In this document: positions 1 through 64,000 of the stretch, piece by piece
Numbering within the stretch: the stretch's first letter is position 1
How the letters are laid out: every line of letters begins with the position of its first letter
Made by a program: the position numbers and the translations under genes
The notes under the pieces: model-generated
What the model was told of the DNA's origin: nothing
Databases searched by the model: none
What the model saw: the letters and a program-made list of their open reading frames with translations, nothing else
NCBI GenBank assembly: GCA_965261125.1
Contig: CBDHCS010000006.1
Coordinates: 461,446-525,445, forward strand
DNA: 64,000 bases
From: Candidatus Poribacteria bacterium
GTDB taxonomy: Bacteria > Poribacteria > WGA-4E > WGA-3G
Direction: 5' to 3'

Positions 1-266
1 TGATAGAGAAAAGGATGCACAGCATACATATATTTTTCCCAATCCTCTATCTCAGGTTCATACTCAAACGCACGAAATGTTTTCCCATCAATATCTTCTT
101 CTTCAACAGCGTAGCGCGTTAATTCATTTCCATCTTGATCTTCATAAACCCAGGAACTGCCAAGTTTGTCTGGGAAGTAGAAGTCTGCCCATTCGTTAGC
201 GAGTAGGGGCGCACCTAAACCAAATATAAGCAGTAACACAAAAATCGATCTAAAGTATTTTATCAT
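1..266 (-). CDS. hypothetical secreted protein, 3' end cut by window edge
   Basis: Minus-strand ATG at 266..264. The N-terminus MIKYFRSIFVLLLIFGLGAPLLA looks like a signal peptide. The ORF runs off the window start. Confidence 0.45.
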   Translation of the reverse strand, partial: MIKYFRSIFVLLLIFGLGAPLLANEWADFYFPDKLGSSWVYEDQDGNELTRYAVEEEDIDGKTFRAFEYEPEIEDWEKYMYAVHPFLY

Positions 267-379
267 CTTTTGATCCTCACAATAATATTAAACTATCTCT
301 AAAGTATACCCAAATATGACGTTGATAACAAGGGAAAATCTCTCAAATCAACGGGACAGTATGGAACATTTCTTTGTTT

Positions 380-536
380 AATAACCTAAGTTGCCACCTT
401 TGTAGCATAATCTGTTAGATTGTGCCTATAAGTGTGCAAACTGAATTGGGACGAAATATCGTGAATAATGAAATATTCTCGCTAAAAAATGGTGTTTGCA
501 TGTCCAAAATTTTGTCCGTAGCAACTTGGGTTTTAA
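380..536. repeat. MITE family A copy (TIR taacctaagttgcCac ... gtagcaacttgggtt)
   Basis: Terminal inverted repeats match those of the copies at 7727-7888, 25148-25311 and 61979-62141. Internal sequence is shared (tgtagcataatctgttagattgtgc). Confidence 0.6.
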
Positions 537-1609
537 TACTCAAATGGAAAAGTAACAGGGGCACCGTTATTTGCACATGAACGTCCCATAGCAACATCAA
601 TTTCCCTGTCTTTGCGTCCGTTGTACGGACCATATTCAGGTTCAGTATCGTTTCGCACAGCATTTGCAATGCTCATCAATTCTGACGCGACAGTAATTTC
701 ACCATCACTGAGTGGGTAATTCTGCAATGGGTTTTCCCACACAACTTCTGGATTGGTATCAGTAACAAGGGCAGCAAGCGTTTCATAACCGTCAACGTTG
801 TTTGTTTTACGTGTAATAGTTACTGGTTGTTGCTCGTCTGCATCATCGTTCAAGATGACAGCATCGTCTCGGAAACACATCCCGCGCTCTGCGTAGAATT
901 TTGTTCCATTAAATCCACGAAGGGGTGAACCGTAAGAGAGACTACTGAAATTGAAAATCCCTACTGCACCGTCAGCGAATTCAATGACTGCATGTTGCCA
1001 ATCCTCTTTCTTACGTCGGGGTTGTCCTTTTCGCCACACGTGATCCTGGACACTAAACGATTTATTAAAACCGCAAACTTGAACAGGTTCATTTTCAAAA
1101 CCGACATAACTCCGTATAAGACCAATACCGTGATAGCCGTGTCCGCGGAAATCGTTATGTGCAACGTTCACCTTGCCGAAAATTCCCCCCAGAATCATAG
1201 CGCGTTTGATACGTTCTGATGGGCGGCGGTAATAGTTTTCGTTGACCTCTAACTTTGTGCCATGTTCTTTGGCGGCTTCAATCATCATATCTGCGCGTTT
1301 GAGGTCAGTGTTAATCGGTGTTTCTGTGCAATAGCTGACACCATGTTGCGAACAGAGAAGACCAGGAATGTGATTGTTACTCGGTGTGATAACAATAGAG
1401 CAGATGTCTGGTTTTTCCGTCTCTAACATCTGCTCAGTATCTGTGTATGCAGGCACTTGGTACTGCTCACCCTGCGCTTTGACTCTCCCTTCATGTGTGT
1501 CACATACTGCAACGAGTTCTAAGTCATTTTTCAATTTTGCTATCAGTGGAAGGTACGTATTAGATCCGCGGTTACCTGTCCCTATATGTGCGATTTTTAT
1601 TTTATCCAT
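533..1609 (-). CDS. Gfo/Idh/MocA family oxidoreductase
   Basis: N-terminal Rossmann motif IAHIGTGNRG followed by VAVCD, typical of the family. Length 358 aa. Confidence 0.85.
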   Translation of the reverse strand: MDKIKIAHIGTGNRGSNTYLPLIAKLKNDLELVAVCDTHEGRVKAQGEQYQVPAYTDTEQMLETEKPDICSIVITPSNNHIPGLLCSQHGVSYCTETPINTDLKRADMMIEAAKEHGTKLEVNENYYRRPSERIKRAMILGGIFGKVNVAHNDFRGHGYHGIGLIRSYVGFENEPVQVCGFNKSFSVQDHVWRKGQPRRKKEDWQHAVIEFADGAVGIFNFSSLSYGSPLRGFNGTKFYAERGMCFRDDAVILNDDADEQQPVTITRKTNNVDGYETLAALVTDTNPEVVWENPLQNYPLSDGEITVASELMSIANAVRNDTEPEYGPYNGRKDREIDVAMGRSCANNGAPVTFPFEY

Positions 1610-1746
1610 TGATGTTCTCCTTCAAGCGACATCATACTTTTCAAAAACTTATAGACATAGACGCTATTTGCTGCTAATATAAGTTGACTTCATTTTAGCA
1701 CGTGTGCATTTGAAAAGCAACTTTTTCGCAGACAAGGAACAAATAT

Positions 1747-2934
1747 ATGGCAGGTCCATTGGACGGCATAAAAGTATTGGATTTAACGAGGGTGCTTGCA
1801 GGACCTTATGCTACGATGATCCTCAGCGACCTTGGGGCTGAAGTCATAAAAATTGAACAACCAGGGATTGGAGATGAATCGCGCAATTTCGGACCATTTA
1901 AAAACGGATTTAGTCTCTATTTCATGAGTGTGAATCGTGGGAAACAGAGTATAACACTCAATCTCAAAACCGAACGTGGAAAGACGATATTCAAGCAACT
2001 CGTTAAACAGAGCGACATTTTAGTAGAAAATTTCCGTCCAGGCACAATGAAAAAACTCGGTTTAGATTATGGGACGCTTGCAGCTGAACAACCATCGCTT
2101 ATTTACGCAGCATGTTCCGGTTTTGGACAGACCGGCCCTTTAGCAAAACAGGGTGCTTATGATATGATTATTCAAGGGATGGGAGGTATCATCAGCATCA
2201 CGGGTGAACCAGATGGTCCTCCTGTGCGTGTCGGAACATCTATTAGTGACATCACTGCTGCGCTCTTCACAGCAATCGGTATCTTGTCCGCACTTCATCA
2301 CCGCAACAACAGTGGAAAGGGGCAGTTAGTTGATGTTGCAATGTTAGATAGTCTTGTAGCAGTATTGGAGAATGCAATTGTGCGCTATTTTGCTACAGAT
2401 GAAATACCTCAACCGCTTGGCAGTCGGCATCCTGCAATCACACCTTTTGAAGCGTTCGAATCCGCAGATGGACACATTATCATCGCTATCGGTAACGATA
2501 CGTTGTGGGCAAAATTCTGTAAGCACGTAGATAGGAAAGACCTGATCTCTGATCCCCGTTTTAACACTAACGCTGAACGGACAGCAAACCATAGTGAGTT
2601 GTTTCCTATCCTTTCTAAAATTATGCGGCAACGCACAACTGATGAATGGGTTGAGGATCTTGAAAAAATCGGTGTTCCGTGTGGTCCCATCAACACAATT
2701 GACAAAGTTGTTAATCATCCGCAAGTCAAAGCACGGGAGATGATTACACAAGTGATGCATCAGGTTACGGGTGCTGTGGAGGTGCCGGGTGTGCCGATAA
2801 AACTCTCTGATACTCTAAGTAATGTAGATGCCCCCGCACCCAGTCTCGGGGAACACACGATAGAGATATTGACAGATGTATTGAAAATGTCTTATGAAGA
2901 AGTGGAAGCGTTAAGACAGGAAGGAATCATATAA
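1747..2934 (+). CDS. CoA-transferase family III (CaiB/BaiF-like)
   Basis: N-terminus GPLDGIKVLDLTRVLAGPYATMILSDLGAEVIKIE is the family III CoA-transferase signature. Length 395 aa. Confidence 0.85.
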   Translation: MAGPLDGIKVLDLTRVLAGPYATMILSDLGAEVIKIEQPGIGDESRNFGPFKNGFSLYFMSVNRGKQSITLNLKTERGKTIFKQLVKQSDILVENFRPGTMKKLGLDYGTLAAEQPSLIYAACSGFGQTGPLAKQGAYDMIIQGMGGIISITGEPDGPPVRVGTSISDITAALFTAIGILSALHHRNNSGKGQLVDVAMLDSLVAVLENAIVRYFATDEIPQPLGSRHPAITPFEAFESADGHIIIAIGNDTLWAKFCKHVDRKDLISDPRFNTNAERTANHSELFPILSKIMRQRTTDEWVEDLEKIGVPCGPINTIDKVVNHPQVKAREMITQVMHQVTGAVEVPGVPIKLSDTLSNVDAPAPSLGEHTIEILTDVLKMSYEEVEALRQEGII

Positions 2935-2976
2935 CTATGCAAGCACGCAATTTTCTGTGTGCCTTTATCTGTATAA

Positions 2977-5244
2977 GTGAGAAAAATCATGCCAAAAAGT
3001 GACACGCCAGAATTACAAGGCACAACACCTTTAACTTATGAAGGTGACCTTGCCGCACAAATGGTTGAAGACCTTGATAATTACGTTACCCGTGCTATAG
3101 AATCTGCAGCAGAAAAACGCGAGACGTTGTGGCATCGGGATTATAGTTCCCACATAGCATACACCGAATCTGTTGAACCGAACAGACAACGTTTTAGAAA
3201 ACAGATTGGGTGTTATGATGAACGTCTATCTATCAATTCGCTTTCATATCTTGGGACAACAAATGCCGCCGCGCATATTGAAGAAGGTGAGAATTTCACT
3301 GTGTCGCGCGTCCGGTGGCAGGTTTTTGATGAGGTTGAAGGTGAGGGACTACTGTTAGAACCGAATGATAGGACACCAGTTGTCGCTCAGGTAATCGCAT
3401 TGCCGGATGCCGATTGGACTCCTGAGATGATTGCAGGTGTTACCGATGAACTTTCACTTGACACTCAGTTTGCAAGGCATTTAGCGGATGCTGGATGTCG
3501 GGTTGTGGTTCCGCTGCTTATCAATCGTGAAGACACTTATTCTGGCAATCCCAAAATCGGCGCGTTTACCAATCAACCGCATCGTGAATTTATCTACCGA
3601 ATGGCATATCAATTAGGCAGACACATTATCGGATATGAGGTTCAGAAGGTCTTATCGCTTGTGGATTGGATGGTCTCTTTTGATGAACCTATTGGGGTAA
3701 TCGGTTATGGTGAAGGTGGGTTAGTTGCTTTCTATAGTGCTGCCGCAGATACACGAATTCAGTCAACGGTTGTTAGTGGTTATTTTCAATCGCGCGAGGA
3801 TGTTTGGCGCGAACCGATTTATCGCAATGTGTGGGGATTGCTCCCTGAATTTGGCGATGCTGAAACTGCGAGTCTTGTTGCACCGCGTCCGTTAATTGTT
3901 GAAGCGAGTCGTGGACCTGAGGTAGCAGGACCATCAGCTGCGCGAGATGGGCGCAGAGGGGCAGCACCGGGACAACTGGTCTCGCCGCCACTGGAATCAG
4001 TAGCGGCAGAGTTCAATCGTGCAAGTACTGTTTATCAAAAACTTGGGAGTGAGGATAACATACACTTAATTTGTCCTGAAAATAGATTACCCGGCTCCAC
4101 AGAGATGTTGACCGCTTTACTTACGAGTCTTGGCGTTGAAAATCTTCATTTTGATAAAAACCAACCTCTAACATCAGACACTATAAAACCATTTGACTAC
4201 GATGCACGTCAACAACGTCAGTTTATGCAACTTGTCAATTTGACACAACGTTTTTTGCGGGAAGCAGCAACGCGGCGCCAAGAGTTCTTCTGGAATAAGA
4301 CAGACACTTCTTCATTGGTAAAGTGGGAAGAGACATGCGTTGATGCCAAAACCTATTTCTGGGATGAGGTTATTGGCCGGTGTCCCGCGCCTGATGTGCC
4401 TGCTAATCCGAGAACACGTCTGATTTATGACGAACCGAAATGGAAGGGATATGAAGTTGTGCTTGATGTGTGGCAAGATGTTTTTGCTTACGGTATTTTG
4501 TTACTGCCAAACGACCTTGAACCGGGGGAACAACGTCCGGTTGTTGTTTGTCAGCATGGCTTAGAGGGCAGACCGCAGGATACTGCTGATCCAAAAATTC
4601 AATCGGTTTATCACTCTTACGCAGCACAGTTAGCAGATAGAGGATTTATCACTTATGCACCGCAGAATCCGTATATTGGTCAGGATGCTTTCCGCGTTAT
4701 TCAACGCAAGGCAAATCCTATTAAGTGGTCGCTCTTTTCGTTGATAATCCGCCAACATGAACGTACGCTTGACTGGTTAGCAGAACTTCCGTTTGTTGAT
4801 GAAAACCGAATTGGGTTTTATGGACTCTCTTACGGTGGGAAAACAGCAATGCGAGTGCCAGCAGTGCTTGAACGATATGCGTGTTCTATCTGCTCAGCAG
4901 ATTTCAATGAGTGGATTGTCAAAAATGCTACGTTTGATTCACGGTATAGCTACATGTTTACAGGCGAATATGAGATGCCAGAATTTGACTTAGGAAATAC
5001 GTTTAACTATGCGGAGATGGCGGGATTAATCGCGCCGCGCCCGTTTATGGTGGAGCGCGGTCATGATGATGGTGTGGCACCGGATGAATGGGTAGCACAT
5101 GAATTTGCAAGAGTGCGCCGCCTTTATGTTCGTCTTGGTATAGCGGACAAGACTGAAATCGAATTTTTTGATGGTGGACATCAGATTAATTCACAAGACA
5201 CATTTCGCTTTTTGCACCGACACCTGAATTGGACACAACCATAG
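2977..5244 (+). CDS. two-domain alpha/beta-hydrolase fold protein (putative esterase/peptidase)
   Basis: 755 aa with a GLSYGG nucleophile-elbow motif (GxSxG) in the C-terminal half and a GYGEGG-type motif in the N-terminal half. Start may be GTG 2977 or ATG 2989. Confidence 0.55.
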   Translation: MRKIMPKSDTPELQGTTPLTYEGDLAAQMVEDLDNYVTRAIESAAEKRETLWHRDYSSHIAYTESVEPNRQRFRKQIGCYDERLSINSLSYLGTTNAAAHIEEGENFTVSRVRWQVFDEVEGEGLLLEPNDRTPVVAQVIALPDADWTPEMIAGVTDELSLDTQFARHLADAGCRVVVPLLINREDTYSGNPKIGAFTNQPHREFIYRMAYQLGRHIIGYEVQKVLSLVDWMVSFDEPIGVIGYGEGGLVAFYSAAADTRIQSTVVSGYFQSREDVWREPIYRNVWGLLPEFGDAETASLVAPRPLIVEASRGPEVAGPSAARDGRRGAAPGQLVSPPLESVAAEFNRASTVYQKLGSEDNIHLICPENRLPGSTEMLTALLTSLGVENLHFDKNQPLTSDTIKPFDYDARQQRQFMQLVNLTQRFLREAATRRQEFFWNKTDTSSLVKWEETCVDAKTYFWDEVIGRCPAPDVPANPRTRLIYDEPKWKGYEVVLDVWQDVFAYGILLLPNDLEPGEQRPVVVCQHGLEGRPQDTADPKIQSVYHSYAAQLADRGFITYAPQNPYIGQDAFRVIQRKANPIKWSLFSLIIRQHERTLDWLAELPFVDENRIGFYGLSYGGKTAMRVPAVLERYACSICSADFNEWIVKNATFDSRYSYMFTGEYEMPEFDLGNTFNYAEMAGLIAPRPFMVERGHDDGVAPDEWVAHEFARVRRLYVRLGIADKTEIEFFDGGHQINSQDTFRFLHRHLNWTQP

Positions 5245-5255
5245 AAAGGCTTCTT

Positions 5256-6335
5256 ATGATTTATTCTATTTTCGTTACTGCGGGACTTGAAAACATTGCT
5301 CGCCAAGAAATTAATGCGCGTTTTGGCGATACAGAACAGTTCAAAATTGTCATGCGGAAACCACAACGAATTGTCTTTCAATACTCAGGCAATCCGAAGG
5401 ATTTACTGTCGCTGCGGACAGCGGAGCATCTATTCGTCGTGATAAAACATATTCCGAAGATGACGCGTTCACGTAGTTCTTTAACTGCTATAAGGCATTC
5501 ACTCACTCGGTTCAACTTTGGTGAAACGTTGGCGTGTTGTCGGCAAGTAGGTCTCAGTATGCGGAGACGGATTCCGTTTCGTGTTATCAGTCGGATGTCG
5601 GGGTTCCGCAATTTTCAAAAACGTGATTTACATCAAGTTGTTGAAAGGGTCCTGATTGATCGTGGTTGGCAATTGACGCAATCAAGTTCTGGGTTGGATG
5701 TGTGGGTAGAGATGCATGGTCAGGATGCTTATATCAGTATCAAACTCTCAAAATCTGAGATGGCACAACGTTCATATAAGAAGGCACACGTGCCACAATC
5801 TATCAAACCGACTTTGGCATACAGCATGGTGTGGCTTTCGCAGCCGCACCCGAACGATCTTTTTTTGGATCCGATGTGTGGAGCGGGTACAATTCTGCTT
5901 GAGCGCGCTTTTGCTGGACGCTATCACTACCTAATCGGTGGAGATATTTCAAAAGACGCATTAAATGCTACGCAAAGAAATTTTGGTAGACAGCATCAAC
6001 CGCGTCAATTTTTTCATTGGGACGCACAATCCCTGCCTCTAAAACCGAATTCTGTTGACAAAATCGTCTGTAACCTACCGATAGTAGAAAGAAACGAAAA
6101 TGCTGGTCAACTTGCAAACCTTTACAGAAAATGTCTCCATCAATATGAAACTGTGCTTAAGCCGGATGGGAAAATGGTGCTGCTAACCTTGCAGCCTGCA
6201 GTTTTTCAAAAAATCCTTAAACAGCAAAAATCGTTGAAAACGAGGCAACGGGTTAGCGTAGATGTAGGTGGGAAACGCGGAAAGATTTTTGTTATCCGTA
6301 AGTCTATAGGCGAGGCACAAAAACCTCACCTATAA
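5256..6335 (+). CDS. class I SAM-dependent RNA methyltransferase (RlmL/Trm14-like, COG0116)
   Basis: Motif LDPMCGAGTILLE is the SAM-binding motif of THUMP-type N2-G RNA methylases. The ATG at 5256 lies 12 nt after the upstream stop and is preceded by aaagg. Confidence 0.65.
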   Translation: MIYSIFVTAGLENIARQEINARFGDTEQFKIVMRKPQRIVFQYSGNPKDLLSLRTAEHLFVVIKHIPKMTRSRSSLTAIRHSLTRFNFGETLACCRQVGLSMRRRIPFRVISRMSGFRNFQKRDLHQVVERVLIDRGWQLTQSSSGLDVWVEMHGQDAYISIKLSKSEMAQRSYKKAHVPQSIKPTLAYSMVWLSQPHPNDLFLDPMCGAGTILLERAFAGRYHYLIGGDISKDALNATQRNFGRQHQPRQFFHWDAQSLPLKPNSVDKIVCNLPIVERNENAGQLANLYRKCLHQYETVLKPDGKMVLLTLQPAVFQKILKQQKSLKTRQRVSVDVGGKRGKIFVIRKSIGEAQKPHL

Positions 6336-6347
6336 AATATAAAACGT

Positions 6348-7433
6348 TTAGATTTCAGGAACTTTTACTGCAACCTCTTTGCCCGCAGCATGTGATCGGA
6401 AGATACCATCCATAATCACATTCGTGAGGAGTACACCTTCTGGTGATATCGGAGACGGCGCGTCTGCTTTGACAGCTTCACGGAAAGCGATCATCTGTTT
6501 CGCCCAGTTATCAGATGCCGGGAATCCTGACAAACGGATAGTCGTCATGCCTTCCGGTGGGTTCGGTTCCGCTGTTAATCCTTCCGATTCGACGAGCTTC
6601 TTGAGATCACCTGCGTACGCATCAGCGTAAATAATCGGTCCATCCAAAGAAATCCCTGCTTTTGTCCCCAGATGGAAGTTACCACCGAGTGAGTCCACAT
6701 GCACTGCCCAAGAGATCTTAAACACCATGACACCACCATTTTCAAATCGGATCCATGCTACGCTGAATTCTTCTACATCCATCTTATCCTTAAACCTTGG
6801 ATCTTGCATTGAGATGTAGTCTTCAGTAATAGCAGAGACACGCACCGGCTTCGGATATCCCATCGCAAATAGTGAACGATGCATGTTATAGACACCGATA
6901 TCTACGGTTGCTCCCGCGCCTGCTGTCTTTTTATAGATGAACGTATGTCCCGGATTTCCGCGTCGCCTGCATCCAGCGGATTCAGAGTAATAGATATCGC
7001 CGAGTAATCCTTCGTCATATACCTTCCTCGAAAATTGGAGCCTCGGATCAAACGTGGGATTGAGACCGATTTGTAAGATTTTGCCTGATTCCTTTGCTGC
7101 GCGTACCATCGCGGTCGCATCTGGGAGCGTCGCTGCCATCGGTTTTTCACAGAGGACGTGTTTACCGGCGTTTAATGCCGCAACCGTTGGTCGCCGATGT
7201 CCCTGATTGTAAGTACAAACGCTCACAGCATCAAGATCATCCATTTCGAGCATCTTGTTGTAACTTGAAAAGGCGTTCTTTTTTGAGACACCCCACTCTT
7301 CAGCGGCTTGGTTTGCCTTACTTTTGATGATGTCGCAGACCGCGACAATCTCAAAACCGCCTACTTTTTCATAAGTGCTCCGGTGTGCACGTGAGATGCC
7401 ACCTGTACCAATAATACCTACTCGTACTGCCAT
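6348..7433 (-). CDS. Gfo/Idh/MocA family oxidoreductase
   Basis: N-terminus VGIIGTGGISRAH...EIVAVCD. Length 361 aa. Confidence 0.85.
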   Translation of the reverse strand: MAVRVGIIGTGGISRAHRSTYEKVGGFEIVAVCDIIKSKANQAAEEWGVSKKNAFSSYNKMLEMDDLDAVSVCTYNQGHRRPTVAALNAGKHVLCEKPMAATLPDATAMVRAAKESGKILQIGLNPTFDPRLQFSRKVYDEGLLGDIYYSESAGCRRRGNPGHTFIYKKTAGAGATVDIGVYNMHRSLFAMGYPKPVRVSAITEDYISMQDPRFKDKMDVEEFSVAWIRFENGGVMVFKISWAVHVDSLGGNFHLGTKAGISLDGPIIYADAYAGDLKKLVESEGLTAEPNPPEGMTTIRLSGFPASDNWAKQMIAFREAVKADAPSPISPEGVLLTNVIMDGIFRSHAAGKEVAVKVPEI

Positions 7434-7654
7434 ATTGTTATCTCCTTATGAGAAATACAATTTGATTTAATGTGTTAGTTTAGAGGATATTCTGTTGGAA
7501 TGCAAGGAAAATATGGACTCTCAAGTGTTATAGCAAGTTATCGTCAAAATACTTCCTTGTAATCCCATGCTAAGCATCTTGAGCAGAATAAAATTTTTCG
7601 TAATTATGATAGATTTGAATTTATTTCCACAGTATTGATCTGTAGGAGGGAACT

Positions 7655-7705
7655 CTGACTGCCGATTATCAGTAGTTTGGTCACAATTCGGAGATCGCTC
7701 CTAAA
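7655..7705. repeat. fragment of MITE family B
   Basis: aattcggagatcgctcctaaat is the reverse complement of gtaggagcgatctccgaatcgcg found in B copies at 25913, 46945 and 56218. Confidence 0.45.
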
Positions 7706-7726
7706 TAATTCGCTGTCTGACTATAC

Positions 7727-7888
7727 ATACTCAAGTTGCTACCTATAAGTTTTTAGACATGCAAACACCGTTTCTAATAGAGAATAGTTCGTTATAGGTG
7801 AAATATTGTAGAGCAAACTGTTAGTTTGCGGACGAATATGCACAATCTAACAGATTATGCTACATAAGTGGCAACTTAGGTTATACAT
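7727..7888. repeat. MITE family A copy (inverted orientation)
   Basis: TIRs actcaagttgctacctataag / cttatgtagccacttaggttata. Internal sequence is shared with other A copies. Confidence 0.6.
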
Positions 7889-7890
7889 GT

Positions 7891-8214
7891 TCAATTTTCA
7901 AGTGAGAAATTTTCCTTTCTGGTTTTATCAATCCCTATCCTGGCTTTTGGAAAAACAACACGAGTTATTACGAAGTAAATTAACCATGTCAAACCGAAAG
8001 ACACAGCAAAAGCAATAAGAAATTCAGCAGCAATGTATAGTTCCATTCCCAAGGGTCTGGGTACGTTAAGCGGCATAACATTCATTTTTTGACGAGATAT
8101 TGACCTAAGAAACTCCATGTAAAGATATGACCCTGTAATCCCCCAAAATCCTAATAGAAGGGACGATATAAGCGTTAGAATGAAAAACCCTTTTTTCCAA
8201 ATGATTGATTTCAT
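7891..8214 (-). CDS. small membrane protein, hypothetical
   Basis: Two or three hydrophobic helices. The ORF extends to 8259; Met at 8214 (MKSIIW) is the more plausible start. It lies directly downstream of the PSD1 gene. Confidence 0.4.
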   Translation of the reverse strand: MKSIIWKKGFFILTLISSLLLGFWGITGSYLYMEFLRSISRQKMNVMPLNVPRPLGMELYIAAEFLIAFAVSFGLTWLIYFVITRVVFPKARIGIDKTRKENFSLEN

Positions 8215-8283
8215 TAGTAACCTCTTGTGAGTTAGATTGATGAACAAATTCACATACAATTTGACAATAAGTATACATATCGA

Positions 8284-11200
8284 CTAATACCGCGTAATCG
8301 TTTCATGCAGGTTCAAAATTACCCGCGCGACAGAAGTCCATGCTGCGAGTTCAATAGGTTCAACACCTTGTATTGCAGGTGATTCACCTAATGCGACTAA
8401 AGCCTTGGCAGCGTCAGGATTGTCGGTATATTCGGTTTTGTGTTTTTCTACCAACCCTGTCATAATTTCTAACTCTTTCGGTTGGGGCAGGCGTGATAAC
8501 GCTTGATGGTATGCCCAATTGATACGGTCTTCTGGGGTTTGCCCACCTTCTTTGATAATTCGTGCTGCAAATACGCGTGCTGTCTCAACGTAGGTTGGAT
8601 CATTAAGCAAGGTAAGCGCTTGCATAGGCGTGTTAGAAGTTGACCTTTCCGCGGTACACTCCTGCCTACTTGGGGCATCAAATGCCATCATGCTTGGGTG
8701 TAAGAAGGTTCGCTGCCAATGCGTATAAAGCCCTCGGCGGTACTGGCTTTCCCCCTTGTCATGTACATATTTGCGCTTGGGGAAGTTCAGATTTGAATAA
8801 TATCCCACAGGTTGATACGGTCTAACACTGGGTCCACCGATTTTAGGTACGAGAAGTCCGCTTAGCAATAAGGCGTTGTCACGCACAATTTCTGCGTCTA
8901 ATCGCCAGTGGGACTGTCGTGCAATTAGGCGATTGTAAGGGTCTTTTTCGCGCAGGACTTCATTTGATTTTGAAGACTGACGATAGGCGTTTGAGGAAAC
9001 AAGGAGTTTCACCATGTGTTTGACATTCCATCCACTTTCCATAAATTCCACCGCTAACCAATCAAGCAGCTCAGAATGTTCTGGTGGCTCACCTTGTGAA
9101 CCGAGGTCATCAAGCACGCGAGAGATACCTGTGCCGAAGTAGAGTGCCCAGAGGCGATTAACAAATGTCCGTGCAGTCAATGGGTTGTTTCTTGAGGCCA
9201 CCCATTTCGCCAAGTCAAGCCGTGTAGCGCGGCGATTTTTGATACCGAGATCTCCCATGAATTCCGGTATCATCGGTTCAACAATTTCTCCTGAATCGTC
9301 CAGCCAATTGCCTCTCGGTAAAATGCGGGTTGTTCGAGGTTGCACCGAAACGGTTGTTAAAGAATATGGACTCTTGGAATTAATCTCATTTTTACGTTTT
9401 TCGAGGTCGGTAATCTGGTTGCGGATTCCATCAAGTGCGGGGGCAATACCGCGGTAGTAATTGGCAATCTGTTTTCGTTGGTTTGTGGTTCTGACAAAAG
9501 CATCAACCTGAATTGCTTTTATGACAGCATCATCATGGGTATTTTTGGTTGCTATGCCGAGAGTAGTTGCGATACCAGCGATATCCCAATAAGCTTTACC
9601 ACCAAACTGTGTAAATGCCATTCCGTTCAGCACACTCCCCGCTTTCAATCCAACTACCGTCGGATCAACTTCAAGACGCACCCATTCGCCGAGGTTAGGG
9701 AGATCGCCCATCGGTCTGTGTGCTGGTGTGTCATTTCCTATTTCACCATAGGTAATTTTATCTTCACCCCAGAATGCCCGATGGTCCCAGTTTCCATCGT
9801 TCCACTGCAACATAACCGTTTTGGGTGGATTTTCGGGGTCTAACCAGACATAAGCAAAAAGTTTGTCACCCTCAGCGAGCGTAATTTTTCGGTTTGCGCC
9901 TCGGAAGGCATGCTGCACAAGTTGCTCAGGCGCTGCGGTCTGTACCCGTGAACGTTCTTTGCTGAAAACAGGTGCTTCATTTTTACCTACAAATTTCCAT
10001 GTACCTTCTGTTCTACCGCCATTTGATTGTGCATCGTCTATCCATGCGAAATCAGTATCTTCTGTTGAAGTGAGAAGTGAACGGATCTCCTCCTCCCATT
10101 TTGCTTGTTCTGCTTCTAATCCAGGCGACGACAATTCAAACACTTTGCGCAATCTTGCTAACTCAGTATCTATCTCTTGCAATTCATCCTGTTGTTCCTG
10201 TGACGGCAGCATGACAACGGGATCCCATTTACTCCCTCCGCCATACACACCAGGTCCCTGTATATCAGCAAAGAACGCAGCAAAACTGTAAAAATCTTTT
10301 GCGGTAAAAGGATCGAATTTGTGATCGTGGCATTGTGCGCAGCCGAGTGTCGCCCCTAACCAGACAGATGCAGTGGTCCTCACTCTGTCTGCTGCATAGA
10401 TTGCGAGGTATTCTTTTGCCTGCGCGCCACCTTCGGCAGTCGTTTGATTTAACCTGTTGTACCCCGATGCAACTCTCTGATCTGGTGATGCATTCGGCAA
10501 AAGGTCACCTGCAAGGTTTTCCAGCGTAAATTGATCGAATGGCATGTTGTCATTGAATGCCTTAATCACATAGTCTCGGTAAGGCCAAATGCTAACGTTC
10601 TCGTCCGAATGGTAGCCGCTTGTATCGGCATAACGAACCAGATCAAGCCAGTAAATTGCAAGCCTCTCACCGTACTGTGGTTTGGATAATAGGCGATTGA
10701 CCAACTCTTCATAAGCTTCTGGACGTTCATCTCGGACAAATTGATCAACTTCTGCGGGTGCCGGTAGTAAGCCAGTTAAGTCAAAATGTAGTCGACGGAT
10801 GAGCCTGCGTTTATCTGCTTCAGGAGATGGTTCAAGCCCTTCCGTTTCCAATTTACCGAGAATAAATTGGTCAATCGGATTTCGCACCCAATCGGACTTC
10901 TTTACTTCTGGCGGATCAACCCGTTTCAATGGGTTATATGCCCAATGTTCCTCCCACTCGGCACCTTCCGCAATCCATTGAATTAAAGTATCAATCTGTT
11001 CTTGTGTAGGTTGTCGATTTGAGGTTTGTGGCGGCATTCGCCTATCAATGTCTTCGTGTGTGATGCGCAGGACTAATTCACTGTTCTCAGGATCACCCGG
11101 GACAATAATTGGGTAACCGCTCGGTTCAGAAAAAGCTCCTTCCTTGGTGTCAAGCCGTAGCTCAGCTTGCCGTACCGCCGGATCGGGACCGTGGCACGCG

Positions 11201-11370
11201 TAACATTTATCAGATAAAATCGGACGAATATCGCGATCAAATTGAATTTTCTTCGCATCGGCGAGCTGTATTACTGTCGTTAACAGCATCCCAATCACTA
11301 AAAAACTAACGAATCCTTTGTACAATGATATCAACGAAAATAACTCTTTTTGTTGGTGCGTCCTAAACAT
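8284..11370 (-). CDS. PSCyt (Planctomycete cytochrome c) + DUF1549 + DUF1553 protein (PSD1 family)
   Basis: CYACHGPD heme-binding-like motif near the N-terminus and a CAQCHDHKFDP motif typical of DUF1549. 1028 aa with an N-terminal signal anchor. Confidence 0.85.
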   Translation of the reverse strand: MFRTHQQKELFSLISLYKGFVSFLVIGMLLTTVIQLADAKKIQFDRDIRPILSDKCYACHGPDPAVRQAELRLDTKEGAFSEPSGYPIIVPGDPENSELVLRITHEDIDRRMPPQTSNRQPTQEQIDTLIQWIAEGAEWEEHWAYNPLKRVDPPEVKKSDWVRNPIDQFILGKLETEGLEPSPEADKRRLIRRLHFDLTGLLPAPAEVDQFVRDERPEAYEELVNRLLSKPQYGERLAIYWLDLVRYADTSGYHSDENVSIWPYRDYVIKAFNDNMPFDQFTLENLAGDLLPNASPDQRVASGYNRLNQTTAEGGAQAKEYLAIYAADRVRTTASVWLGATLGCAQCHDHKFDPFTAKDFYSFAAFFADIQGPGVYGGGSKWDPVVMLPSQEQQDELQEIDTELARLRKVFELSSPGLEAEQAKWEEEIRSLLTSTEDTDFAWIDDAQSNGGRTEGTWKFVGKNEAPVFSKERSRVQTAAPEQLVQHAFRGANRKITLAEGDKLFAYVWLDPENPPKTVMLQWNDGNWDHRAFWGEDKITYGEIGNDTPAHRPMGDLPNLGEWVRLEVDPTVVGLKAGSVLNGMAFTQFGGKAYWDIAGIATTLGIATKNTHDDAVIKAIQVDAFVRTTNQRKQIANYYRGIAPALDGIRNQITDLEKRKNEINSKSPYSLTTVSVQPRTTRILPRGNWLDDSGEIVEPMIPEFMGDLGIKNRRATRLDLAKWVASRNNPLTARTFVNRLWALYFGTGISRVLDDLGSQGEPPEHSELLDWLAVEFMESGWNVKHMVKLLVSSNAYRQSSKSNEVLREKDPYNRLIARQSHWRLDAEIVRDNALLLSGLLVPKIGGPSVRPYQPVGYYSNLNFPKRKYVHDKGESQYRRGLYTHWQRTFLHPSMMAFDAPSRQECTAERSTSNTPMQALTLLNDPTYVETARVFAARIIKEGGQTPEDRINWAYHQALSRLPQPKELEIMTGLVEKHKTEYTDNPDAAKALVALGESPAIQGVEPIELAAWTSVARVILNLHETITRY

Positions 11371-11595
11371 TGTAGAACATCTCCTCCTTGCAAGTAGACG
11401 AAAATACTGGTACTATAAACTTTAAGATTTGTATGTCAAGTAATTTATCATAAAAATAAAATATGTGCAAATCAAATCTTTCAGACCTCGTTGTGGATAA
11501 ACATGGATTAGACATTATAACGTTTTAATTTCGTAGGTCGGGCAGAGCGCAGCAAAACCCGACAATATCAGGGATTCAGAACCAACTTACGTAAT

Positions 11596-11712
11596 CAGGA
11601 CTTACGCAATGTGTTTAAAAGTTCCCCAAGGGTTTTTAGGGGGTTAAAAACTCCAATTTCTGCCTATTTTACCCCCCTAACCCCCCGCAAGCGGGGGAAT
11701 GCGTCCGTCCTG
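11596..11712. repeat. MITE family C copy with 5-bp TSD GTAAT
   Basis: TIRs caggacttacgca ... gcgtccgtcctg flanked by gtaat on both sides. The internal ccccccgcaagcggggg hairpin is followed by a second partial C-core at 11730-11780. Confidence 0.6.
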
Positions 11713-12092
11713 GTAATATGTTCAAAAGCCTCCCCCTCGCTTGCGGGGGGATAAAGGGCGGTGTATTTAGGGAATTCAAAACACAAAAACTTAGCGAGTG
11801 AACCATTTTGTGTGTGCTATAATAAGATTTGACCTGTTCTCGCGTAGCACAAACTGACAGGTTGTGGGACAACTTCTATTATCCGTTATGCCTCCAAAAC
11901 AGGTTTATCAACGTATCCCAATAATTTCAAAGTTCACTATAGTATACCAGCATTATTGCTATTCTTCAAATCTAAATTACGAAGCGAAATTTTTCCTTAC
12001 TCAAAAGTGAAAGATTTGATAAAATAGTGAACAACACGCTTACCTGCTAAACCCAATAACACCGTAGTTCCAAAACCGAAAAAGGAGTAATA

Positions 12093-13553
12093 ATGAAAAA
12101 ACGTCCGAATATCCTATGGTACTGCACAGACCAACAACGTTTTGACACCATCGGAGCGTTAGGAAATCCACATATCCGCACACCCAGACTCAATGAATTT
12201 GTCCAGCAATCTGTCTCATTCACGCATGCTTATTGCCAATCTCCGATTTGTACGCCGTCTCGTGCAAGTTTTATGACGGGTATGTATCCCTCCGCCATAA
12301 GTGTCACGGGCAACGGCAACCCTGTTTTTCCTCAATATTACGAAGACAGGCTAATCTCTCATGTTCTTGCAAAAGAGGGCTATGACTGTGGTTTGATTGG
12401 TAAACTCCATCTCGCAAGTGCGTTTGATGGACAAGAAAACCGTGTAAACGATGGCTACCGCTATTTTCAATATAGCCACGACCACGGAAAGCCGAACGCA
12501 TTCGGGCACGAATATGCCGATTGGCTACGTGAACAAGGTGAGGACCTTGGTGAGCTCTTGAGGCAACGAGTGGTCGTCCAAAAACCGAAGAAAGATACCG
12601 GACAATTTCCTGAACCGACACCGGATTGTGATAATATTCCACCTCATCTCCATCAGACGTACTGGTGTACCGAAAAGACAATCGAATTTATCAACAAAAA
12701 TCGACGAAAAGATCAACCGTGGATGCTAAATATCAACCCATTTGATCCGCATCCGGGGTTTGACGCACCTTGGGAATATTATCGGCGGTATGCCCCAGAA
12801 ACGTTGCCCGGTCCGAACTTTCAAGAAAGCGACATCGATTTTCAGGCAAAATTAACTGACGCAGGCATCGATTTTCAATCGAAGGCGAAACGCCCTTCAG
12901 AATTCGACGCTGAACAGGTCCAAGCGTCTTATTATGCCATGATTGAACAGGTAGACCACGAATTTGGACGCATACTCGACTATCTTGAGACCGAGGGACT
13001 TCGTGATAACACTATCGTTATCTTCACTTCTGACCACGGGGAATCCCTCGGAGACCACGGATTGCTGTACAAAGGATGTCGTTTTTACGAGGGATTGACA
13101 CGGGTGCCACTTTTTATCTCATGCCCAACACGCTTCCTGCAGTGTGTTTATAGCCATGAGCTTGTTGAATTGGTTGATATTGTGCCTACACTATACGATA
13201 TATTAGATATAGAGATACCTCACTATGTTCAGGGTAAATCGCTCATCCAGCTATTACGCGGCGGTGTTTATGCTTACGAACATAGAGAAGCAGTCCGATG
13301 TGAATTTTTTGGCGCACTCGCAACCGCTGATCAGACACATGCTACAATGTATCGGAACAGACGTTGGAAACTCGTTGTGTACCATCAAAAGAATATTTGT
13401 GAACTGTATGACCTCAACAATGACCCGTGGGAACACAACGATCTCTCCGAACATGTTGATTTTCAGGATATTAAGTGGGAACTCCTGCAAAAGAGTTTCG
13501 ATGCTACCGCCTATGCGCACCCGCGAATGGTCCCCAGGGTTGCTTCACATTAG
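12093..13553 (+). CDS. sulfatase (formylglycine-dependent arylsulfatase family)
   Basis: CTPSRASFMTGMYP is the sulfatase C-x-P-x-R signature. GKLH and DHG metal-binding motifs are also present. Length 486 aa. Confidence 0.9.
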   Translation: MKKRPNILWYCTDQQRFDTIGALGNPHIRTPRLNEFVQQSVSFTHAYCQSPICTPSRASFMTGMYPSAISVTGNGNPVFPQYYEDRLISHVLAKEGYDCGLIGKLHLASAFDGQENRVNDGYRYFQYSHDHGKPNAFGHEYADWLREQGEDLGELLRQRVVVQKPKKDTGQFPEPTPDCDNIPPHLHQTYWCTEKTIEFINKNRRKDQPWMLNINPFDPHPGFDAPWEYYRRYAPETLPGPNFQESDIDFQAKLTDAGIDFQSKAKRPSEFDAEQVQASYYAMIEQVDHEFGRILDYLETEGLRDNTIVIFTSDHGESLGDHGLLYKGCRFYEGLTRVPLFISCPTRFLQCVYSHELVELVDIVPTLYDILDIEIPHYVQGKSLIQLLRGGVYAYEHREAVRCEFFGALATADQTHATMYRNRRWKLVVYHQKNICELYDLNNDPWEHNDLSEHVDFQDIKWELLQKSFDATAYAHPRMVPRVASH

Positions 13554-13620
13554 TCTGTTGCTTGTTCTCAATTTTAAAACCGCTTTTGAAAATCATCCGC
13601 TAAAGCGAGGTGGAAAATAG

Positions 13621-15525
13621 ATGACCGTAAGAGCACTCCTACTCGGTTTAGCACTCGTCATTGTACAGACTGCAATTACGCCTTACAACGACTATTACCT
13701 CCAAGGGACAGACATCGCTGGAAATCACTTCCCTTTAGGCTCAGTCTTTACACTGATTTTTCTTACGTTTGTCATCAATCCTATTTTAAAGAGGGTGTTT
13801 CCTCGCGCAACACTAAATCCCGCAGAGTTGATAGTCGTTTGGGTAATGATGGGGATAAGTTCAGCGATTCCATCAAAAGGGATGATGGGTTTTTTGCTGC
13901 CTTATTTGGCGGCACCGGTCTATTTTGCCACACCTGAAAATGAATGGGCAGAAACGCTTCACGCCCACTTTCCCGAATGGTTAATTGTATGGGATAAACA
14001 CGCTGTTACGAATTTCTACGAAGGAGAATCGGTTGTTCCATGGGCACTTTGGTTAAAACCAATTTTCGTCTGGACAGTTTTCATTCTCCTGTTCTACTGT
14101 GTAACAATCTGTGTGTCAATTGTCTTGCGGAAACAGTGGGTTGAACGTGAACGATTTATATTCCCGCTTGTTACCGTTCCCGTAGAGATGGTCCAACAAA
14201 CCGCAACACGCAGTGGTGTGGGCGGTCTTTTCAGAAATCGATTCGTATGGATAGGATTCGGTATTGCTGCTGCATTTCATCTGCTCAACGGACTACACGA
14301 GTATTTTCCCGCGCTCCCATCCATTCCGAACCGATATGACCTTTCCACGCCATTCACGGAACGCCCGTGGATCGTGATGAGATGGTGGCCCCAATTTCGG
14401 TTCTTTCTATATTTCTCCGTTATCGGTATAACCTATTTTCTTGCGATGGATGTGTCGTTTAGCTGCTGGTTTTTCTTTCTATTTTTTAAGCTACAGTACA
14501 TCATTATCAATGCCTTTGCGATCCCTATCAGTCCGTGGATCTGTGCAAGAGGGCAAACAATGGCTGCTTATGTGGTGATGGTTCTCGCTTTTCTAATCAA
14601 CAGTCGGGCACATATCAAGGACATCCTAAAGAGAACATTCTCACAGTCCACCGCGATAGACGACTCAGATGAAGTGTTGCCATATAGATGGGCTGTTCTG
14701 GGAGCAATTTTTAGTTTTTTCCTACTTGCTGGACTTTGCGCTTATGCTGGGATGTCGTTTTGGGTTGCGTGTAGCATTATCACGCTGTTCCTGATTACCT
14801 CTACCGCGCTGTCGTGGATGGTTGTCAACGGGGGGATGTTGCTAATTCAGGCACCGATGTACCCCATAGAATACTTTGAAATTGTTACAGGTTCAAGAAT
14901 CATCAATGCAAACAGTCTGGCGCTCTTGGGGTTTCAGCGAGTCATGATGCGTGACTGGGGCGGTATTTTGATGCCGAGCGTTCTGCACGGGTTTAAAGCA
15001 GCAGACCCACTCCGATTAAATCGGAGAACCGTGTTGGGTGCGATGGCACTTGCCATTGTTGTTGCCATCGGTGTTTCTTACGCCGCATCGCTACCCCTGA
15101 TTTATGAAAAAGGGGGTATAAATCTGCAAAGAGGTCCCTTCATCGGAGCACCGAGATACTTCAATCATATCGTTTCACTCATTCAGTATCCGAGAGATAT
15201 GAAATTGGGTGAAGCATATAGTATGATTTTAGGAGTCGGCATTACATCTTTTCTACTCATCATGCAACGCCAATTTATGTGGTGGCATCTTCATCCGATT
15301 GGGTATGTGATGGGGGCAGTGTACTCATCCTATTTCCTGTGGTCATGTATATTTATCGGTTGGTTTTTGAAGTTTTTGATCCTGAAATCGGGCGGTATCG
15401 GATATTATAGAAGGTTTCGTCCGTTGTTCATGGGGCTAATTATAGGTGAGTTTGGCATCGTTGGTGCGTGGATGGTGCTTGGTATGTTTACCGGGGTCAA
15501 TTATCAGAATGCTTTACCGGGGTAA
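13621..15525 (+). CDS. polytopic integral membrane protein, unknown function
   Basis: 634 aa with more than 12 predicted hydrophobic helices. It starts 68 bp after the sulfatase and may be co-transcribed with it. Confidence 0.6.
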   Translation: MTVRALLLGLALVIVQTAITPYNDYYLQGTDIAGNHFPLGSVFTLIFLTFVINPILKRVFPRATLNPAELIVVWVMMGISSAIPSKGMMGFLLPYLAAPVYFATPENEWAETLHAHFPEWLIVWDKHAVTNFYEGESVVPWALWLKPIFVWTVFILLFYCVTICVSIVLRKQWVERERFIFPLVTVPVEMVQQTATRSGVGGLFRNRFVWIGFGIAAAFHLLNGLHEYFPALPSIPNRYDLSTPFTERPWIVMRWWPQFRFFLYFSVIGITYFLAMDVSFSCWFFFLFFKLQYIIINAFAIPISPWICARGQTMAAYVVMVLAFLINSRAHIKDILKRTFSQSTAIDDSDEVLPYRWAVLGAIFSFFLLAGLCAYAGMSFWVACSIITLFLITSTALSWMVVNGGMLLIQAPMYPIEYFEIVTGSRIINANSLALLGFQRVMMRDWGGILMPSVLHGFKAADPLRLNRRTVLGAMALAIVVAIGVSYAASLPLIYEKGGINLQRGPFIGAPRYFNHIVSLIQYPRDMKLGEAYSMILGVGITSFLLIMQRQFMWWHLHPIGYVMGAVYSSYFLWSCIFIGWFLKFLILKSGGIGYYRRFRPLFMGLIIGEFGIVGAWMVLGMFTGVNYQNALPG

Positions 15526-15615
15526 TCCAAATGTTTTTATGGGTGACGGTCCTGAAACCTAATGCTGATTGGAAAAATTTGAGAAGTTGGGACAAGGTTT
15601 GCAGAAAAAGATAGA

Positions 15616-15687
15616 AGCCGATGAGAGGATTTGAACCTCCGACCTACTGATTACGAATCAGTTGCTCTTCCACTGAGCTACACCGGC
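15616..15687 (-). tRNA. tRNA-Thr (anticodon CGT)
   Basis: The reverse complement reads GCCGGTGTAGCTCAGTGGAAGAGCAACTGATTCGTAATCAGTAGGTCGGAGGTTCAAATCCTCTCATCGGCT. It has a cloverleaf with a 7-bp acceptor stem, a TTCAAAT T-loop and a TTCGTAA anticodon loop. Confidence 0.85.
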
Positions 15688-15828
15688 TTAACATATTATA
15701 ACGTGAACTCGGTATAAGAGATATGTAGTCCTTGATGCCTTCTTTTAGTTTGTGCATCTACAGAACACAAACTAACAGTGGATGCTACAAAAAGCTGCTT
15801 GGACCGAGCTCACGTTACAAATAGAAAA

Positions 15829-15901
<73 letters not shown>

Positions 15902-16177
15902 ATCAGGTATTAAATGATACCATTAAATAAAATCGTTGTCAAGTTTATAAGCATTTTTGCATTTTTTCAAAATCATTCAGTTTAGTTTTGCACAGGGCAG
16001 TCCGAGATTTGAGATAAAAGTTGGAGCTATCGGAGAATTGAATAGATGTTGTTACACCTAAAAAAACTTGCATAAAATTCCATAATAAGGTATCCTTTTT
16101 AAAATCGGTTGTGTCTTGCGACATCCTCTAAGCGATAAGAGGATTAATCATAACCTTGATAGACTGGAGGAATCTGG

Positions 16178-16876
16178 ATGGAGCATAAACTATCCATTGT
16201 GATTCCGATTTACAATGAGGCTGAGCATTTAGAGGAAATTTTACGGCAAATAAATGCGGTCGAAATCGACATGGAAAAAGAACTTATTCTGGTCGATGAT
16301 TGTTCAACGGATGGGACGCGCGAGATTTTAGAGAAACTCCAAAATTCAGCTGAAAATACTGCTAAAATTTTTTACCACGAAATAAATCGCGGCAAAGGGG
16401 CAACCTTGCGAACCGGTTTTCAACATATTACAGGAGAAATTACCCTCATACAAGATGCGGATTTAGAATACGATCCGCAAGATTACCCGAGGTTACTTGA
16501 ACCTATTTTGACTAACAAAGCCGATGTCGTTTATGGATCACGATTTATGGGAGGACGACAAGAAGGTTTGTTACGGAGCTATCTTGCGAACCGATTTCTT
16601 ACTTTTCTGTCAAACCTTGTAAACGGCACGAAATTAACAGACATGGAAACCTGCTATAAGGTCATTAAAACTGATATTCTGAAGGATATTTCGCTCTGTT
16701 CAGATAGATTCGGCTTTGAGCCAGAGATCACTGCAAAATTAGCAAAACGCAAGTGCAATATCGTTGATGTTCCGATAAGTTATCGTGGTAGAGACTACGA
16801 TGAAGGAAAAACTATAAGTTGGAAAGACGGTGTCGCAGCGATTTTTCATATTCTCAGGTTCCGTTTTTTCTCCTAA
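16178..16876 (+). CDS. family 2 glycosyltransferase (polyprenol-phosphate hexosyltransferase-like)
   Basis: LSIVIPIYNE...LVDDCSTDGT...DADL motif set of GT2 (DXD). The ATG is preceded by ctggagg. Length 232 aa. Confidence 0.85.
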   Translation: MEHKLSIVIPIYNEAEHLEEILRQINAVEIDMEKELILVDDCSTDGTREILEKLQNSAENTAKIFYHEINRGKGATLRTGFQHITGEITLIQDADLEYDPQDYPRLLEPILTNKADVVYGSRFMGGRQEGLLRSYLANRFLTFLSNLVNGTKLTDMETCYKVIKTDILKDISLCSDRFGFEPEITAKLAKRKCNIVDVPISYRGRDYDEGKTISWKDGVAAIFHILRFRFFS

Positions 16877-17208
16877 TTCCACCAACAAGGAGCATCAATT
16901 ATAGTAGATTTTAGAATTACCTGAACACTTTGATCTATGCGTTTAGCAAACCTAACGGACTGCATGTGTTGTCCCACAACCTGTTAGGTTGTGTTCCGTT
17001 TCTGCACAACCTAAATGAAGTTTAAGTAAATAAATCGGTAATTTGGCGAGGTTAGGAAACCTCACCAGCGGGGGAGTACACCTGCCTCGTACGGATAGAA
17101 AATTACCGAATTAATAAATTAATCTTCATACAGGTTGTGCTACAGAGATGAAATGTCCAAGTAATTATATGCTTTACTATAACAGACTGTGCTAAAGGTT
17201 GAAAGCCT

Positions 17209-18984
17209 ATGGGAAATTTGCAGAATTTACTTAAAGAGGTTGACGATATTCTGAATTCGGCTGGTGATTTGCGAACACAATCTTCTTTAGCGCAATTAGA
17301 AAAACAGGATGATGAACTTCTAAAAGCATTACAGCAATACTTTCAATATAGGACTTTTCGGCATGGGCAACGAGAAATTATTGAAGCGATTTTGAATGAG
17401 GAGAATGTTTTTGCGGTATTTCCAACGGGACACGGAAAATCTTTATGTTACCAGTTACCTGCATTAATGCTACCGGGAACAACAGTTGTTGTTTCTCCGC
17501 TCATTTCATTAATGAAAGACCAGGTAGATGCACTAAAGGCGCGGCAGATAGAGTCTGTATCACTTATAAATAGTACACTCAGTTGGGAAGAATATCGCCT
17601 TGAATTGAATAGATTAAAACAGAATAAGATCAAACTACTCTATATTTCTCCTGAACGTTTACGCAGCCGTAGGTTTTTAGATATTCTGAATTCTGTGGTT
17701 ATCTCTCTGTTTGTCATTGACGAGGCACACTGTATTTCGCAATGGGGGCACGATTTCCGTCCGGCGTACCTTTCAATCTGTGATGCTATTGACACACTTT
17801 ATCCGCGTGCAATCGCCCTTTTCACAGCAACTGCACCGCCAGACATCCGAGAAGATATTCTGAAAATACTGAGAATCCCGGAACCGCAAGTACTTGTGCA
17901 AGGGATGGAACGACCTAACCTAAGACTTGCTGTTCACAAAAGCGAAGACGAAGAACAGAAATATACACTGCTTGAAAAAAATATAAGTTCGCTCAAAGGA
18001 AATGGTATTATCTATGCTGGACGGAGAAGTGAGACAGAGGAAATTGCCCAGTTTCTTCAAAAGCAAGGATACCGTGCGGATTATTACCATGCGGGGCGTG
18101 AACTGCATGAACGCAAACTTATACAGGAAGCATTTTTTGATGACAGTGGAAATGGATTAGATATAGTTGTTGCTACGAATGCTTTTGGGATGGGTATTGA
18201 TAAACCTAATATTCGGTATATCATTCATTGGACAATGACCGGCACCCTGGAGGAATATTGTCAAGAGGTTGGCCGCGCGGGTAGAGATGAAAAAGATTCA
18301 GATTGTCTCTTATTCTATTTTCATGAAGACCGCGAGTTACATGAATGGTTCATCAAAGAGAGCGCGCCCGACAAACCTTCACTCCTTAAACTGTTACGAA
18401 CACTGGAAAATTTGAAAGGCACAGGACAATATCGTTTGGTGGCGATGGATGAATTAGAGTTAGAGGTTGGCTATAAGATCGCAAAAATACAAGTTGGACT
18501 TGCGTACCTGGAAAAACTCGGTTTTCTAAAAAGATGGCATAATGTGCCATCTCAAATCTCAGTCCGGTTGAGAACGCAGCCTACAGACGAGATATCAGGT
18601 CAGTCTGAACTTTATACACATCTGCGTCAGCGGCGAATGACAGATATTTTGAGTTTTTGCCGAGACCTTGAACTGAGCCCACGGCGGGTTATGGAACAAC
18701 TCGCTGAACTTCAAAGTGAGGGACACCTTCAGTATTGGGGAAAGGATGACCTAATGCTGATTGAATTAATAAAGGATAGTGAATTCTTGTCATCTCTTTC
18801 TGAAGAACAGATGGGACTTGGGGACTATGTAAAATATAAACGTAGTAGAATCGACAAAATGGTTCGCTATGCTGCAGCTGATGCGTGTAGGACGAAATTT
18901 ATTCGCGATTATTTTGGAGAGGAGGTGCCAGAAGATTATCGGTGTGGGACATGTGATAACTGCTTGACAAATGCTGTGATGTAG
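17209..18984 (+). CDS. recQ: ATP-dependent DNA helicase RecQ
   Basis: FRHGQREIIEAIL...FAVFPTGHGKSLCYQLPAL (helicase motif I) and a DEAH-like DEAHCISQWGHDFRP motif. The C-terminus has a zinc-binding CGTCDNC. Confidence 0.9.
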   Translation: MGNLQNLLKEVDDILNSAGDLRTQSSLAQLEKQDDELLKALQQYFQYRTFRHGQREIIEAILNEENVFAVFPTGHGKSLCYQLPALMLPGTTVVVSPLISLMKDQVDALKARQIESVSLINSTLSWEEYRLELNRLKQNKIKLLYISPERLRSRRFLDILNSVVISLFVIDEAHCISQWGHDFRPAYLSICDAIDTLYPRAIALFTATAPPDIREDILKILRIPEPQVLVQGMERPNLRLAVHKSEDEEQKYTLLEKNISSLKGNGIIYAGRRSETEEIAQFLQKQGYRADYYHAGRELHERKLIQEAFFDDSGNGLDIVVATNAFGMGIDKPNIRYIIHWTMTGTLEEYCQEVGRAGRDEKDSDCLLFYFHEDRELHEWFIKESAPDKPSLLKLLRTLENLKGTGQYRLVAMDELELEVGYKIAKIQVGLAYLEKLGFLKRWHNVPSQISVRLRTQPTDEISGQSELYTHLRQRRMTDILSFCRDLELSPRRVMEQLAELQSEGHLQYWGKDDLMLIELIKDSEFLSSLSEEQMGLGDYVKYKRSRIDKMVRYAAADACRTKFIRDYFGEEVPEDYRCGTCDNCLTNAVM

Positions 18985-19031
18985 TCTTTTGCGTGGATAT
19001 TATACTCTTAACAAACAATCGGATTATGGAA

Positions 19032-20306
19032 TTATATTTTGCGGAGTGCTTCTTGAAAAACGGATTGAAGAGAAACCCCATTTTGTTCGGCAAGAGATCT
19101 GCAATCCTCATACTCTGGCACTGTTTTGATTAGATCGCCGTTTAAGTAACCGCGTTTGGCTTGGACAGGGCCCCATTGGGTATTGATTTCCACATAATCA
19201 CGATTAAGGATTACACGGTCAGCAGCGTAAAATCGAACGCCGAAGGTTGTTGTTTCTGTAAGAAGGACTTTTATTAATTCATCTCGTATGTTTGGTGGAC
19301 AGAGTACATTTATTTTTATGGCGGCTCTGCCTTTCTTCATAAGGATAGGAACAAAGAATACATCCAATGCCCCATGTTCAAAAAGTTTTTCCATGACGTA
19401 GCTGGAAATTTCGGGGGACATGTCATCTACATTCGTTTCAATGATTTCTATACAGTCGCTGAATCCGAGAGCAGAGTCGTGTGAGGTCGGTGATACACCT
19501 TCAATAGAAGATTCTGAATGGTGCTGTCTATGATGTTTAACATTGTCCAAAGAAGATTTTTCACCGATACAGATACGCAGGAGATTTGGCTGCATATCAA
19601 GGTCTCTGGACCCCGCACCGTAACCGATTTGGTTAACAGTCATATTAGGCATAACACCAAAACTTTTGGCGAGTGTAGTGATGATAGCTGCACCTGTAGG
19701 CGTAACTAATTCATTGGGGATGTCGGTTTGACGGACAGGGACTCCGTGCAAAAGTTCCATCGTGCCAGGCACAGGCACAGGCATCAGACCGTGGGCACAT
19801 TTCACAAAACCACGCCCAAGTGAGAGAGGAGAAGCGTAAACCTCTTCAACGCCAAGTTTGGCTAAACCGATGACAGCACCAACAATGTCCACGATTGAAT
19901 CAATTCCGCTAACTTCGTGGAGATGTACTTTGGCTTTGTCAGTGTTGTGTACTTTCGCTTCAGCTTCAGCAAGTTTGTCAAATATCTGTTTAGCAGTTCC
20001 ACGAATGTTTGTTTGGAGATCACTTGCATCAAGCAGATCAAATATCTCAGAGAGGTGTCTACTGGGACCGTGGGCGTGCTTATGGAGACGTTCTTCTTGC
20101 GGATTCTCGGAAGTTTCAACAACTGCATGCGTTCCGGTGATACCGTGTTTTGTCACTTTTTGGAAATGGAGGCTGAATTCAGTATCTAAATTTAATTTCG
20201 CGAGTTCAGTTGTCAGTACCTCTGGGTCAATTCCTGCATCAACGATAGCACCGAGAACCATATCGCCACTAATACCTGAGAAGCAGTCAAAATATACGAT
20301 TTTCAA
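19032..20306 (-). CDS. larC: LarC family nickel insertion protein (DUF111/UPF0272)
   Basis: The N-terminus MKIVYFDCFSGISGDMVLGAIVDAGI is the hallmark of LarC/DUF111. Length 424 aa. Confidence 0.8.
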   Translation of the reverse strand: MKIVYFDCFSGISGDMVLGAIVDAGIDPEVLTTELAKLNLDTEFSLHFQKVTKHGITGTHAVVETSENPQEERLHKHAHGPSRHLSEIFDLLDASDLQTNIRGTAKQIFDKLAEAEAKVHNTDKAKVHLHEVSGIDSIVDIVGAVIGLAKLGVEEVYASPLSLGRGFVKCAHGLMPVPVPGTMELLHGVPVRQTDIPNELVTPTGAAIITTLAKSFGVMPNMTVNQIGYGAGSRDLDMQPNLLRICIGEKSSLDNVKHHRQHHSESSIEGVSPTSHDSALGFSDCIEIIETNVDDMSPEISSYVMEKLFEHGALDVFFVPILMKKGRAAIKINVLCPPNIRDELIKVLLTETTTFGVRFYAADRVILNRDYVEINTQWGPVQAKRGYLNGDLIKTVPEYEDCRSLAEQNGVSLQSVFQEALRKI

Positions 20307-20433
20307 TGGGGAGTTCCTTTAGTTGAACGTCGGAATTGAGGAAATGAATCTATGAGTTGTTGCAGAACTTGCTAAATCCTGCAACATACTCGTAATCGGT
20401 AATTGTTTGGGTACAAGTAATGAGGTAGAAACG

Positions 20434-22104
20434 CTAATATTTTTGGAACAGTTCTTTCAATAATTCTTTCGGTTCGTTCCGTCTGAGTTTATTGAGAGCC
20501 TCAACTTCAATCTGCCTAACCCGTTCACGACTGATTTCAAGTTTTTTACCAATATCAGCAAGTGTATATTCGGTACCGTCAATTAATCCGTAGCGAAGGA
20601 CAATGACGTGAGTTTCGCGTGGGTTGAGTGTTCTGTTAAGAACTTCTTCTAACGCTTCAATTTTAGAGAAGTTAACTAATTCTGTTTCCGGTGTGATTTG
20701 AGAGTTATCCGGGATTATATCCCGAATTGGTACTTCTGGTGCTGTTTCATTAATCGGGGCATCTAACGAAATAGGGTCTCTTGTTGCCTGCAGGATTTCA
20801 TCAACCTTTTTCTCAGAGAGTTTAACCTCTTGGGCAACCTCTTTAATGGTTGGTTCACGGCCAAGTTTGACAGTGAGATTGGACTGCACCTGTTTGATTA
20901 ACCTCCGTGTTTCCCCGATGTAGCACGGAACCCGAATAATCTGCCCTTGCTGGTCTAATGCGCGTTTAATGGATTGCATCACCCACCAAGTGGCATAGGT
21001 GCTAAAACGGTATCGGAGTGTATGATCAAATTTTTCAACTGCCTTCATGAGTCCAATGCTTCCTTCCTGCATGAGATCAAGGAAGGTCAAAGCTGTCTTA
21101 TTAAAATGATGTTGTTTTGCAATACTTGCGACTAATCTTAGATTCGCCTCAACAATCTTCATTTTTGTGCCGTGGGCAAGTTTGTCTGCTTCTGTAAGTT
21201 TCACCAACAATGTTTTAAGATGTTCTAATTCAGTTTGAAGCGTTTCCAAAAGTGGATTTAGTGTGCTTGTAGTCCACTGGGTTTCTAAGGTTTGCCCAAT
21301 ATTTGCATAAGTAATTTCATCTAATAAATCTGGAGGTAGTTTTTCCAGAAGCTGTGCTATTTCATACTGTGTCACCGAAAAAATTTCAAGCAAACGTATC
21401 TCTTCTTCCTTATCAAGCGGCACTGCTTCAATAACGGAATTGCGTTCCGCACTATGCGAAAACGGATATTGTTCTGTGGTTAACAACCCTATTTTTTCCG
21501 GGTTTTTGTGTGCTTTTTCAATGCTGGTGCGGATCAAATCTCGTGCGTATGTTCTAAACTTTTTTCCGTGTCCAGGGCCCCAACTTTCTATGGCTTTAAT
21601 AAGAGCGAGGTATCCTACCTGCATTAAATCTGGAGACACTGCTGCAGCGTGTTCTGAAGCATCCACATATTTTTTGAGGAGGTGCAGATTACCTACAAGA
21701 ATTTTCGACTTTACATTTTCTAACTTTTTTTGTTTCTTTTCCAGTTTTTGCAGTATGTCTTCTATAGGTAGAATATACGTGGAAATTTGATCTATAATTA
21801 GTTTATGATCTGTTTGAGCCGGTTTTAGCTTTTGTTCAGTAACGCTGCGGGTTTTTATTGGAATTTCTAATATATTTATTACCCACTTGGGAAATTTTTT
21901 GAAGTTCGACGCAAAAGTTTGTATGCCTTCTTGATACGTTTCAAAGAGTGCTTTTTCCTGTTCCGCTTCCAATAACGGGGTTTTCGCGATAGTCTGAAGA
22001 TAAGCGAAGGTCTCATCCTTTATAGGAGTCGTATTCTCCTCTTTTTTCTCCTCAGCGGCAAACGGATCATAATCAACTGAATCAGCAGGGTAAAAATCTT
22101 TCAT
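20434..22104 (-). CDS. RNA polymerase sigma-70 family factor (RpoD-like, with N-terminal extension)
   Basis: Region 2 motifs LRLVASIAKQHHFNKTALTFLDLMQEGSIGLMKAVEKFD and YATWWVMQSIKRAL are present. The region 4 helix-turn-helix is TLADIGKKLEISRERVRQIE. Confidence 0.85.
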   Translation of the reverse strand: MKDFYPADSVDYDPFAAEEKKEENTTPIKDETFAYLQTIAKTPLLEAEQEKALFETYQEGIQTFASNFKKFPKWVINILEIPIKTRSVTEQKLKPAQTDHKLIIDQISTYILPIEDILQKLEKKQKKLENVKSKILVGNLHLLKKYVDASEHAAAVSPDLMQVGYLALIKAIESWGPGHGKKFRTYARDLIRTSIEKAHKNPEKIGLLTTEQYPFSHSAERNSVIEAVPLDKEEEIRLLEIFSVTQYEIAQLLEKLPPDLLDEITYANIGQTLETQWTTSTLNPLLETLQTELEHLKTLLVKLTEADKLAHGTKMKIVEANLRLVASIAKQHHFNKTALTFLDLMQEGSIGLMKAVEKFDHTLRYRFSTYATWWVMQSIKRALDQQGQIIRVPCYIGETRRLIKQVQSNLTVKLGREPTIKEVAQEVKLSEKKVDEILQATRDPISLDAPINETAPEVPIRDIIPDNSQITPETELVNFSKIEALEEVLNRTLNPRETHVIVLRYGLIDGTEYTLADIGKKLEISRERVRQIEVEALNKLRRNEPKELLKELFQKY

Positions 22105-22439
22105 TTTAGTATTTCCTTATGTCAATGCAGAGTTTGTTTACTTGGCATATACACTAATTAACCATATATGTTCCAAACATCTCGGACAGATAATCATGGG
22201 TAAATATTTTGTTGGCTAATTCCGCAATGGTATTTTAAAATTTCAACTTACGTTAAAAGCTAAAAAACGTCTAATGTTAATGTTTGTTACAAAAAGTTTT
22301 TGATAATATCTATAGTAAAACGGACGATTAATGAGGCACTTCTGTACCGCAAACTGTTAGTTTGCGGACTAATATGCACAAACTAACAGTTTGTGCTACA
22401 ACAGGAACTTATAAAAACGAAATAAAATGGAGGCAATTT

Positions 22440-23015
22440 ATGCATGAAAAACCGCAAAAAGATGTAGTTCAACGTTTATTAGCAGGCGAGTCTTTCGCTA
22501 ACGAAGATTTAACCGATATAGACTTATCAAATCAATCACTTGTCGGAGCTGATTTCTCAGCGGCAAATTTAAGTGGTGCCAATCTTAAAAATACTGATTT
22601 AACGGATGCGAATCTAAACGATGCCAACCTCACTGGGGCAGACCTATCCGGTGCAATTCTGTTGCGAAGCTACTTAGTCGGAGCGAATCTAACAGAAGCA
22701 ACACTGGAAAATGCTAACCTGTTTGGAGCGTTTCTGAGTGGTAGCCTTCTATCTGGCACGAATTTTCGCGGTGCTGATCTCCGTAGAGCAACGCTTGGAT
22801 GTCCTCAATGTGTTCCCACTGCTCCTTTTGGCAATCTTACGACTTTTGAAAATGCTAACCTGGCAGAAGCGATTTTTGGTGAAATTAAATTAGACGGTAT
22901 CGTTCTATTGGGAGCAAATTTCAAAGATACGTATCTTTATGAAGTAGATTTATCGGAAGCGATCTATCGTGAATCCGACCTGGAAGGTGCTATCACCAAA
23001 CAGGGACGAAATTAA
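22440..23015 (+). CDS. pentapeptide-repeat protein
   Basis: Tandem A(D/N)LSGANLxxADLxxANL pentapeptide repeats. The ATG at 22440 is preceded by aaatggagg. The track ORF start at 22362 lies inside a repeat. Confidence 0.8.
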   Translation: MHEKPQKDVVQRLLAGESFANEDLTDIDLSNQSLVGADFSAANLSGANLKNTDLTDANLNDANLTGADLSGAILLRSYLVGANLTEATLENANLFGAFLSGSLLSGTNFRGADLRRATLGCPQCVPTAPFGNLTTFENANLAEAIFGEIKLDGIVLLGANFKDTYLYEVDLSEAIYRESDLEGAITKQGRN

Positions 23016-23284
23016 GGATTATTCGGCTGCTTCCGCAGCTATACTATAAAAAGAATAAAACCGATATAATATTGTTGAAACGTTAATTCCATCTGCATAG
23101 TATTGAGACGTTTTTAAATCCAATTGGTTTACAAATCTGTTATTTTTTTTCACATTTTTATAGTGTGGGTGAACTGCAGCGTCTTTCTCTATTTGTGCAA
23201 ATCACTAATTTGCTATCACAAACGTGAGTTTGCTACAAGAACCGCAAGGTGGACCTTTATTATCAAACTGGCGTTATTACAAAA

Positions 23285-25144
23285 TTATTCAAAAATCTGC
23301 TGCTGGCATAACTTATGGTAGAGTCCGCCTTTTTCAAATAACTTTGTATGGTTTCCGCTTTCCACAAGTTCACCATCATCAATAACCAAAATGTTGTCGG
23401 CACGCATTACCGTTGAGAGTCGATGAGCAATAATAAAACAGGTTCTACCCTCCATAAGGTTTGTTAAAGACTTTTGGATGATTGCTTCTGATTGTGTATC
23501 AAGTGCTGAAGTGGCTTCATCAAGGATTAGAATTGGTGCATCTTTCAGAATCGCGCGGGCAATAGAAATACGTTGCTGTTCGCCGCCTGAGAGATTGCTC
23601 CCTGCTTCTCCTATTGGGGTATCGTAGCCGTTAGGCATCTCGGAGATAAAACCGTGGGCGTTTGCTTTTTTTCCTGCTGCAATGATTGCTTCTCTTGTCG
23701 CATCGGGAGAACCGTATCTGATATTTTCAAAAACGGTGCCGTCAAATAGAAACGTCCCCTGTGGCACAAGGGCAATATTTTGCCTTAACGATGTTAACGT
23801 GACTTCATCAATAGGAAAATCATCAATCAGAATTGCGCCACTACCAACCGTATAGAACCGTAGAAGTAAGTTGAGTAATGTTGTCTTCCCGCTGCCGCTG
23901 GGACCGACAAGCGCGATAACCTCTCCCGGATCCGCTGTAAAACTGACATTTTTAATCACGGGTCGTTGTTGATACGCGAACGAGACATTTTGAAATTGGA
24001 CATTGCCTCTTACATTGGGAAGTACACGTTTTCCATCTGATTCACCACCAGTCTCTCTTTCTAAATCAAGCAGCGGGAAAATGCGTTCTGCGGAAGCGAG
24101 GCTTTGCTGTAATACGTTATTGACGCTGCCTATCGTCTTAATCGGTTTGTACATCAGTGCAACCATAAGAATATAACCTGCAAACCAGCCAATAGTTAGC
24201 TTGCCTTCTATAACGTTCCAACACCCAAGTCCCAAAACGGTTGCGGTTCCGATAGCCGCCATCCCTTCAATAAGTGGGGGGAGGAGTGATGCAAAGCGTG
24301 CGCGGCGAATTGCGGAGTTGTATTGGTCAGATGTGATCAATTGAAATCTTTTCATCTCAATTTTTTCAGCGGTAAAACTTTTTATTATATTGATTCCAGA
24401 GAGGGTTTCCTTGAGTTGTGCGTAGATGTCCGAGCTCCGTTGTTGGATTTCCGTGCTTGCTCTACGGACACGTGTTCCTATGCGTGAGATGGAATACGCA
24501 ATCATTGGAAGAACCAACATGGAGAAGATAGTCATTTGGATATTTTGGTAGAACATCACAGCGAGAAAAAAAGTGACCTTGATAATTGCACGCATTATTG
24601 ACGCAATTGCGGCGACAGCTTGCTGCAACATTCGCACATCATCGGTAACGCGTGTCATTACGTCGCCAGTGTGGTGTTCTGAGAGGGGGCCCAGTGGGGC
24701 TGAAACAATTTTTTCATATAGGTCATTTCGTATGCGAAAACTCAATTTATTTCCGACACGTTCCATTATAAAATCGCTGCCATAAACAAAAAAGCCTTTT
24801 ACAAAAACCAGGCCGAGTAATCCTATTAAAAGCCAAAAAAAGAAGCGGAACGCGTCCGCCGCACCTGTCAATGTAATTTCGAAACCTTCAAAGATGTTTT
24901 TTATGTTAAAAAATGGGATAGTAACAGGTTGAGTAGATTGACTGAAGCCCTCTAATTTTTTTAGTGAATCAAGCGTATCTGCTAAAATCTGAATTGGCCC
25001 ATAATCACAAACAGAAACGACTAAAGCACACCCCATCGCTAATATAATAGAGCCTTTGTAGGGAGTGAGGTAACGTAGGAACCGAAAAAGGAGTTTTTTG
25101 TGTTGCAAGGGGACAGCACCTTGACCAGAATGCCCAATTTTCAT
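23285..25144 (-). CDS. ABC transporter, fused permease/ATP-binding (MsbA-like exporter)
   Basis: Six N-terminal transmembrane helices followed by Walker A GPSGSGKTT, signature LSGGEQQRISIARAIL and Walker B ILILDEATSALD. The track start at 25180 overlaps MITE A; Met at 25144 (MKIGHS) is the likelier start. Confidence 0.8.
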   Translation of the reverse strand: MKIGHSGQGAVPLQHKKLLFRFLRYLTPYKGSIILAMGCALVVSVCDYGPIQILADTLDSLKKLEGFSQSTQPVTIPFFNIKNIFEGFEITLTGAADAFRFFFWLLIGLLGLVFVKGFFVYGSDFIMERVGNKLSFRIRNDLYEKIVSAPLGPLSEHHTGDVMTRVTDDVRMLQQAVAAIASIMRAIIKVTFFLAVMFYQNIQMTIFSMLVLPMIAYSISRIGTRVRRASTEIQQRSSDIYAQLKETLSGINIIKSFTAEKIEMKRFQLITSDQYNSAIRRARFASLLPPLIEGMAAIGTATVLGLGCWNVIEGKLTIGWFAGYILMVALMYKPIKTIGSVNNVLQQSLASAERIFPLLDLERETGGESDGKRVLPNVRGNVQFQNVSFAYQQRPVIKNVSFTADPGEVIALVGPSGSGKTTLLNLLLRFYTVGSGAILIDDFPIDEVTLTSLRQNIALVPQGTFLFDGTVFENIRYGSPDATREAIIAAGKKANAHGFISEMPNGYDTPIGEAGSNLSGGEQQRISIARAILKDAPILILDEATSALDTQSEAIIQKSLTNLMEGRTCFIIAHRLSTVMRADNILVIDDGELVESGNHTKLFEKGGLYHKLCQQQIFE

Positions 25145-25147
25145 ATT

Positions 25148-25311
25148 TATATAACCTAAGTTGCTACTTATGTAGCACAAACTGTCAGTTTGTGCATATT
25201 AGTCCGCAAACTGACAGTTCGCGCTACAATATTTCACCTATAACGAACTATTCTCTATAAAAAACGGTATTTGCATGTCTAAAAACTTATAGGTAGCAAC
25301 TTGAGTTTATA
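25148..25311. repeat. MITE family A copy
   Basis: TIRs tatataacctaagttgctac / gtagcaacttgagtttata. The interior has two 15-bp palindromes caaactgWcagtttg. Confidence 0.6.
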
Positions 25312-25344
25312 TAGTAAAACGGACAATTATAGTAAAACCTATAA

Positions 25345-26310
25345 TTAATTATACACTTTTATGATTTGTTCAATAGATGTTTCAGGGTTGTATTGATATT
25401 GTCGCTTAATGTTAGCGAAATCCTTCTCAATTGGGTTCAACTTCGGAGCATACGGGGGTAAAAATAGCAAACTCACACCCGTCTCTGTAATCAACCTTGC
25501 TGTCTCTGAACTCTTGTGGAAGGACGCATTATCCATAATGACAACGTGTGTCTCATCAAGCAAAGGACATAACTGATGCTCTAACCACGTATTGAAGGCA
25601 AGCACATCAGAGGCACCTTGAAAAAGCACAAGGGCAGTAAAACTATCTCCGATGTGTGCTGCAATCAAAGTGGTAGATGCATACCGATGCAAACCCGATA
25701 TTTTATCTTGGATACAGACACCCTTCGGAGCATAAGCATACCGACGCAGTTGTGGAGTCGGAAAACCGCTTTCATCAACATAAACAGGCGTTTTACCCCC
25801 GACTTGAATTTCACGATCAAACGCATCAAGATAGGTTTGGCGTTTTTCTGGACACTGTTCTTTATACGTTAGCGTCTTTTTTTCGCGTGATGTTGAGTTT
25901 CCCGAGGGCATACTAGTGCTTAGTCAAGTGTTAATTGATAGGTCTTGAAAGGAATCGGGAATCGGAGTTCCCTCCTACCATAGGCAGTCTATCGGTAGGA
26001 GCGATCTCCGAATCGCGACCTACAATAATATGTTGACAAAGCACTAGATACAGTTCTTGGAAACGCCGAAATGTGTAGCCCGTTCCATCTGTGTGTGGTC
26101 GGGAAAATCAGCAACATGTTGCTTCAGGGCATCGTAGTCGAGCCGATGAGGACCTCGGGGTCCTGGCTTTTTACAACTCAAAGGTGCTTCAGCAGCTAAT
26201 CAGTTATAGATGCTGGTCCGAGAGACGTTATAGGTGCGTGAGGCTTCCGCTTTACTACCATTATGAACAAAATCAAGCACGCGTTTACGTAAATCTGATG
26301 AATAACTCAT
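25345..26310 (-). pseudogene. IS630-family transposase, disrupted (orfA nonsense + MITE insertion before the DDE domain)
   Basis: orfA (26310 downward) reads MSYSSDLRKRVLDFVHNGSKAEASRTYNVSRTSIYN-TGA-LAAEAPLSCKKPGPRGP. The expected Trp codon TGG is TGA. A MITE-B copy at 25913-26052 separates it from orfB (25345..25911), which carries the DDE domain ...VYVDESGF... Confidence 0.7.
25913..26052. repeat. MITE family B copy inserted inside the IS630 transposase gene
   Basis: 28-bp TIRs ctagtgcttagtcaagtgttaattgata / the reverse complement of caataatatgttgacaaagcactag. The core gggaatcggagttccctcctac ... gtaggagcgatctccgaatcgcgac is an imperfect long palindrome. It is flanked by ATA on both sides. 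Confidence 0.6.
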
Positions 26311-26587
26311 AAGACTTAGAGTTTCACATAAAATCAACAATGTGTCAACTTATTTTTCGACTTTACTATAATTCACTGCTTGTGTGGAAATGTAATAGAC
26401 ATTATAATGATTTAATTTGCATTAAGGTTTACCGAGTGTCTCGGATCTCTTGAGTTCCGTAGGGACTAAAGAGCATATCCACTAATAAGGAAAACTCGCT
26501 GAATATTGGACTTATGTGAAACAATGTCGTACAATAGATTATTTTAGAATTGTTATAATACATTGGAACTTGCACAACAATAACGTT

Positions 26588-27331
26588 TCAATTGATCTTT
26601 ATGCAATCGTACCATCGGAGTGTCCGCTTTCCTTTTCGGCTTAGGACACCAGGTTTCCGTTCGACTGGGAAACCGAAGTCGCGATCTTTCTGTGTCAAGA
26701 CATTCCAGTCGGGTGGAAACCATGTTCGGAGGGTTTTACAATGCACTTCAAGGTTTTCACCTTCCCATCCACCGGTTTTGTAATACATGGGACAAACCCA
26801 TCTCTCTCTTCCGCGAGCGTACTGCCGCCATCCCATCACAGAGGCTTGTGATCGGATAATGTTGCCGTCGCGCCAATGCCATTCAATCCCGCTCCAAGGA
26901 TAACCTATTGTGCCAGTACCGCGGTTAATTTCACTCCATCCCAGATCATCGTGGAGCGTAATATAAGAAACGTTTGTGCCCCAAGGTGTTTCGTCGTTGG
27001 CAAATCCCCATTTCTGTCGTCTGTACCAATGTAACGCTCCTGGAATTCGTGACTTGGATACAACAGCGTTCTCAATGGTTTCTATAATGTCAAAAAAACC
27101 TCTATTGTTATAAGGATTATGCACACCCTCACAGAGTGTTAAGGAGTTCACTTCAGGACCGAACCACTTTCCGTTTTTACCGGGTGTTCTATAATATGCG
27201 CCTGATGCTGCAGGTTCAGCGCGCTCGCTTGAATTCAATTTCGCCTTTGCAAATGTGCTCCCAAACATCACACCTAAAACTGCTAATAGCAAAAAGACGT
27301 TAAAAAGTATATCTAAATTTTTTCGTAACAT
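26588..27331 (-). CDS. secreted hypothetical protein (paralog family 2; C-terminal CPMYYKTG motif)
   Basis: Signal peptide MLRKNLDILFNVFLLLAVLGVMFG. The C-terminus WVCPMYYKTGGWEG...WYDCIKIN is shared with the frameshifted paralog at 34144-34870. Confidence 0.65.
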   Translation of the reverse strand: MLRKNLDILFNVFLLLAVLGVMFGSTFAKAKLNSSERAEPAASGAYYRTPGKNGKWFGPEVNSLTLCEGVHNPYNNRGFFDIIETIENAVVSKSRIPGALHWYRRQKWGFANDETPWGTNVSYITLHDDLGWSEINRGTGTIGYPWSGIEWHWRDGNIIRSQASVMGWRQYARGRERWVCPMYYKTGGWEGENLEVHCKTLRTWFPPDWNVLTQKDRDFGFPVERKPGVLSRKGKRTLRWYDCIKIN

Positions 27332-27342
27332 TGTTTTTAGGG

Positions 27343-28026
27343 TTATTCTCGTTTCAGATGTCCCCATGTTGTTGTCAATTTTCGTTTTGGTGATACCGCA
27401 ATCCCGGAAATCGTAACCTCACCTACCCATGCTTCGCCTGTGCTCGCTCTATCTGTAACATACGCTACAAGGACAAAACCGATAATATCAATTTTCGGTA
27501 AGTTCGCGTCTCGAAAATCCATGCGCGATTCGCCATCACCAAACAACTGAAATCTGCCTCCATCAAAGTGCAGCATCATTTCGTTAAGGGTATCTGTATT
27601 CCAGCGTTTGCCGGGACCGAGAAACACTTTGCCATCTCTTGATGCTTGCATATCATTTGTGAAAAATAGGTAATACCCTGTCTCCTCTACTTCCCCATTG
27701 TCATTTAAGAAATGTTTTCCAAGTGCAATGCCGAATTTAATATCATCTGTTGCGCCGATGTTATTCACTGTAATTGTAAAGGTGTCATAAAGTCTGGGGA
27801 AGGCTATAAATTGGTAAAGTTCAAATATAGTTTGCCACTGTTTTTGCGTCTCAATTTTTGTCTTTAAAAACCCCTCCTCAATCTGCCATATAGAGTCACT
27901 GCCTTGTAGTTGCCAGTTGCCTTCTATTTCTTGATCAAAGTTATCTTGCCACGTAACTGCAGCTGCGATTCCCTGTAAAACAGTGAAAGCAAAAATCGTG
28001 ATGAGTATTCTAAAGACGTTTGTCAT
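27343..28026 (-). CDS. secreted hypothetical protein, paralog family 1 (C-terminal ...KLTTTWGHLKRE)
   Basis: Signal peptide MTNVFRILITIFAFTVLQGIAAA. W-x-IEEGFL and the C-terminal tail are shared with the genes at 30538, 31423, 33227 and 37998. Possible distant DUF1080/LamG-like fold, not verifiable here. Confidence 0.65.
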   Translation of the reverse strand: MTNVFRILITIFAFTVLQGIAAAVTWQDNFDQEIEGNWQLQGSDSIWQIEEGFLKTKIETQKQWQTIFELYQFIAFPRLYDTFTITVNNIGATDDIKFGIALGKHFLNDNGEVEETGYYLFFTNDMQASRDGKVFLGPGKRWNTDTLNEMMLHFDGGRFQLFGDGESRMDFRDANLPKIDIIGFVLVAYVTDRASTGEAWVGEVTISGIAVSPKRKLTTTWGHLKRE

Positions 28027-28107
28027 ATTTTCATTGGTTTGAGGATTAGGAATTCGATCAGGTATGCATGACACAAAAACCTGTACCGCAACATATCAGA
28101 GATTTCT

Positions 28108-28359
28108 TTAGGTTCTCTGCCAAGCAATTTTTAATATTTCGTTAGCGTAATCCTGCCCAGATGTTGGCAAAGGTAGGGTTTTACCCTCATGTTGGTATTG
28201 CTCAATTATCTCCTCAACGATGTTACACAATTCTGAAAAACCCTTTTGTTCGTCATCGCCGTGGCATCCACCATAAAAGAGACCTGGACAACTACCAACA
28301 TAACACTGATCTTCATCAGACCATTCGACTATTTTTACGTAACGGGTACTTAGTTTCAT
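28108..28359 (-). CDS. HicB-like (UPF0150) antitoxin-family protein, no HicA partner seen
   Basis: An 83-aa protein ...VEWSDEDQCYVGSCPGLFYGGCHGDDEQKGFSELCNIVEEIIEQYQ... It resembles the HicB N-terminal RNase-H-like domain. Confidence 0.4.
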   Translation of the reverse strand: MKLSTRYVKIVEWSDEDQCYVGSCPGLFYGGCHGDDEQKGFSELCNIVEEIIEQYQHEGKTLPLPTSGQDYANEILKIAWQRT

Positions 28360-28395
28360 TTTAGTTTTTTATAAACAACACACGGCGTGTGCCTA

Positions 28396-30492
28396 CTACT
28401 TTGCAAATGGTGTGCCATCTGCTTTTCCCAAATAGATATGATGTACGTCATCACTACAAACTGGAATTGTAACTTGCTTCTGAATATGGACACGCTGATA
28501 TGTCTGTGGGCCTTTTTCGAATACCGACTGGACAGCATGGATGTTTAACAGATAACGTTCCTGCGTCAAATTTGAAAACGAAAATTTGCCCTGCGCGTCT
28601 GTTTCCGTTTCAAAGCGGTCTAAGGTCAAGGACATATCATATTGGCTTAGTTCCCACGGATACCACGAACGCGATACCAAAGCATTCTGCACAGGTTTGC
28701 CTGTCCCTTCCCAAAGCACTTGTCCCTTTATCCCTAATGTTGGTTTATCTGCAACGATGAGTACTTCTTCACCATTTGTAGATGCTTTCACGTTCATTTC
28801 AGCTGCAGCAATGCCATCTCCCGTAATATAGAGTTTATACTTTTCCTCAAAGAGACCATCCAATACGAAAGTCGTCTCTGTTACAGGAAATCGTTTGGAC
28901 AGAAGCGGTCTGTTCAAAGTTCGCGGATTCAGAGCTGGTTCCATTTTAGCTTTCTCAGGGAATATCTTCACCTCATAAAACCCATTTGATGGAATATCTT
29001 TTGGGAGAATGACACGTCCGTTTATAGCATACCCTTTTTGAAGCGGAACAATCAACGGTTCATTTCCGATTTTTACATTTGGGTAGCCCCTTGAAAGATA
29101 ACCTTTTTTGGACACTTCAACAGACAGGAGATGTGGCTTTGTCTCCAATAGCTGCATTTGAAAAGCACCGTTTGCATCCGTTTGTGTCATCGCTAAAAGT
29201 GCGTCGTGTCCGTGTGGGCTTTCGCTGCGTCGCGCTGCATAGAGATTTGCTTCTGCAATGGGTTTCTGCTCTGCATCAATGACCGTGCCTTTCAACGTTT
29301 GCATTTTTGGCAAGCGGATTTTAAGCGGTTTTTCGCTTTGTGGGTTGACCGACTCCAGAAATGCAATGATAACATTATTATGAGAAATTGTCAAGCTGTA
29401 TTCAATTGGATGGAGTTCAGAAAAGAGAAAATTGCCATCCGCATCGGTTTGCACAATATGTTCGGGTTGTGCTCCAGCACGAAAGAAGTCGGCAGCCTTG
29501 TTGTGCATCTTTAACTGCACCTTGAGTTCATCAACTGTGTAACCTGAGTTTGAAGCAGTAACTTTGCCTTGCAGTGAGAGGAAAGGTTTCAGTGTAAGTT
29601 CACCTAAATCGTATACATTTTTGTCTGGAGACATCTCCCATCGCCAATGGTGCGTTTGGTACTGTGGATGCAATGCTATTACCGTAAAGGCGTAATAGAT
29701 ATCGGAATCATTTGGGACTGTTAGATGGAATTCTCCATTCGTGTTTGTCTCTGTAGGGTGTGCAAACGTACTGCCAGGATAGACGGTATCCTTCACTTCG
29801 GAAGCTGCACGGACAGTAACGCCAGAGATAGGGTTTCCACTTTCAGCATCAACGAAAACACCAGAAAGCGTTGCCCCCGGTTTTAAAAATACTTCTATGC
29901 CGCCGACATGGCTCCCAGGATAAACTGGCATTATAAGTGAGTCGGGTATCGCGAAGACATAGCTATCAAAAGCATCTACAATAACGTATCGCCCCGACAA
30001 CAGATTTTTGACCTCAAAATATCCATTAGATACCTCACCTGGATATGCTTTTTCTATCCACTTACCGTCAGAAGTGAGAAGTCCAACTTGGACTTCACCC
30101 GTTATCGGCAGCGGGAGTTTGGTAACGGAATCAAGCAGAAATCCCGAAATAATCCCTGTGCCTTCAACGGTAAAATCGGCTTTAACATCGGTCTCTTCAG
30201 TAACGGTAACTTCGCGTTGTGCAAGTAACGTGCTGTAATGCCGAATTTTCACATCCCAAGTGCCAGCAGGAAGACTCGTGAGCGTAAACTGCCCACCCAA
30301 ATTTGTTTTGGCAGCGTAAGTTATGTTGTCTGTTTGTGAGACTGCTGAGATGGTGTAGTCGGAGAGTGGGTTGTTTTGGTTATCTGTGACCTGTCCCTGA
30401 ATTGTGCCGACATTTTGAGATTGGCAAATTCCGATGGGAGTACCGAAACATAGCAGAAACAGAGCGACATAAATAAGGGTAGTGTTGTACAT
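28396..30492 (-). CDS. secreted protein with multiple carboxypeptidase-regulatory-like (CarboxypepD_reg) beta-sandwich repeats
   Basis: Signal peptide followed by repeated units of the form GTIQGQVTDNQNNPLSDYTISAV...GGQFTLTSLPAGTWDVKI (G-x-V-x-D...G-x-Y pattern). Length 698 aa. Confidence 0.65.
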   Translation of the reverse strand: MYNTTLIYVALFLLCFGTPIGICQSQNVGTIQGQVTDNQNNPLSDYTISAVSQTDNITYAAKTNLGGQFTLTSLPAGTWDVKIRHYSTLLAQREVTVTEETDVKADFTVEGTGIISGFLLDSVTKLPLPITGEVQVGLLTSDGKWIEKAYPGEVSNGYFEVKNLLSGRYVIVDAFDSYVFAIPDSLIMPVYPGSHVGGIEVFLKPGATLSGVFVDAESGNPISGVTVRAASEVKDTVYPGSTFAHPTETNTNGEFHLTVPNDSDIYYAFTVIALHPQYQTHHWRWEMSPDKNVYDLGELTLKPFLSLQGKVTASNSGYTVDELKVQLKMHNKAADFFRAGAQPEHIVQTDADGNFLFSELHPIEYSLTISHNNVIIAFLESVNPQSEKPLKIRLPKMQTLKGTVIDAEQKPIAEANLYAARRSESPHGHDALLAMTQTDANGAFQMQLLETKPHLLSVEVSKKGYLSRGYPNVKIGNEPLIVPLQKGYAINGRVILPKDIPSNGFYEVKIFPEKAKMEPALNPRTLNRPLLSKRFPVTETTFVLDGLFEEKYKLYITGDGIAAAEMNVKASTNGEEVLIVADKPTLGIKGQVLWEGTGKPVQNALVSRSWYPWELSQYDMSLTLDRFETETDAQGKFSFSNLTQERYLLNIHAVQSVFEKGPQTYQRVHIQKQVTIPVCSDDVHHIYLGKADGTPFAK

Positions 30493-30537
30493 AAGGCTTG
30501 CGTTTTCTCACTAAGTGTGGACCTGGACTTGGCACAA

Positions 30538-31338
30538 CTACTGACGCTGCTTGAGTTGCCCCCACGTCGTTGCTAACTTGGCTTGCGGGGAAACGGATAA
30601 CCCCGGTCCCGATATCTTGAATGAATCCACCCATGCATGTCCAACTCGAAGTCCATTCCCAATCACGACAAACCCAAGAATCTCAACAGAAGAAAATTCA
30701 GGGTCTTCAAAATCAGCACGTTTTTCACCATCAGCGAACCACTGAATATGCCCTTTATTGAAACGTAGTTCCATGGACTCCATTTCTTTAGTCTGCCAGA
30801 TAGTATCGGGATTACGAGGTTCCCGCCCAGACGACTTGCCAAATGCCACACCTCCTCCATCCCAGATGTCAAAACGTACGGAATATGATATATGCATTAG
30901 AAACAGATAGAAAAATGGCCAATCTCCAGGGAGATCGGGGAACCGTCTCCCGATCGCGATGCCAAAACTCCCTTGCGTTTTACGTATGTTTTTTAAGATA
31001 ATTGTGAAGTTTTCGTATCCCGGATTTTTTATCTGTCTCTGAATTAATTCTCCACCTTTGATGCCATCAAAATCTTCATAAGCACCACTGGAATCTTTGA
31101 ATTGGAGTAGTTCTATTGTAGGTCTTGCATCCCCGCCGAAATCGGGTGGTGACTGTATCCATTCCTTTAAAAAGCCGTCTTCTACTTTCCATATAGTATA
31201 TTCGCCCCAATGTTCCCAATTTTTCTCTTTCAAAACGTTAAAATTGTCTTGATAACTTTGTGAAAAAGCGGATGGAGAAAAAATATCGGATACAAAAAAT
31301 AACGTAATGCCTGTTAGAATAAGTATGATATGCTTCAT
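30538..31338 (-). CDS. secreted hypothetical protein, paralog family 1 (C-terminal ...KLATTWGQLKQRQ)
   Basis: Signal peptide MKHIILILTGITLFFVS. It carries WKVEDGFL, GFGIAIGRRFPDLP and FEDPEFS..IGFVVI motifs shared with the 33227 paralog. The conserved C-terminal tail is present. Confidence 0.75.
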   Translation of the reverse strand: MKHIILILTGITLFFVSDIFSPSAFSQSYQDNFNVLKEKNWEHWGEYTIWKVEDGFLKEWIQSPPDFGGDARPTIELLQFKDSSGAYEDFDGIKGGELIQRQIKNPGYENFTIILKNIRKTQGSFGIAIGRRFPDLPGDWPFFYLFLMHISYSVRFDIWDGGGVAFGKSSGREPRNPDTIWQTKEMESMELRFNKGHIQWFADGEKRADFEDPEFSSVEILGFVVIGNGLRVGHAWVDSFKISGPGLSVSPQAKLATTWGQLKQRQ

Positions 31339-31422
31339 GTTACAACTTCCTTATCTTATAGTAAAAACCAATTACCTTACAATGGCGAGGTTAGGAAACC
31401 TCGTCAGCGAGTTTGACTCTGG

Positions 31423-32196
31423 TTAGAATCGCTTCAAATCTCCCCAAGTGGTCGTGAGTTGTGTACCTCGTAATTGTACAGCAAGATTACGTTTAGTAAT
31501 TGCTTTATCAGAAATTGAAATACTTGAGATCCTGCTACCAAACCACTGTCCTCCGACGTGACAGGTAATAAGCAATCCCACAATATCAATGTTTTTTAAG
31601 TTCTCATCAATGAATTCAGTTATCAGATCGTCGTTTGTATATACCTGAAAATGGCCAGTATTAAAAACAGCTGTAAGATCACGTGTCGTATTTTGGAATA
31701 TGTTCCCATACCACGCTTTCGTCTTTCCTCTATTAAATTTTCCCTTCTCTGAAATGGTAACTTTACTAATCTCTTCGGGACTAACGATATAGCCCTCCAC
31801 TGTTAAGTCAGGATCATCTTGACGTTTCCCGATAAACAAGCAGAGTTCCCCCATACCATCTTCTCCTTCCTGTGGATAAGTTATCTCTTCACCTACTATT
31901 GTTAACTGTTCAAAGTTAACATTAATGATTTTCCAGTGCAGGAAATCCGCTGTGTTCTCATCACATATTGGAGGGAGTTCACCGGCGTTCCGGATATTGG
32001 CAAAGAGGAAACCCGCAACAGCTTCCCATTTTGCGTTCCGAGGATTTCCCTGCCTAATTCGTTCCCATCCTTTGAGCCCCTCATCATCAAACGAGTCGTT
32101 CCATACCTTAGCGTAACTGTGTCCACTCAAAAGAACACTTAAGAGTAATAAAAATAAAAATCTGTGAATACCTTTTAAAGTTTTGATTCTCATCAA
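31423..32196 (-). CDS. secreted hypothetical protein, paralog family 1 subgroup b (C-terminal ...QLTTTWGDLKRF)
   Basis: Signal peptide MMRIKTLKGIHRFLFLLLLSVLLSGHSYA. The body aligns with the 37998 gene (ADFLHW..., FDTGKFQ/FNTGHFQ, LITEF). The conserved C-terminal tail is present. Confidence 0.75.
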   Translation of the reverse strand: MMRIKTLKGIHRFLFLLLLSVLLSGHSYAKVWNDSFDDEGLKGWERIRQGNPRNAKWEAVAGFLFANIRNAGELPPICDENTADFLHWKIINVNFEQLTIVGEEITYPQEGEDGMGELCLFIGKRQDDPDLTVEGYIVSPEEISKVTISEKGKFNRGKTKAWYGNIFQNTTRDLTAVFNTGHFQVYTNDDLITEFIDENLKNIDIVGLLITCHVGGQWFGSRISSISISDKAITKRNLAVQLRGTQLTTTWGDLKRF

Positions 32197-33275
32197 AGTT
32201 TACCTCTCTTTTGGCGGGGATGTTCACTTTTTGCGGTGCGAATCAACCCGTAGGCCGGAATAGTAATCGGTAACGATTCTGCTGTAGTTAGTACTTTGAT
32301 TTCTTCGCGCAGCAGTTCAGGCGAGTTTTCCACTTGCCAAAAAACCTTGAACCGTTTTTCTTGTTGTGACTGCGCGTTGTAGGCGTGCAAGGATTGTGTC
32401 CAATCGTCTGGTGCAGTAACCCGCAAATAGTCAGGTACCTGAATACTGAGTACCTTGAAATTCTTTTTCGCAGAAAGTGTGAACTCGGCAGATGGGTTTG
32501 CGTCTTTGTCTACTGCACCGTAGGAAAGGGTTTTCGGTTGCACCGTCACGGGGCGCACGATTCTCGCAGTAATAGGCAACGACAAGGTTCGCTCATTTGG
32601 AAAAGATACGGTAAGCATAGCAGATAAAAGTTTTTCAGCAGTGTCCGGTTCTAATTTTTTCGGAGCCCGTAACTGAATTGTAATGAGGTAGCATCCCGAA
32701 TTCGGATCTGGAGACATTTTCCAAGTCAGGTTTGGATGCGCTGATGGTATGAGTCGGACTTCCTCTAAATTGAGTGGCGCGTTTACACACAGTTTAATTT
32801 TCTTTTTATGTGTCGTTTCAGATAGTACCTGTCCGAAATCGCATATATCAGCACTCAGCGTTGCGAACCGTTTTGCGGTAGCAACAATTGTTAGATAAAC
32901 TTGTGGGGTTCTTGGGCTATCTGTGAAAAGGATCGCTGTTGCCGCTTTTGCATCAGTTGGAACAATTTTGGGGTTAAGCACAACCTCAAACGTTCCTTCC
33001 TCGTTGGGCTGAAGCAGTTTTGGTCCGGTAATTTTTGCATAGCTACACCCTGCTCGAATTCTTTCTATTCGCAGTGGACTTCTTCCCGCATTTTTCGCTG
33101 TCACTGAACGTGTTACGGTCCCCTCCCATTCAGGGATTGTCCCGAAGTTGACTTTATCTTGCGTAAAAACTAATTCTCCAGGGAACTCCTGCTGGTTATT
33201 AACGATCACAATAACCACTACCGAAATCAACAGAACCGGAATGATGATTGTTGTAATAATGGAACGTTTTGACAT
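32193..33275 (-). CDS. membrane-anchored DUF1573-like (ASPM/SPD2/Hydin-type beta-sandwich) protein
   Basis: N-terminal TM helix IITTIIIPVLLISVVVIVIV. The motif FGTIPEWEGTVTRSVTAKNAGRSPLRIERIRAGCSYAKI fits the DUF1573 pattern (G..L.I..v...C). Confidence 0.5.
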   Translation of the reverse strand: MSKRSIITTIIIPVLLISVVVIVIVNNQQEFPGELVFTQDKVNFGTIPEWEGTVTRSVTAKNAGRSPLRIERIRAGCSYAKITGPKLLQPNEEGTFEVVLNPKIVPTDAKAATAILFTDSPRTPQVYLTIVATAKRFATLSADICDFGQVLSETTHKKKIKLCVNAPLNLEEVRLIPSAHPNLTWKMSPDPNSGCYLITIQLRAPKKLEPDTAEKLLSAMLTVSFPNERTLSLPITARIVRPVTVQPKTLSYGAVDKDANPSAEFTLSAKKNFKVLSIQVPDYLRVTAPDDWTQSLHAYNAQSQQEKRFKVFWQVENSPELLREEIKVLTTAESLPITIPAYGLIRTAKSEHPRQKRGKL

Positions 33276-34048
33276 AATGTTACTTCGTGCCTTTTATTTG
33301 TCCCCATGTAGTTGTTACTTTGGCTTGTGGCGAAACGGCAAGTCCTGGACCCCGCGATCGTAAACGAATCTACCCATCCACTCCCAACATGGACTCCATC
33401 TGATATTACCATAAACCCGATGATCTCAATAGGTGAAAACTCGGGGTCTTCAAAATCAGCGCGTTTTTCATTATTCGCAAACCACTGAAAATGCCCCCTA
33501 TTAAAACGAATTTCCATGGATACTAGCTCTCCTGTGTCCCAGAAGGTGTCAGGATGACGCGGATCCTCCTCGCCCCACACATTCGGCACAGACCACTTGT
33601 AAGCTTGTGTCTGTATGCCATAGGTAAAAAAAATATAGAAATACGACAGATCGGGCAAGTCGGGAAACCTCCGTCCAATGGCGACACCAAAACCCGCAGT
33701 ACGTTTTGAACCCATATTTTTAACAGTAATTGTGAAGGACTCATGCCCCGGTTTTTTTTTCTGTCTCTGAATAAAGCGGTTATCAGCGAAAAATTCGAAG
33801 TTCTCGTAGTTGCCTGGAATTCCCTTAAATTGGAACAATGCAGCATTAAAGTCATTCGGTTGTATTGCTGCCCTTAAAAAACCATCTTCAACTTGCCAAA
33901 CAGAATTGTTCCCCCAAAGTTCCCAGTCATCTTCTTTCAAATCATCACCAAAATCGTATTGAAAACTGTCGGCAGATGCGGATAGAGACAAAACACTCAA
34001 CACAACGATTAACGCAGGACTTATCCAAGTTTTTGCGATCTGTTTCAT
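33227..34048 (-). pseudogene. secreted paralog family 1 member with C-terminal frameshift (conserved tail displaced to +1 frame)
   Basis: In frame, the body ends ...WVDSFTIAGSRTCRFATSQ.... A 1-nt shift near gcggggtcc (about 33290) instead gives ...GPGLAVSPQAKVTTTWGQIKGTK*, matching the family tail. The start MKQIAKTWISPALIVVLSVLSLSASA is at 34048. Confidence 0.6.
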
Positions 34049-34143
34049 GAAACACCTCCTTACTTTTACGTCATTGGTAAAAATGCAATGGTAAAAGATA
34101 TAAACCCTCTTCCCATTGCTTGAAAAGGTTGAAACTTTCAATT

Positions 34144-34870
34144 CTAATTCAACTCTATGCAATCGAACCAAGTTCCTTCAAATGATCCTTGTAATACTTC
34201 CCGACTTAGTATTCCCTCATGAAATTCAGGATCCCCAAAATCACCATCCACTTCTTTTGCGAATTTTAGGGATAATTGGGTACGATTAGGTCTATAAACC
34301 CAGGTACCTGTTTTGTAGTACATCGGACAGATATATCTCGTGCCATCATCTTCGGTATGCTTTCTATACCCTGTCACATCGGCTGAGCCTGTTACTATGA
34401 GGGAACCCTCGTCACTTTCATGTATTTCGTATCCTGCCCAAGGATATCCAACATCAGTACCAACACCATCACTAATATAATCCCATTTAATATCGCGGTT
34501 GAGAGAAATGTTGGAGTAAGTGGTTCCCCATGGAGGGGCATCATGGTTTGTGCTAAAAAGCCAAACTTGATATCGATTCCAAATGACAGTACTTGGCTTT
34601 GATGATACTAAAATATAAGCACACTCATTTGTGAATATGATTTCAAAACCTTGGTTCCAGTCTCCACCGTTTAAAGTGGTGTTATTGATTTCTGGTCCGA
34701 AGAACTTACCATCCTTACCGGGATCTCTGTAATAATCACCAGATTCTTCTGGATAAGCGGTTTCTAAACCAGGAGTTATTGCAGAATCTTAAAGAAAAAG
34801 TGAAAAAACCGATTGACAAAACCGCAACAGGAAGTAAAGCGGTCAGGATTAAATCTAATGGTTTGCGTTG
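34144..34870 (-). pseudogene. paralog family 2 member, frameshifted between signal peptide and mature domain
   Basis: Frame A reads MRKQRKPLDLILTALLPVAVLSIGFFTFSL... then a stop. Frame B continues ...ESGDYYRDPGKDGKFFGPEINN...YICPMYYKTGTWVY...WFDCIELN*, homologous to the 26588 gene. The shift lies in a T-rich tract (ttttttcactttttc). Confidence 0.6.
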
Positions 34871-35006
34871 TTTACGCATTGTTTTATCCTCCTAAATAAT
34901 TTGGTATAGTTTCTAAAGGATTCAGAAACTGACATATATTTTGTATTAAATCGCTTTTTTTGTCAAGCAAAATTTCGTGTTTTTTTGTAATAAATATTAG
35001 TTGCAA

Positions 35007-37881
35007 TTATTCTAATATAGACTTACCTCGTTCCCAGGAGTCTTTCAACTTCTTTTCATTGCTTGAAAAATCGTGCTCCCGATATTTTGGATCGGGTTGG
35101 GTTGCATCGGGATAATCAATTTTCCAGAGTCGGAAGCCTTCAGATTCACATCGCAATTCAGAATTAGTGTCATATATCAATGAAAAACCTGGGATTTCCT
35201 CTAAAAAGAGATATAACCTCACTGTGAGTAAACGTGCAGCCTTTGCTGAAAGATAGAATGCTTGCGATTTTCCTTCTGCTTCGTTCCGATAAACAACCAC
35301 AGAACCGGGAACTCCTTTTTTCTCATGACTGATGTGTGATGTGCCAACCCGAAATTCTGAGGGTGGTAGCGAAAATTTTCCATCTTTGGTTACACCATGA
35401 ACTTTTGATGTCCAAGTATCACTGTCGGATGTAATTGAGACACCTTGCAGCATCCATTCCCCAGGTGGATAGTTCTTTCCATTTAACGAAAGCGTATCCA
35501 TGGGGCGAGGGTTGTGTGGAATCATGTCTGTTTGTTGAACTGAAGGTGACACTTGTTGACTTTGAACTGGCATTAGAAAATGAACAGAGGCAACACGGTC
35601 AAACGTCTCATCAGATCCTATATACGTAATACCGTCAAGTTTAAGGAGTTCGTTTGTCGTTATCAATAGATGCGTAACGTTGTGTGTTTTTAAAAATGTA
35701 AGAACTTCGGTAGAAGATGGATCACTAAAAACATGACGTGCAAACATAAATATCCAATATGGAATATAGTGGTCTGAATCAATAACGGTTGCTCGGTTAG
35801 CAAACCAGTGTATCTTACTTCCGTAATCCCACCATGCGGCTATAACTGCGTTTTCATCTGTATGTTTTGCAATATTGTTAAGTTGTGTGTTAAACTTCAA
35901 TGATGCAGGAACTACTGTATCACGGACCGTCTCGGTACTTGAACGAACAAATCCTTTGTGCAGCGGGAAGGGAGCAGGATTAAAAACGCCACCTACGAAA
36001 AAAACATCTGAACTTGTGAAAAGGATGAGAATACACACAGTCGCGAGGCAGCCAAACCTCTGGAAATGGGATATCTTAAGTCGTGCCAACTTGTACAGCA
36101 GCAAAATCCCGAAAAGTGTACACGGGACCGTCAAGCCAAGAAAAATCCACCCTATGAAACTACCTGCAGTAGATAGACAATATCCGATATATAGTTCAGA
36201 AGCTACGATAAGACTTATTACGCACAATTCTGTTGGCACGGTTCCGAATACAGGCCCTTGTGCTTCAGTCTGCTCATAAGAATCACTCTCAATCCGCTCC
36301 TTCATACATCTGCGCAGGACCTTAAAAATTAGCAAACTCACCAATACGGAAAACACGGGATCAATAAAAAAGAGATAACGCACTGCGCCACGGCTGCTGG
36401 CGAGTCCAACAAAGATCTATATTAACACCAATAAGGACTTATTATTGCCATGGTGGTCTCCTTTTCGAAGGATATATGCTACGCCTATTGTAATCCCGCC
36501 CACCAAAAAGGAAAGTCCAAAGATACTAAAAGAGACATCTGAGTTTGTAAGGAAAAGAGAAAGGAGAGTACCACAAAGCGCGATTTCAAAACCGACAAGA
36601 GTTAACCAAAAAATGACGCGCTCTTTTGAGAAGAAATTGTAAACTAATACACCACAACCTGCCATTGCTGCCAAACCTACAACTGAATAGTTACCGAGAA
36701 ATTGGATGCCGTTTAAGTTCTCAAGTTCTGAAACAGTACGCATAAGCCGATTCTGGCCTAATGGTGAGACAAAATTGTCAAACAGTCGACGTATTGTTTC
36801 CTCAATATCAGGTGATTGTAACAGAGTTAGGCCCGCCAACAGGAACGTGGTGATAACACAACCGAGAAGGCATCTATGGATGTTGCTGTAACTTGAGAAT
36901 TCCAGCAAACGTTTCCATAATGAAACGGGTTTTTCTGCTTTGGTAGTTTTTGAATTATCCTTTCCAAAAAATGTGAGGTTACAGAAAAGGGTAATAGTTG
37001 GAATGACAATTGCCAAAAAAACATAAGGTGCCCAGATATTATGGTAGGTACGCGTAAATGTGAAAGCAAGGACGGTGAAGCAGAGATACCAGGTAACGTA
37101 AAGTGATGCACTTTGACGAGAAAAACGTCCTCGCAGTACACGGACAATGATCCAGATAGAAAGTATAACTATCGCGAGGCCTACCCCTTCCCAAGAAAGT
37201 GCGATCAATCCTCCAGCAATTCCTGATACAGCTGCATAAAAGTAACTTATCGGTTTGCCAACTGATGTTTTAGAGGTGGTAACAGAAGATGACTTTGGTT
37301 TTGGCAGAGCAGATTCTGCTTTCAGATAAAACAGAAACATAACCAACCACAACAATAGGACGAAAGCATCTCTGTCGGCAAAACCGGCGGCGGAACGATG
37401 CAGATTCAAGGAAGGGAAAATTGCAGTAAAATTGACAGCAAGGAGTGCAATGGATGTATCAAAAACATGCCGCCAAAGAACGTAAAGTATTAACAGACAT
37501 AGCACGTAACACAATAGGTGCATACGCCGCGACCGCGTAGAGGCTAATGTTTGGAAAAACCGAATGCAGAAAGTGATATGTGTAGGCAAGGACATAAGAA
37601 AAGAGATTAAGAGAAGTTGATAAATCTCTCCCTTCCAATTGCCATCGCTGCGCGTCTAAATCTGGCAAACGTCCTTGGGAAACAATCAGATCGGCTTGGC
37701 GAAGAAAACGATAGGAATCTGTGCCGAGTAGATATGTTTCTTCCAAGCGCGGCAGATTCGCTGTTCGGACAAATACACAGAGAAGTAGCAAACTGCTTAA
37801 TAGGCATAAAAGCACAGCAGACAAGACTGACTGTTTTATCCACCGTTGACAGAACATCCACATGTTCGCAAGACACTTCAA
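35007..37881 (-). pseudogene. STT3/AglB/PglB-type oligosaccharyltransferase homolog, split into three ORFs (one frameshift, one in-frame TAG)
   Basis: ORF 37459..37881 has the N-terminal TM plus GTDSYRFLR (DxD-type loop). ORF 36417..37595 is polytopic membrane core. ORF 35007..36383 has AAWWDYGSKIHWFANRATVIDSD (the WWDYG catalytic motif followed by the ANRxT pattern of STT3). ORFs 2 and 3 are in the same frame, separated only by a TAG followed by IFVGLASSRGA. ORFs 1 and 2 overlap in different frames. Confidence 0.65.
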
Positions 37882-37997
37882 TGATTCACACCTCTAACAT
37901 TTTATGAAGCGGTAGGTTGTATTTAAAATATATCTTCGGTCAATACCTGTTTAATTTGAAAGGAACGTATAAGAAATTTCGTGTGTTTTAGCTTTAT

Positions 37998-38890
37998 TTA
38001 GGGACGTTTTAACTTTCCCCAAGTTGTAGTTAACTGCCTTTCTCGTAACTGCACTTCTCGTAACTGCCTATCAAGAATATAGTATTGAGGGATACCACTG
38101 CCCGAAATAGAAAAAGTTGATATACTACCAGAAAAAAAACCACCTGGGGGTTCAAACACAGCCATCAAACCTACGGCATCGATCTTATTGATATCCTCAT
38201 CAAAAAATTCAGTTATTAGAAGGTCTTGTGTCCAAAGTTGAAACTTTCCAGTATCAAAAACCACCCTTATATTATCTGAAGTCAATCGGAACATGAGTTC
38301 ATAATCTGCTTTGACTTCGCCTCTTTTGAAGACACCCTTGGCGGAACATCGCATTTCTGTTGTCTTTTCGGGACTGAACATATAACCTTCTGCAAAGTCA
38401 GGGTCGGGGAGTCGTTTGCCAAGGAATAAGCCAAGTTCACCAGATTCATCATGGTGGCGAGCGGGGTGTTGGTGATAGATTATTTTTTCACCCATGACCA
38501 CTAACTTCTCAAGTTGAAATTGATGGGCATTCCAGTGTAGAAAATCCGCTGCTGTCACATGTTCTGCTTGTGGTTTCACAACATCAACACCGAGCCATCC
38601 AAAATCAGCATCAGGCCTTGTATCATCTTCGAATTGTCTCCATTCTACATGATAAGGCAACCATTCTACAATACGTTTCCACCCGTTGAATCCCTTTATA
38701 TCAAACTTTCTGACTAGCTCTCCGTCAAACTCATCCCTCCATGTATCGGCATGACTGGGTACAATTAGTGTAAGTACTCAAAAGTATTGCACAAGAAACG
38801 ATAAAAATTATATACTTTCTTATGCACGAATAAGGATTAGAAAATCTATAAGAACTAAAAATAAAACTTCTATTTCTCATAGAGCACCTC
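37998..38890 (-). pseudogene. secreted paralog family 1 subgroup b member (C-terminal ...QLTTTWGKLKRP), N-terminal frameshift
   Basis: Intact ORF 37998..38660. Upstream, a signal peptide (MRNRSF...IIFIVSCAILLS) sits in one frame and SHADTWRDEFDGELVRKFDIKGFNGWKRIVEW in another. The latter matches KVWNDSFDDEGLKGWERI of the 31423 gene. Confidence 0.55.
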
Positions 38891-38919
38891 GCTCTTTGGA
38901 AATCTCTATCAATTATAGT

Positions 38920-39068
38920 AGAATCGACAATTAAGTGGACACACGAAAAGCCTATCCCCCTTTATTCCGACCCCCCAACCCCCCGCAAGCGAGGGGCTAA
39001 GAGTAGCAAGCGAGGGGAGATCAGACAGATGCAAAAGTGTCCAACTAATTATGGGTTTTACTATAAAC
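38920..39068. repeat. IS630-derived MITE (about 30-bp TIRs related to the IS630 TIR) carrying a C-family G/C hairpin
   Basis: Left caattatagtagaatcgacaattaagtggacac; reverse complement of right gtttatagtaaaacccataattagttggacac (about 80% identical). The interior has ccccccgcaagcgagggg. Confidence 0.55.
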
Positions 39069-39433
39069 AACAAGTCACCAACAGACATAGAGTTAATTGG
39101 TTAAATTTAATATATTGCCTTAGCAAAAGTATGTTTAAACCGTGTTGCAGCTAAGTAAGTGGAGTAATAGAAGTAATGGGAAATGATAGAACTACTTTTC
39201 CCATTACTTATTACAGTACGGAATTAGTCGTTTTGGACTTGGCAAAATGATTAAAAAAGTGTAATAAACCTTTTTGTAGTCTATGTTTATATGGTATAAT
39301 ATAGATAAGAAATTAGGGGGTTGTCACCCCCTAATTAAACCTAAAAAAGCGAGTTGCTTTTTGACGGTTCAACCTTATCTGATATTGTATCAGAAATCCG
39401 TCAGAAAAGCAACTCTGATTAAGGAGTATTCTG

Positions 39434-40315
39434 ATGGATTTGATTATGATTATGGAGATGTTTCCTGATCAAGCGGCGTGTATCGCATATTTAGAGCAGC
39501 TGCGGTGGCAGGGATCCCCTGAATGTCCCCATTGTGAGTCTACTCATATCAACAAGCGCAATGAAACGGCTACAGGGCGTATCGGGCGTTGGAATTGCCA
39601 CGATTGTCATAGCACTTTCAAGGTTACGTCTGGCACAATGTTTGTTGGAACGCAGATCGCACTTCAGAAATGGTTTCTGGCGATCGCGTTGATGGCAAAC
39701 GCAAAGAAAAGTCTCTCAAGTTGTCAACTTGCACGCGATTTAGGATTGAAACAAAGAACAGCCTGGCGAATAATGATGTGTATACGTGCTGAAATGGGTA
39801 AGGATAACGTGTTGCTACAAGGTATCGTTGAAGCCGATGAAACCTATATCGGTGGCAGCAGTAGAAAAGATTACGACAAAGAGGAAGGTGAACCCCGTAA
39901 GCGTGGGCGTGGCACTGCGAAAGATGCCGTTATGGGTGCTGTAGCACGTGGCGGGAAAGTCGTAGCAGAACTTGTTTCGGATATTGCTGGGGAGACAATC
40001 GCTGACTTCATTATGAGGGTTGTCAACACCGAAGACGCTAAACTGTATACCGACCAGTTCAAAGGATACACCGAAATCGGTAAAGAGATGGAACATCAAA
40101 CAATCAACCGGAGTGAACAGTGGGTAGCTGATGGGATACATACCCATACGATGGAAGGGTTCTGGTCTTTCGTTAAACGTGCAGGGTATGGCTCACATCA
40201 TCATTATTCAACAGGTTACACACCACTGTATCTCGCAGAGGCGTGCTACAAATACAACTACAGAGGAACGAACATCTTTGCCAAGTTTCTCACAGAGAGT
40301 ATGGAGTCCGGGTAA
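39434..40315 (+). mobile_element. IS1595-family (ISXO2-like) transposase gene
   Basis: N-terminal zinc ribbon CPHCES...CHDCH. The DDE core VEADETYIGG is characteristic of IS1595 transposases. Upstream, a long hairpin (39349-39420) overlaps the RBS, and there is a 9-bp perfect palindrome attagggggttgtcaccccctaat. Confidence 0.75.
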
Positions 40316-40409
40316 ATTGAAAATTTCTCAAGTCCAAAACGACTTATTCCGAAAAAAAAATGAAGAAAATATAATTCTGATGCAACTAATTTAGTAACAT
40401 CTCCGCAAG

Positions 40410-40979
40410 GTGGATATTTTAATGATTCCAGATGATGTTTATGTGCACAAAACAGTAGAAGGCGATGTTGAGGCATTTAACGAATTGGTCAATCGCCATC
40501 ATACCAAAATTTATGGGCTTGCATACCGAATGCTCGGCAATGCCGAGGATGCCGAGGATGCCACGCAAGAGACATTTTTAGAGGCTTATAAGTCAATAAA
40601 AACGTTTCGATTCCAGTCGCAATTTGGAACGTGGCTATATAAGGTCGGTCTAAACACTTGCAATCAATATATTCGCAAAAGCAAAACCCGTAACAGAATG
40701 TTAGATGCTTACACGGAAGAGACAGCGTCTCACGGCTTGGCTGAGGAGCAGGAAGTTCCTGATCGGCTGGTAATTAAGGCTGAACAACGCGAGGTTGTTC
40801 AAGCTGCTATTGATCGTTTGCCGCCGAAGCAACGTGAGGTTGTGACGCTCTATTATATGCAGCAACTCAAATACAAAGAGATTGCTGAGATCCTTAATTG
40901 TTCTCTCGGAACTGTCGCCTCACGGTTAAATAAAGCAATACAGAATCTCAAAACGAAGTTGAAAAAATACTATTTTTGA
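40410..40979 (+). CDS. ECF-subfamily RNA polymerase sigma factor (sigma-70 regions 2 and 4)
   Basis: Region 2 ...AEDATQETFLEAYKSIKTFRF...FGTWLYKVGLN and region 4 LPPKQREVVTLYYMQQLKYKEIAEILNCSLGTVASRLNKA. Confidence 0.8.
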   Translation: MDILMIPDDVYVHKTVEGDVEAFNELVNRHHTKIYGLAYRMLGNAEDAEDATQETFLEAYKSIKTFRFQSQFGTWLYKVGLNTCNQYIRKSKTRNRMLDAYTEETASHGLAEEQEVPDRLVIKAEQREVVQAAIDRLPPKQREVVTLYYMQQLKYKEIAEILNCSLGTVASRLNKAIQNLKTKLKKYYF

Positions 40980-40997
40980 GAGATTACTTGTTGCTAT

Positions 40998-41717
40998 GTG
41001 AATAAATTCTTACCCTATAAAGCGAGGATGGTTAAAATGAATTGTGAACAGACTCGTGAAAACTTGGTTTTACACCGTCAGGATCCCTTGTTAAAAGGGG
41101 CGGAGCGGCGCGATTTTTTACAACATCTGCGTGGTTGCAAGGCATGCCAAGTCGAATATGAAGGATTATGGCATACTGCAACGGTGCTCGGTAGTCTTGA
41201 TGCTCCGGAACCGCCCCCCGAATTACTGGGAAATATCCAACGTCAAATACGAGAAGTCCATAGGAGAGATAGCACTGCCTTCTTCGCGGCTCCGATCACC
41301 TGGCTTTTCGGTAAATTTAAGTTAGATATATCTCCGTTGTTTGTGAATTGTGTTGCGTTGCTTTGCTATCTGATCGCATCCGTCTTCTTGGTGAAATTTG
41401 CATTCTTTACAAAGGCACCGGAACAAAATTTCGGTTTGACCGCATTTGAAGAGACACGACTCCGAAATGCACGTATTTCTCCATCACCTTGGGCATCCCT
41501 GAAACACGGTAGCGCGCAGGTTGAGAAGCCATTTCCTACAGAAGCACTGCAGGAGAGTCATGTGAACCCTATCAGTCCATTTGTTGGCAGTGAGTCAGCA
41601 GTTATGTGGCATGCCCGCGCTATTAATAAAGTCACAGAAGATGTTGATGGACATTTTGCGAAAACAGCAAGCGAAAAACTCGCCCTATTTTGGAATGACA
41701 TCAAAACAGATCTGTGA
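40998..41717 (+). CDS. putative anti-sigma factor (zf-HC2 type) with a TM segment
   Basis: H-x3-C-x2-C motif HLRGCKACQVEYEGLWH and one hydrophobic helix (VNCVALLCYLIASVFLVKFAFF). It lies immediately downstream of the ECF sigma gene. Confidence 0.6.
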   Translation: MNKFLPYKARMVKMNCEQTRENLVLHRQDPLLKGAERRDFLQHLRGCKACQVEYEGLWHTATVLGSLDAPEPPPELLGNIQRQIREVHRRDSTAFFAAPITWLFGKFKLDISPLFVNCVALLCYLIASVFLVKFAFFTKAPEQNFGLTAFEETRLRNARISPSPWASLKHGSAQVEKPFPTEALQESHVNPISPFVGSESAVMWHARAINKVTEDVDGHFAKTASEKLALFWNDIKTDL

Positions 41718-41769
41718 GGAGGAAGGTATTCTCTGAGAACTCAAATATATGAAGGTAGTTAATAAGTAA

Positions 41770-41902
41770 CAGGACTTACGCATTCCCCCCGCTTGCGGGG
41801 GGATAAAGGGGGGTAAAACCTTGAAAAGGACAAAAAATCAGGGTTAATATCCGTGAACGGACAAAATTCTAAACAGGGATACTTGAATTTGCGTAAGTCC
41901 TG
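41770..41902. repeat. MITE family C copy (133 bp), TSD-like TAAGTAA flanks
   Basis: TIRs caggacttacgca / tgcgtaagtcctg. The interior ccccccgcttgcgggggg hairpin is about 97% identical to the copy at 61727-61859. Confidence 0.65.
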
Positions 41903-41907
41903 TAAGT

Positions 41908-41938
41908 AAGAGGCACAATTGGTTGTGCCTCTTTTTTC
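41908..41938 (+). terminator. rho-independent terminator
   Basis: gaggcacaa-ttgg-ttgtgcctc is a perfect 9-bp stem followed by TTTTTT. It sits downstream of the anti-sigma gene and the MITE. Confidence 0.6.
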
Positions 41939-42064
41939 TTTGAAAGAATGTAAACTTTTATAGCAGCACCCTTCCAACCTAAAAAAGTTGACCGACAGTT
42001 TTTTTTGCGGTAAAATATATACGCACATTCATAGAATCAAACCTACAAAATATCGGACAAAAAA

Positions 42065-43141
42065 TTGACACAACCTTTACTTAAAGTTTCTAATTTGAAA
42101 ACAGTATTCCATACAGGTGGCGGCGTTGTAAATGCTGTAAACGATGTCAGCTTTTCAGTTGAACGCGGCAAAACGGTCGGTATTGTCGGAGAAAGCGGTT
42201 GTGGAAAAAGCATCACTGGGCTTTCTCTTCTCCAACTTGTGCCGAATCCGGGTAGGATCGAAGCGGGTGAGATTCTGTTCTATCGTGATGACGTAAATGA
42301 ACTTTTAGATATAACGCAAGTCCCACCGCGAAGTGAGTTGATGCGTCAGATTCGTGGTAACGAAATTGCTATTATTTTTCAGGAACCGATGACATCGCTT
42401 AATCCTGTTTATACTGTTGGTGATCAAATTGCTGAGGCGATTGTGTTACACCAAGAAGGTGAGCGCTCGTCTCTTGCGCGTTTTGGTTTACAAACAACAC
42501 CGAAATGGGCACGCGAACGCGCTATTGAGATGCTCTCACGCGTCGGGATCCCCGCACCTGAGCAACGTATTGATGAATATCCACACCAACTCTCCGGGGG
42601 GATGCGGCAACGCGTTATGATTGCGATGGCACTCTGTTGTGCACCTGCACTTCTTATTGCAGACGAACCGACTACGGCACTTGATGTTACGATTCAGGCA
42701 CAAGTGCTTGCGCTCATGCAGGAACTGCAAGCGGAAATTGGAATGGCAATTATGTTGATTACACACGACTTAGGGGTTATCGCTGACATGGCTGACAAAG
42801 TGGTTGTTATGTATGCCGGACGCGTTGTTGAAAAAGGAAGCGTTGAAGACATCTTTTATAATCCTTTGCATCCTTATACGCGTGGCTTGCTCAACTCTAT
42901 TCCAACACTCGGTGATAGCCAGCAAAAAACGCTTCCCTCTATTCCGGGAACAGTCCCTCACCCGTTGGCACTTCCTCCCGGATGTTCTTTTCAGCCGCGT
43001 TGTGCTGAACGAATGCCGACTTGTGAACAAATGCCTGAACTTAACACAATTGATGCCTCAAAAAATAGGACTGATAGGAACGAAAGGCACGCTGTGAGAT
43101 GTTGGCTTTGTGAGGAAAAAACCGATGTCAAAACTGCTTAA
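42065..43141 (+). CDS. oligopeptide/dipeptide ABC transporter ATP-binding protein (OppD/DppD-like)
   Basis: Walker A GESGCGKS, signature [12 protein letters not shown], Walker [13 protein letters not shown] and a C-terminal oligopeptide-type extension. Apparent TTG start. Confidence 0.8.
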
Positions 43142-44126
43142 GGTCAAAGACCTCCGAAAATACTTTCCGATACGAAAAGGAATTCTCCGACGGACCATCG
43201 GACATGTAAAAGCGGTGGACGGCATTAGTTTTGACGTTGAACGTGGCGAAACCCTTGGACTGGTTGGTGAAAGTGGTTGTGGCAAGACGACTGCGAGTCG
43301 GTGTCTCCTCCGATTGATCTCACCTACGGGTGGCAGTTTTACTTTCGGTGATGAACAAGTTGATTTAGCAAAGTTAACGCCTCAACAGATGCGCCCTTTT
43401 CGTAGGCGTATCCAGATGGTCTTTCAAGACCCACAATCATCTCTTAACCCACGAAAAACGGTGGGTGATATTGTTGGTGAACCGCTACGTGTTAATCGGA
43501 TTGAAAAAAGAAATGAACTGCAGGATCAAATTGTTGAACTTTTGGAATCTGTTGGGTTAAAACCGCAGGACATGCGGCGTTACCCGCATGCCTTTAGTGG
43601 TGGACAACGCCAACGTATTGGCATTGCACGGGCGTTAGCACTTAACCCCGAGTTAGTCGTAGCAGATGAACCGGTGTCGGCACTGGATGTATCCGTGCAG
43701 GCACAAATCCTCAACCTTCTGGTGGAATTGCGGGAGAAATTCCAACTTTCCTATATCTTTATCGCACATGATTTAAGCGTTGTTAAACATATCAGTGACC
43801 GCGTAGCCGTTATGTATCTTGGCAAGATCGTAGAGATTAGCGATGCAAAAACACTTTATCAATCGCCGAAACATCCTTATACAGAGGCGCTGATATCCGC
43901 TGTGCCGTTGCCGGATCCGAAAGTGCAACGTGAACGTGAACTAATTCGTCTTGAAGGAGATGTTCCTGATCCATCTCAGCCGCCAACCGGGTGTCATTTT
44001 CATCCGAGGTGCCGCTATGCAACAGATATTTGTAAACAGGAAAAACCAGAACTTCGTGAGATTACACCCGGTATCAAAGTTGCGTGTCATTTGAGTGAAA
44101 CGTTGGAATTACAAGGAGTTTCGTGA
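43125..44126 (+). CDS. oligopeptide/dipeptide ABC transporter ATP-binding protein (OppF/DppF-like)
   Basis: Walker [10 protein letters not shown], signature [15 protein letters not shown], Walker [13 protein letters not shown] and a C-terminal CxxC tail. Start [10 protein letters not shown]. Confidence 0.8.
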
Positions 44127-45073
44127 TGCCAAAATTAGATCAAATAACACCAGAAGAACTTGCATCTTGCAGGAAGCAGCTTGAGCGCCGTTGGAAAAGT
44201 CGAAAAGTTGATGCGGCGTTGCTGGAACGGGCATGGCATGTCGTTTATGAGATTGCGACACTACTCTATGACGAATTCGGGGCAACACAAGTTGCTGTTT
44301 TCGGGTCGCTTGCGGAACCGATCAATTTCACAAAGTCATCGGACATTGATATTGCGGTATGGGGACTCTCTGATAAGATACATTCATCTGCATATTGGAA
44401 AGTTCAGGATATTGATACGGGGTTCAAAATAGATTTGATTAATTTTGATATGATGAAAGGGTTTTTCCGTGAAAGAGTTAAACAGCATGCGATTCCTATA
44501 AGGAGAGGGGAACATCCCACATTATGGAAAACACAGTACGAACATCTAAACAAACAAGTTTTTCCAATCATGGAAGAAGAAGTATATGAAATGAACCGAA
44601 AAAAACTGACACAGCGTATCAACGATGAACTTGTAAAGATAGAGGATACTCTCACCAGAATCCGGAGAGGGTTAGAAAAAATTGAAATAGTGCCTGATGA
44701 TATCACAGAATTCATTGAAAATACGATTGCGACAGACCTTGTCGATATCTATAGTGGAATTGAACGGATTTTTGAGCGAATTGCCAACGAGGTTGATGGA
44801 CACTTACCGAGAGGGAGTAGATGGCATAAGAACCTACTTGAACAGATGACAAAACAACGCCCCGAAAGACCGCCTGTGATTTCTGATAATACGTTTCTCC
44901 AATTAGGGAAACTTTTGGAGTTTCGCCATAAAGTAACCAACATTTATGGGAGAGAACTGAAGTATGATAATACATTGGTGCATGCAGAAACAATCCATGA
45001 ATTGTTTGCAGCAGTTTCACAGGATTTTAATATCTTCACTGATTCACTTGTGCAGCATGAGGAGGACGTTTGA
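44126..45073 (+). CDS. nucleotidyltransferase (Pol-beta/MNT-type) fused to a C-terminal HEPN-like domain, paralog 1
   Basis: NTase motif FGSLAEPINFTKSSDIDIAVWG (GS...DxD). C-terminal R-x4-H (RGSRWH) and FRHKVTNIY motifs fit a HEPN-type helical domain. 4-bp overlap with the upstream ATPase gene. Confidence 0.6.
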   Translation: MPKLDQITPEELASCRKQLERRWKSRKVDAALLERAWHVVYEIATLLYDEFGATQVAVFGSLAEPINFTKSSDIDIAVWGLSDKIHSSAYWKVQDIDTGFKIDLINFDMMKGFFRERVKQHAIPIRRGEHPTLWKTQYEHLNKQVFPIMEEEVYEMNRKKLTQRINDELVKIEDTLTRIRRGLEKIEIVPDDITEFIENTIATDLVDIYSGIERIFERIANEVDGHLPRGSRWHKNLLEQMTKQRPERPPVISDNTFLQLGKLLEFRHKVTNIYGRELKYDNTLVHAETIHELFAAVSQDFNIFTDSLVQHEEDV

Positions 45074-45074
45074 A

Positions 45075-46043
45075 ATGCAACAGGCAGTAAACAGACAGCG
45101 AACAGCTAAAGAGATGTCACCAGAAGAACTTATGTCTTGTAGGAAGCAGCTTGAACGCCGATGGAAGAACCGAAAAGTTGATGAGGCGTTGTTAGAACGA
45201 GCCTGGTCCGTCGTTTATGAGATTGCGACACTACTTTATGATGAGTTTGGTGCGACACGGGTTGCTGTTTTCGGATCGCTGGCGGAGCCGATCAATTTCA
45301 CAAAGTCATCAGATATTGATATTGCGGTGTGGGGACTCTCTGATAAGACACATTCAAAAGCAAACCTCAAAATATGGGATATTGATACGGGATTCAAAAT
45401 AGATCTGATCAATTTTGATATGACAAAGGGACTTTTTCAAGAAAGAATCCTGCAAAAAGCGATACCTATAAAGAAAGGAGAACGCCCCACATTATGGAAG
45501 GCACTTTATCAGCATCTAAACCGCCAAGTTTTTCCTATCGTGGCGGAAGAAATATACGAAATGAATAGAAAGAAATTCACCCAACGTGTCAACGATGAAT
45601 GCATAAAAATTGAATCTACTGTTGATGCAATTGTAAAAGCTTTGGAAGATATTCAGGTTGTTCCTGCTAACTACAAACAATATATAGAGGAAACAATTGC
45701 CAATAAACTTGCCGATGTTTATAGAGGTATAGAGCGTATTTTTGAACGGATTGCTAATGAAGTAGATGCACATCTGTCGCGCGGAAGTAGGGGGCATAAA
45801 AACTTGCTTGAACAGATGACAAGACAACGCCCTGAAAGACCGCCTGTGATTTCTCAGGAAACGTTTCAACTTTTAGAAGCGCTCTTAGAATTTCGTCACA
45901 AGGTTAACAATATCTATGCGGATGAACTAATTTATGAAAGGACAGAAGAGCATGCAAAGAACATCGAAAAACTGTTCCGGAGTTTCTCTGATGACCTCAA
46001 AATGTTTACCGATTTTCTTTCACAGCCTAAGGAAGATGATTGA
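45075..46043 (+). CDS. nucleotidyltransferase-HEPN fusion, paralog 2 (tandem duplicate)
   Basis: About 75% identical to paralog 1 across the NTase motif (FGSLAEPINFTKSSDIDIAVWG) and the C-terminal RGSRGH / FRHKVNNIY motifs. ATG at 45075 (MQQAVNRQ...). Confidence 0.6.
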   Translation: MQQAVNRQRTAKEMSPEELMSCRKQLERRWKNRKVDEALLERAWSVVYEIATLLYDEFGATRVAVFGSLAEPINFTKSSDIDIAVWGLSDKTHSKANLKIWDIDTGFKIDLINFDMTKGLFQERILQKAIPIKKGERPTLWKALYQHLNRQVFPIVAEEIYEMNRKKFTQRVNDECIKIESTVDAIVKALEDIQVVPANYKQYIEETIANKLADVYRGIERIFERIANEVDAHLSRGSRGHKNLLEQMTRQRPERPPVISQETFQLLEALLEFRHKVNNIYADELIYERTEEHAKNIEKLFRSFSDDLKMFTDFLSQPKEDD

Positions 46044-46054
46044 AAGGAACAAAC

Positions 46055-46882
46055 ATGTCAACACACACAGACCTCGGTTTTTTTGCGACAGATGTTTCAT
46101 TTGAAGATAGCGCTGCAATCGTAACAGGTTCCAGTCGAGGCATTGGCCGCGCAATTGCTATTGAATTGGCACGCCAAGGTGCCGATGTGCTTATCAATTA
46201 CAATCAGAATCGCGATGCAGCCGAAGCGGTAAAACATGAAGTAGAATCGCTTGGTAGCAAGGCGGTAACTATTCAAGCAGACATCAGCGATTTAGACGCA
46301 CACGCGAAACTGCTCAAAACAGCGCATGACGCATTTGGAAAGGTAAATATCCTTATTAACAATGCTGGTATTACCCGTATTGCAGACATTCTTGAGGAGA
46401 CACCTGAACAGTTTGATCTACTGCTGAACACAAATCTCAAAGCGCCTCATTTCCTCACGCAGCGCGTTGCAAATTACATGGTGGAGAACGAGATTCGCGG
46501 ATGTATTATCTACACCCTTTCCATTTCAGATACAATGGCATCCGACAACCGCACTGCCTATTGTATCTCAAAAGCCGGATTAGAGATGAGTATGCGTGCC
46601 TATGCTGGAAGGTTAGCGATGCACGGTATCAAGGTAAATGGAATCGCTGCAGGTGTGATTGATACGGACCTGTCGCGTGTCCGTATTCCGGATTACGAAG
46701 AGGCAGCAGAGAAGGGTTATATCTTTATGGTACGCCCTGGCACACCTGAAGATGTTGCACATGCGACTGTTGCTGCGATGCGGCTTTACGATACAGGGAT
46801 TGTCCTGCCTGCTTCTGGCGGTGTGATGACACCGTTGCTGAATCTCAGAACTATGGTGGAATTAGAGATGAACAAATCCTAA
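46055..46882 (+). CDS. SDR family oxidoreductase (short-chain dehydrogenase/reductase)
   Basis: TGSSRGIGRAIA cofactor motif, NNAG, and an S...YxxxK catalytic pattern (YCISK). ATG at 46055 after aaagga. Confidence 0.8.
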   Translation: MSTHTDLGFFATDVSFEDSAAIVTGSSRGIGRAIAIELARQGADVLINYNQNRDAAEAVKHEVESLGSKAVTIQADISDLDAHAKLLKTAHDAFGKVNILINNAGITRIADILEETPEQFDLLLNTNLKAPHFLTQRVANYMVENEIRGCIIYTLSISDTMASDNRTAYCISKAGLEMSMRAYAGRLAMHGIKVNGIAAGVIDTDLSRVRIPDYEEAAEKGYIFMVRPGTPEDVAHATVAAMRLYDTGIVLPASGGVMTPLLNLRTMVELEMNKS

Positions 46883-46944
46883 ACTTCGCCCGAATCTGGT
46901 ATATTTCCCTTATACCCAAATCCCGATATCTTGTATAATGCTTT

Positions 46945-47085
46945 ATCAAGTGCTAATTGATGGGTCTTGAAAGGAGTCGGGAATCGGAGTTCCCTCCTAC
47001 CATAAGCAGTCCATCGTTAGGAGCGATCTCCGAATCGCGGCGAATGCCACCCGTAGTCGGGAATCGGAGTTCCCTCGGACAAATC
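46945..47085. repeat. MITE family B copy (with partial internal duplication)
   Basis: Core gggaatcggagttccctcctaccataagcagtccatcgttaggagcgatctccgaatcgcg plus a repeated gtcgggaatcggagttccctc segment. Confidence 0.55.
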
Positions 47086-47220
47086 AAAATATCAAGTTAA
47101 TTGTAAAATTCACCAGAAATTAGGATACCAAAAAAGTTGACACCCCTTATCCTAAAATGCTAAAATATTTAAATAAATTTACAAACGATTTTATTTCGTT
47201 TCTAAACAACAAGGAGCATC

Positions 47221-48636
47221 ATGAAACATATTCTTCAAAAAACATCCATGCTTTTACTGCTTTTCACATTTATTACAGCAAACGTTAATGCAGCACACAA
47301 CTGGACAGAACAGATTGCCAGTTTTAAACCAATGGTAGTAAATGTTGAAACTGCCTCTGAGGTCGTTTTTGAAACAGAATCAAAAGGCACAAGTTTCGCG
47401 ACCGGTTTTGTTGTTGATGCAGAACGTGGGATAATCGCTACAAACCGGCATGTTACAGGTAGCAGCCCTGCCTATGTTAAAATCAACTTTCACGATGGCA
47501 GTTTCACCGAAGCACATATTCTTTACTATGACCCAACGCACGACTTTGGATTTTATAAGATTGATCCTGCTGAAGTTGACTTTGAACTGCAAGCTGTTGA
47601 ACTTGGTGAATGGGGTAAACTTTCTCTCGGTGATGAACTGCTGTTGATCGGCAACAACGAGAAAGAGGAATATTCTATCAAATTTGGAACGATTGCGAAC
47701 CTTAATGTCAATAAAGGTGATAGACATTCAAGCTACATCCATACCACGTTTGACAGAACAGGTGGGTCAAGCGGCAGTCCTGTTTGGAACACTGCTGGGA
47801 AGGTTATCGCTATCCATGCCCGCGGAACCGACACCTCCAGTTTTGAACTTCCCATAGATTATCTCATTGATGCGTTGGAATTAATTCAAAACGAGATACC
47901 AATTCAGCGCGGCGAAATTGGTGTTGATCTCGAACTCATCTCTATTGGAGAGGCGATAAAACACTTTAATTTTCCCGAAGCTTTACGCAAAGAGATTGGT
48001 CCTTCCAAAGCAGGAACACCAAAGGTTATTCAGGTTGAATCGATGGTGCCAAGAACAACGGGTGAAACCCTACTCCGAGCATCCGATATTATTTATCGTA
48101 TCAACAATGAACTTATTCGAGATGATTTATACACCTTTGACGCTATTTTGAATCAGAACGTGGGGAAGGAAGTCACTTTGGACATCTACCGTAATGGTGA
48201 AAATCTTAGTCTTCAGGTACCTGTAGAGAATTTAGAGAAAAAGAAAGTTCAAAGATTTGTTCGGTTCGGTGGTGCTGTGTTTCATGATATTACGCCCCAG
48301 TTGCGTCGGTTACTTTACCTTGAAGCGGACGGTGTTTATCTGCCTCATGCTGCTGCCGGTAGTAGTTTTTCGCGGGTCGGTGTACAAGAACGAAATGGAA
48401 ACTCAAAAGTGGTTATCCTTAATATAAATGGGAAGCAAATTCGGAATTTGGACGATTTTATTGAGGCGTGCCAAGCCATTACCGACGGTCAACACACCTA
48501 CGTCGTTATCCGAGATTTTAATTTGTTTGATAGCTCACCTACACCGAAAAGCTTAACGGTCAACCTTAAATTCGGTCCATTGCAGCAATTTGAATGGAAT
48601 CCTGATAAGTTAGATTGGGAGAAAGTGGTTGAGTAA
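47221..48636 (+). CDS. secreted trypsin-like serine protease (S1 family, HtrA-like) with C-terminal PDZ-like region
   Basis: Signal peptide, then catalytic His (TNRHV), Asp (DFGFYKI) and Ser in TGGSSGSPVW. Length 471 aa. Confidence 0.7.
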   Translation: MKHILQKTSMLLLLFTFITANVNAAHNWTEQIASFKPMVVNVETASEVVFETESKGTSFATGFVVDAERGIIATNRHVTGSSPAYVKINFHDGSFTEAHILYYDPTHDFGFYKIDPAEVDFELQAVELGEWGKLSLGDELLLIGNNEKEEYSIKFGTIANLNVNKGDRHSSYIHTTFDRTGGSSGSPVWNTAGKVIAIHARGTDTSSFELPIDYLIDALELIQNEIPIQRGEIGVDLELISIGEAIKHFNFPEALRKEIGPSKAGTPKVIQVESMVPRTTGETLLRASDIIYRINNELIRDDLYTFDAILNQNVGKEVTLDIYRNGENLSLQVPVENLEKKKVQRFVRFGGAVFHDITPQLRRLLYLEADGVYLPHAAAGSSFSRVGVQERNGNSKVVILNINGKQIRNLDDFIEACQAITDGQHTYVVIRDFNLFDSSPTPKSLTVNLKFGPLQQFEWNPDKLDWEKVVE

Positions 48637-48639
48637 GCA

Positions 48640-48680
48640 GGTTTGACGAACATCAGAAGGTTTTTTTTCTGTTCGTTTGC
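48640..48680. terminator. putative bidirectional terminator between convergent genes
   Basis: gacgaaca ... tgttcgt inverted repeat flanking a T8 run. It lies between the protease gene (+) and the outer-membrane protein gene (-). Confidence 0.35.
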
Positions 48681-48682
48681 CT

Positions 48683-49516
48683 TTAAAACCACAATTCGGC
48701 AGAGATAAAATCCGATGCAAAACGTTCTTCATAAATTCGGGCATAATTGATATAAACATCAATAATCCGCAGACCAACACCACCTGTTAACGCACCGTTT
48801 GAACTGCCGACTCGCACAAAAAAAAATGATGTCGGGGTCCATTCAACACCGAAGTAAAATTCTGGTTCTGCATCTTCGGTAGAAAGGGCAATGTCTGCGG
48901 AGAATTGATAGGATGCATGACGGTAAGCAGTGCCGAGCGTTATCCACTGAATACCGCGTCCATCAAGGTTTTGCAACAAACACCCGAATTTGAGTTCTGG
49001 ACGCGGTTTGAAAAGCAAACCGATGTCGTAAGATGTATGGTAACCGAAGAATTGATAATAATCGGAAGGGTGATGTCGTTTGAATTTGAGGCTTAATCCT
49101 GCAGCAAAATACGCACCAAGTTGACGTGCAAAACTGTAGTAATTAAAGTCAGGAACACCACTTCCTACGTCAAGAGCGATCTTGTTTCCCCAATAAAGGC
49201 TGTAGCCGCGCCAACTATAGCCGATGCCTTTCGGGTCGAACCGATAATAGTGTTGATCATGAAATTTGGTAACACCAAAAAACTTAACGCCTTGCCACTG
49301 AATTAGTCCAGCAGGGTTCCAAAAACCTGCAGTCGCATCATCGGCGACAGCGGTGAAAGCATTTCCCATTGCTAAGGCACGGGCACCTACATAAAGCGGA
49401 CGTGCAGTTTCAAACGGAAATTCTGTCTGTCCCAATGCTGACGTTGTAAGCAAGAGGAAACAGGCAGCGAAAACGCAGACGCGAGGTTTCTGGGCATAAC
49501 GTCCCGATAACCTCAT
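48683..49516 (-). CDS. outer-membrane beta-barrel protein (PorP/SprF- or FadL-like family)
   Basis: Signal peptide MRLSGRYAQKPRVCVFAACFLLLTTSALG. N-terminal motif ALAMGNAFTAVADDATAGFWNPAGL. A C-terminal aromatic (...AELWF) is typical of OM beta-barrels. Confidence 0.6.
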   Translation of the reverse strand: MRLSGRYAQKPRVCVFAACFLLLTTSALGQTEFPFETARPLYVGARALAMGNAFTAVADDATAGFWNPAGLIQWQGVKFFGVTKFHDQHYYRFDPKGIGYSWRGYSLYWGNKIALDVGSGVPDFNYYSFARQLGAYFAAGLSLKFKRHHPSDYYQFFGYHTSYDIGLLFKPRPELKFGCLLQNLDGRGIQWITLGTAYRHASYQFSADIALSTEDAEPEFYFGVEWTPTSFFFVRVGSSNGALTGGVGLRIIDVYINYARIYEERFASDFISAELWF

Positions 49517-49689
49517 TTCAATCATCGTTATCTCGGTGATGGTCTTTAAATACATGCGTGAAATCTATCAAACCTTGATGGAAATCCGATTCCGTCATAG
49601 GTTTAGCGTCTGATGTTAGGTGAGCTATTGTCGGTTCAGATTGGACTCTTTTCCGCATTGTTTCATTCGAAGCATCAAGATTTAAGGGG

Positions 49690-49930
49690 TCAAGGTATTG
49701 TTTTCAGTATATTATATAACGTATGTTGATGTGATACTCACGACGGCTGAAGCCGTGTGCTTCTTTTGCACACAACTCTCCTTTGTGATTCCTGCTTCCG
49801 TCTCTCGTGCCTCTATCCTGAACTGCGTGAGGTCTTACTTGGACTCCACAGGCGTAACTTTCCGTCTATCCGACGGTAGTGGGTTTTAGGTTTATTGCAG
49901 CGTTGCTATCTCTGTCTATAGATATACCAC
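49690..49930 (-). ncRNA. putative TnpB-associated omega-RNA / IS right-end region (hairpin-rich)
   Basis: On the minus strand the tnpB 3' end plus downstream about 170 nt contain several stable hairpins (ccgtc-tatcc-gacgg; gtgtgc-ttctttt-gcacac; cacgacggc-tgaa-gccgtgtg). This is the expected location of a TnpB guide-RNA scaffold. Confidence 0.3.
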
Positions 49931-50942
49931 ATTGACCGCAATGATACATTCTTTCTGATAGCAATAACTCTTTTTTCTTATGTCCACAACCACTGCAGGT
50001 CTTACTACTCGCATAAAACTGGTCTGCCTCTATGATAGGGATTCCACGCATCTCTGCCTTTGTCTTAAGTTTTGAAAGAAACCCACCTAACGCACTATCA
50101 CTCAATGCCTTCGCTAATCTCCTATTCTTTAGCAGGTTGGTAACTTTTAGTGTTTCTATACCGATAGCCGCTGCGTTATTGACAATCTCTGTTGATGCTT
50201 TGTGGTGTGCATCATTCCTTATACAAGCGACACGATAATAGATGCGTGCGATTTTCTGTTTCTGCTTATACCAATTAGCACTTCTAAACTTTTTACGGGC
50301 TAAAGCACGATTAGCACGTTTGAGTTTTCGTTCAGAGTGTTTGAGCGGTCTCGGATTATCGTATTTGATACCATTACTCAAAGTTGCTAATGCGTTGATA
50401 CCTACATCTATACCGATAACAGGGTGTGTTGAGGTGTCAACAACTTCGGTGTCCTCTGTCTCTACGGTAATAGATGCAAACCAACGATGCGCCGTCCTTG
50501 AGATGGTAACCTTGATAATCTTGCCAACAAAACGTAATGACTCAAACGTTTTCACCCAACCGATTTTAGGGAGTTTGATCTTCTTGCCTTCAACCTGAAC
50601 AGATTGCTCGTCTGTGGTGTAAGATTGTTTATATCCACGCCCTTTGAACTTCGGAAACTTCGCACGCTTAGATACCCAATTCGCAGCTGCTTGCCCTAAA
50701 TTTCTGATAGCATATAAGGCAGCACGCTGATCTTGGGAATATGTCCAATCATAGCTCTTTTTTCTCTTATTAAAGTTAACGTTGAGGGTTCGCCACGATT
50801 GGAAATTATCACGATCTAAACCTACCTTGAAATCCGATAACGCAGCATTATATGCAAAACGGGCATATCCACATTGACTACTAAACCAGCGTTTCTGTTT
50901 ACAAGTCGGATCTAATGTTATTTTGTGTGTTTTATAAGACAT
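49866..50942 (-). CDS. tnpB: TnpB (IS605/IS1341-family OrfB, RuvC-like RNA-guided nuclease family)
   Basis: N-terminus MSYKTHKITLDPTCKQKRWFSSQCGYARFAYNAAL. RuvC-I VIGIDVGIN, RuvC-II AAAIGIETLKV, and a zinc finger CSGCGH...CGQCG followed by RuvC-III DRDSNAAINL. No tnpA is adjacent. Confidence 0.8.
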   Translation of the reverse strand: MSYKTHKITLDPTCKQKRWFSSQCGYARFAYNAALSDFKVGLDRDNFQSWRTLNVNFNKRKKSYDWTYSQDQRAALYAIRNLGQAAANWVSKRAKFPKFKGRGYKQSYTTDEQSVQVEGKKIKLPKIGWVKTFESLRFVGKIIKVTISRTAHRWFASITVETEDTEVVDTSTHPVIGIDVGINALATLSNGIKYDNPRPLKHSERKLKRANRALARKKFRSANWYKQKQKIARIYYRVACIRNDAHHKASTEIVNNAAAIGIETLKVTNLLKNRRLAKALSDSALGGFLSKLKTKAEMRGIPIIEADQFYASSKTCSGCGHKKKELLLSERMYHCGQCGISIDRDSNAAINLKPTTVG

Positions 50943-51260
50943 ATCTGACTCCTGATAAGGTGCTGACCCCCATTGTGCGTGGTGTGGCAGGACTTACAAT
51001 CCTACCACTGAGTCAGTCTTATGAGTATACCACAAAATACAACAAATTTCATAAGTTTTTGGACCCAAGCATAAATGCTTGGGTTTGTTAACTAAGTCTT
51101 GTCAAGAGTATGTCAATAGAGACATTCCCAAATCCTTGCAAAAATTCATCACTTCTGCTAAAATTCCACATTGATAAAAAACAATCCGTGATAACATCTA
51201 ATAGCAGCCGGTTAAAGTATTAGACATATCTCCAAGTCTCTTCTGGTAATTTTTAGAAAC

Positions 51261-51941
51261 ATGCACAACAATAACCCTGGCACCCTTTACCTCGTTAGCA
51301 CACCAATCGGAAATTTAGAGGACATCACCTTACGTGCCTTACGCATCCTCAAAGAAGTAGACCTTATCGCTGCTGAGGACACCCGACAAACACGCAGGTT
51401 GTTAACACATTATGAAATCAAAACCGCACTCACGAGTTATTTCGAAGGCAATCAACAGACAAAATCTGAAAAACTTGTTACACGGTTGAAGGCAGGAGAA
51501 TCCGTTGCACTTGTATCAGATGCTGGCACCCCTACAATCTCTGATCCGGGCTACCCGCTTCTACAAGCATGTATCGCTGAAGCTGTTCCGATCGTACCAA
51601 TACCCGGTCCGTCAGCTATTCTCGCAGCGGCAGCAGTTTCAGGTTTACCGCTACACAACTTTACCTTTGAAGGTTTTCTCTCTCCCAAATCGGGAAAACG
51701 AAAACGTCAATTAACACAACTTGCAGATGAAGAACGAACGTTAATTCTTTTTGAATCACCGCATCGGCTCTGTCGTTTTCTTGAGGATGCACTCGCTGTG
51801 ATGGGAGAACGCGAGATAGTCATCACCCGTGAACTCACAAAACGGTTTGAAGAGATATTCCGCGGAAGTATCAGCCAAGCATTGGAAAAATTTCGATCTA
51901 CCGAACCACGCGGAGAATTTACTATTGTGATTGGAGTATAA
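51261..51941 (+). CDS. rsmI: 16S rRNA (cytidine1402-2'-O)-methyltransferase RsmI
   Basis: TLYLVSTPIGNLEDITLRALRILKEVDLIAAEDTR is the RsmI/tetrapyrrole-methylase-fold signature. Length 226 aa. Confidence 0.85.
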   Translation: MHNNNPGTLYLVSTPIGNLEDITLRALRILKEVDLIAAEDTRQTRRLLTHYEIKTALTSYFEGNQQTKSEKLVTRLKAGESVALVSDAGTPTISDPGYPLLQACIAEAVPIVPIPGPSAILAAAAVSGLPLHNFTFEGFLSPKSGKRKRQLTQLADEERTLILFESPHRLCRFLEDALAVMGEREIVITRELTKRFEEIFRGSISQALEKFRSTEPRGEFTIVIGV

Positions 51942-51943
51942 AA

Positions 51944-52885
51944 TTGTCAGACAACAAAATTGAAAACATTGCCGTAATCGGTGCAGGACTGATGGGACAC
52001 GGTATTGCACAAGAATTCGCATGTGCAGGCTACCGTATCCATCTCCACGACCTCACGAAAGAAAAGCTGAATAATGCGCTTGTCCAGATTAGCAAAAACC
52101 TAACGCTCCTTGCAGAAAACAGTGTCATTGAAAAGACGAGCATCCCCGAAGCAATGCAACACATTCAGACCACAACCGAACTCACCGAAGCCGCGGAAAC
52201 CGCTGATTTTGTCGTTGAGGCTGTCTCCGAGAATCTACCGCTAAAACAGCAGATTTTTGAAAGGTTAGATTCTCTCTGTCAACCGCATACAATTCTGGCA
52301 AGCAACACAACAGCACTAATGCCCAGCCAGATCGGTGCAAATACAAAACGCGCCGATAAGATACTCAATACCCATTACTTTAATCCACCTTACCTGATTC
52401 CGCTCGTTGAACTGATCCGTAGTCCCGATACATCCGATAAAACTGTGTCCGTGACGTTTGATCTCCTAACGGCTATCGGCAAAACGCCTGCGCTTATTGA
52501 AAAAGAGGCACTCGGTTTTGTGGGGCCGAGGCTGCAAGCTGCACTTATCCGAGAAGCGTTTGCCATCGTGGAGCGGGGCATCGCAAGTGCTGAGACGGTT
52601 GACCTTGTTGTACGCAACAGTTTCGGGAGGCGCCTCAGCGTTGCAGGTCCATTTGAAGTTTTCGAGCTCGCAGGATGGGATTTGGTACTTGATGCTTTTG
52701 AAGAACTCTACAAAGACTTGAACAGTGCCCCTGACATCAATCCGCTGCTCCGAGAAATGGTTGAATCTGATAAGCTCGGAGTGAAATCAGGTGAAGGTTT
52801 TTATGAATGGTCTGAAGAACGACAGCAAGCACTTCGCGATCGAATGAGTCAGGCATTAATTCGTGCTATTCAGCAAGATGGATAA
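51944..52885 (+). CDS. 3-hydroxyacyl-CoA dehydrogenase family protein (3-hydroxybutyryl-CoA dehydrogenase-like)
   Basis: IAVIGAGLMGHGIAQEFA NAD-binding motif plus the C-terminal 3HCDH dimerisation region. Apparent TTG start preceded by ggag. Confidence 0.8.
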   Translation: MSDNKIENIAVIGAGLMGHGIAQEFACAGYRIHLHDLTKEKLNNALVQISKNLTLLAENSVIEKTSIPEAMQHIQTTTELTEAAETADFVVEAVSENLPLKQQIFERLDSLCQPHTILASNTTALMPSQIGANTKRADKILNTHYFNPPYLIPLVELIRSPDTSDKTVSVTFDLLTAIGKTPALIEKEALGFVGPRLQAALIREAFAIVERGIASAETVDLVVRNSFGRRLSVAGPFEVFELAGWDLVLDAFEELYKDLNSAPDINPLLREMVESDKLGVKSGEGFYEWSEERQQALRDRMSQALIRAIQQDG

Positions 52886-52958
52886 TTGGTAGCGTTTCTA
52901 TCGGCTAAGTGGTTGCCTCCTGTGAACAAGTTTCGCGACACGTCTGGACTATCAACAA

Positions 52959-53633
52959 ATGTCCAAAAAACTCTCCGGTAACACGTTAAAATTCCTCATA
53001 GTCGGAATTGCAATTCTCTGCTTGGTCCTATTCTTTAGGCAGATTCAAGAATTTCTTCTTGAACTCATTACAGCATTTAAGAGCATTGAAACAGCCCGTG
53101 AATACATTGCAAGTTACGGTTTGTTTGCCCCGTTCATCTCGGCAACTCTCATGATCTTTCAGAGTGTTATCGCGCCGTTACCTGCGTTCCTTATCACAAT
53201 AGCGAACGGTGCGCTCTTTGGATTTTGGTGGGGTATGTCGCTATCGTGGGGCAGCGCGATGCTCGGTGCTGCCCTCTGTTTCTACATTTCCCGTTTTCTC
53301 GGTGCTAAACATGTGGCTCGAATCGTTAGTCAACCCGTTGTTCACAAAACCGACCAGTTCATCCAAAAATACGGCAACTATGCGATTTTGATTGCTCGCC
53401 TTATCCCGTATATCCCATTTGATGTTGTCAGTTATGCCGCAGGTTTAACGCGAATACGATTCATCGGTTTCTGGCTTGCCACGGGCATCGGACAACTCCC
53501 CGCCACCGCTGTTTACACTTACCTTGGCAACCGAATTTCTACGCATACAAATTTAATGCTTTTCGGTTTCGGCGTTGTAATATCTGTTTCTATTGTAATA
53601 TGGTTGGTAAAAGAGCGAAAAACCTCCAATTAA
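52959..53633 (+). CDS. DedA / TVP38/TMEM64 family membrane protein
   Basis: VIAPLPAFLITIANGALFGFWWGMSLSWGSAMLGAALCFYISRFLG is the DedA family core motif. Length 224 aa. Confidence 0.8.
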   Translation: MSKKLSGNTLKFLIVGIAILCLVLFFRQIQEFLLELITAFKSIETAREYIASYGLFAPFISATLMIFQSVIAPLPAFLITIANGALFGFWWGMSLSWGSAMLGAALCFYISRFLGAKHVARIVSQPVVHKTDQFIQKYGNYAILIARLIPYIPFDVVSYAAGLTRIRFIGFWLATGIGQLPATAVYTYLGNRISTHTNLMLFGFGVVISVSIVIWLVKERKTSN

Positions 53634-53760
53634 CGTTAGCGCGCGTACAGAGACCCTCCAACGATGAAACAAGACCATAAACTAATTGACATCAATCACA
53701 CTTTAAGGTAAATTCTCTACACAACAACATATTATCCCTTATATAAAAGGAAATAGAATT

Positions 53761-54729
53761 ATGATTCGGATAGGTGTTATTGGAGTAGGTGGCATGGGCA
53801 ATGGCCACTGTAACGCGCTCCCCAATGTAGAAAATTGTGAATTTGTAGGCGTAGCGGATCTACGACTTGACGCGGCAAAAGCTGTCGCTGAACGACACAA
53901 TATCCGCGCATTCCAAGACTATCAAGAACTTTTCCCACTCGTTGACGGTGTTGTCGTTGCTACGCCGCCTGTGGCACATACCAAAGTTGTCGTTGATGCG
54001 GCAGAAGCAGGCGTACACGCCTTCTGTGAAAAACCGCTCTCTTTAACACTTGAAGAGGCAGACAAAATGATCGAAGCGTCAGACAAAGCCGGTACACATC
54101 TGATGGTTGGTCAAGTCCTCCGCTTCTATCCTGTGCACGAACTTGGCAGAAAGATGGTGGATAACGGGGACATCGGTGATGTTGTCTATATTGAAACTGA
54201 TTATACCGGCCCCTATAATGCTCCGCGCGGTAGACCGGATAGTTGGTATGGCACTGTCGGTGGATTGTTAGAGAACGGCATCCACAAATCTGACTTGATC
54301 AATTGGTTTGGTGGTACTGCCCTGACCGTTGCAGCGGAAGTTGGCAGTTTCTCTGGGCATGACGATTGGGAGGATTATACCGTCTCACTAATCCGATACG
54401 ATACCGGCACTGTAGGCATTTTGCGCTGGGGTGGTTTTCTTGGGGCACGCGGCACAAATGAAACAATCATTGACGGTTCCGAAGGATCGCTCCGTCTTGA
54501 TATGGCAGCGGATCTTGCATATCTCAAAAAACGTGGGGGCGATTGGGAAGAGATTGTCCCTGACCGTTCTGGTCCGAGCCATGTCGTTGGTGAACTGACT
54601 CATTTTGTCGAATGTATCCGAGACAACAAAAACCCCATGATTGATGGCAGAGGTGGCAAGCATGCAGTCGCTATTGTCTTAGCCACTTACGAATCGGCAA
54701 AAGAGAAGACAAAGGTGTCTATTGATTAG
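53761..54729 (+). CDS. Gfo/Idh/MocA family oxidoreductase
   Basis: IRIGVIGVGGMGNGH ... FVGVAD N-terminal Rossmann motifs. Length 322 aa. Confidence 0.85.
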   Translation: MIRIGVIGVGGMGNGHCNALPNVENCEFVGVADLRLDAAKAVAERHNIRAFQDYQELFPLVDGVVVATPPVAHTKVVVDAAEAGVHAFCEKPLSLTLEEADKMIEASDKAGTHLMVGQVLRFYPVHELGRKMVDNGDIGDVVYIETDYTGPYNAPRGRPDSWYGTVGGLLENGIHKSDLINWFGGTALTVAAEVGSFSGHDDWEDYTVSLIRYDTGTVGILRWGGFLGARGTNETIIDGSEGSLRLDMAADLAYLKKRGGDWEEIVPDRSGPSHVVGELTHFVECIRDNKNPMIDGRGGKHAVAIVLATYESAKEKTKVSID

Positions 54730-54850
54730 TTGACTTCTGAAAATCTGTAGGGGCGAGTCTTCGTCCCTACAGATTACAAGTGTTAGAAGGAAAGTTTCAG
54801 ATGAAATGGATTTAGAAAAGTCAAATTCATTTGCTACATCGCCCGGATTA

Positions 54851-55933
54851 TCAATATCCAAATTCTGCATATTTTTTAAGAGTTCGCCGATCAATACCTA
54901 ATGAAGCGGCTGCTTCAACTGCAGTCGGATATTTCTCAATGCGTGCCTGGGCAATTTGATGTAGAATTTGTTGCAAACTCATATCCGCTGTCCAGAATAT
55001 TTCTCTTTTTTGAAGATTGGGCAGATGTTCTAATACTTCATATATGATTTCGTGTTGTGTTTCTTCAGGAAGTGCTTCTAAGTGTGAAATCAAATCGGGG
55101 ACAGACATTGAATAGGATGTACGTTGTTTTGTGTCAAAGGGTAAGCTAGGTTTTTCCAAATCTGGAGCAATTAGTAAATTATCTGGAAAATTTTCGAGTT
55201 CAAGTTGGTCTGTTTTAGCAAGCGCGATCGCTGCATGAATAGTATTTCTAAGCTGCCGGATATTGCCGGGCCATGCTGCTTGTTCAATGTGGGTAAGTGC
55301 GGCTGGCGTAATCCCTGTAACATTTTTACCGTGTTTAGGAGCGAGTTCGCGAATAAAAAATCGGGCTAAAGGCTCGATATCTTCAGGCCGGTCCCGTAGT
55401 GGCGGCACCCGAAGCACCACACCATCAAGACGGTAATAGAGGTCCTCTCTAAATTCTTGCTGGGCAACTGCCATACCGATGCTTCTGTTTGTTGCTGCGA
55501 TCAGTTGGACATCCGTTGTCAAAACTTGATTTCCACCAAGCCGCGTGAATGCGCCTGTGTCCAGGAAACGGAGGAACATCTTTTGGGCATCAAGACACAT
55601 TTCGGTAATCTCATCTAAAAAAAGGACACCCCCATTTGCTGTTTCAAATGCTCCGCGGCGTTGGCTTTCTGCCCCGGTAAAAGCCCCTCTTTCATGTCCA
55701 AACAGTTCACTTTGCAGCAACTCAGCGGAAAACCTTCCACAATTGATAGCTACAAACGGGTTGTCTGATTTCGGATTTTTATTGTGAATATATCTCGCGA
55801 TCCCTTCCTTACCAACGCCAGTTTCACCAATAATGATGATCGGGATATCTGATGTTGCAATCTGTTGAATTGTGTGATAAATCGCTTGCATTGATGTTGA
55901 TGGTAATTCAGTGAACGTTGTCCCCCAATTCAT
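54851..55933 (-). CDS. sigma-54-dependent transcriptional activator, AAA+ domain + HTH only (PspF-like, no sensory domain)
   Basis: Walker A GETGVGKEG, the GAFTGA motif (GAFTGAES), an arginine-finger region and a C-terminal Fis-type HTH. Start MNWGTT after gaaggagg. Confidence 0.8.
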   Translation of the reverse strand: MNWGTTFTELPSTSMQAIYHTIQQIATSDIPIIIIGETGVGKEGIARYIHNKNPKSDNPFVAINCGRFSAELLQSELFGHERGAFTGAESQRRGAFETANGGVLFLDEITEMCLDAQKMFLRFLDTGAFTRLGGNQVLTTDVQLIAATNRSIGMAVAQQEFREDLYYRLDGVVLRVPPLRDRPEDIEPLARFFIRELAPKHGKNVTGITPAALTHIEQAAWPGNIRQLRNTIHAAIALAKTDQLELENFPDNLLIAPDLEKPSLPFDTKQRTSYSMSVPDLISHLEALPEETQHEIIYEVLEHLPNLQKREIFWTADMSLQQILHQIAQARIEKYPTAVEAAASLGIDRRTLKKYAEFGY

Positions 55934-56217
55934 AATTTCCTCCTTCAAGAAAAAAATAACGGAATAGACCTTCAAAAATGGTACTATAACGTATAATTTC
56001 GCGCAAGAAAAATGTAACTGTTTATAGTGAAACCTAAATATATATGCACACTCTCCAGTAGATGCGGTTTCCTAACCCCACCATAGCCGTCAATTTAAGA
56101 AAATATCTGTGTTATTGTGAACACCTCTAAATACGCGTATTTGGCGTTGATTCGTAGCGTGTCCATAATTATACGACTTGTGCTAGTTACGTGATAGTTT
56201 TGTTGTTTTTCACAACT

Positions 56218-56290
56218 GTTCATATTCTGTAGGAGCGATCTCCGAATCGCGACACGTTTGTAGTCGGGAATCGGAGTTCCCTCCTACTTT
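56218..56290. repeat. MITE family B core copy (halves in swapped order)
   Basis: gtaggagcgatctccgaatcgcgac ... gtcgggaatcggagttccctcctac is a long imperfect palindrome. Confidence 0.5.
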
Positions 56291-56503
56291 TATGGTAGTC
56301 AGGTATCAAAAGTAGCGGAATTCAAACCCAAACGAGACGAACATGTGAAATACAAACATACCTAATGTTAACTAGCACAACGCGTTAATTATGGTTTTTA
56401 CTATAAGAAATGGTATGAAGTTTTTTGGGATGACAAAAACCTTGAAAACTGCACTTGATCCTGCTATAATAACGAGAATCTCAGTATCGGAGTATAAAAG
56501 AAA

Positions 56504-58033
56504 ATGGCAGTCCCACTTCTTAGCATGCAAGCAATTACAAAAGATTTTCCCGGCGTGCGTGCGTTAGATAACGTGAGTTTTGAAGTACATGCTGGTGAGA
56601 TTCATGCCTTGTGTGGTGAGAATGGGGCAGGCAAATCAACGTTGATTAAAGTTCTCGGCGCGGTGCATCCTTATAGCACTTATCAAGGACAACTACATAT
56701 CAACGGTGTTGAACAACGTTTCCGCAACGTGCGTGATGCTGAAAGTGCTGGTATCGCTGTCATTCATCAGGAATTGGCATTGATTCCAGAAATGACGGTA
56801 GCCGAGAATATCTATCTTGGCAGGGAACCGCGCCGATTTGGTATAATTGACAAATCACGCTTGTATCATGATGCGGGACAGTTGTTGGCGCAATTTGGAT
56901 TGGAAATTCAGCTACAGGGGCAAGTCTATAAACTCGGTATTGGACAACAGCAACTTGTGGAGATAGCAAAGGCGTTATCCCGTGACGCGCGGTTGCTTGT
57001 GCTTGATGAACCGACAGCAGCGTTGACTCAAAGTGAAGTCGATATTCTCCATCAGATTCTGACTCAGCTCCGGAACAAGGGTGTAGCCTGTATCTATATC
57101 ACTCACAAACTCAAGGAGATATTTCAGATTGCAGACCGTGTGACTGTGCTACGTGATGGTGAAACGATTGCAACGCAATTAATTGATGAATGCACCGAAG
57201 ACATATTGATTTCGCAAATGGTTGGTCGGGAATTGACAACACTTTTTCCGGACCGTGAACATTTTTCAACATCGTCGAAAGACACGAAAGCAGCATTACG
57301 GGTTGAAAATTTAAACACTTATCCGTCAGAACCGCCACGTCTTGAGAATATCAGTTTTGAGGTGCGGCGTGGAGAAATCCTTGGAATTGCAGGACTAATG
57401 GGAGCAGGCAGAACTGAACTGATAAACGCTCTTTTTGGTGCATCTTCGGATACACCGGATGGTAAGATATATAGAGATGAAGCAGAAGTCAGGATTCGTT
57501 CACCGCGCGATGCGATACGATATGGAATGGCATTAGTCAGCGAAGATCGGAAAAGATATGGACTTATTTTGGAAAACGATGTTGTGCAAAACATGACGCT
57601 TGCAAATCTAAGTTCATCCAGAGAAATTACATCGTATGGGATGATCAACCGTCGGGTAGAGTATCAGAAAAGCACACAATCTGTGGACTCACTTCGCATA
57701 AAAGCGTCTTCGTTAGATGTTCCTGTTCGTCAGCTTAGCGGTGGAAATCAGCAGAAAGTTGTTTTAGGGAAATGGCTCATGACACGTCCGACGGTGCTAT
57801 TTCTTGATGAACCGACACGCGGAATTGATGTCGGAGCAAAGGCAGAAATCCATGCATTGACGGCTAAACTTGCAGACGAAGGCGTTGCTATCGTGTTGGT
57901 ATCTTCAGAGTTGCCAGAGATTTTGGGAATGAGTGATCGAGTATTAGTATTACATGAAGGCAAGATTACAGGCGAATTTGTCAATGAGAATTTGACGCAA
58001 GAGGATATCTTGCGGTGTGCAGCGGGAGCGTAA
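56504..58033 (+). CDS. sugar ABC transporter ATP-binding protein with duplicated ABC domains (RbsA/XylG/MglA-like)
   Basis: Two ABC cassettes (GENGAGKST / LSIGQQQLVEIAKAL and a second LSGGNQQKVVLGKWL). No permease or binding-protein gene is adjacent. Confidence 0.8.
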   Translation: MAVPLLSMQAITKDFPGVRALDNVSFEVHAGEIHALCGENGAGKSTLIKVLGAVHPYSTYQGQLHINGVEQRFRNVRDAESAGIAVIHQELALIPEMTVAENIYLGREPRRFGIIDKSRLYHDAGQLLAQFGLEIQLQGQVYKLGIGQQQLVEIAKALSRDARLLVLDEPTAALTQSEVDILHQILTQLRNKGVACIYITHKLKEIFQIADRVTVLRDGETIATQLIDECTEDILISQMVGRELTTLFPDREHFSTSSKDTKAALRVENLNTYPSEPPRLENISFEVRRGEILGIAGLMGAGRTELINALFGASSDTPDGKIYRDEAEVRIRSPRDAIRYGMALVSEDRKRYGLILENDVVQNMTLANLSSSREITSYGMINRRVEYQKSTQSVDSLRIKASSLDVPVRQLSGGNQQKVVLGKWLMTRPTVLFLDEPTRGIDVGAKAEIHALTAKLADEGVAIVLVSSELPEILGMSDRVLVLHEGKITGEFVNENLTQEDILRCAAGA

Positions 58034-58464
58034 TGGAAAAAGAATTTAGGACAGAGAGTCCAGAGGAGACGAAAGCTCTCGGTGAAAAACTCGGTAAAAC
58101 ACTGAAACCCGGTGACGTTATCGCACTGATTGGTGACCTCGGTACAGGCAAAACGTGTTTAACACAGGGCATAGCGCGCGGTGTTGGTATTGCACCAGAT
58201 GAAGTCGTCAGCAGTCCTTCCTATATCCTCATAAACGAATATAACGGAAAGATTCCTATCTATCATATTGACCTATATCGACTTGAAACTGCTGCGGAGG
58301 TCGCTGACCTCGGATTAGGTGAGTATATTCACAGCAACGGCATCTGCATTATTGAGTGGGCAGAACGGATGGCAGACGGATTGCCAGATACTTGTATAAA
58401 GATACACATTACGTGGGAAGATGAAAATACCCGATCCATCAAAATACAACATCCTATATCTTGA
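58033..58464 (+). CDS. tsaE: tRNA threonylcarbamoyladenosine biosynthesis protein TsaE (YjeE)
   Basis: P-loop GDVIALIGDLGTGKTCLTQGIAR plus SPSYIL. The ATG overlaps the upstream stop (taATGg). Confidence 0.8.
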   Translation: MEKEFRTESPEETKALGEKLGKTLKPGDVIALIGDLGTGKTCLTQGIARGVGIAPDEVVSSPSYILINEYNGKIPIYHIDLYRLETAAEVADLGLGEYIHSNGICIIEWAERMADGLPDTCIKIHITWEDENTRSIKIQHPIS

Positions 58465-59638
58465 TAGCGGTTCAGGCATTGGCGGTGGACAACGAAGCCT
58501 ACTGCTATTATTGAAGTTGTTAGACAAACAACGTTGGACACCTTTTGTGGGTTGTCTCAGTGGGAGTCCGTTTGCTGCAGAAGTGGTAAAGACAGATGTG
58601 CAAGTTGTGCCATTGTCTCTTCCTGAAGCGCACAACAAAACCGATAAGGTTAAGCGATTTACGTTCCGAGATTTGCTCAACGACTTTCGACAACTTCGGG
58701 TCATCCCACAACTCCATCGTGTTGTAAAGCAGCATGAAATTGCGCTAATTCATGCCAATTCGCTTTCCGTGGCACTGCTCGGCGGCATCGTTGCAAAAAT
58801 GAACCGCATCCCAATCCTCATGCACAAGCGCTATGCTACATCTTACGGTATTTTAGACAAAATATGTGAAAAATTGCTAAATCGGGTAATTCTGGTATCG
58901 GAGGCAACACGTTGGGATTTCGCACCTGAAGCAAAGCAGACTCTCATCTATAACGGGGTGGATTTAGAGGCATTTCAGGCATCACAAGCAGAAGTCCAAA
59001 CCCTTCAGACAGAGCTCTTTTCTGAAAATGCTAAGGCTGTGCATAGTGATACAGAATCAACAACGCCGATACTTGTTGGAGTCGTGACTCGGATAACGCC
59101 AGAGAAGGGTATCCATTTTCTGGTGAGAGCGATGGCTGAGTTGAAAAAGACTTTTATTGATGACTCAGTTGATGTCAAACTACTAATTGTCGGTGGTCCC
59201 TATTTTCAGAAAGACCACGATTATATGGTTTCGCTAAAACAAGAGGTAACCGATTTAGGCGTTGAGGATTCTGTCGTCTTCACCGGTTTTTTATCCGATA
59301 CACGAGTGGTTACGACATTGCTTGACATTGTATTAGTGCCTTCTATTATTCCAGAGGCTTGCCCACGCACTATCATTGAAGCGATGGCAGTTGGCAAACC
59401 GGTCATTGCTACGCCACTTGGTGGGAGCAAAGAACTGGTCACACCTGAAACAGGAATTTTGGTACCACCTGAAAATGCCGAAGCAATTGCATCTGCTATT
59501 GCAAAACTTGCGACTGATCGCGAACAGTTAACGTCGATGGAAAAAGCAGCACGTCAACGTGCAGAGCATTTGTTTAGTAGCGAAAAGAACACGGCTTTGA
59601 CAGAGTCTGTTTATACAGAACTATTAACAGAATGTTAA
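58421..59638 (+). CDS. family 4 glycosyltransferase (GT4 / group 1)
   Basis: C-terminal GT-B retaining glycosyltransferase motifs (E...PSIIPEACPRTIIEAMAVGKPVIAT). Length 405 aa. Confidence 0.75.
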   Translation: MKIPDPSKYNILYLDSGSGIGGGQRSLLLLLKLLDKQRWTPFVGCLSGSPFAAEVVKTDVQVVPLSLPEAHNKTDKVKRFTFRDLLNDFRQLRVIPQLHRVVKQHEIALIHANSLSVALLGGIVAKMNRIPILMHKRYATSYGILDKICEKLLNRVILVSEATRWDFAPEAKQTLIYNGVDLEAFQASQAEVQTLQTELFSENAKAVHSDTESTTPILVGVVTRITPEKGIHFLVRAMAELKKTFIDDSVDVKLLIVGGPYFQKDHDYMVSLKQEVTDLGVEDSVVFTGFLSDTRVVTTLLDIVLVPSIIPEACPRTIIEAMAVGKPVIATPLGGSKELVTPETGILVPPENAEAIASAIAKLATDREQLTSMEKAARQRAEHLFSSEKNTALTESVYTELLTEC

Positions 59639-59687
59639 AAACTTGGCATTTGCTGTCTAATTTACGAAACTTGGAGAAGGAGTCGCA

Positions 59688-60728
59688 ATGGATGGGGAAA
59701 GAGGTAAACTGAGTAGTCCGACTCAGGACGCACAGGTTAGCCAAGGCAGATTAAATCAAGTTTCTGAGTTTATAGGTGAGGAAGTCGGTGACACTTCCGA
59801 TTGGGTTGAGATTTACCGCACTAACGATGAGTGGGAAGTAAAACTCATCCAGGCGACTTTAGGTGCGCAACAGATTCGCTGTCGTCCTGTACAGGTAAAA
59901 CAGGAACGCCGAACCGCCCTGTTTGTAGCACCGGAGCATGAGATTACTGCGCTTGAACTGGTAAGTCAAATTGACGTGGCAATTGCTGATAACGAAATTA
60001 CATCACAGTCTGAAGAAACTGCAGAAGCACTCAAACAACGGGACATGGCTGCTGTCGCAGAGGAAGATCCACAATTGGCTGCTGATTCTGGAGAGATATT
60101 ACTTGCACAACGCGAAGGTATTGGCAGTGTTGTTTATGTAGAAGGACAAGGGTATGAAATCCGTGTTGGTTCGGAACCTTATGTCACCGTGGCGGAAAAC
60201 GACTGGGAGGAGTTTACAGATTTCAGCGCGCAACGTCAAGAGTTCGTTATGCTTCTCCGACACGAATATCCGGAGCTTTATGCGTGGATTCAGGAGGAAA
60301 AACTGTTAGCTGAATTCATTCGACTCATTGAGATGACATATCAAGATGATGCCCCTGTTCCTGTGCTACCACGTCAGTACGCTGATATTTCCGAGACAGA
60401 AACAGATACGACACCCTATAACTCGTTTGCCTTGTTGAGTTTGACAGTTGCTGTGATTTCACTTATCACAGTGCTTTTCCGAGTACCATGGCAAGTCAAC
60501 CTTGTGTTGGCTGCGTTTGTCGTATTGTCAGGTGTTATAGCCCTTTTCAGGATCCGTATGCAAGCAGAACGTCTTACCGATGATGAAAAAACGGTGGGAA
60601 CGCCGATGGCACTCATCGCGATTGTGTTAGCGTGTCTGGTTGTCGTGTTTTCGTGGTGGTTGGATCAGCGTCCGGAACATGAGGCACCAGTGAATCCGCC
60701 TGTACGCGAGCAGGCAGGGGATCGGTAG
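59688..60728 (+). CDS. hypothetical protein with DUF2007-like N-terminus and two C-terminal TM helices
   Basis: DWVEIYRTNDEWEVKLIQATLGAQQIRC resembles the DUF2007 fold. It has an acidic middle region and two hydrophobic helices near the C-terminus. Confidence 0.45.
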   Translation: MDGERGKLSSPTQDAQVSQGRLNQVSEFIGEEVGDTSDWVEIYRTNDEWEVKLIQATLGAQQIRCRPVQVKQERRTALFVAPEHEITALELVSQIDVAIADNEITSQSEETAEALKQRDMAAVAEEDPQLAADSGEILLAQREGIGSVVYVEGQGYEIRVGSEPYVTVAENDWEEFTDFSAQRQEFVMLLRHEYPELYAWIQEEKLLAEFIRLIEMTYQDDAPVPVLPRQYADISETETDTTPYNSFALLSLTVAVISLITVLFRVPWQVNLVLAAFVVLSGVIALFRIRMQAERLTDDEKTVGTPMALIAIVLACLVVVFSWWLDQRPEHEAPVNPPVREQAGDR

Positions 60729-60773
60729 GTGCAATTCAGGCAGAAAAATACCTTTAAAATGGATCTGCCTTAA

Positions 60774-60802
60774 TTGACAAATCAAGCGAAATGTGTTATC
60801 CT
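60774..60802 (+). promoter_or_regulatory. sigma-70-type promoter (TTGACA-N17-TATCCT)
   Basis: Exact -35 hexamer TTGACA, a 17-bp spacer and a -10 TATCCT, about 110 bp upstream of the UPF0175 gene. Confidence 0.45.
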
Positions 60803-60911
60803 ATCTTTCACAGTGATATTTTTTGTCTCTGGGTGCAAGCTTCGGACAAAGATAAAATAAAATGATGTCCTTATGAATCTGACTCTTGGTAATTTTTAGG
60901 AGGTAATACCG

Positions 60912-61274
60912 ATGCTACGGATTGAAATTCAATCGCCCGCTCTTGAAAAAGAGGTTAATGCTTTGATCGGGGTTGGGCTTTACCCTGATTCCCACACCTT
61001 GATCGTTGATGCCCTTGAGAAACTGGTACATAATAAAAAGAAGTCCCGCCTTGATGCTGCAATTCAACTCTATCAAGCCGGAGAAGTAACACTTGGCAGA
61101 GCATCGGAGCTTGCGGGGATGCACCGTTTCGAGTTTGAATCGGTTTTAAAAGCGAGAGGTATCTTGAAAATTGTTGAAGTCGGCTCGGTAGAGAAATTGA
61201 AGGAAGGTGTTTCGCTTATCAAAAGTTTTCACAGAGAAAATAGCAAAAACGCGGTAAGTTGTCACCGAAATTGA
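60912..61274 (+). CDS. UPF0175-family (antitoxin-like) protein, orphan
   Basis: ...AIQLYQAGEVTLGRASELAGMHRFEFESVLKARGI matches the UPF0175 signature (LY..G..SLG.AAELAGM....F...L...GI). No DUF3368/PIN partner ORF is downstream. Confidence 0.55.
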   Translation: MLRIEIQSPALEKEVNALIGVGLYPDSHTLIVDALEKLVHNKKKSRLDAAIQLYQAGEVTLGRASELAGMHRFEFESVLKARGILKIVEVGSVEKLKEGVSLIKSFHRENSKNAVSCHRN

Positions 61275-61726
61275 GATAAAAGATTCTCTCAAATTCCGAT
61301 CTCCCGACACAATTTTTAGATAAACCTAAATGGAATACCTGAATTTAAAGAACTACAGCATATTTCATAAATACTACATCAACATACGTAGACCTGCAAG
61401 CAGCACGAAACCTAAATAGTTTCAGTCTGATATTCCCACTGCACCCCAAACACCGGAAGTCTTCACACTAACTGAAAAACGTTCCGCTTTGAATCGGCAT
61501 CTACGATGTCCATCCTATGTTGCTGGACGCTTTGCGATTCTTTTTATGAAGTGCTACCATTTCGGTAAATCCCACGCACGTCTTAGGAAATTTGGTCAAA
61601 GCGGTTCAATGATTTCCCATCCTTTATCGCCAGTTCCATTCAAATCATCTCCTAACTATAACAGAATGATTCATAATTAAAAGACAATTTGTTGTGGTCC
61701 TTCCGTTCATTGCGCTATTTTTTAAT

Positions 61727-61859
61727 CAGGACTTACGCATTCCCCCCGCTTGCGGGGGGATAAAGGGGGGTAAAACCTTGAAAAGGACAAAAAATCAGGG
61801 TTAATATCCGTGAAAGGACAAAATTCTAAACAGGGATACTTGAATTTGCGTAAGTCCTG
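61727..61859. repeat. MITE family C copy (133 bp)
   Basis: Near-identical to 41770-41902. TIRs caggacttacgca / tgcgtaagtcctg, with TTAAT-like flanks. Confidence 0.65.
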
Positions 61860-61978
61860 TTAATAATTAATGTCTATGAATTATGGACTTAACTTGTATG
61901 TAACATTTGCAATAGAAGTAACGTATTTTTTTAAACAATCGTAATTTTCCAGGTATCTATTACGAGAATTTTTCCATT

Positions 61979-62141
61979 ATTATAACCTAAGTTGCCACTT
62001 ATGTAGCATAATCTGTTAGATTGTGCATCTTAGTCCGCAAACTAACAGTTTGCTCTACAATATTTCACCTATAAAGAACTATTCTCTATAAAAAACGGTG
62101 TCTGTGTATTTAAATCTTATAGGTAGCAATTTGGGTTATTA
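61979..62141. repeat. MITE family A copy
   Basis: TIRs tataacctaagttgccac / gtagcaatttgggttat. The interior is shared with the 25148 copy. Confidence 0.6.
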
Positions 62142-62200
62142 TATAAAAAGTTACCATGAAGCAATAATGCTTTAATAAAGGTATAAAAGGGGTTAATAGA

Positions 62201-63181
62201 GTGGATAAATATTTTTTAAAAAAGAGTTTATATTTTTTCGGACTATTGCTGTTTATATTTGCTGTTGGATGTCAAAACGACAAAACAGAAGACATCACAA
62301 ATGTCAAGTCTACGGTTGAAAAGAAACTTAACGTCGTCGCCACAATTAGCATGATTACTGATATTGTCTATAACGTTGGCGGGGATAGGATTGATGTTGC
62401 TGGAATTATCGGTGAAGGGGTTGACCCACACCTCTATAAACCGACAGCAAGAGACGCTAAACGGCTGAAGGAAGCGGATATTATTTTCTATAACGGCTTA
62501 AATCTTGAAGTCAGAATTACAGGCACCGTCCTTGATAAAATGAAGGATAAAACGAAAGCTGTTGCCGTTACGGATGGGATTGATCGATCACGCCTTCGGG
62601 AAGCGTCTGAATTTTTGGGTGGATATGATCCGCATGTGTGGCATGATGTGTCGCTCTGGATGAAAGCGTCTGAAAGGGTTCGCGATACATTAACACAAGT
62701 CGACCCTAACAACGCTGAATATTATCGTTCTAATGCGAAGAATTATTTGGCGAAGCTGCAAACTTTGCATGATGACATGCAAATACTCACCACACAGATA
62801 CCTGCTAAACGCAGAGTTTTGGTCACAACACATGATGCGTTTGGCTACCTTGGAAAGGCTTACGGTTTTGAGGTGCGCGGACTCATGGGGATAAACACAG
62901 AAGACGAGGTAGGCATCACTGATGTCAGAGAACTTGCTAAGTTTATCATTGAACATAAAATCTCAACGATATTTGTTGAAACCTCCGCAGCGCCACAAGG
63001 TATCTATGCGGTTCAAGCGGCTGTTAAGGCGAAGGGCTTTAATGTTAAAATCGGTGGCAATTTATTTGCTGATGCAATGGGAACTCCCGGGACACCTGAA
63101 GGAACATATCTCGGGATGATGCGCTATAATATTGATACTATTGTGAATTCGCTTCAAACGGAGTTAGCTTATCAGGAGTAG
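62201..63181 (+). CDS. metal ABC transporter substrate-binding protein (ZnuA/TroA family)
   Basis: Lipoprotein-type N-terminus with Cys (FAVGCQN). Metal-binding His motifs DPHLY... and DPHVWHDVSLW are typical of cluster A-I SBPs. Confidence 0.8.
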   Translation: MDKYFLKKSLYFFGLLLFIFAVGCQNDKTEDITNVKSTVEKKLNVVATISMITDIVYNVGGDRIDVAGIIGEGVDPHLYKPTARDAKRLKEADIIFYNGLNLEVRITGTVLDKMKDKTKAVAVTDGIDRSRLREASEFLGGYDPHVWHDVSLWMKASERVRDTLTQVDPNNAEYYRSNAKNYLAKLQTLHDDMQILTTQIPAKRRVLVTTHDAFGYLGKAYGFEVRGLMGINTEDEVGITDVRELAKFIIEHKISTIFVETSAAPQGIYAVQAAVKAKGFNVKIGGNLFADAMGTPGTPEGTYLGMMRYNIDTIVNSLQTELAYQE

Positions 63182-63221
63182 TGAAGATGTGAAGTATGAT
63201 AGGTTATAGTAAAGCAATCTG

Positions 63222-63255
63222 TTTTGTAAGGCGGGGCTTTGTGCCTCGCCTTTTT
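63222..63255 (+). terminator. rho-independent terminator after the SBP gene
   Basis: ggcgggg-ctttgtg-cctcgcc stem-loop (one mismatch) followed by TTTTTT. Confidence 0.5.
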
Positions 63256-63442
63256 TGATTAACATACACGTGTTTGTAGTCATACAATTCATAAACTGTT
63301 ATGGCAAGCGGAGCGTGCCTACTACTTTTAACGCAATATGCCATCTTTTTCGTTGACAGATTTGGACAAATAAGGTATACTGCTTTTATACAGATAAACA
63401 TTTTTGGCGTTATACGAATACTATTATGGAGGAGATTATTTA

Positions 63443-64000
63443 ATGACAACATGGTTTAAACGTAATTTGCAGATTTCATTTACTATTGGGGTTATGATTT
63501 TAGCCCTATGCATCATAACCTTTACAGAGAGAACTGAATCGCAGGATGCTGCGGCAACTTATGAAATAGACGTAGTGCATTCATCCGTATTGTTCCGCGC
63601 AAAACACCTGGGAGTTACATATTTCTATGGGCGATTCAACGAATTCTCCGGTAATATTACGATGGACGAAACTGATGTATCCAAAAGTAAAGTTGAATTA
63701 GAAGTAAAAACTGCAAGTGTTGATACTGCCAATGAAACACGTGACAAACATCTGAGAAACCCTGACTTTTTCGATGCCAAGCAGTTTCCTATAATCACCT
63801 TCAAAAGCACAAAGGTGAGTGCAAAGGCAGGACAAGAGAATATATTGGAGGTTACAGGTGATTTTGAATTACATGGTGTAAAAAAATCTATCACTATTGA
63901 TGTTGAAATTACGGGAAAAGGAAAACATCCACAAGTTGGAGAATTGATCGGTTTTGAAACAACGTTTGGAATCAAGCGCAGCGAATACGGCATGACCTAC
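63443..64000 (+). CDS. YceI-like domain protein (partial, continues past window end)
   Basis: Signal peptide, then YEIDVVHSSVLFRAKHLGVTYFYGRF...ETRDKHLRNPDFFDAKQFP, typical of the YceI family. The ATG at 63443 is preceded by ggagg. The minus-strand ORF 63625..63993 in the track is its antisense shadow. Confidence 0.75.
   Translation, partial: MTTWFKRNLQISFTIGVMILALCIITFTERTESQDAAATYEIDVVHSSVLFRAKHLGVTYFYGRFNEFSGNITMDETDVSKSKVELEVKTASVDTANETRDKHLRNPDFFDAKQFPIITFKSTKVSAKAGQENILEVTGDFELHGVKKSITIDVEITGKGKHPQVGELIGFETTFGIKRSEYGMTY

Follow-up and report, generated by a model that had tools for sequence, protein, structure and literature searches.

A portable C-terminal tail on exported lectin-like proteins of Candidatus Poribacteria that resembles a sorting or docking tag of an undescribed kind

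Every open reading frame (ORF) between positions 26588 and 38880 of the window, the whole 64-kb stretch of Candidatus Poribacteria DNA analyzed here, is encoded on the minus strand, which bears out the co-directional cluster described in an initial inspection of the DNA (hereafter, the sequence-only reading). The cluster consists of the following genes and features:

26588-27367, minus strand: p252, exported Trp/Cys-rich protein of ~252 aa, its gene directly following that of lectin A in 81 of 82 Poribacteria loci
27343-28074, minus strand: tailed lectin A, intact and exported, of probable DUF1080-like type and predicted ConA fold (243-aa ORF, likely start M17), ending in ...AVSPKRKLTTTWGHLKRE
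27352-27399, minus strand: lectin A tail block of 16 residues, AVSPKRKLTTTWGHLK, with RE between it and the stop codon
28396-30492, minus strand: CarboxypepD_reg protein, exported, 698 aa with five CarboxypepD_reg repeats, its gene directly preceding that of lectin A in 81 of 82 Poribacteria loci
30538-31338, minus strand: tailed lectin C1, intact, 266 aa, with a signal peptide; tail block at 30550-30597, SVSPQAKLATTWGQLK
31423-32196, minus strand: tailed lectin D1, intact, 257 aa, with a signal peptide; tail block at 31432-31479, VQLRGTQLTTTWGDLK
32193-33275, minus strand: DUF1573/choice-of-anchor-D-like exported protein, with a homologue in 43 of 82 loci
33280-34048, minus strand: tailed lectin C2 (initially described as the 33227 gene), disrupted; tail block at 33292-33339, AVSPQAKVTTTWGQIK, in a shifted frame
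34144-34879, minus strand: decayed paralogue of p252 (~41% identity), with a frameshift near 34750 and the signal-peptide part in another frame
35007-37881, minus strand: pseudogene of an STT3/AglB-like oligosaccharyltransferase (OST), in three ORFs
37998-38880, minus strand: tailed lectin D2, broken by a frameshift near 38780, with its tail block, VQLRERQLTTTWGKLK, at 38007-38054

A six-frame regular-expression scan of the whole 64 kb with TWG.[LIVM][KR] produced exactly five matches, all on the minus strand (27352-27372, 30550-30570, 31432-31452, 33292-33312, and 38007-38027), each with a stop codon 2-3 codons beyond the motif. These are the five genes already reported to share a C-terminal tail, a claim that the scan confirms; it found no match elsewhere in the window. 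The window tails read (K/Q)L(T/A)TTWGx(L/I)K plus two or three trailing residues (RE, QRQ, RF, GTK, and RP) and have the general form …V-x-P-x-x-K-L-T-T-T-W-G-x-L-K.

The five proteins form one family in alignment, with 26-38% identity to the first (27343), and fall into three sub-groups rather than the two initially proposed, namely A (27343), C (30538 and 33227), and D (31423 and 37998). As two members of the family are disrupted, selection on the system is not uniform in this genome. The tail of lectin C2, which had been noted as out of frame, is present, and its displacement is explained by one surplus G in the GGGG run at 33350-33353; deleting one G restores ...DSFTIAGPGLAVSPQAKVTTTWGQIKGTK. 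In lectin D2, the signal peptide (start ATG at 38880) is encoded in a frame different from that of the rest of the gene. The OST gene is split by a frameshift near 37513 and a TGG-to-TAG nonsense codon at 36417-36419, and all three pieces match a single reading frame in the relatives L011 and L012. All these disrupted genes, together with the decayed p252 paralogue, are clustered in the 33.2-38.9 kb segment.

Comparison with related loci delineates a conserved core, present in 81 of the 82, in which a tailed lectin lies between the CarboxypepD_reg protein and the 252-aa protein. The OST lies outside this core and was detected in 5 of 81 related loci, with a whole or nearly whole gene in four. 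Accordingly, the earlier proposal that the cluster encodes a cell-surface system including the OST, a pseudogene here, is less well supported than the reading of the tail. The p252 protein is found only in Poribacteria and contains no known domain; its AlphaFold model, built from 20 near-identical sequences, has a pLDDT of 43.7. An ORF at 40998-41717, located after an ECF sigma gene in the window, has a tail-like end, KLALFWNDIKTDL, and is without orthologues or domains.

The AlphaFold model of lectin A has a mean pLDDT of 85.9, with values above 85 in the sandwich core. A Foldseek search of the PDB with this model yielded 201 matches at E ≤ 0.001, with TM-scores of ~0.4-0.5, the top matches being legume lectins, GH16 enzymes, and the DUF1080-like protein 3u1x. 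On the strength of the model, the window family is predicted to be a ConA-like lectin/glucanase jelly-roll beta-sandwich. By profile comparison, the window proteins appear to be a divergent DUF1080-like (PF06439, 3-keto-disaccharide hydrolase) branch of Candidatus Poribacteria. The earlier guess at DUF1080 is thereby supported in part: hhalign aligned the family with bona fide DUF1080-type tail proteins with 98.9% probability (E = 3.5e-17, 203 columns, the shared tail and the signal peptide included), but a Pfam hmmscan of the window proteins did not match PF06439 at E ≤ 0.1. Both DUF1080 and LamG (PF13385) have the ConA-like fold of the window family and are the commonest carriers of the tail; the window proteins are nevertheless out of reach of the two Pfam models, and the tail is absent from both.

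The tail might have been simply the last strand of a known domain, and this is not the case. In the AlphaFold model, the last strand (E211-227) closes the sandwich at residue 227 (...TISG), ~5 residues ahead of the tail block, and tail residues 229-242 are modelled as a low-confidence helix (pLDDT 56-65). Consistently, PF06439 reaches profile position 186/187 at residues 199 of 222, 220 of 249, and 238 of 267 in DUF1080-type carriers, and the PF13385 match ends at residues 259 of 288 and 231 of 260 in LamG-type carriers, so that both profiles are complete ~20-30 residues short of the C-terminus. Together, the strand end in the model and the early ends of the Pfam profiles place the tail outside the domain. 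The amphipathicity of the tail has a beta periodicity 6-10 SD over that of shuffled sequences; an exposed hairpin or strand would agree with this pattern, which conflicts with the low-confidence helix of the AlphaFold model. An amphipathic-helix membrane anchor, prompted by that helix and by the L/W/L spacing, was rejected as the leading mechanism, since the tail exceeds shuffled sequences in beta periodicity but not in helical hydrophobic moment.

The distribution of the tail extends well beyond the window family. A scan of 1.575 Mb of Poribacteria DNA located W[GA]x[LIVM]K at 200 sites, 195 of them 1-7 residues from a stop codon and 5 more than 50 residues away, and all 212 matches of a tail HMM at E < 0.01 are C-terminal, with none internal. 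When the HMM was built from non-family tails alone, the window-family tails scored 24-30 bits. On the carriers, the motif extends to A-V-x-P-x-(G/D)-K-L-x-T-T-W-G-x-(I/L)-K-x(0-8)-stop, and the overall consensus of ~16-18 residues is A-V-x-P-x-(G/D/K)-K-L-(T/A/S)-T-T-W-(G/A)-x-(L/I)-K, with 0-8 polar or basic residues between its last position and the stop codon. In Poribacteria loci, the tail ends CBM9_1, Laminin_G_3, PD40, lamin-tail, and SnoaL-like proteins, and the 59 Pfam-annotated metagenome carriers contain LamG (24) and DUF1080 (9) as well as F5/8-C, Kelch, and PD40 domains; a LamG-type tail reads, for example, AVEPTGKLATTWGSIKSR. The tail is thus found on at least eight unrelated domain types outside the window family, nearly always with signal peptides: a hydrophobic N-terminal segment is present in 95% of 222 tailed ORFs, and the signal peptides of the metagenome carriers are evident. 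Among the matches listed, all 120 homologues retain the tail, with the linker and domain diverging to ~25% identity, and tail genes are arranged in tandem arrays.

The metagenome DNA pattern, P-x-[GDE]-K-[LF]-x-T-T-W-G, did not extend to the end of the motif and gave at least 120 matches. Among the 120 matches listed, 96 continue as x-[ILMV]-[KR]-x(0-8)-stop, and position -10, which the pattern does not constrain, is Val in 82 of these 96 completed tails. The same pattern yielded three matches in viral contigs, with no complete tail. A 46-aa C-terminal profile retrieved 17 short gene fragments, all with the end of a LamG domain followed by the tail. Giant multi-LamG proteins dominated a search of representative sequences with a profile that joined the LamG end to the tail, and its result is uninformative on the tail. 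With regard to taxonomy, all 80 genome loci of the window family are labelled Poribacteria, as are all eight carrier clusters that bear an organism name among the 30 looked up. None of the Pfam and NCBIfam models matches the tail, and a PDB search with the tail profile returned chance internal matches only, for example, to a GH3 motif.

No gene family was found to co-occur with all tail genes, the CarboxypepD_reg and p252 genes accompanying the window family only. The recurrent neighbors in 85 metagenome loci are DUF6785/DUF6784, GFO/IDH/MocA, hybrid kinase, and TPR-spermine-synthase-like genes, each in 6-9 of the 85, with DUF6785 and GFO/IDH/MocA genes near tail genes in 7-9.

The reading that we favor, with a probability of roughly 0.6, is that the tail serves as a portable C-terminal recognition tag, free of any membrane-spanning segment, for the retention or docking of exported glycan-binding modules, as judged from comparative sequence analysis. 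The tail would be joined via a short linker to the ends of many Sec-exported proteins, mostly single-domain modules of glycan-binding type, in Candidatus Poribacteria. After export, it would not pack into the folded domain but stay exposed, as a strand or hairpin, and would be recognized by a conserved envelope component; this recognition would retain, dock, or further sort the binding module at the cell envelope. For the window family, the neighboring CarboxypepD_reg repeat protein and the 252-aa protein would be the obvious candidate partners, the former being, by pure inference, a candidate scaffold. The variable distance of 0-8 residues between the conserved Lys and the C-terminus argues against recognition that depends on a free carboxylate. 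The sequence-only reading had already taken the tail for a sorting, tethering, or recognition signal rather than a fold element. That it is portable and no fold element held up in both tests that bear on the claim; that the tail is recognized, and to what effect, is what we infer. The more specific proposal that it is the address label of a new Poribacteria-specific sorting or surface-docking system, a soluble tag of strand or hairpin type read by dedicated putative machinery, is tentative, and we would give it somewhat less than even odds. If true, the label would place scores of lectin-like proteins on the envelope of uncultured sponge symbionts and their free-living relatives, and this placement would shape the capture of host or environmental glycans.

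Several other explanations deserve consideration. The repeated occurrence of the motif at gene ends, and nothing else, could point to a nucleotide-level element at gene 3′ ends, such as a terminator, a recombination site, or a repeat, or to a chance resemblance. Yet the 214 distinct tail DNA blocks use all four Thr, six Leu, both Lys, and four Gly codons at the conserved positions; such free variation of synonymous codons indicates selection on the protein and rules out a DNA-level element, and the C-terminal enrichment is far above chance, leaving these possibilities a negligible probability. The tail might instead pack against the domain that carries it, serving as a general cap or added strand conserved for stability only, which would be compatible with its beta periodicity and with the membership of many carriers (window family, DUF1080, LamG) in the ConA-like clan, where the N- and C-terminal strands are adjacent. 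We consider this very unlikely given that the identical tail is found on beta-propellers (PD40, Kelch) and on CBM9, F5/8-C, lamin-tail, and SnoaL-like folds, that linker length and sequence are variable, that AlphaFold sets the tail outside the sandwich with low confidence, and that tandem SnoaL-like paralogues differ, one copy ending in the tail and the other lacking it. Slightly less credible still is a glycosylation acceptor, in which the nearly invariant Thr-Thr would be modified by the neighboring GT-C enzyme (STT3/PMT-like), with the tail as its recognition site. Such a GT-C oligosaccharyltransferase-like gene does lie inside the cluster, is syntenic in four to five related loci, and shares the 33.2-38.9 kb segment with the other disrupted genes. 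However, three tailed genes are intact although the OST is a pseudogene here, the tail lacks the N-x-S/T sequon that STT3-type enzymes require, and the OST-like family is absent among the most recurrent, Pfam-annotated neighbor clusters of tail genes in the metagenome loci.

Two further alternatives assign the tail a partner in the envelope. Covalent anchoring, whereby the near-invariant Lys, perhaps exposed by trimming of 1-3 trailing residues, is cross-linked to peptidoglycan or a surface glycan, would suit exported carriers in which Lys occupies position +4 in 145 of 146 tail blocks and in 87 of 96 metagenome tails, always 0-8 residues from the end. This Lys is, however, the last residue in only 2 of the 96 tails and is replaced in the remaining 9 by Arg, which is incapable of forming the same isopeptide bond; furthermore, a recurrent L,D-transpeptidase or sortase-like gene was not found beside the tail genes, so that we regard anchoring of this kind as unlikely. 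To be doubted a little more is a degron or regulatory-proteolysis tag, read by a periplasmic tail-specific protease or a PDZ-domain protein that sets turnover or signals envelope status. The extreme C-terminal position of the motif agrees with this reading, as do a carrier that is an ECF-sigma/Kelch fusion (L134) and the tail-like end of the ORF at 40998-41717, behind the ECF sigma gene, although the latter, for want of orthologues and domains, is unconfirmed as a tail. Recognition of the Prc or PDZ type reads the last, usually non-polar, residues, whereas those of the tail are variable, polar or basic, and 0-8 in number, and a degron conserved phylum-wide on scores of unrelated secreted binding proteins would be odd.

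The recognition tag that we favor bears on how the surface of these bacteria can be studied. Dedicated envelope machines were discovered by way of the LPXTG, PEP-CTERM, and T9SS CTD signals, one for each, and C-terminal sorting tags offer a cheap readout of the surface proteome from sequence alone. Poribacteria are a dominant, uncultured phylum of sponge symbionts; their tail is short, without a membrane-spanning part, and confined to Poribacteria among named sequences. It singles out exported glycan-binding proteins as a set that can be tested, provides a peptide bait for the receptor, and can be used as a simple annotation marker for proteins labelled "hypothetical" or "LamG domain-containing."

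Among the known C-terminal signals, LPXTG, PEP-CTERM, GlyGly-CTERM, and MYXO-CTERM resemble the tail in being short, taxon-restricted motifs near the C-terminus of exported proteins with unrelated domains, with many carriers per genome. The sortase, exosortase, and rhombosortase signals, however, carry past the motif a basic cluster and a hydrophobic helix that spans the membrane, both of which the tail lacks: its conserved Lys is followed by only 0-8 residues, mostly R/K/A/S/Q, implying that the membrane does not retain the substrate. Braun lipoprotein (Lpp), the exported substrate of L,D-transpeptidase, likewise shows a conserved Lys at its C-terminal end, but there it is the last residue, whereas the tail Lys usually has 1-3 residues after it and is sometimes Arg; the attachment of T9SS cargo to A-LPS is a further parallel to covalent anchoring. 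Encapsulin (…GSLK-type) and BMC cargo peptides are also short C-terminal tags past a flexible linker, with a superficial G-x-L-K resemblance, but their cargo is cytoplasmic, and the signal peptides of the tail carriers exclude an encapsulin-like cargo tag. The T9SS CTD (TIGR04183/PF18962, Por_Secre_tail) is similarly a C-terminal signal on many unrelated Sec-exported, often glycan-binding proteins, yet it is a folded beta-sandwich of ~70-100 residues, compared with 16-18 for the tail; its Pfam and NCBIfam models do not match the five window proteins and are absent among the best 25 families of the 59 metagenome carriers. With neither a hydrophobic segment nor a CTD model match, the tail indeed corresponds to none of the LPXTG, PEP-CTERM, GlyGly-CTERM, and T9SS signals, as initially noted. 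The literature on the motif and on Poribacteria sorting signals does not describe the tail; the one related item reports T9SS-like CTDs, and no Por structural genes, in Poribacteria single-cell genomes (Kamke et al. 2014, PMC3909097). One metagenome neighbor of a tail gene (L188) carries a T9SS-type CTD. The dockerin-cohesin system offers the parallel of a linker-joined, modular C-terminal appendage on diverse carbohydrate-active or carbohydrate-binding proteins and suggested docking to a repeat-containing scaffold, although dockerin is a duplicated Ca-binding domain of ~70 residues (PF00404), far longer than the tail, and dockerin and cohesin Pfam models match neither the window proteins nor the carriers. 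By analogy, the tail of Poribacteria would act as a minimal dockerin or T9SS-type sorting tag that dispenses with both a folded domain and a membrane-spanning segment.

The C-terminal block of about 16 residues (V-x-P-x-x-K-L-T-T-T-W-G-x-L-K) on five lectin-like proteins of the window is best regarded as a sorting or docking tag. It is strictly C-terminal, portable across unrelated folds, under selection at the protein level and without a match to any curated model, and its carriers are exported, mostly glycan-binding modules. In a six-frame scan, TWG.[LIVM][KR] occurs exactly five times in the 64 kb, always on the minus strand and two to three codons upstream of a stop; these are the five genes for which the sequence-only reading had claimed a constant tail, and that claim is borne out. 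Its co-directional cluster is likewise confirmed by the ORF list, with a minus-strand run that is uninterrupted from 26588 to about 38880. The features of the region are as follows:

25345-25911: DDE_3 transposase gene, flanking the cluster on one side
26588-27367 (-): p252, an exported protein
27343 (-): tailed lectin A
28396-30492 (-): CarboxypepD_reg protein with five repeats
30538 (-): tailed lectin C1
31423 (-): tailed lectin D1
33227/33280 (-): tailed lectin C2
34144-34879: decayed p252 paralogue, adjoining C2
35007-37881 (-): STT3/AglB-like oligosaccharyltransferase (OST) homologue
37998 (-): tailed lectin D2
39434-40315: IS1595-family transposase gene, flanking the cluster on the other side

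The five tailed proteins form one family in alignment (26-38% identity to the first), their N-terminal parts consisting of a signal peptide followed by W-x-D-x-F-D…W…G-x-W-x-(I/V)-E-x-G-F-L. Two of the five genes are disrupted: that at 33227 has one surplus G within the run 33350-33353, removal of which restores …GPGLAVSPQAKVTTTWGQIKGTK, and the signal peptide of that at 37998 (ATG at 38880) lies in a different frame. The OST homologue noted earlier is indeed present but is a pseudogene in the window, with a frameshift near 37513 and a TGG->TAG change at 36417-36419, which is a true nonsense substitution, the related locus L012 having Trp there. Together, C2, the p252 paralogue, OST and D2 are four neighbours within the 33.2-38.9 kb segment, one end of which adjoins the IS1595 transposase; 33280-38880 looks like real decay of one segment rather than sequencing error alone. 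The DDE_3 gene occupies the site of the second tailed lectin of related genomes (type B, ending …KVTSTWAQLK), which is absent from the window.

A profile search with the family retrieved 258 relatives, none of which has a Pfam domain; each named match is Candidatus Poribacteria, and the tail is kept in all 120 listed relatives as KLT(T/A)(T/I)W(G/A)xLK plus 1-5 residues at the end. One-genome-per-species scanning gave 103 relatives; the 80 loci retained come without exception from MAGs of Poribacteria or from unnamed sponge-metagenome MAGs. Pfam and NCBIfam do not recognize the window's tailed proteins. The AlphaFold model of the 27343 protein is a beta-sandwich (mean pLDDT 85.9), placed by Foldseek among ConA-like lectins and glucanases, and the profile-profile match of the family to bona fide DUF1080-type proteins (98.9% probability, E 3.5e-17, over columns that take in the shared tail and the signal peptide) suggests a divergent DUF1080-like branch. 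The tail is not the last strand of a known domain: the final strand of the model spans residues 211-227 (…TISG) and the tail 229-242, at pLDDT 56-65, and the Pfam profiles of LamG and DUF1080 carriers run out about 20-30 residues short of the C-terminus.

Across 1.575 Mb of Poribacteria DNA (81 loci and the window; 3256 ORFs), 195 of the 200 occurrences of W[GA]x[LIVM]K lie 1-7 residues from a stop, and all 212 matches to a tail HMM (E<0.01) are C-terminal. Clustering of the 194 strictly tailed ORFs separated the family (176) from several other groups, and carriers outside it include CBM9_1 and Laminin_G_3 proteins, PD40 beta-propellers, a lamin-tail-domain protein and a SnoaL-like lipoprotein. 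An HMM trained solely on nine tails from outside the family scores family tails at 24-30 bits; the motif is therefore the same. By the same loose measure, a hydrophobic N-terminal segment is present in 95% of tailed ORFs versus 51% of other ORFs in these loci. Tandem SnoaL-like paralogues (5260-5817 and 6101-6742 in the comparison locus L001; orthologues in about 14 loci) offer a natural with/without pair for probing the tail's role: one ends …ANNL without a tail, and the other in a variant, …LLPIVW(S/T)TLKQxx, of which LLPIVW(S/T)TLK is kept between species. A sub-type with a fixed extension, …TTWGxIKHELFSR, recurs on differing carriers (L087, L140, L144, L146). In the window, an ORF at 40998-41717 (+), just 3' of an ECF sigma-factor gene (40410-40979), has a tail-like end, …EKLALFWNDIKTDL; this likeness may be due to chance, since the ORF lacks both a Pfam domain and an orthologue among the comparison loci, and the relaxed regex behind the match is expected to yield about 2 chance matches.

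A DNA pattern encoding only P-x-[GDE]-K-[LF]-x-T-T-W-G matched at least 120 loci in metagenome contigs, with x-[ILMV]-[KR]-x(0-8)-stop completing the match in 96 of the 120 listed. Among the completed matches listed, positions outside the pattern are kept as well, with Val at -10 in 82 of 96 and Ala, Ser or Pro at -11. In viral contigs the same pattern gave three matches, none completing the tail. The 59 full-length metagenome carriers, with evident signal peptides, comprise Laminin_G_3 (24), DUF1080 (9), F5/8 type C, Kelch, PD40 and further types, and share no NCBIfam model. At least two tail genes stand in tandem in 21 of 85 metagenome loci (six within 8 kb in L092), and the window cluster is typical in this respect. 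Exact-sequence look-up of 30 carriers gave eight named 90% clusters, all Candidatus Poribacteria. The sole other label met is that of a 'Bacteroidota bacterium' MAG (MEC8831239.1), under which, as well as under Candidatus Poribacteria, an identical LamG-plus-tail sequence (P0419) is recorded; a binning error is the probable cause. Because just 8 of 30 carriers' clusters are named and the contigs derive from a wide variety of samples, including Hainich 'Hain-H43' assemblies and one Tara Oceans mesopelagic scaffold, restriction to the phylum Poribacteria is likely, not proven.

The conserved core of the neighbourhood (82 loci) comprises the CarboxypepD_reg multi-repeat protein (81), tailed lectin A, p252 (81) and, in most cases, a second tailed lectin; 43 loci have DUF1573. 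An OST homologue was detected in just five related loci; in L011 and L012 all three OST pieces match within a single reading frame, so that the gene looks unbroken there. The Trp/Cys-rich p252 (252 aa) is found only in Poribacteria, with orthologues at least 69% identical, and in metagenome locus L189 a distant homologue has a tailed lectin as its neighbour. The gap separating lectin A from the CarboxypepD_reg gene contains an 83-aa ORF without a Pfam match in the window (28108-28359, -) and, in L001 (9221-9943), a 91-aa ORF and a PIN-domain gene resembling a toxin-antitoxin insertion within an otherwise conserved operon. In L134, an ECF sigma factor (regions 2 and 4) is fused with a Kelch beta-propeller and the tail (…IEPKGKLPTTWGDMRTASKK) in a single 621-aa ORF (571-2436, +), which could connect envelope signalling with the tag; five loci have related Kelch-plus-tail proteins. 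A large DUF6785/DUF6784 protein, often with a GFO/IDH/MocA oxidoreductase alongside, adjoins tail genes in 7 of 85 metagenome loci (L103, L106, L142, L151, L155, L171, L178); the window's own gene (13621-15525, +) lies beside a sulfatase (12093-13553), 12 kb from the cluster. This neighbourhood may be a glycan-uptake module partnering DUF1080-type tail proteins.

Neither finding that the sequence-only reading had named as counting against its idea was obtained: the tail is not covered by a known domain, and it does occur beyond the family. That the tail is a sorting, tethering or recognition signal and not a fold element holds as to its portability and its position outside the fold; as to function, we consider it probable (roughly 0.6) that an envelope component reads the tag and would thereby retain, dock or sort the carrier modules. 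The most likely sub-mechanism would be non-covalent docking through a strand or hairpin; in the window family, p252 and the protein with CarboxypepD_reg repeats are candidate partners. The hydrophobic moment shows beta periodicity 6-10 SD above shuffled sequences and helical periodicity not above them, for which reason AlphaFold's low-confidence tail helix is given little weight; an exposed strand or hairpin is favoured, with the P-x-G-K stretch looking like a turn. No PDB chain has the tail.

Covalent anchoring via the conserved Lys, which is seldom the terminal residue, is unlikely, and a degron or regulatory tag on these exported proteins slightly more so. With the tail lying beyond the final strand, at low pLDDT, an intramolecular cap is improbable. 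More doubtful still is a role of the tail as glycosylation acceptor, modified by the GT-C enzyme encoded nearby. In 214 distinct tail DNA blocks, the conserved Thr, Leu, Lys and Gly residues are encoded by every synonymous codon, which rules out a nucleotide-level element; a DNA-level or chance origin carries next to no weight.

Literature searches found no published description of the tail. Among known systems, the T9SS CTD and dockerins are most similar in working to the proposed tag, which is likewise an address module at the C-terminus of exported proteins of diverse kinds, although it lacks the defining features of both. The tripartite sortase/exosortase signals differ in having a transmembrane segment, Lpp in its terminal Lys, and encapsulin tags in that the carriers here have signal peptides. 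Kamke et al. (2014, PMC3909097) reported T9SS-like CTDs in Poribacteria that have no T9SS, in agreement with a tail-gene neighbour in L188 (2-2329, +) that has a T9SS-type Por_Secre_tail/CHU_C C-terminal domain. The tail is a second orphan signal of Poribacteria, distinct from these CTDs.

Follow-up and report, generated by a model that had tools for sequence, protein, structure and literature searches.

The STT3 enzymes are polytopic membrane glycosyltransferases of the GT-C fold with a periplasmic domain that carries the WWDYG motif, and in characterised oligosaccharyltransferases (OSTs) the Asp of this motif binds the Ser/Thr at position +2 of the sequon. Three groups of these enzymes were compared in our study: the eukaryotic STT3 proteins (yeast Stt3, human STT3A/STT3B), the long type of archaeal AglB (Archaeoglobus fulgidus AglB-L), which uses monophosphate carriers, and bacterial PglB (Campylobacter, Desulfovibrio). 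To our knowledge, work on bacterial STT3 homologues has been confined almost entirely to PglB of Campylobacterota and Desulfobacterota. The PglBs of Desulfovibrio were found to contain WWDWG, DGGR, and NL variants of the known motifs (PMC12229607).

In our study, a stretch of 64,000 nucleotides of Candidatus Poribacteria DNA (the window, to whose positions all coordinates refer) was found to contain a broken gene for an STT3/AglB-type oligosaccharyltransferase homologue on the minus strand (35007..37881). An earlier note on this DNA had joined three minus-strand ORFs (37881-37459, 37595-36417, and 36383-35007) into one membrane protein, and the alignments agreed with this, as the ORFs were the pieces of one gene of about 958 codons. 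ORF1 and ORF2 overlapped by 137 nt in different frames as claimed, whereas ORF2 and ORF3 shared one frame with only one TAG (36417-36419) between them, after which came IFVGLASSRGA and then a GTG. The concatenated translation covered 100% of the intact Candidatus Poribacteria proteins of 950-975 aa from end to end, which was far beyond chance, and the closest intact Poribacteria orthologue was 84% identical to the repaired protein. The presence of such intact orthologues in related genomes, which the earlier note had proposed to look for, was thus established.

Membership was assessed against the STT3/AglB/PglB oligosaccharyltransferase class (PF02516 + PF21436; CAZy GT66). The Pfam STT3 domain (PF02516) was matched by the repaired protein with 55.1 bits and by ORF2 alone with 45.8 bits (cut-off 24.5), and STT3-PglB_core (PF21436), the C-terminal core domain with WWDYG, with 25.3 bits by the repaired protein and 26.5 bits by ORF3 (cut-off 23). 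The model of the 84% orthologue contained the GT-C fold, with a membrane core of many helices and a periplasmic mixed alpha/beta domain, and was closest to solved OSTs. The assignment to the STT3/AglB type made in the earlier note was therefore upheld by both HMM search and fold. Its C-terminal stretch AAWWDYGSKIHWFANRATVIDSD was also found, with the WWDYGS codons at 35817-35834; the ANRxT pattern after WWDYG, offered there as part of the catalytic signature, is not an established OST signature. Nor did a PVC-like lineage hold, since all the named matches and 13/13 genome loci belonged to Candidatus Poribacteria, which are not PVC in the strict sense. This host lineage consists of sponge symbionts.

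The external loop 1 (EL1) motif GTDSYRF (37705..37725, minus strand) contained the predicted catalytic Asp, D55; the motif was invariant and aligned to FDPYFNYR of human STT3A. The acidic DxD/DxE-type motif RSAAGFADRD (37368..37397, minus strand) was also invariant and aligned to RSVAGSYDNE of yeast STT3, with D171 and D173 facing D166 and E168 of the yeast protein. D55, D171, and D173 were invariant in 30 orthologues. TVSEL (36723..36737, minus strand) is a candidate for the SVSE/TIXE motif of external loop 5, by pattern and position only; its Glu was invariant and lay in the loop between the model helices 370-382 and 402-428. The WWDYGS motif of the periplasmic C-terminal domain (35817..35834, minus strand) aligned to WWDYG of yeast STT3, and was followed by a candidate DGGK/DNNT-type motif, VIDSDH (35769-35786), with an invariant Asp, and a candidate DK/MI-type motif, ELLKLDGI (35628-35651), both recognised by pattern and spacing only. 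The WWD Asp was present in the window copy but was not strictly conserved across the intact family: D was found in 17/30 orthologues, and N, G, V, or E in the others, with A in P0008; in one subclade the position was consistently G or V.

The family profile, searched against solved structures, matched yeast STT3, human STT3, and A. fulgidus AglB, with the EL1 Asp, DxD/E, and WWDYG aligned. Yeast STT3 was the best match (64 bits), and the family shared with the eukaryotic proteins the EL1 motifs (D-x-Y..R; D..RxW...GR), DxD/E, and WWDYG, together with the candidate TVSE, which resembles SVSE. However, the identity was just 12-16%, and the family proteins are bacterial, about 960 aa long, and have a C-terminal domain that is larger and rich in beta structure. 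Homologues of other subunits of the OST complex were not found, the conserved neighbours being DUF1573, MauE/DoxX, rhodanese, and CarboxypepD_reg-repeat proteins; the WWD Asp is not conserved throughout, and the window copy is a pseudogene. The long type of archaeal AglB resembled the family in consisting of one polypeptide of comparable length (~870-970 aa) with a GT-C core and a large C-terminal domain. TIGR04154 (archaeo_STT3, the archaeosortase-A-associated AglB) was the best NCBIfam match, but P0001 reached just 73 bits where the cut-off is 450 and is therefore not a member of that subfamily; in addition, the family occurs in bacteria, in a gene context unlike an agl cluster. With PglB the family shared a WWDYG-type motif. 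At E <= 0.01 the family profile matched no PglB among the solved structures, and the relationship was seen at the level of the fold only, PglB being no closer in sequence than STT3/AglB. The family protein was about 250 residues longer than PglB, was not surrounded by a pgl-type locus, and contained the candidate DSDH in place of DGGK, and ELLKLDGI is possibly of the DK type rather than the MI type, both by pattern only. The other GT-C enzymes (DPY19 C-mannosyltransferase, PMT O-mannosyltransferases, ArnT, and ALG12) scored below the OSTs and do not contain the WWDYG C-terminal core domain found here; Pfam PMT_2 scored 23.8, under its gathering cut-off of 26.1.

Compared with its orthologues, the window gene was found to contain three lesions. 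At the start codon (37879..37882, minus strand), the comparison with seven orthologous loci showed CATGAAG in 7/7, whereas the window contained CATTGAAG; the ATG was destroyed (ATTG) and only a TTG was left. This third lesion was absent from the earlier note. The frameshift (37509..37513, minus strand) resulted from the loss of 2 nt from a GTGTGT run at codon 125, where the orthologue contained GTGGTGTGC and the window AT--TGTGT, so that most of a conserved Cys codon was removed. It was seen in the DNA alignment to the orthologue L001 and in the protein alignment, and the frame was restored by adding back TG at ~37510. The third was the in-frame TAG at codon 489 (36417..36419, minus strand), where the orthologue DNA contained TGG and the Trp was invariant in 30 orthologues. 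An uninterrupted reading frame able to yield an active enzyme was not present in the window copy. The start codon has been damaged, the deletion at codon 125 would cut the EL1 catalytic Asp off from the remaining protein, and with TGG changed to TAG the WWDYG domain would be parted from the catalytic core in the membrane. With these three lesions the window gene cannot make the enzyme.

The possibility that a functional protein is still made, through read-through or reassignment of TAG combined with a programmed frameshift, is practically nil. The reading frame was otherwise perfectly conserved, which is its only support; however, TAG ended 11 other long ORFs of the window, no suppressor tRNA was found in the window, the orthologues contained plain TGG in an uninterrupted frame, and the deletion site showed no slippery or stop-stimulated shift context. 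On this sequence evidence, TAG is an ordinary stop codon in this genome.

The damage was not limited to the STT3 gene, as each of the three cluster genes flanking it contained one 1-nt frameshift. Upstream, a secreted paralog of the lectin/glucanase fold (37998..38880, minus strand) had gained 1 nt at ~38766, within the region of the signal peptide. Just downstream, a secreted paralog of the CPMYYKTG.W type, called Family B (34144..34879, minus strand), was frameshifted near codon 30 (~34785); its tblastn match was split across frames and the DNA alignment agreed. It was followed by a secreted paralog of Family A (33280..34048, minus strand), frameshifted near its 3' end by a G4 in place of G3 at ~33350, which put its TTTWGQIK tail out of frame. 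Six lesions were thus present in four consecutive genes (33280-38880), and their kinds were mixed, as a substitution occurred beside a 2-nt deletion and insertions of 1 nt; a G run was the site of only one lesion. The next seven cluster genes aligned without breaks. Intact minus-strand genes of the cluster were those for a membrane-anchored DUF1573 Ig-domain protein (32193..33275; Pfam and alignment), a conserved neighbour of STT3; two Family A paralogs (30538-31338 and 31423-32196, within 30538..32196), which both have a signal peptide and end with the ..TTWGxLK tail; a CarboxypepD_reg-repeat protein of 698 aa (28396..30492; Pfam), a conserved member of the module; and, at the cluster end (26588..28074), one Family B (26588-27367) and one Family A (27343-28074) paralog. 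Rhodanese and MauE were missing from the window cluster, and a remnant of an IS630-like transposase (25345..26340, minus strand) lay where the relatives contain rhodanese and MauE/DoxX. The other flank contained a transposase of the IS1595 family (39434..40315, plus strand; Pfam).

Breakage and loss were also found in the relatives. In the nearest relative found (L024, ~89-91% nucleotide identity), the segment corresponding to window 33334-38004 was entirely absent, and all that was left was a relic of the Family A tail, ahead of the DUF1573 gene of L024. Breaks at sites differing from those of the window were found in at least eight other orthologues, including one with an IS630 insertion (L009), one that was split (L011), and others with out-of-frame tails (among them P0316, P0317, P0020, and P0024). 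The best genome match to the STT3 gene was 84% identical, and a scan of JGI metagenomes gave distant relatives only. Such repeated independent breakage and deletion in Poribacteria is a clear example of genes still being lost in sponge symbionts.

The earlier note had left the choice between a recent inactivation and a sequencing or assembly problem. In the second case, the STT3 gene and its three frameshifted neighbours would be intact in the organism, and the lesions would be consensus errors in a region made difficult by tandem paralogs or a mixture of strains. All the indels were of 1-2 nt and fell within 5.6 kb, as a locally poor consensus would also give, one of them in the G4/G3 run, and the paralog families could draw mis-mapped reads in polishing. 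The coding sequence was also otherwise fully conserved: the window copy kept 74/76 invariant and 157/157 nearly invariant residues of the family, and its pairwise dN/dS was not raised (0.19-0.25, against 0.15-0.23 among the intact orthologues themselves). If the decay is real, these figures would point to a recent inactivation; a dN/dS without relaxation is compatible both with decay that began very recently and with a gene that is intact. However, the STT3 gene contained three lesions, among them a G-to-A substitution and the deletion of a dinucleotide, although it occurs only once in the window, and the segment was cleanly missing in the closest relative found. The breaks in other orthologues came from other assemblies, and the IS insertion cannot be an error of base calling. 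Poor assembly across the whole window was ruled out by the seven unbroken adjacent cluster genes and by 20 other window ORFs, which on scanning gave unbroken Pfam domain matches. We consider such local errors improbable, and the lesions are probably genuine: their mixed kinds, the broken neighbours beside an otherwise intact window, the deletion in L024, the recurrent breakage elsewhere, and the IS elements around a cluster that lacks rhodanese and MauE favour real decay. Therefore, of the two possibilities raised earlier, recent inactivation was preferred, and as encoded the gene is inactive. The reading of the locus as the gene of a Poribacteria-type STT3 homologue that was inactivated recently is given a probability of about three in four.

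The module of the intact members contained DUF1573, MauE/DoxX, rhodanese, and a CarboxypepD_reg-repeat protein, with a GT2 in addition in distant members. DUF1573 adjoined STT3 in most of the loci with enough flank and lay within a few kb in the others. No glycosyltransferase or flippase adjoined the STT3 gene in the window or in the closest orthologous loci, GT2 being adjacent only in distant members, and linkage to a pgl- or agl-type cluster for lipid-linked glycan assembly was not seen. The only glycosyltransferase found in the window was a GT4/GT1 about 20 kb from the STT3 gene. Judged by family membership, the intact family presumably carries out N-glycosylation. The intact protein would most likely take a glycan from a donor linked to polyprenyl phosphate and pass it to an acceptor in the periplasm or at the surface, presumably the Asn of proteins, and would act within the module of the DUF1573 Ig-domain protein, MauE/DoxX, rhodanese, and the CarboxypepD_reg-repeat protein.

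The neighbouring secreted paralogs had been proposed as substrates in the earlier note, but the sequon scan gave no enrichment: NxS/T was observed 16 times against 16.2 expected from shuffled sequences, and D/ExNxS/T once against 1.8 expected. Since these paralogs also possess the ConA-like lectin/glucanase fold, nothing marks them as substrates. No conserved sequon was found in the alignment of the DUF1573 partner.

Alternatively, the family may consist of STT3-fold GT-C enzymes with another acceptor (O- or C-linked protein, glycan, or lipid), for which the adjacent GT2 would supply a polyprenyl-monophosphate sugar; in that case, too, the window copy would be a pseudogene. Intact members with N, G, V, A, or E at the WWD Asp, the subclade with G or V throughout, and the neighbours without a sequon signal would suit such enzymes, as would the gene order in distant members, in which a GT2 (with GT2_TM_C or of another kind) comes directly downstream and recalls the ArnC/ArnT and Dpm1/PMT pairs; DPY19, ALG12, and PMT were also the next best folds. 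However, the OSTs were clearly best by both sequence and fold, WWDYG was intact in the window copy and 17/30 orthologues, and the EL1 Asp, DxD, the Glu of the candidate TVSE, and a FDDRAWYPLGR-like stretch were conserved as in STT3, while the use of a monophosphate carrier would be shared with archaeal AglB. Another acceptor is thus rather unlikely, and N-glycosylation is preferred for the intact family.

A further proposal, which we regard as speculative and doubtful, is that the intact relatives form an undescribed bacterial glycosylation system, with an STT3-like enzyme, a membrane-anchored DUF1573 partner, and a thiol-redox pair of MauE/DoxX and rhodanese, in lineages of sponge symbionts that repeatedly lose it. 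The redox pair may parallel the oxidoreductase subunits of eukaryotic OST, and the candidate targets would be either the lectin-fold proteins of the cluster or the surface protein with CarboxypepD_reg repeats. In such a system the WWD Asp would be dispensable, which would imply non-canonical recognition of the acceptor.

The intact Poribacteria family and its conserved partner genes are not yet described. No publication linking Poribacteria with STT3 was found in the part of the literature covered, and none of the DUF1573 papers in that part concerns OSTs by title and abstract. The comparisons point to a large unannotated family that resembles eukaryotic and archaeal STT3 more closely than PglB, with partner genes of its own and a variable acceptor-binding motif. 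The window copy itself is non-functional and unremarkable, and the interest lies in the intact family, which, if active, would extend protein glycosylation in bacteria beyond its known range and may provide new enzymes for glycoengineering. The family members were named 'hypothetical protein' by NCBI, and the profile search recovered 439 family clusters (50% identity) at E <= 1e-30.

The three minus-strand frames described in the earlier note, ORF1 (37881-37459), ORF2 (37595-36417) and ORF3 (36383-35007), were found in the window. ORF1 and ORF2 lay in different frames, with an overlap of 137 nt; ORF2 and ORF3 were in one frame, with a single TAG (36417-36419) between them, and this TAG was followed by IFVGLASSRGA and then a GTG. 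The joined translation (~958 aa) matched intact proteins of 950-975 aa over 100% of its length with up to 84% identity, so the proposed concatenation into one protein held and intact orthologues exist in relatives. Every named match was from Candidatus Poribacteria, and 13 of 13 loci in the contigs of one genome per species were Poribacteria MAGs, which corrects the lineage previously called "PVC-like". The window also contained a PSCyt1/PSCyt2/PSD1 "planctomycete cytochrome" protein (8284-11370, minus; 1028 aa) near a sulfatase gene (12093-13553, plus). Genes of this kind are typically found in PVC bacteria and Poribacteria, which is the probable reason for the earlier guess.

The Pfam STT3 and STT3-PglB_core models scored 55.1 bits (cut-off 24.5) and 25.3 bits (cut-off 23), respectively, and PMT_2 was below threshold. 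Among solved structures, the family profile matched yeast STT3 (64 bits), human STT3A/B and A. fulgidus AglB, and at E <= 0.01 PglB was not among the structures matched. The external loop 1 (EL1), acidic and WWDYG motifs of eukaryotic STT3 were aligned to the profile: GTDSYRF..R corresponded to FDPYFNYR, the D..RxW...GR stretch to FDDRAWYPLGR, GFADRD to GSYDNE and WWDYG to WWDYG, in agreement with the earlier reading of an STT3-type oligosaccharyltransferase (OST). The AlphaFold2 model of P0001, the 84%-identical intact orthologue (pLDDT 77, pTM 0.78), was compared with the PDB by Foldseek, and 19 of the 19 best matches were OSTs. The Pfam, profile and fold matches therefore place the gene in the STT3/AglB/PglB superfamily. 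Its bacterial branch is divergent and closer to the STT3 enzymes of eukaryotes and archaea than to PglB. The NCBIfam archaeal STT3 model scored 73 bits, far below its cut-off of 450, because of which the family proteins are labelled "hypothetical" at NCBI. Residues 678-718 of P0001 (window ~35780-35880, the WWDYG region) weakly matched NCBIfam/Pfam HaoB_nitrify (24 bits, far under the cut-off). HaoB is a hydroxylamine-oxidation protein of nitrifiers, and the match hints that it may contain an STT3-core-like segment. Poribacteria and related contigs also encoded another STT3-like family of shorter proteins (~640-790 aa; locus L019 18922-21090, proteins P0037-P0041), which contained RSxAGFGDRD and was devoid of a WWDYG-type motif.

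The TAG occupied the position of a Trp that was invariant in 30 orthologues in the protein alignment, and the closest orthologous DNA (L001/L002, OZ244616.1) contained TGG there. At the ORF1/ORF2 junction, the DNA alignment showed ..GTGGTGTGCTAT.. in the orthologue and ..AT--TGTGTTAC.. in the window; two bases of a GT run were gone, which removed the conserved Cys codon 125. Insertion of "TG" restored one frame, with the TAG as its sole internal stop. The gene start was CATGAAG in 7 of the 7 orthologues compared and CATTGAAG in the window, where the ATG was lost and only TTG remained. The frameshift and the TAG noted earlier were thus real features of the sequence; the lost start codon, a third lesion, and the decay of neighbouring genes had been missed. 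A recoded TAG was rejected, as TAG ends 11 other long ORFs in the window as an ordinary stop, and no suppressor tRNA was found in the window. The STT3 copy is a dead gene, and the previous interpretation of an inactivated STT3-type gene was largely right.

A tblastn scan of orthologous ORFs against the window found four consecutive broken genes, all on the minus strand: the upstream paralog (38880-37998; 1-nt insertion at ~38766), the STT3 gene, a family-B paralog of the CPMYYKTG.W type (34879-34144; frame shift at ~34785) and a family-A paralog (34048-33280; G4 vs G3 at ~33350). Recent inactivation and a sequencing or assembly problem had both been proposed. The breaks were local, which favours real decay: the seven genes that follow (33278 to 26591) showed no breaks in alignment, and the Pfam domain matches of 20 other ORFs across the window were unbroken. 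The closest relative found, locus L024, was reached through the 90%-identity protein cluster of one window paralog. Its DNA was 89-91% identical to window 26590-33333, but window 33334-38004, containing the broken family-A, family-B and STT3 genes, was absent. Between its upstream paralog and DUF1573 gene (L024 7962-8043) only a decayed family-A 3'-end relic (..SPQAKLLTT*RQLKQ..) was left, the trace of an earlier deletion that removed the STT3 segment. Breakage also recurred at other sites: the L009 orthologue (OZ250160.1) was interrupted by an IS630-family transposase, that of L011 was split into two ORFs, and the homologues P0316/P0315, P0317, P0318/P0314, P0319, P0020 and P0024 were broken at differing positions, several with out-of-frame tails; P0020 was shifted exactly at WWDYG. 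The window cluster was without the rhodanese and MauE/DoxX genes present in relatives, and was flanked by an IS630-like transposase remnant split into several ORFs (25345-26340) and by an intact IS1595 transposase (39434-40315). Together with an IS605 OrfB/TnpB-type gene (49866-50942), three different mobile-element genes occurred within 64 kb. From these sequence comparisons we favour real gene decay. It appears to be recent, because the window copy kept 74/76 invariant and 157/157 nearly invariant residues and its pairwise dN/dS (0.19-0.25) was near that among intact orthologues (0.15-0.23). These values are equally compatible with an assembly error, which we retain as an unlikely rival.

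The membrane acidic residues D55, D171/D173 and the Glu of TVSEL were invariant across the orthologues, as were two Arg after the TAG site. The Asp of WWDYG touches the +2 Ser/Thr of the sequon in characterised OSTs. In the 30 intact orthologues this position was occupied by D (17), G (six), N (four), V (two) or E (one), and A was found in one further protein (P0008). All six G members represented a whole subclade, which also included one of the two V members; the window copy contained the canonical WWDYG. The family thus varies at an Asp that canonical OSTs keep, even in the variant Desulfovibrio enzymes (motif list, PMC12229607), whereas its membrane acidic residues do not vary.

Among orthologues down to about 25-40% identity, almost every STT3-like gene had a DUF1573 gene nearby, and the two were directly adjacent (in either order) in most loci. 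In the DUF1573 protein, Ig-like domains followed a membrane anchor at the N-terminus. In locus L020 the pair was present twice; a DUF1573 protein fused to a Peptidase_C39 domain was also seen there. The module (L001-L021, window 26588-37881) usually also comprised genes for a CarboxypepD_reg-repeat protein of ~700 aa, a rhodanese and a MauE/DoxX membrane protein, and distant members had a GT2 gene immediately downstream, which in one locus also encoded a GT2_TM_C domain. The most economical reading of the intact system would be that a sugar or glycan is attached to polyprenyl phosphate by a GT2 or by other enzymes, and that the STT3-like enzyme moves it to a protein acceptor in the periplasm. 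As no conserved sequon was found in it, the DUF1573 protein would act as a partner or adaptor and not as a substrate.

The secreted ~250-aa paralogs (27343-28074, 30538-31338, 31423-32196, 33280-34048 and 37998-38880, all minus) belonged to a multi-copy family of >140 proteins, whose named members were all from Poribacteria. They had no Pfam match. A model (pLDDT 83.5) resembled GH16 glucanases, legume lectins and L-type lectins, and a ConA-like lectin/glucanase jelly roll is predicted. The C-terminal tail SVSPxxKL[AT]TTWGxLK was conserved in most family members (76/120 homologues). These neighbours had been suggested as substrates; sequons were not enriched in them (16 observed vs 16.2 expected), and therefore nothing supports that role. 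Glycan binding would be at least as plausible.

Among 1.84 billion representative proteins, a profile search found 439 clusters at E <= 1e-30. The best 150 of these all had E < 1e-77, and many were full-length proteins of ~850-950 aa, which shows a large, uncharacterised family. A previous study reported an STT3 tree with only few bacterial homologues (Lombard, PMC4973528). Our literature search found no link between Poribacteria and STT3, and the DUF1573 papers found did not concern OSTs by title and abstract. The pseudogene itself is ordinary, but the family behind it merits experimental study: what seems to be new is that an enzyme of the STT3 fold has conserved partners of its own and a WWD motif that is relaxed. 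Elsewhere in the window, a tandem pair of paralogous ~315-aa genes was found at 44123-46043 (plus); the N-terminal region was similar in both, and the first contained a C-terminal HepT-like (HEPN toxin-like) domain.

Follow-up and report, generated by a model that had tools for sequence, protein, structure and literature searches.

What might two tandem genes, each joining a nucleotidyltransferase (NTase) of the MNT type to a HEPN domain, be doing directly behind two oligopeptide ABC transporter ATPases in a genome of the Poribacteria? The original prediction for this locus was a self-regulating toxin or defence module of uncommon architecture. Its genes and putative expression signals are located as follows in the window, which is the whole 64,000-nucleotide stretch of DNA that was analysed.

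40410..40979, + strand: ECF-type sigma factor gene (Pfam Sigma70_r2, Sigma70_r4_2 and Sigma70_ECF)
40998..41717, + strand: putative anti-sigma factor gene (no Pfam family; role suggested by its location behind the ECF sigma gene)
41908..41933, + strand: terminator-like hairpin of 11 pairs followed by a T run in the gap between the anti-sigma and OppD genes (consensus scan, pattern match only)
41988..42016, + strand: sigma-70-like promoter candidate TTGACC-17-TAAAAT approximately 50 nt 5' of the OppD gene (consensus scan 10/12, pattern match only)
42065..43141, + strand: OppD/DppD-like ABC ATPase gene (Pfam ABC_tran and oligo_HPY)
43110..44126, + strand: OppF/DppF-like ABC ATPase gene (Pfam ABC_tran and oligo_HPY), whose stop overlaps the start of gene A
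44126..45073, + strand: gene A, coding for a fused MNT–HEPN (HepT-like_2) protein of 315 amino acids, with an ATG start
45075..46043, + strand: gene B, a paralog of gene A coding for 322 amino acids
46055..46882, + strand: short-chain dehydrogenase/reductase (SDR) gene (Pfam adh_short and adh_short_C2), a conserved downstream member of the cluster

The ECF sigma factor gene is found at the same upstream site in almost every related Poribacteria locus, and syntenic homologs of the putative anti-sigma factor (40-89% identity) and of the SDR (85-96% identity) are found in related loci as well. For the first ATPase, NCBIfam yielded OppD/DppD matches on the subfamily level that remained under the equivalog cut-offs; the second matched the dipeptide ABC ATPase model PRK11308 with 421 bits (cut-off 408). 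Both ATPases had been described as orphans. This is correct for the window, in all 64 kb of which tblastn retrieved no homolog of a binding protein or permease, but not for 41 related Poribacteria loci, where genes for SBP_bac_5, OppB, and OppC lie directly 3' of the fusion gene. The orphan condition is a derived state limited to this lineage, in which the genes for the binding protein and the permeases were lost.

Gene A has an alternative GTG start at 44123, and its product is 100% identical to a protein present in the database (P0001). Gene B begins with an ATG that is preceded by GAGGAGGA; a longer open reading frame from 44964 would overlap gene A and is an unlikely start. In an ungapped BLASTP alignment the two proteins share 71% identity over 309 residues (E 8e-168), and the genes are 73.9% identical on the DNA level, close enough to the approximately 75% estimated originally for these tandem paralogs. 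The stop codon of the OppF gene shares 1 nt with the ATG of gene A (TGATG) or 4 nt with the GTG, the gap between genes A and B is 1 nt, and the SDR gene follows gene B after 11 nt (ATG at 46055) or overlaps it by 4 nt if translation starts at a TTG at 46040. The tight packing is thus real, whereas a 4-bp overlap of the OppF gene and gene A exists only with the GTG start.

The anticipated minimal Pol-beta-type nucleotidyltransferase motif FGSLAEPINFTKSSDIDIAVWG was found in both proteins (residues 59-80 of A and 66-87 of B), and the catalytic set GS…DxD…D is intact in each. The following positions were assigned from the sequence and a family alignment.

44303..44350, + strand: gene A, NTase motif G60-S61-x11-D73-x-D75
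44432-44434, + strand: gene A, third carboxylate D103
45273..45320, + strand: gene B, NTase motif G67-S68-x11-D80-x-D82

The proteins thereby carry the MNT signature hG[GS]-x9-13-Dh[DE]h plus an acidic residue on a later strand (D103 in A). In the alignment of 40 family members G60, S61, D73, and D75 are invariant and D103 occurs in at least 90%. Among the Poribacteria copies, 105 of 106 have GSDDD complete; the remaining one is a truncated open reading frame. Profile scores for this half lay on both sides of the cut-offs: PF18765 (Polbeta) gave 32.2 bits for B and 26.0 bits for A, the latter just below the cut-off of 26.9, the N-terminal NTP_transf_2 matches of A and B reached 16-17 bits (cut-off 21), and the MntA_antitoxin equivalog NF047752 of NCBIfam scored weakly with 27.6 and 31.6 bits, below its cut-off of 60. 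By sequence, the family profile matched 1wot at 7e-9 and MntA (5yep_A) at 2e-6. The AlphaFold model (pLDDT 86.7, pTM 0.78) places NTase strands at residues 55-59, 74-79, and 102-106 with flanking helices, and Foldseek matched the N-terminal domain to the MNT antitoxins HI0073/1no5, 8xeo, 1wot, and MntA 6m6w/7bxo with a probability of ~1.0. According to this model, the N-terminal half of A and B is an MNT with the α/β NTase fold.

The C-terminal half was recognized by HepT-like_2 (PF20797) with 96.3 bits for A and 89.3 bits for B (cut-off 27), covering positions 2-109 of the 110 model positions and residues 202-308 of the gene A product. The features discussed below are these.

44573..45049, + strand: gene A, helical HEPN (HepT-like_2) domain, approximately residues 150-308 (Pfam, AlphaFold, Foldseek)
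44810..44827, + strand: gene A, 'RGSRWH' (R229-H234), of which only W233-H234 is conserved
44924..44947, + strand: gene A, HEPN helix motif R267-H268-K-V-T-N272-I-Y274 (R-x4-N-x-Y; sequence and alignment)
45894..45917, + strand: gene B, HEPN helix motif R274-H275-K-V-N-N279-I-Y281 (sequence and alignment)

AlphaFold predicts helices in A at residues 150-186, 191-224, 233-240, 254-272, and 283-307, and Foldseek matched this domain to the HepT/HEPN toxins 5yep_C, 7bxo_G, 7ae8, 7ae2, and 1jog (HI0074) with probabilities of 0.98-1.0. The target TM-scores were 0.6-0.77 for the matches of both domains taken together and 0.57-0.74 for those of the C-terminal domain. In the family profile search, the HEPN half showed no detectable sequence similarity to HepT proteins of solved structure. 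Judged by its profile match and modelled fold, the C-terminal half of A and B is a HEPN domain of the HepT-like_2 subfamily, and the domain order is MNT followed by HEPN in both proteins (Pfam, AlphaFold). A duplicated single-chain fusion of the two domains, as originally proposed, is therefore borne out by profiles and by the AlphaFold/Foldseek fold comparison.

Two motifs had been proposed for the HEPN half, and both strings do occur in A and B, respectively: RGSRWH/RGSRGH as an R-x4-H site, and FRHKV(T/N)NIY as a DUF86-like motif with changed residues. The latter assignment was essentially right. It is here that the canonical HEPN helix lies, with R267-x4-N272-x-Y274 as its register, and the general form R-x4-[N/H/S]-x-Y corresponds to the R-x4-H-x-Y of HepT. 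RGSRWH fits the R-x4-H pattern but was rejected as a conserved HEPN site, since the R229 position holds Arg in only 57 of the 106 Poribacteria copies (54%; Thr in 34, Gln in 5) and is variable in the wider family too; H234 is present in 105. Conservation of the helix motif is far stricter, with R267 in 105, H268 in 106, N272 in 99, and Y274 in 106 copies. Practically every one of the 106 copies retains Y209, E213, D224, W233-H234, R248, R267-H268, N272, and Y274, and each of the 15 scored motif positions is conserved in at least 99. A canonical R-x4-6-H with its catalytic His in the last core helix was not the rule among these copies: the position holds Asn in 99 of 106 and His in 5. Throughout the HepT-like_2 family it is most often Asn, with Ser and His about equally frequent next. 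In A and B, Asn or Thr also takes the place of the second Arg in the motif typical of the family. Because of these two replacements, RNase activity of A and B is not assured. One conjecture is that H268 or H234 could stand in for the catalytic His. No biochemically characterized HepT-like_2 member was found in the searchable literature.

The architecture itself is less uncommon than first thought. One homolog search returned 1,130 matches, the best 120 of which all have the same architecture, and fused relatives occur in cyanobacteria and other taxa. Occasional MNT-HEPN fusions were already noted by Anantharaman et al. (2013; PMC3710099), and one fused MNT-HEPN toxin–antitoxin, FhepTA, has been characterized experimentally (Yao et al., NAR 2026; PMC13000451). 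Fused MNT-HEPN proteins are thus known as a kind, and what is new is their transporter-operon context in the Poribacteria. The family also has split members. In a cyanobacterial two-gene module the proteins MNT2 and HEPN2 align to residues 7-125 and 165-311 of A, respectively, leaving a linker of ~40 residues (A 126-164) between the aligned parts, and both genes adjoin a fused copy; stand-alone HEPN proteins of ~160 amino acids are preceded by small genes with 4-nt overlaps. On the strength of sequence motifs and modelled folds, A and B are most likely single-chain members of the MNT/HEPN lineage (type VII toxin–antitoxin, MntA/HepT-like).

FhepTA (SO_1440 of Shewanella oneidensis), compared here through its published description (PMC13000451), resembles A and B in combining an MNT (GS-x10/11-DxD) at the N terminus with a HEPN domain at the C terminus of one chain, in the Tyr two residues past the catalytic position of the HEPN helix, and in having a closely related two-gene form in other genomes. 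It differs in length (276 versus 315 and 322 amino acids), in its linker of 3-8 hydrophobic residues instead of ~40 residues, and in its DUF86-type HEPN domain with the canonical RφxxxH instead of a HepT-like_2 domain (PF20797) with R-H-x-x-x-N-x-Y. The HEPN domain of FhepTA furthermore contains two regulatory (redox) Cys, whereas that of A and B has none (A lacks Cys after residue 15), and FhepTA resides on prophages and genomic islands, in contrast to the phylum-fixed chromosomal site of A and B in a transporter cluster. The two-gene HepT/MntA systems (for example SO_3166/SO_3165 of S. oneidensis, HEPN/MNT of Aphanizomenon flos-aquae, and HEPN-MNT of Legionella) share with A and B the same two folds in the order MNT first (Foldseek), the intact NTase motif, and a HEPN helix with the R…x4…x-Y register, whose Tyr is the AMPylation site of HepT. 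Unlike A and B, they consist of two proteins and have His in place of Asn; moreover, A and B score below the cut-off of the MntA equivalog NF047752, and their HEPN half shows no profile similarity to HepT. The two-gene Polbeta plus HepT-like_2 modules of a cyanobacterium (CP021983, locus L082) have the same HEPN subfamily and motif (FRHIVRNLY, FRHCFRHAY), are collinear with A at 33-34% identity, and lie in tandem arrays with a fused copy, but consist of two genes overlapping by 4 nt and are not linked to a peptide transporter. An experimental characterization of modules of this type was not found in the searchable literature.

The gene order ECF sigma–anti-sigma–OppD–OppF–fusion gene (one to three copies)–(SBP–OppB–OppC)–SDR is conserved in ~75 of 78 species-level Poribacteria loci, and the junction between the OppF and fusion genes measures -4 to +3 nt in 47 of 69 loci. 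The dN/dS ratios of A and B (0.12-0.15) are similar to those of neighbouring genes and indicate purifying selection. Orthologs of gene B form a separate clade in the tree; A and B stem from an old duplication, and loss of one or the other copy occurs, which suggests that they are individually dispensable and not an obligate heterodimer. Mobile toxin–antitoxin and defence genes are usually not conserved vertically across a phylum, and the patchy distribution typical of mobile toxin–antitoxin genes was not seen at the Opp locus, given the synteny of ~75 of the 78 loci. Other Poribacteria paralogs of the fused protein, encoded elsewhere in the same genomes, occur in variable, mobile-looking contexts without a transporter, near PemK, HNH, IS605 TnpB, and Ro60/vWA genes. 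The closest OppF homologs outside the Poribacteria are not accompanied by a fusion gene. These Poribacteria are uncultured sponge symbionts.

By analogy to characterized systems, we give about an even chance to the interpretation that A and B are a single-chain, self-modifying module derived from a type VII toxin–antitoxin system, retained by the host as a switch responding to stress or energy state. MntA oligoAMPylates a Tyr adjoining the RNase motif of HepT (PMC13000451; see also PMC7641770), and FhepTA auto-AMPylates, its isolated HEPN domain being toxic (PMC13000451). As in these systems, the N-terminal NTase of A and B would consume ATP and AMPylate, either in cis or only in trans, an invariant Tyr of the HEPN helix located two residues past the place where the catalytic residue canonically stands (Y274 of A, Y281 of B), and this modification would keep HEPN activity off. 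A drop in ATP, or damage to or degradation of the NTase domain, would allow the HEPN domains to dimerise and act, presumably as an RNase, so that growth would slow. Such a module would be a host-retained (domesticated) switch rather than a mobile addiction module because of its vertical inheritance and its probable co-transcription with nutrient-uptake genes. Fixation at one locus across a phylum is atypical of toxin–antitoxin systems and counts against a toxin–antitoxin reading. The original interpretation as a self-regulating toxin or defence module is plausible, but has to be weighed against this vertical conservation.

Rather less probable is a fully domesticated NTase whose HEPN domain is no nuclease but serves in substrate binding or regulation, as in KNTase or GlnE, and whose target has to do with the peptide transporter genes, for instance through AMPylation of an imported peptide-like compound or of a regulatory or transporter protein. 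KNTase, LinB, and GlnE also fuse an NTase to a helical HEPN-clan domain and were proposed to originate from domesticated MNT-HEPN toxin–antitoxin systems; Anantharaman et al. (2013; PMC3710099) argue that a HEPN domain joined to an MNT is in most cases devoid of catalytic residues, acts in substrate binding or regulation, and typically is an inactive 'domesticated' derivative, which speaks against a toxin. The Asn that 99 of 106 copies have in place of the canonical His agrees with such a role, as do the phylum-wide position between the OppF and binding-protein genes with conserved tight junctions and the continued association of OppD, OppF, and fusion genes, all under purifying selection, also where the binding-protein and permease genes were lost. 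However, Asn or Ser at this position characterizes HepT-like_2 as a whole, including its toxin–antitoxin-like two-gene members, and so is not a decay specific to the fusion, and R267, H268, Y274, H234, and R248 are as strictly conserved as the NTase residues, which fits an active or modification site. Unlike KNTase, LinB, and GlnE, A and B retain the HEPN helix residues and the Tyr, and their C-terminal domain has no profile match and only a weak fold match to these proteins. The transporter-free, mobile-looking contexts of other Poribacteria paralogs also speak against a target in the transporter cluster, and the fusion-free OppF homologs outside the phylum indicate that the transporter does not need the fusion.

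With still lower probability, the Opp-linked copies could be a domesticated, single-chain MNT–HEPN turned into a dedicated ATP-sensing regulator of the peptide-uptake operon that cleaves mRNAs of this operon or others or AMPylates a transporter component, the non-canonical HEPN site (R-H dyad plus Asn) then being a catalytic variant common to HepT-like_2. An anti-phage abortive-infection sensor, a CapRel-type single-chain toxin–antitoxin in which a phage cue frees the HEPN nuclease, is quite unlikely. The MNT/HEPN lineage and fused toxin–antitoxins have been linked to defence (discussion in PMC13000451), the family is expanded in the Poribacteria with up to three copies at the locus and paralogs near the aforementioned PemK, HNH, IS605 TnpB, and Ro60/vWA genes, and PADLOC reported weak PDC-S09 matches to the NTase half. 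These matches (E 1e-7 to 1e-5) nevertheless concern only the NTase domain and a candidate system, no PHROG match was obtained, and the genes lie in no defence island but at a syntenic, vertically inherited site among housekeeping-type genes, with neighbour-like dN/dS and no sign of diversifying evolution. An antibiotic or small-molecule NTase of the KNTase/ANT(4')/LinB type inactivating an imported compound is very improbable, since neither KNTase_C, NTase_sub_bind, nor aminoglycoside-NT profiles (E <= 1) nor NCBIfam resistance families matched, LinB (3jyy) appeared among the Foldseek matches with a probability of 0.51 and a TM-score of 0.22-0.25 compared to probabilities of ~1.0 for HepT/HEPN and MNT proteins, and the conserved R-H…N…Y residues belong to the active-site helix of HEPN proteins rather than to a drug-binding feature, despite the shared layout of NTase and helical HEPN-clan domain and the adjoining importer genes.

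MNT/HEPN modules are regarded as one of the most abundant kinds of toxin–antitoxin system. The R-H-x-x-R-[N/S/H]-x-Y helix of HepT-like_2 raises the question whether a HEPN domain without the canonical His cuts RNA. The persistence of a fused copy at one chromosomal site, next to ATPases for nutrient uptake, throughout a phylum of sponge symbionts represents an apparent case of host retention, and its presence at the same spot in ~75 Poribacteria species suggests that the host has put the fusion to use. The Opp locus thus offers a concrete place for testing the proposal of 'domestication' made by Anantharaman et al. (2013; PMC3710099).

Genes A and B are tandem paralogs located 3' of the peptide-type ABC ATPase genes OppD and OppF and 5' of an SDR gene:

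44126-45073, forward strand: gene A, open reading frame of 315 aa
45075-46043, forward strand: gene B, open reading frame of 322 aa, with GAGGAGGA 7 nt 5' of the ATG

Their DNA sequences share 73.9% identity, and the encoded proteins can be aligned without gaps across 309 residues (71% identity, E = 8e-168). In Pfam searches, the C-terminal parts gave strong, full-length matches to HepT-like_2 (PF20797; 96.3 bits for A and 89.3 bits for B, cut-off 27), and the N-terminal parts matched Polbeta/NTP_transf_2 weakly to moderately (A 26.0, B 32.2 bits; cut-off 26.9). Neither DUF86/HepT (PF01934) nor the classical HEPN family was found in either protein at E ≤ 1, and the sole NCBIfam result was a match to MntA_antitoxin below threshold. 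The AlphaFold model of A, calculated from a 40-sequence alignment (pLDDT 86.7, pTM 0.78), shows an α/β N-domain and, after a poorly ordered stretch at residues ~140-150, long helices that form a bundle between residues 150 and 307. According to Foldseek comparisons with the PDB, the N-domain matches the MNT antitoxins HI0073, 8xeo, 1wot, and MntA, and the C-domain matches the HEPN toxins HepT (5yep_C, 7bxo_G), A. flos-aquae HEPN (7ae8, 7ae2), and HI0074. A single-sequence search of solved structures returned coiled-coil noise only, and a profile search matched the NTase half alone. The Pfam architecture, the structure model, and the fold comparisons confirm the original prediction of two tandem genes, each coding for a nucleotidyltransferase (NTase) of the MNT type fused to a HEPN domain.

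The NTase motif of A is intact (G60-S61-x11-D73-x-D75 and D103), and 105 of the 106 Poribacteria copies have retained the complete residue set. The catalytic R-x4-H motif of the HEPN domain had been placed at RGSRWH, but this assignment had to be rejected because R229 is an Arg in only 57 of these copies; within this stretch only W233-H234 are conserved. The canonical HEPN helix of A is FRHKVTNIY, which has the same register as the R-x4-H-x-Y motif of HepT and is highly conserved (R267 in 105, H268 in 106, N272 in 99, and Y274 in 106 of the 106 copies). The consensus of this helix in the wider family is F-R-H-x-x-R-[N/S/H]-x-Y, with an invariant His immediately after the Arg and mostly Asn at the position of the canonical His (N 51, S 18, H 18 in matched motifs with Arg at +4 among 150 cluster representatives). 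Y274 is the counterpart of the HepT Tyr that is oligoAMPylated by MntA (PMC13000451). A literature search on PF20797/HepT-like_2 found nothing relevant.

The view that the fused architecture is uncommon could not be upheld. One search returned 1,130 homologs, the best 120 of which were all alike in length and architecture, and those with names belonged to Candidatus Poribacteria. When 50%-identity cluster representatives were searched exhaustively, 2,100 clusters were obtained; among them are numerous stand-alone HEPN proteins of ~160 aa, as well as fused forms whose identity is as low as 24-30%. The fused relatives with names stem from cyanobacteria and metagenomes. On the cyanobacterial chromosome CP021983 (locus L082, 5001-7570), one fused NTase–HepT-like_2 gene is followed in a tandem array by two split Polbeta and HepT-like_2 pairs, whose stop and start codons overlap. 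Since the split MNT2 aligns to residues 7-125 of A and HEPN2 to residues 165-311, A corresponds to an MNT and a HEPN protein joined by a linker of ~40 residues. MNT–HEPN fusions were already noted in 2013 (PMC3710099), and the fused toxin–antitoxin FhepTA of Shewanella oneidensis was characterised in 2026 (PMC13000451); the architecture thus is of a known kind. FhepTA auto-oligoAMPylates its Tyr and is kept from dimerising through HEPN by its MNT domain; it also possesses a redox switch based on cysteines and is found on mobile elements (PMC13000451). A and B differ from FhepTA, and are new, in that their HEPN domain is of another subfamily, whose motif is non-canonical, in their long linker, in the absence of regulatory cysteines, and in the phylum-wide fixation of the locus inside a transporter operon, whereas FhepTA resides on mobile elements.

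A locus scan, in which each species was represented by one genome, identified 78 loci, which all belong to Poribacteria. The gene order ECF sigma – anti-sigma – OppD – OppF – one to three fusion genes – (SBP_bac_5 – OppB – OppC) – SDR is shared by ~75 of them, and in 41 loci the binding-protein and permease genes are located directly 3' of a fusion gene (these copies are 48-66% identical to A). The clade nearest the window lacks binding-protein and permease genes at the fusion site, and no homologs of them were detected elsewhere in the 64-kb window. The description of OppD and OppF as orphans therefore holds for the window itself, but not as an ancestral design, because relatives carry the full transporter; the orphan state is derived, by loss or relocation. 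An OppF-seeded metagenome scan gave only non-Poribacteria relatives and served as an outgroup, not as a test of universality. None of the 80 metagenomic loci whose OppF homologs are the closest outside Poribacteria (56-64% identity) contained the fusion gene; some of these loci keep the order OppD-OppF-SBP-OppB-OppC. The insertion of the fusion gene 3' of OppF and 5' of the binding-protein gene thus is specific to Poribacteria. The fusion gene starts -4 to +3 nt from the OppF stop in 47 of 69 loci, and a GGAG is located within the 3' end of OppF at this junction. A pattern scan of the window, yielding pattern matches only, detected no terminator-like sites between OppF, A, B, and the SDR gene. 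The following other features were recorded around the cluster and in the window:

39434-40315, forward strand: IS1595-family transposase, directly 5' of the ECF sigma gene
41770-41909 and 61727-61866: 140-nt direct repeat, 98% identical
41908-41933: terminator-like hairpin 5' of OppD (pattern match only)
41988-42016: promoter-like site 5' of OppD (pattern match only)
46936-47039 and 25914-26017: 104-nt repeat, 91% identical
49866-50942, reverse strand: IS605 OrfB/TnpB (Cas12f-like TNB domain), ~3 kb 3' of the cluster
369-444, 7801-7865, 22337-22401, 25136-25283, and 61967-62114: family of 65-150-nt intergenic repeats

Relatives carry different genes where the window has the IS1595 and IS605 OrfB/TnpB genes. 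The first copy of the 140-nt repeat, which may be a small mobile or regulatory element, lies between the anti-sigma gene and OppD and ends at the hairpin, just 5' of the promoter-like site. The 46936-47039 copy of the 104-nt repeat is directly 3' of the SDR gene, the last gene of the cluster. The 65-150-nt repeats hold internal palindromes (GCAAACTGTTAGTTTGC-like) and are REP- or MITE-like in appearance.

Across 79 loci, one fusion copy is present in 56, two in 19, and three in 4. In a neighbour-joining tree, the duplication that gave rise to A and B falls at the base of the clade without binding-protein genes, and many species of this clade have kept A alone or B alone, either copy having been lost later. 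An obligate A/B heterodimer was therefore rejected as unlikely. The dN/dS ratios of A and B orthologs are 0.12-0.15; those of the neighbouring genes are 0.06-0.15 (OppD), 0.04-0.06 (OppF), and 0.02-0.05 (SDR). Between A and B, a dN of 0.20 and a dS of 1.34 rule out a recent duplication or wholesale gene conversion. This dS is unevenly distributed: only the NTase core (A residues 31-105) has values as low as 0.5-0.8, those elsewhere being >1 or saturated, and one 300-nt stretch is 84% identical; the low values in the core could result from codon-level constraint or old partial gene conversion. A third type of fused copy occurs beside the A and B types in four loci of close relatives (L005, 8950-9891, where it sits between A and B types; L004, L011, and L021). 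It shares 53-55% identity with A, and its helix carries the canonical R-x4-H (RHVFAHLY); in the neighbour-joining tree it clusters with paralogs from elsewhere in Poribacteria genomes. In one Poribacteria genome (L012, ~4493-5440), the anti-sigma gene and OppD flank an additional A-type copy, present besides the copy following OppF.

Other Poribacteria paralogs adjoin IS605 TnpB, PemK, HNH, and Ro60/vWA genes, and the fusion family overall resembles in its behaviour an expanded family of the toxin–antitoxin type, of which one locus has become fixed. On a 5.3 Mb Poribacteria contig (L088, 3027-10491), a fused paralog adjoins a Ro60/TROVE–vWA gene, an IS605 TnpB, and a stand-alone HepT-like_2 gene (191 aa) that is followed by a VWA_CoxE gene; the HEPN, Ro60, and vWA genes of this neighbourhood may form a separate system related to RNA. 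One close relative (L001, 3043-3590) carries a classical two-gene MNT (95 aa) and DUF86 HepT (87 aa) module ~1 kb 5' of the ECF sigma gene of its cluster.

Domain identity, residue conservation, selection, and synteny of A and B are established, as is their collinearity with split modules, and the two are best interpreted as a single-chain module derived from a type VII toxin–antitoxin system. By analogy to HepT/MntA and FhepTA, the NTase would AMPylate Y274 (A) or Y281 (B) and thereby keep the HEPN domain off, which would act, presumably on RNA, once ATP or the NTase domain fails. Given its vertical inheritance and its connection to nutrient-uptake genes, we consider the locus host-retained and not selfish. 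The main rival interpretation sees a fully domesticated NTase in which the HEPN domain serves only to bind substrate. It is favoured by the change from His to Asn and by the embedding in an operon. Against it, the Asn is common to the whole HepT-like_2 family, split members included, and the Tyr and the residues of the HEPN helix are strictly conserved. A role as defence module is less likely, as PADLOC gave weak, NTase-only PDC-S09 matches and a PHROGs search no match. An antibiotic NTase with a KNTase-like C-terminal half is also less likely, because that half matched PF20797 and HepT/HEPN folds, Pfam detected neither KNTase_C nor NTase_sub_bind at E ≤ 1, and LinB was a weak Foldseek match to the A model. 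For this predicted toxin–antitoxin-derived module, the transporter-operon context provides a useful lead on the domestication of toxin–antitoxin systems.

Follow-up and report, generated by a model that had tools for sequence, protein, structure and literature searches.

A tnpA-less IS1341-type insertion sequence of Candidatus Poribacteria with TnpB, an ISDra2-type omega-RNA scaffold and a candidate switch in the tnpB leader

Introduction

A tnpB gene that stands alone in a genome of Candidatus Poribacteria raises the questions of what kind of element it belongs to, where that element and its guide RNA end, whether its nuclease is intact, and how expression of the nuclease is controlled. The window referred to below is the whole stretch of DNA analysed, 64 kb long, and all features described lie on its minus strand. 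Bases 49731-51101 are read here as a non-autonomous, tnpA-less insertion sequence of the IS1341 type within the IS200/IS605 group, encoding an intact TnpB and an ISDra2-type omega-RNA scaffold (probability about 0.9). The TnpB/omega-RNA part of the element is ordinary and of a known type, and adds one more intact pair from an uncultured phylum of sponge symbionts; the leader of tnpB possibly matters more, as a testable regulatory element in which covarying alternative helices lie over the ribosome-binding site.

Extent, Copies and Genomic Setting

A preliminary description of this DNA had looked to further copies for the exact ends of the element, and 80 related copies, all from Candidatus Poribacteria genomes, place them at 49731 and 51101 (1371 bp). 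The copies occur many to a genome, with flanks unrelated to one another; the family reaches dozens of copies per Poribacteria genome, none of them with tnpA inside the element. The window copy occupies an intergenic gap with housekeeping genes on either side, and neither blastn nor tblastn finds a second copy in the 64-kb window. When the DNA flanking the window copy is compared with that around all 80 loci, no orthologous insertion or empty site emerges; one flank considered as an orthologous site (locus L026) was rejected, its likeness extending over only 9 nt. A metagenome scan with a protein-alignment query, which provided the sequences on which both RNA models described below were tested, returns mostly relatives at 33-43% identity and neither an empty site nor a TnpA partner.

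The distance from the start of the left end (LE) to the ATG of tnpB is only 159 nt, and no tnpA lies between the two in the window or in relatives with aligned left ends. A tblastn search with one Y1 probe sequence gives only chance-level matches in the element, the window and the 2-kb flanks of the 80 relatives. The solo, IS1341-like arrangement proposed earlier is thus upheld, and since tnpA is not found in the element, it is classed as non-autonomous (IS1341-type).

The TnpB Protein

49866-50942, minus strand: tnpB, a predicted 358-aa RNA-guided RuvC nuclease (open reading frame, profile matches and alignment with a solved TnpB)

The predicted protein aligns with TnpB of ISDra2 (Deinococcus radiodurans) over residues 6-353 (E=3e-48) and belongs to the same fold family, although many positions in the alignment are non-identical. 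Pfam profiles for OrfB_IS605 (PF01385; 8e-28, 97.4 bits, cutoff 30.5), the Cas12f1-like TNB domain (PF07282; 3e-20, 72.5 bits, cutoff 26.3) and HTH_OrfB_IS605 (PF12323; 6.5e-06, 26 bits, cutoff 21) all match, as does NCBIfam guided_TnpB (NF040570; 274.6 bits, cutoff 100). NCBIfam IS200_TnpB (NF038281) scores 292.7 bits, short of its cutoff of 425; by these profiles the protein is a member of the broad TnpB family, outside the narrow IS200_TnpB equivalog. An exact-protein look-up in the assembly index returned no identical TnpB.

The RuvC motifs GIDVG at residue 177 (D179), GIETL at 261 (E263) and DRDSNAA at 343 (D343/D345), together with the zinc-finger motifs CSGC at 316 and CGQC at 335 (C316/C319/C335/C338), are positioned as the preliminary description had given them. 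It had made catalytic competence depend on a proper RuvC alignment, and in such an alignment D179, E263 and D345 fall on GVDVG, GTEHL and DRDENAA of the solved ISDra2 TnpB (8bf8/8exa), with the zinc fingers aligned as well; triad and zinc finger are invariant in 12 of 12 aligned family members. Judged from these alignments, the D-E-D triad and the zinc finger are intact in a full-length TnpB. The gene is under purifying selection, with a dN/dS of 0.12-0.16 against relatives.

The Omega-RNA Scaffold

49731-49897, minus strand: candidate RNA, omega-RNA scaffold (covariance model R2, 147 bits; covarying stems)
49876-49862, minus strand: stem 1, CCGTC/GACGG, conserved
49852-49848 with 49795-49791, minus strand: long-range stem, conserved
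within 49834-49809, minus strand: CCTC/GAGG stem, conserved

The scaffold shares 32 nt with the 3' end of tnpB, whose stop codon, TAG, falls within the loop of stem 1. At least three hairpins in this region had been taken for a guide-RNA scaffold from the window alone; among relatives these hairpins are conserved and covary, and the element ends fixed by the multiple copies do not exclude them, an outcome that the preliminary description had named as one that would speak against its reading. RNAalifold stems carry compensatory changes in 16-17 of 29 sequences, and 94.6% of cells in the scaffold helices pair, compared with 84.6% in shuffled alignments and 36-49% when the strands are slid. Double changes occur at 8 pairs and in 58 cells, where shuffled alignments give 20.5 such cells; none of 500 shuffles matches the score of the real alignment. 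G.U pairs exceed A.C pairs by 44 to 2, as expected for a sense-strand RNA.

Of all sequences tested, the window scaffold has the highest R2 score. The model also matches the 3' end of tnpB at more than 50 distant loci (33-43% protein identity) and, for the comparison with known scaffolds that had been suggested, at the tnpB 3' ends of two Deinococcus loci, L167 and L168 (43.5 and 35.7 bits; E=1e-8 and 6e-7), which stand in for ISDra2, itself outside the collections searched, with TnpB proteins 81-82% identical to ISDra2 TnpB. The omega-RNA of the ISDra2 type occupies the same position and shares a conserved core, and both scaffolds end in ...GAAUCAC-hairpin-GAG..UCA(A/C) right before the guide; the Poribacteria scaffold differs by an extra stem, GUGUGC/GCACAC, before the hairpin of the right end (RE). 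These matches support the reading of the tnpB 3' region as an ISDra2-type omega-RNA scaffold that ends exactly at the RE boundary. By analogy to ISDra2 and IS608 we infer an omega-RNA transcript, the 5' end of that transcript and the length of its guide.

Rfam gives no match to IS605-orfB-I (RF03065), RAGATH-18 (RF03064) or HEARO (RF02033) at E<=10 in 49000-51600 or in focused scans of the ends. At the gathering threshold the whole window yields two tRNAs only, and scans of eight relatives yield no family above threshold. RAGATH-18 has a weak match (28.4 bits) in a Xylella locus. Stem 1 of the scaffold and the following AAAGUUACGCCU coincide with a sub-threshold match to the Helicobacter pylori sRNA HPnc0580 (18.9 bits; threshold 37).

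IS1341-type tnpB-only elements with sense-overlapping ncRNAs at the 3' end have been described in Halobacterium (PMC4615843). They resemble the present element in their solo tnpB and in an ncRNA overlapping its 3' end, and differ in phylum and sequence family; the study predates the omega-RNA concept, and its abstract describes no leader switch.

The Right End and the Predicted Guide

49739-49759, minus strand: RE subterminal imperfect palindrome IP_R, CACACGGC TTCA GCCGT(C)GTG, with one C bulged out; AGTATCAC, the RE terminus, comes next
49711-49730, minus strand: putative guide template ATCAACATACGTTATATAAT, flanking DNA

Similarity among the copies stops sharply, in all of them, at ...GAGTATCAC (49731), and every copy diverges right after it. 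The scaffold had earlier been extended to near 49700; with similarity ending at 49731, bases 49730-49700 are flank, which would serve as guide template, and not scaffold. Because the RE ends at 49731, the guide would run from 49730 to about 49711, if its length is assumed to be 16-20 nt as in ISDra2. The earlier expectation that the guide lies directly beyond the RE agrees with this boundary, but its location does not: the guide begins at 49730, about 30 nt from the place proposed, near or below 49700.

The guide region is variable flank in every copy, and the guide 16-mer is unique in the window, with no second target there. These observations weigh against a domesticated, nuclease-dead TnpB of the TldR type, whose guide RNA would repress transcription of a host gene. 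Such a protein might be expected from a solo tnpB that lacks tnpA and adjoins host genes, but D179/E263/D345 and the zinc finger are intact and invariant, and the many copies of the family lie in unrelated flanks, which makes domestication of this kind extremely improbable.

IS608 of H. pylori has GAAT/TCAA as its RE pair and TTAC as its LE site. The Poribacteria element shares with it the subterminal imperfect palindromes at both ends and an RE terminus, TCAN, that is read by GAAN' just 5' of the hairpin. Base 4 of this tetranucleotide covaries with the last base of the RE across subfamilies (GAAG/TCAC, GAAT/TCAA, GAAC/TCAG), subfamily C having exactly the GAAT/TCAA of IS608; the RE of the window copy, GAAG with TCAC, conforms to the IS608-type G_R/C_R rule. 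The element differs from IS608 in that TnpA is not present, and in its LE site, (A/T)TGA instead of TTAC. In its imperfect subterminal palindromes, one at each end, and its sharp boundaries common to multiple copies, it agrees with the IS200/IS605 group.

The ends also bear on whether the element could be of the IS607 type, mobilised by a serine recombinase instead of as a single strand by a Y1 enzyme. The closest plasmid-borne homologues (~40% identity) adjoin IS607 serine recombinase genes, and the NCBIfam IS607_TnpB profile scores 222 bits on the protein. The IS200_TnpB profile scores higher (292.7 bits), however, the ends form subterminal hairpins in keeping with the IS608 G_R/C_R rule, the omega-RNA is of the ISDra2 type and not RAGATH-18, and no recombinase gene is present; an IS607-type origin is very unlikely.

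The Left End, Putative Target Site and Putative Promoter

50943-51101, minus strand: left end (LE), comprising subterminal hairpin, putative promoter and tnpB leader (DNA similarity to copies)
51063-51084, minus strand: LE subterminal palindrome IP_L, ACCCAAGCA-TTTA-TGCTTGGGT, exact, read directly
51024-51052, minus strand: predicted promoter-like site, weak -35 ATGAAA, 17-nt spacer, TG-extended -10 TATACT (consensus scan)
51102-51105, minus strand: putative TnpA target and TnpB TAM, TTGA (family consensus (A/T)TGA directly 5' of the LE)

Similarity of the LE to related copies begins at about 51098-51106. The palindrome at 51063-51084, already remarked on in the preliminary description, is exact and corresponds to the LE subterminal hairpin; it is not a chance feature, because an equivalent hairpin with the same TTTA loop is kept at the same place in relatives.

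Directly 5' of the LE, TGA(A) is shared by all of 33 independent insertion sites, and the preceding base is A in 23, T in 7, G in 2 and C in 1. This conservation of the flank points to (A/T)TGA as the TAM, here TTGA at 51105-51102, within the interval beside the LE (51090-51110) where a TAM had been anticipated. The TAM of ISDra2 is TTGAT, from which the candidate here differs. By analogy to IS608, the cleavage point would lie after TGA or TGAA.

The IS608 rule fits the LE less evenly than the RE: subfamily B conforms (AAAA/TTAT), subfamilies A and C do so in part (CAAT/ATGA), and the window copy does not (CAAA/TTGA). In the window copy the LE site reads TTGAC against a family consensus of ATGAA, and the tetranucleotide 5' of the hairpin reads CAAA against CAAT, so that the putative pairing between them is broken. 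The first 24 nt of the LE carry 5-7 differences from the commonest form and resemble variants found in subfamilies B and C. At the aligned promoter position relatives have TTGACA-17-TGnTATAAT.

These departures (TGAC/CAAA for the consensus TGAA/CAAT at cleavage site and guide bases; a -35 degraded to ATGAAA from the TTGACA of relatives) would suit an immobile relic, which, without TnpA and with a drifted LE, no longer excises or inserts, and whose TnpB and omega-RNA persist through their own retention activity or by recent descent alone. The lack of tnpA in the window, the single copy in 64 kb and the 7 of 80 relatives that are already pseudogenes are in keeping with such a fate. On the other side stand the full-length reading frame with its low dN/dS (0.12-0.16), the top-scoring scaffold (147 bits) and an intact leader motif (78 bits with model R1, described below); moreover, the variant bases of the LE (CAAGA...) also occur in the expanding subfamily B and may therefore be tolerated. 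Immobility is somewhat unlikely on this evidence, and it is compatible with the main explanation, not opposed to it. The LE was also considered as decayed for want of the GGGAATT/AATCCC hairpin of subfamily A; that hairpin is absent from subfamilies B and C too, so its absence is no proof of decay, and the LE start of the window copy, CAAGA, matches subfamily B.

Proposed Mechanism

By analogy to ISDra2 and IS608, transcription from the LE promoter would yield the tnpB mRNA, the 3' part of which would be processed to an omega-RNA of ~150-170 nt that reaches 16-20 nt into the flank (ATCAACATACG...). TnpB loaded with this RNA would then cut a copy of the locus that has lost the element and so presents TTGA followed by the flank; the break would have to be repaired with the copy that carries the element as template, and the element would be retained. 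By the same analogy, the element would move only with a Y1 TnpA provided in trans; ISDra2 itself, by comparison, has tnpA. Given the expansion of the family to dozens of copies per genome without an internal tnpA, one may ask which transposase mobilises it.

For a genome-editing screen, the element offers what is required: a compact TnpB of 358 aa together with a candidate TAM, a scaffold and a boundary for the guide. The control of TnpB dosage is poorly understood, even though the tnpB mRNA would also be the precursor of the guide RNA.

The tnpB Leader

50945-51016, minus strand: putative pseudoknot, closed by either of two alternative helices, in a tnpB leader of 76 nt (covariation, model R1)
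51016-51010, minus strand: strand X
51005-50987, minus strand: helix P2
~50978-50973, minus strand: pseudoknot 3' strand
50969-50963, minus strand: strand X'
50952-50945, minus strand: strand X'', GGAGTCAG, over the Shine-Dalgarno site

The leader motif occupies the stretch from a few nucleotides past the conserved extended -10 box up to the start codon. In its helices 93.5% of cells pair, compared with 65% in shuffled and 33-50% in slid alignments, and double changes number 201 against 56. Strand X can pair with either of two partners: X:X' pairs in 91.7% of cells, with double changes at 5 of 7 pairs, and X:X'' forms at least 6 of 7 base pairs in 85% of 59 leaders (16% in cross-lineage controls), across 21 distinct variants of X. 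The two helices are comparable in stability and mutually exclusive, and covariation keeps both, as would be expected of a translational switch. GGAG, GGAA or AGGA occurs within X'', 7-8 nt 5' of the ATG, in the window copy and in subfamilies A and B; subfamily C has no clear Shine-Dalgarno site, and X'' there lies 10-13 nt upstream of the start.

Model R1 gives one match per copy (74 matches in 454 kb) and scores the window leader, in which the motif is intact, at 78 bits. It finds nothing at 88 more distant tnpB loci, and nothing in ISDra2-like solo copies, where the leader consists, unlike here, of two simple hairpins; the motif appears confined to an expanding transposon clade of sponge-symbiont Poribacteria. 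The leader matches no Rfam family, and on that ground a known riboswitch or ribozyme was rejected.

Taken together, the alternative helices suggest that the leader is probably a translational switch of tnpB. Its pseudoknotted domain would either be closed by X:X' or give up X to pair with X'' over the ribosome-binding site, and this choice of pairing would most likely gate or limit translation of TnpB. The trigger could be co-transcriptional timing, a ligand, or a protein such as TnpB itself. More tentatively, at odds just short of even, the leader represents an undescribed class of cis-acting RNA switch, in which a pseudoknotted sensor flips its closing strand between the decoy X' and the ribosome-binding site X'' and so sets the yield of TnpB from each transcript. 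Neither Rfam nor the literature searched contained a regulatory RNA devoted to the expression of TnpB, and the leader may thus be the first; that literature likewise held nothing relevant on a TnpB leader switch or on TnpB in Poribacteria. If this is true, nature provides here a clean case of a mobile element with a bistable leader.

The leader might instead not be a regulatory RNA at all, acting either as a single-stranded DNA structure for transposition or as a 5'-terminal stabilising fold that does not switch. The motif lies inside the LE of an element whose IS200/IS605 relatives transpose as single strands, covariation alone cannot separate an RNA from top-strand ssDNA, and no ligand or partner is known. 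Against this, the helices contain 49 G.T pairs but 13 A.C pairs, an imbalance that fits RNA better than DNA and by which an antisense-strand or DNA structure was graded unlikely; TnpA of characterised relatives such as IS608 is not known to require more than the subterminal hairpin; and the motif runs from just past the extended -10 to the start codon. A simple stabiliser, moreover, would have no need of an X'' that covaries with X, in 21 variants, over the ribosome-binding region. A non-regulatory role is on balance unlikely, and a translational switch remains the preferred reading.

Transposon-encoded control of this general kind has a counterpart in the tnpA leader of IS200 in Salmonella, where a stem-loop hides the Shine-Dalgarno site and keeps expression low. 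The Poribacteria leader is like it in the proposed occlusion of a ribosome-binding site by a structure that the transposon itself encodes. It differs in that tnpB, not tnpA, would be the regulated gene, in having a pseudoknot with two alternative closing helices where IS200 has a single hairpin, and in showing no similarity of sequence or model (no Rfam match). The junctions of the Poribacteria leader also contain the conserved bases AGUG, CACACC and GGGA, which hint at a tertiary contact or a binding site.

TnpB protein and absence of a transposase

49866-50942 (-): tnpB open reading frame (ORF), 358 aa

The product of this ORF, described from sequence as a TnpB with intact RuvC motifs and a CxxC zinc finger, is identified as such by domain models and by sequence comparison with solved structures. 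It contains the Pfam domains OrfB_IS605 (8e-28), Cas12f1-like TNB zinc-ribbon (3e-20) and OrfB helix-turn-helix, and scores 274.6 bits against the general NCBIfam model of RNA-guided TnpB (cutoff 100); with the narrow IS200_TnpB equivalog it reaches 292.7 bits, below the cutoff of 425. ISDra2 TnpB structures (8bf8, 8exa, 8h1j) match residues 6-353 (E=3e-48), with GIDVG, GIETL and DRDSNAA aligned to GVDVG, GTEHL and DRDENAA of ISDra2 TnpB. The catalytic triad (D179, E263 and D345 in window numbering) and the zinc finger (C316/C319/C335/C338) are invariant across twelve family members. Values of dN/dS between the window tnpB and five relatives are 0.12-0.16, with synonymous sites close to saturation, and therefore indicate long-term purifying selection on tnpB. 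The top PDB match is 9yyg, an 'AI-designed RNA-guided nuclease' (E=9e-56) that outscores the natural ISDra2 TnpB.

The solo arrangement without tnpA is borne out: the left end (LE) starts 159 nt from the start of tnpB, and a tblastn search with an approximate probe, weaker than a profile search, gave no match to a Y1 transposase, either in the window or within the 2 kb flanking each of 80 relatives. Near-identical copies occupy many sites per genome, from which we infer a transposase acting in trans there.

Relatives, element ends and target site

51105-51102 (-): putative target/TAM TTGA, from flank conservation at 33 sites; the element would then start at 51101
51084-51063 (-): LE subterminal hairpin
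49731 (-): last base of the right end (RE)

Sampling of one genome per species gave 133 relatives, of which the best 80 are compared here. These 80 share 64-82% protein identity, all come from Candidatus Poribacteria assemblies, and in many single genomes number at least 10 copies with unrelated flanks. Early stop codons make seven of the 80 pseudogenes (L003, L017, L031, L056, L059, L060, and L068). The flank of one Poribacteria copy holds a TPP riboswitch (L004:390-488 (-), 67.7 bits, above threshold), unrelated to the element.

DNA similarity between the window and the copies starts at about 51098-51106 and stops at 49731-49722. The RE of every copy ends in ...CCGTCGTGAGTATCAC and the copies diverge from the next base on; the last RE base is therefore 49731. 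The window copy belongs to subfamily A (terminus TCAC); subfamily B has 394-aa proteins and the terminus TCAA or TCAG, and subfamily C 363-aa proteins and TCAA. All three carry a TTTA-loop hairpin before the terminus, and base 4 of the tetranucleotide directly 5' of this hairpin (GAAG/GAAT/GAAC) complements the last base of the element (C/A/G). The same arrangement is described for IS608, in which TCAA is read by GAAT.

TGAA does not vary across 33 independent insertion sites and is preceded by A (23), T (7), G (2), or C (1); the subfamily B start is an invariant TTAT(C), and the base before it is unconstrained. These flanks suggest (A/T)TGA as the target/TAM of the window's group, with cleavage after either TGA or TGAA, and the putative TTGA lies within the interval (near 51090-51110) in which a TAM had been expected. 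The palindrome noted earlier at the LE corresponds, by comparison with related copies, to the subterminal hairpin. Against the commonest form, the first 24 bases of the window LE show 5-7 differences, with like forms in subfamilies B and C, and CAAA, the tetranucleotide before the LE hairpin, lacks the pairing with TTGA that the consensus pair has; mobility of the window copy is therefore uncertain.

Omega-RNA scaffold and guide

49876-49862 (-): stem 1, CCGTC/GACGG, with the stop codon in its loop
49852-49848 with 49795-49791 (-): long-range stem
Inner stem (-): CCTC/GAGG
Short helix (-): GUC/GAC
49730 downward (-): guide template ATCAACATACGTTATATAAT, from the RE boundary

These four helices are supported by aligning 3' regions from 29 diverse copies (18 pairs scored). 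Compensatory changes occur at two pairs of stem 1 (in 16/29 and 17/29 sequences), and 11 are found at one pair of the long-range stem. Overall, 94.6% of cells pair, vs 84.6% when shuffled and 36-49% with slid partners; double-changed cells number 58 vs 20.5 in shuffles. The excess of G.U over A.C cells (44 to 2) is the bias expected of a minus-strand RNA.

The covariance model built from this alignment, R2, scores 147 bits on 49897-49731 and matches the tnpB 3' end in more than 50 loci of just 33-43% protein identity. It also matches two Deinococcus plasmid elements (E=1e-8 and 6e-7), which encode a TnpB with 81-82% identity to the characterised ISDra2 protein and share the architecture ...GAAUCAC-hairpin-GAG..UCAA with the window scaffold; this comparison, of the kind proposed in the preliminary description, supports an omega-RNA. 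Rfam, scanned over the window and eight relatives, has no family for it. The one signal is a sub-threshold Rfam match to the H. pylori sRNA HPnc0580 (18.9 bits vs 37; 49832-49876 (-)), over stem 1 and the AAAGUUACGCCU that follows it; HPnc0580 may itself be an IS605/IS606 omega-RNA. The window's only Rfam or ARAGORN matches are tRNA genes, Thr-CGT and Phe-GAA (15614-15902 (-)).

In L032-L055 (related loci of subfamily B and others) and L054, the ORF reads through stem 1, adding 32-39 scaffold-encoded codons (...ACGVQIRP...EAGKV...); window translation ends at residue 358 by TAG in the stem-1 loop.

The preliminary description was right in observation and interpretation, with one shift: the guide does lie just beyond the RE, but not near or below 49700, since the RE is at 49731 and the guide runs from 49730. 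The guide 16-mer occurs once in the window. Its template sits in the gap between the RE and the start, at 49555, of an adjoining 290-aa ORF (48683-49555 (-)) without a Pfam match.

Expression and proposed activity

Putative LE promoter (-): extended -10 TGgTATACT, weak -35, by consensus match

The relatives' promoter reads TTGACA-17-TGnTATAAT; in one related locus the promoter segment upstream of the leader is tandemly duplicated (tacatgtattttgtggtata repeated; L009:1880-1925). The gene, ends, scaffold and guide boundary are established by the comparisons described. By analogy to ISDra2 and IS608, the LE promoter would produce the tnpB mRNA, whose 3' part would yield the omega-RNA; the TnpB-omega-RNA complex would then cut TTGA plus flank in copies of the locus from which the element has been lost, favouring re-copying of the element. 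Taken alone, the element is one more of a familiar kind and only modestly interesting; the part of the locus that deserves follow-up is the leader pseudoknot.

A conserved pseudoknot in the tnpB leader

51016-51010 (-): strand X
51005-50987 (-): hairpin P2
50969-50963 (-): strand X'
50952-50945 (-): strand X''

Between promoter and ATG, subfamilies A, B, and C conserve one structure (window 50945-51016 (-)), in the order X, AGUG, P2, CACACC, a pseudoknot-forming strand that pairs with the P2 loop, (U/A)GGGA, X', about 10 nt of linker, X'' and the start codon. For the three helices, 93.5% of cells are paired over 36 sequences (65% shuffled, 33-50% slid), and double-changed cells number 201 vs 56, with compensatory changes at each of the six pseudoknot pairs. 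There are 49 G.U vs 13 A.C cells. R1, a covariance model of the nested part only, finds exactly one match per tnpB copy (74 in 454 kb) and none elsewhere in the window; it is unmatched in 88 more distant tnpB loci (6 plasmid, 80 metagenome and 2 Deinococcus). Neither Rfam nor the searched literature holds a matching description of the pseudoknot.

X'', which nearly repeats X', covaries with X across 21 X variants; X:X'' forms at least 6/7 bp in 85% of 59 distinct leaders vs 16% of cross-lineage controls. X:X' and X:X'' are mutually exclusive and similar in strength, X:X'' being equal or stronger in 46/59; nested folding, which is blind to the pseudoknot, chooses X:X'' in four of five cases. 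A ribosome-binding site of the GGAG type lies within X'', 7-8 nt ahead of the ATG, in the window and subfamilies A and B; subfamily C is less clear.

From these sequence features the leader is read as a putative translational switch, in which the start site would be accessible while X:X' closes the pseudoknot domain and blocked once X:X'' forms instead. Order of synthesis could drive the change: X' emerges before X'', so that a short-lived open state would come first and end when X'' displaces X'. The trigger could equally well be a ligand or a protein. In the ISDra2-like solo tnpB loci of Deinococcus (L167:800-865, L168:803-868) the leader is unrelated, with two hairpins, the second enclosing a GGAGG ribosome-binding site; blocking the start region may therefore be a solution that recurs among solo tnpB elements.

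Six related loci (L065, L067, L070, L072, L077, and L079) have a larger leader variant about 100 nt upstream of tnpB, with different conserved bases (GUGG, GACCGAC, GCGGUUAAAG) and an extra hairpin inserted in the loop. By eye it appears to keep the topology of a 5' strand, a hairpin loop pairing downstream and two direct partner copies. In L017, one of the pseudogene copies, the segment between X' and X'' is deleted, which looks like recombination between these repeats.
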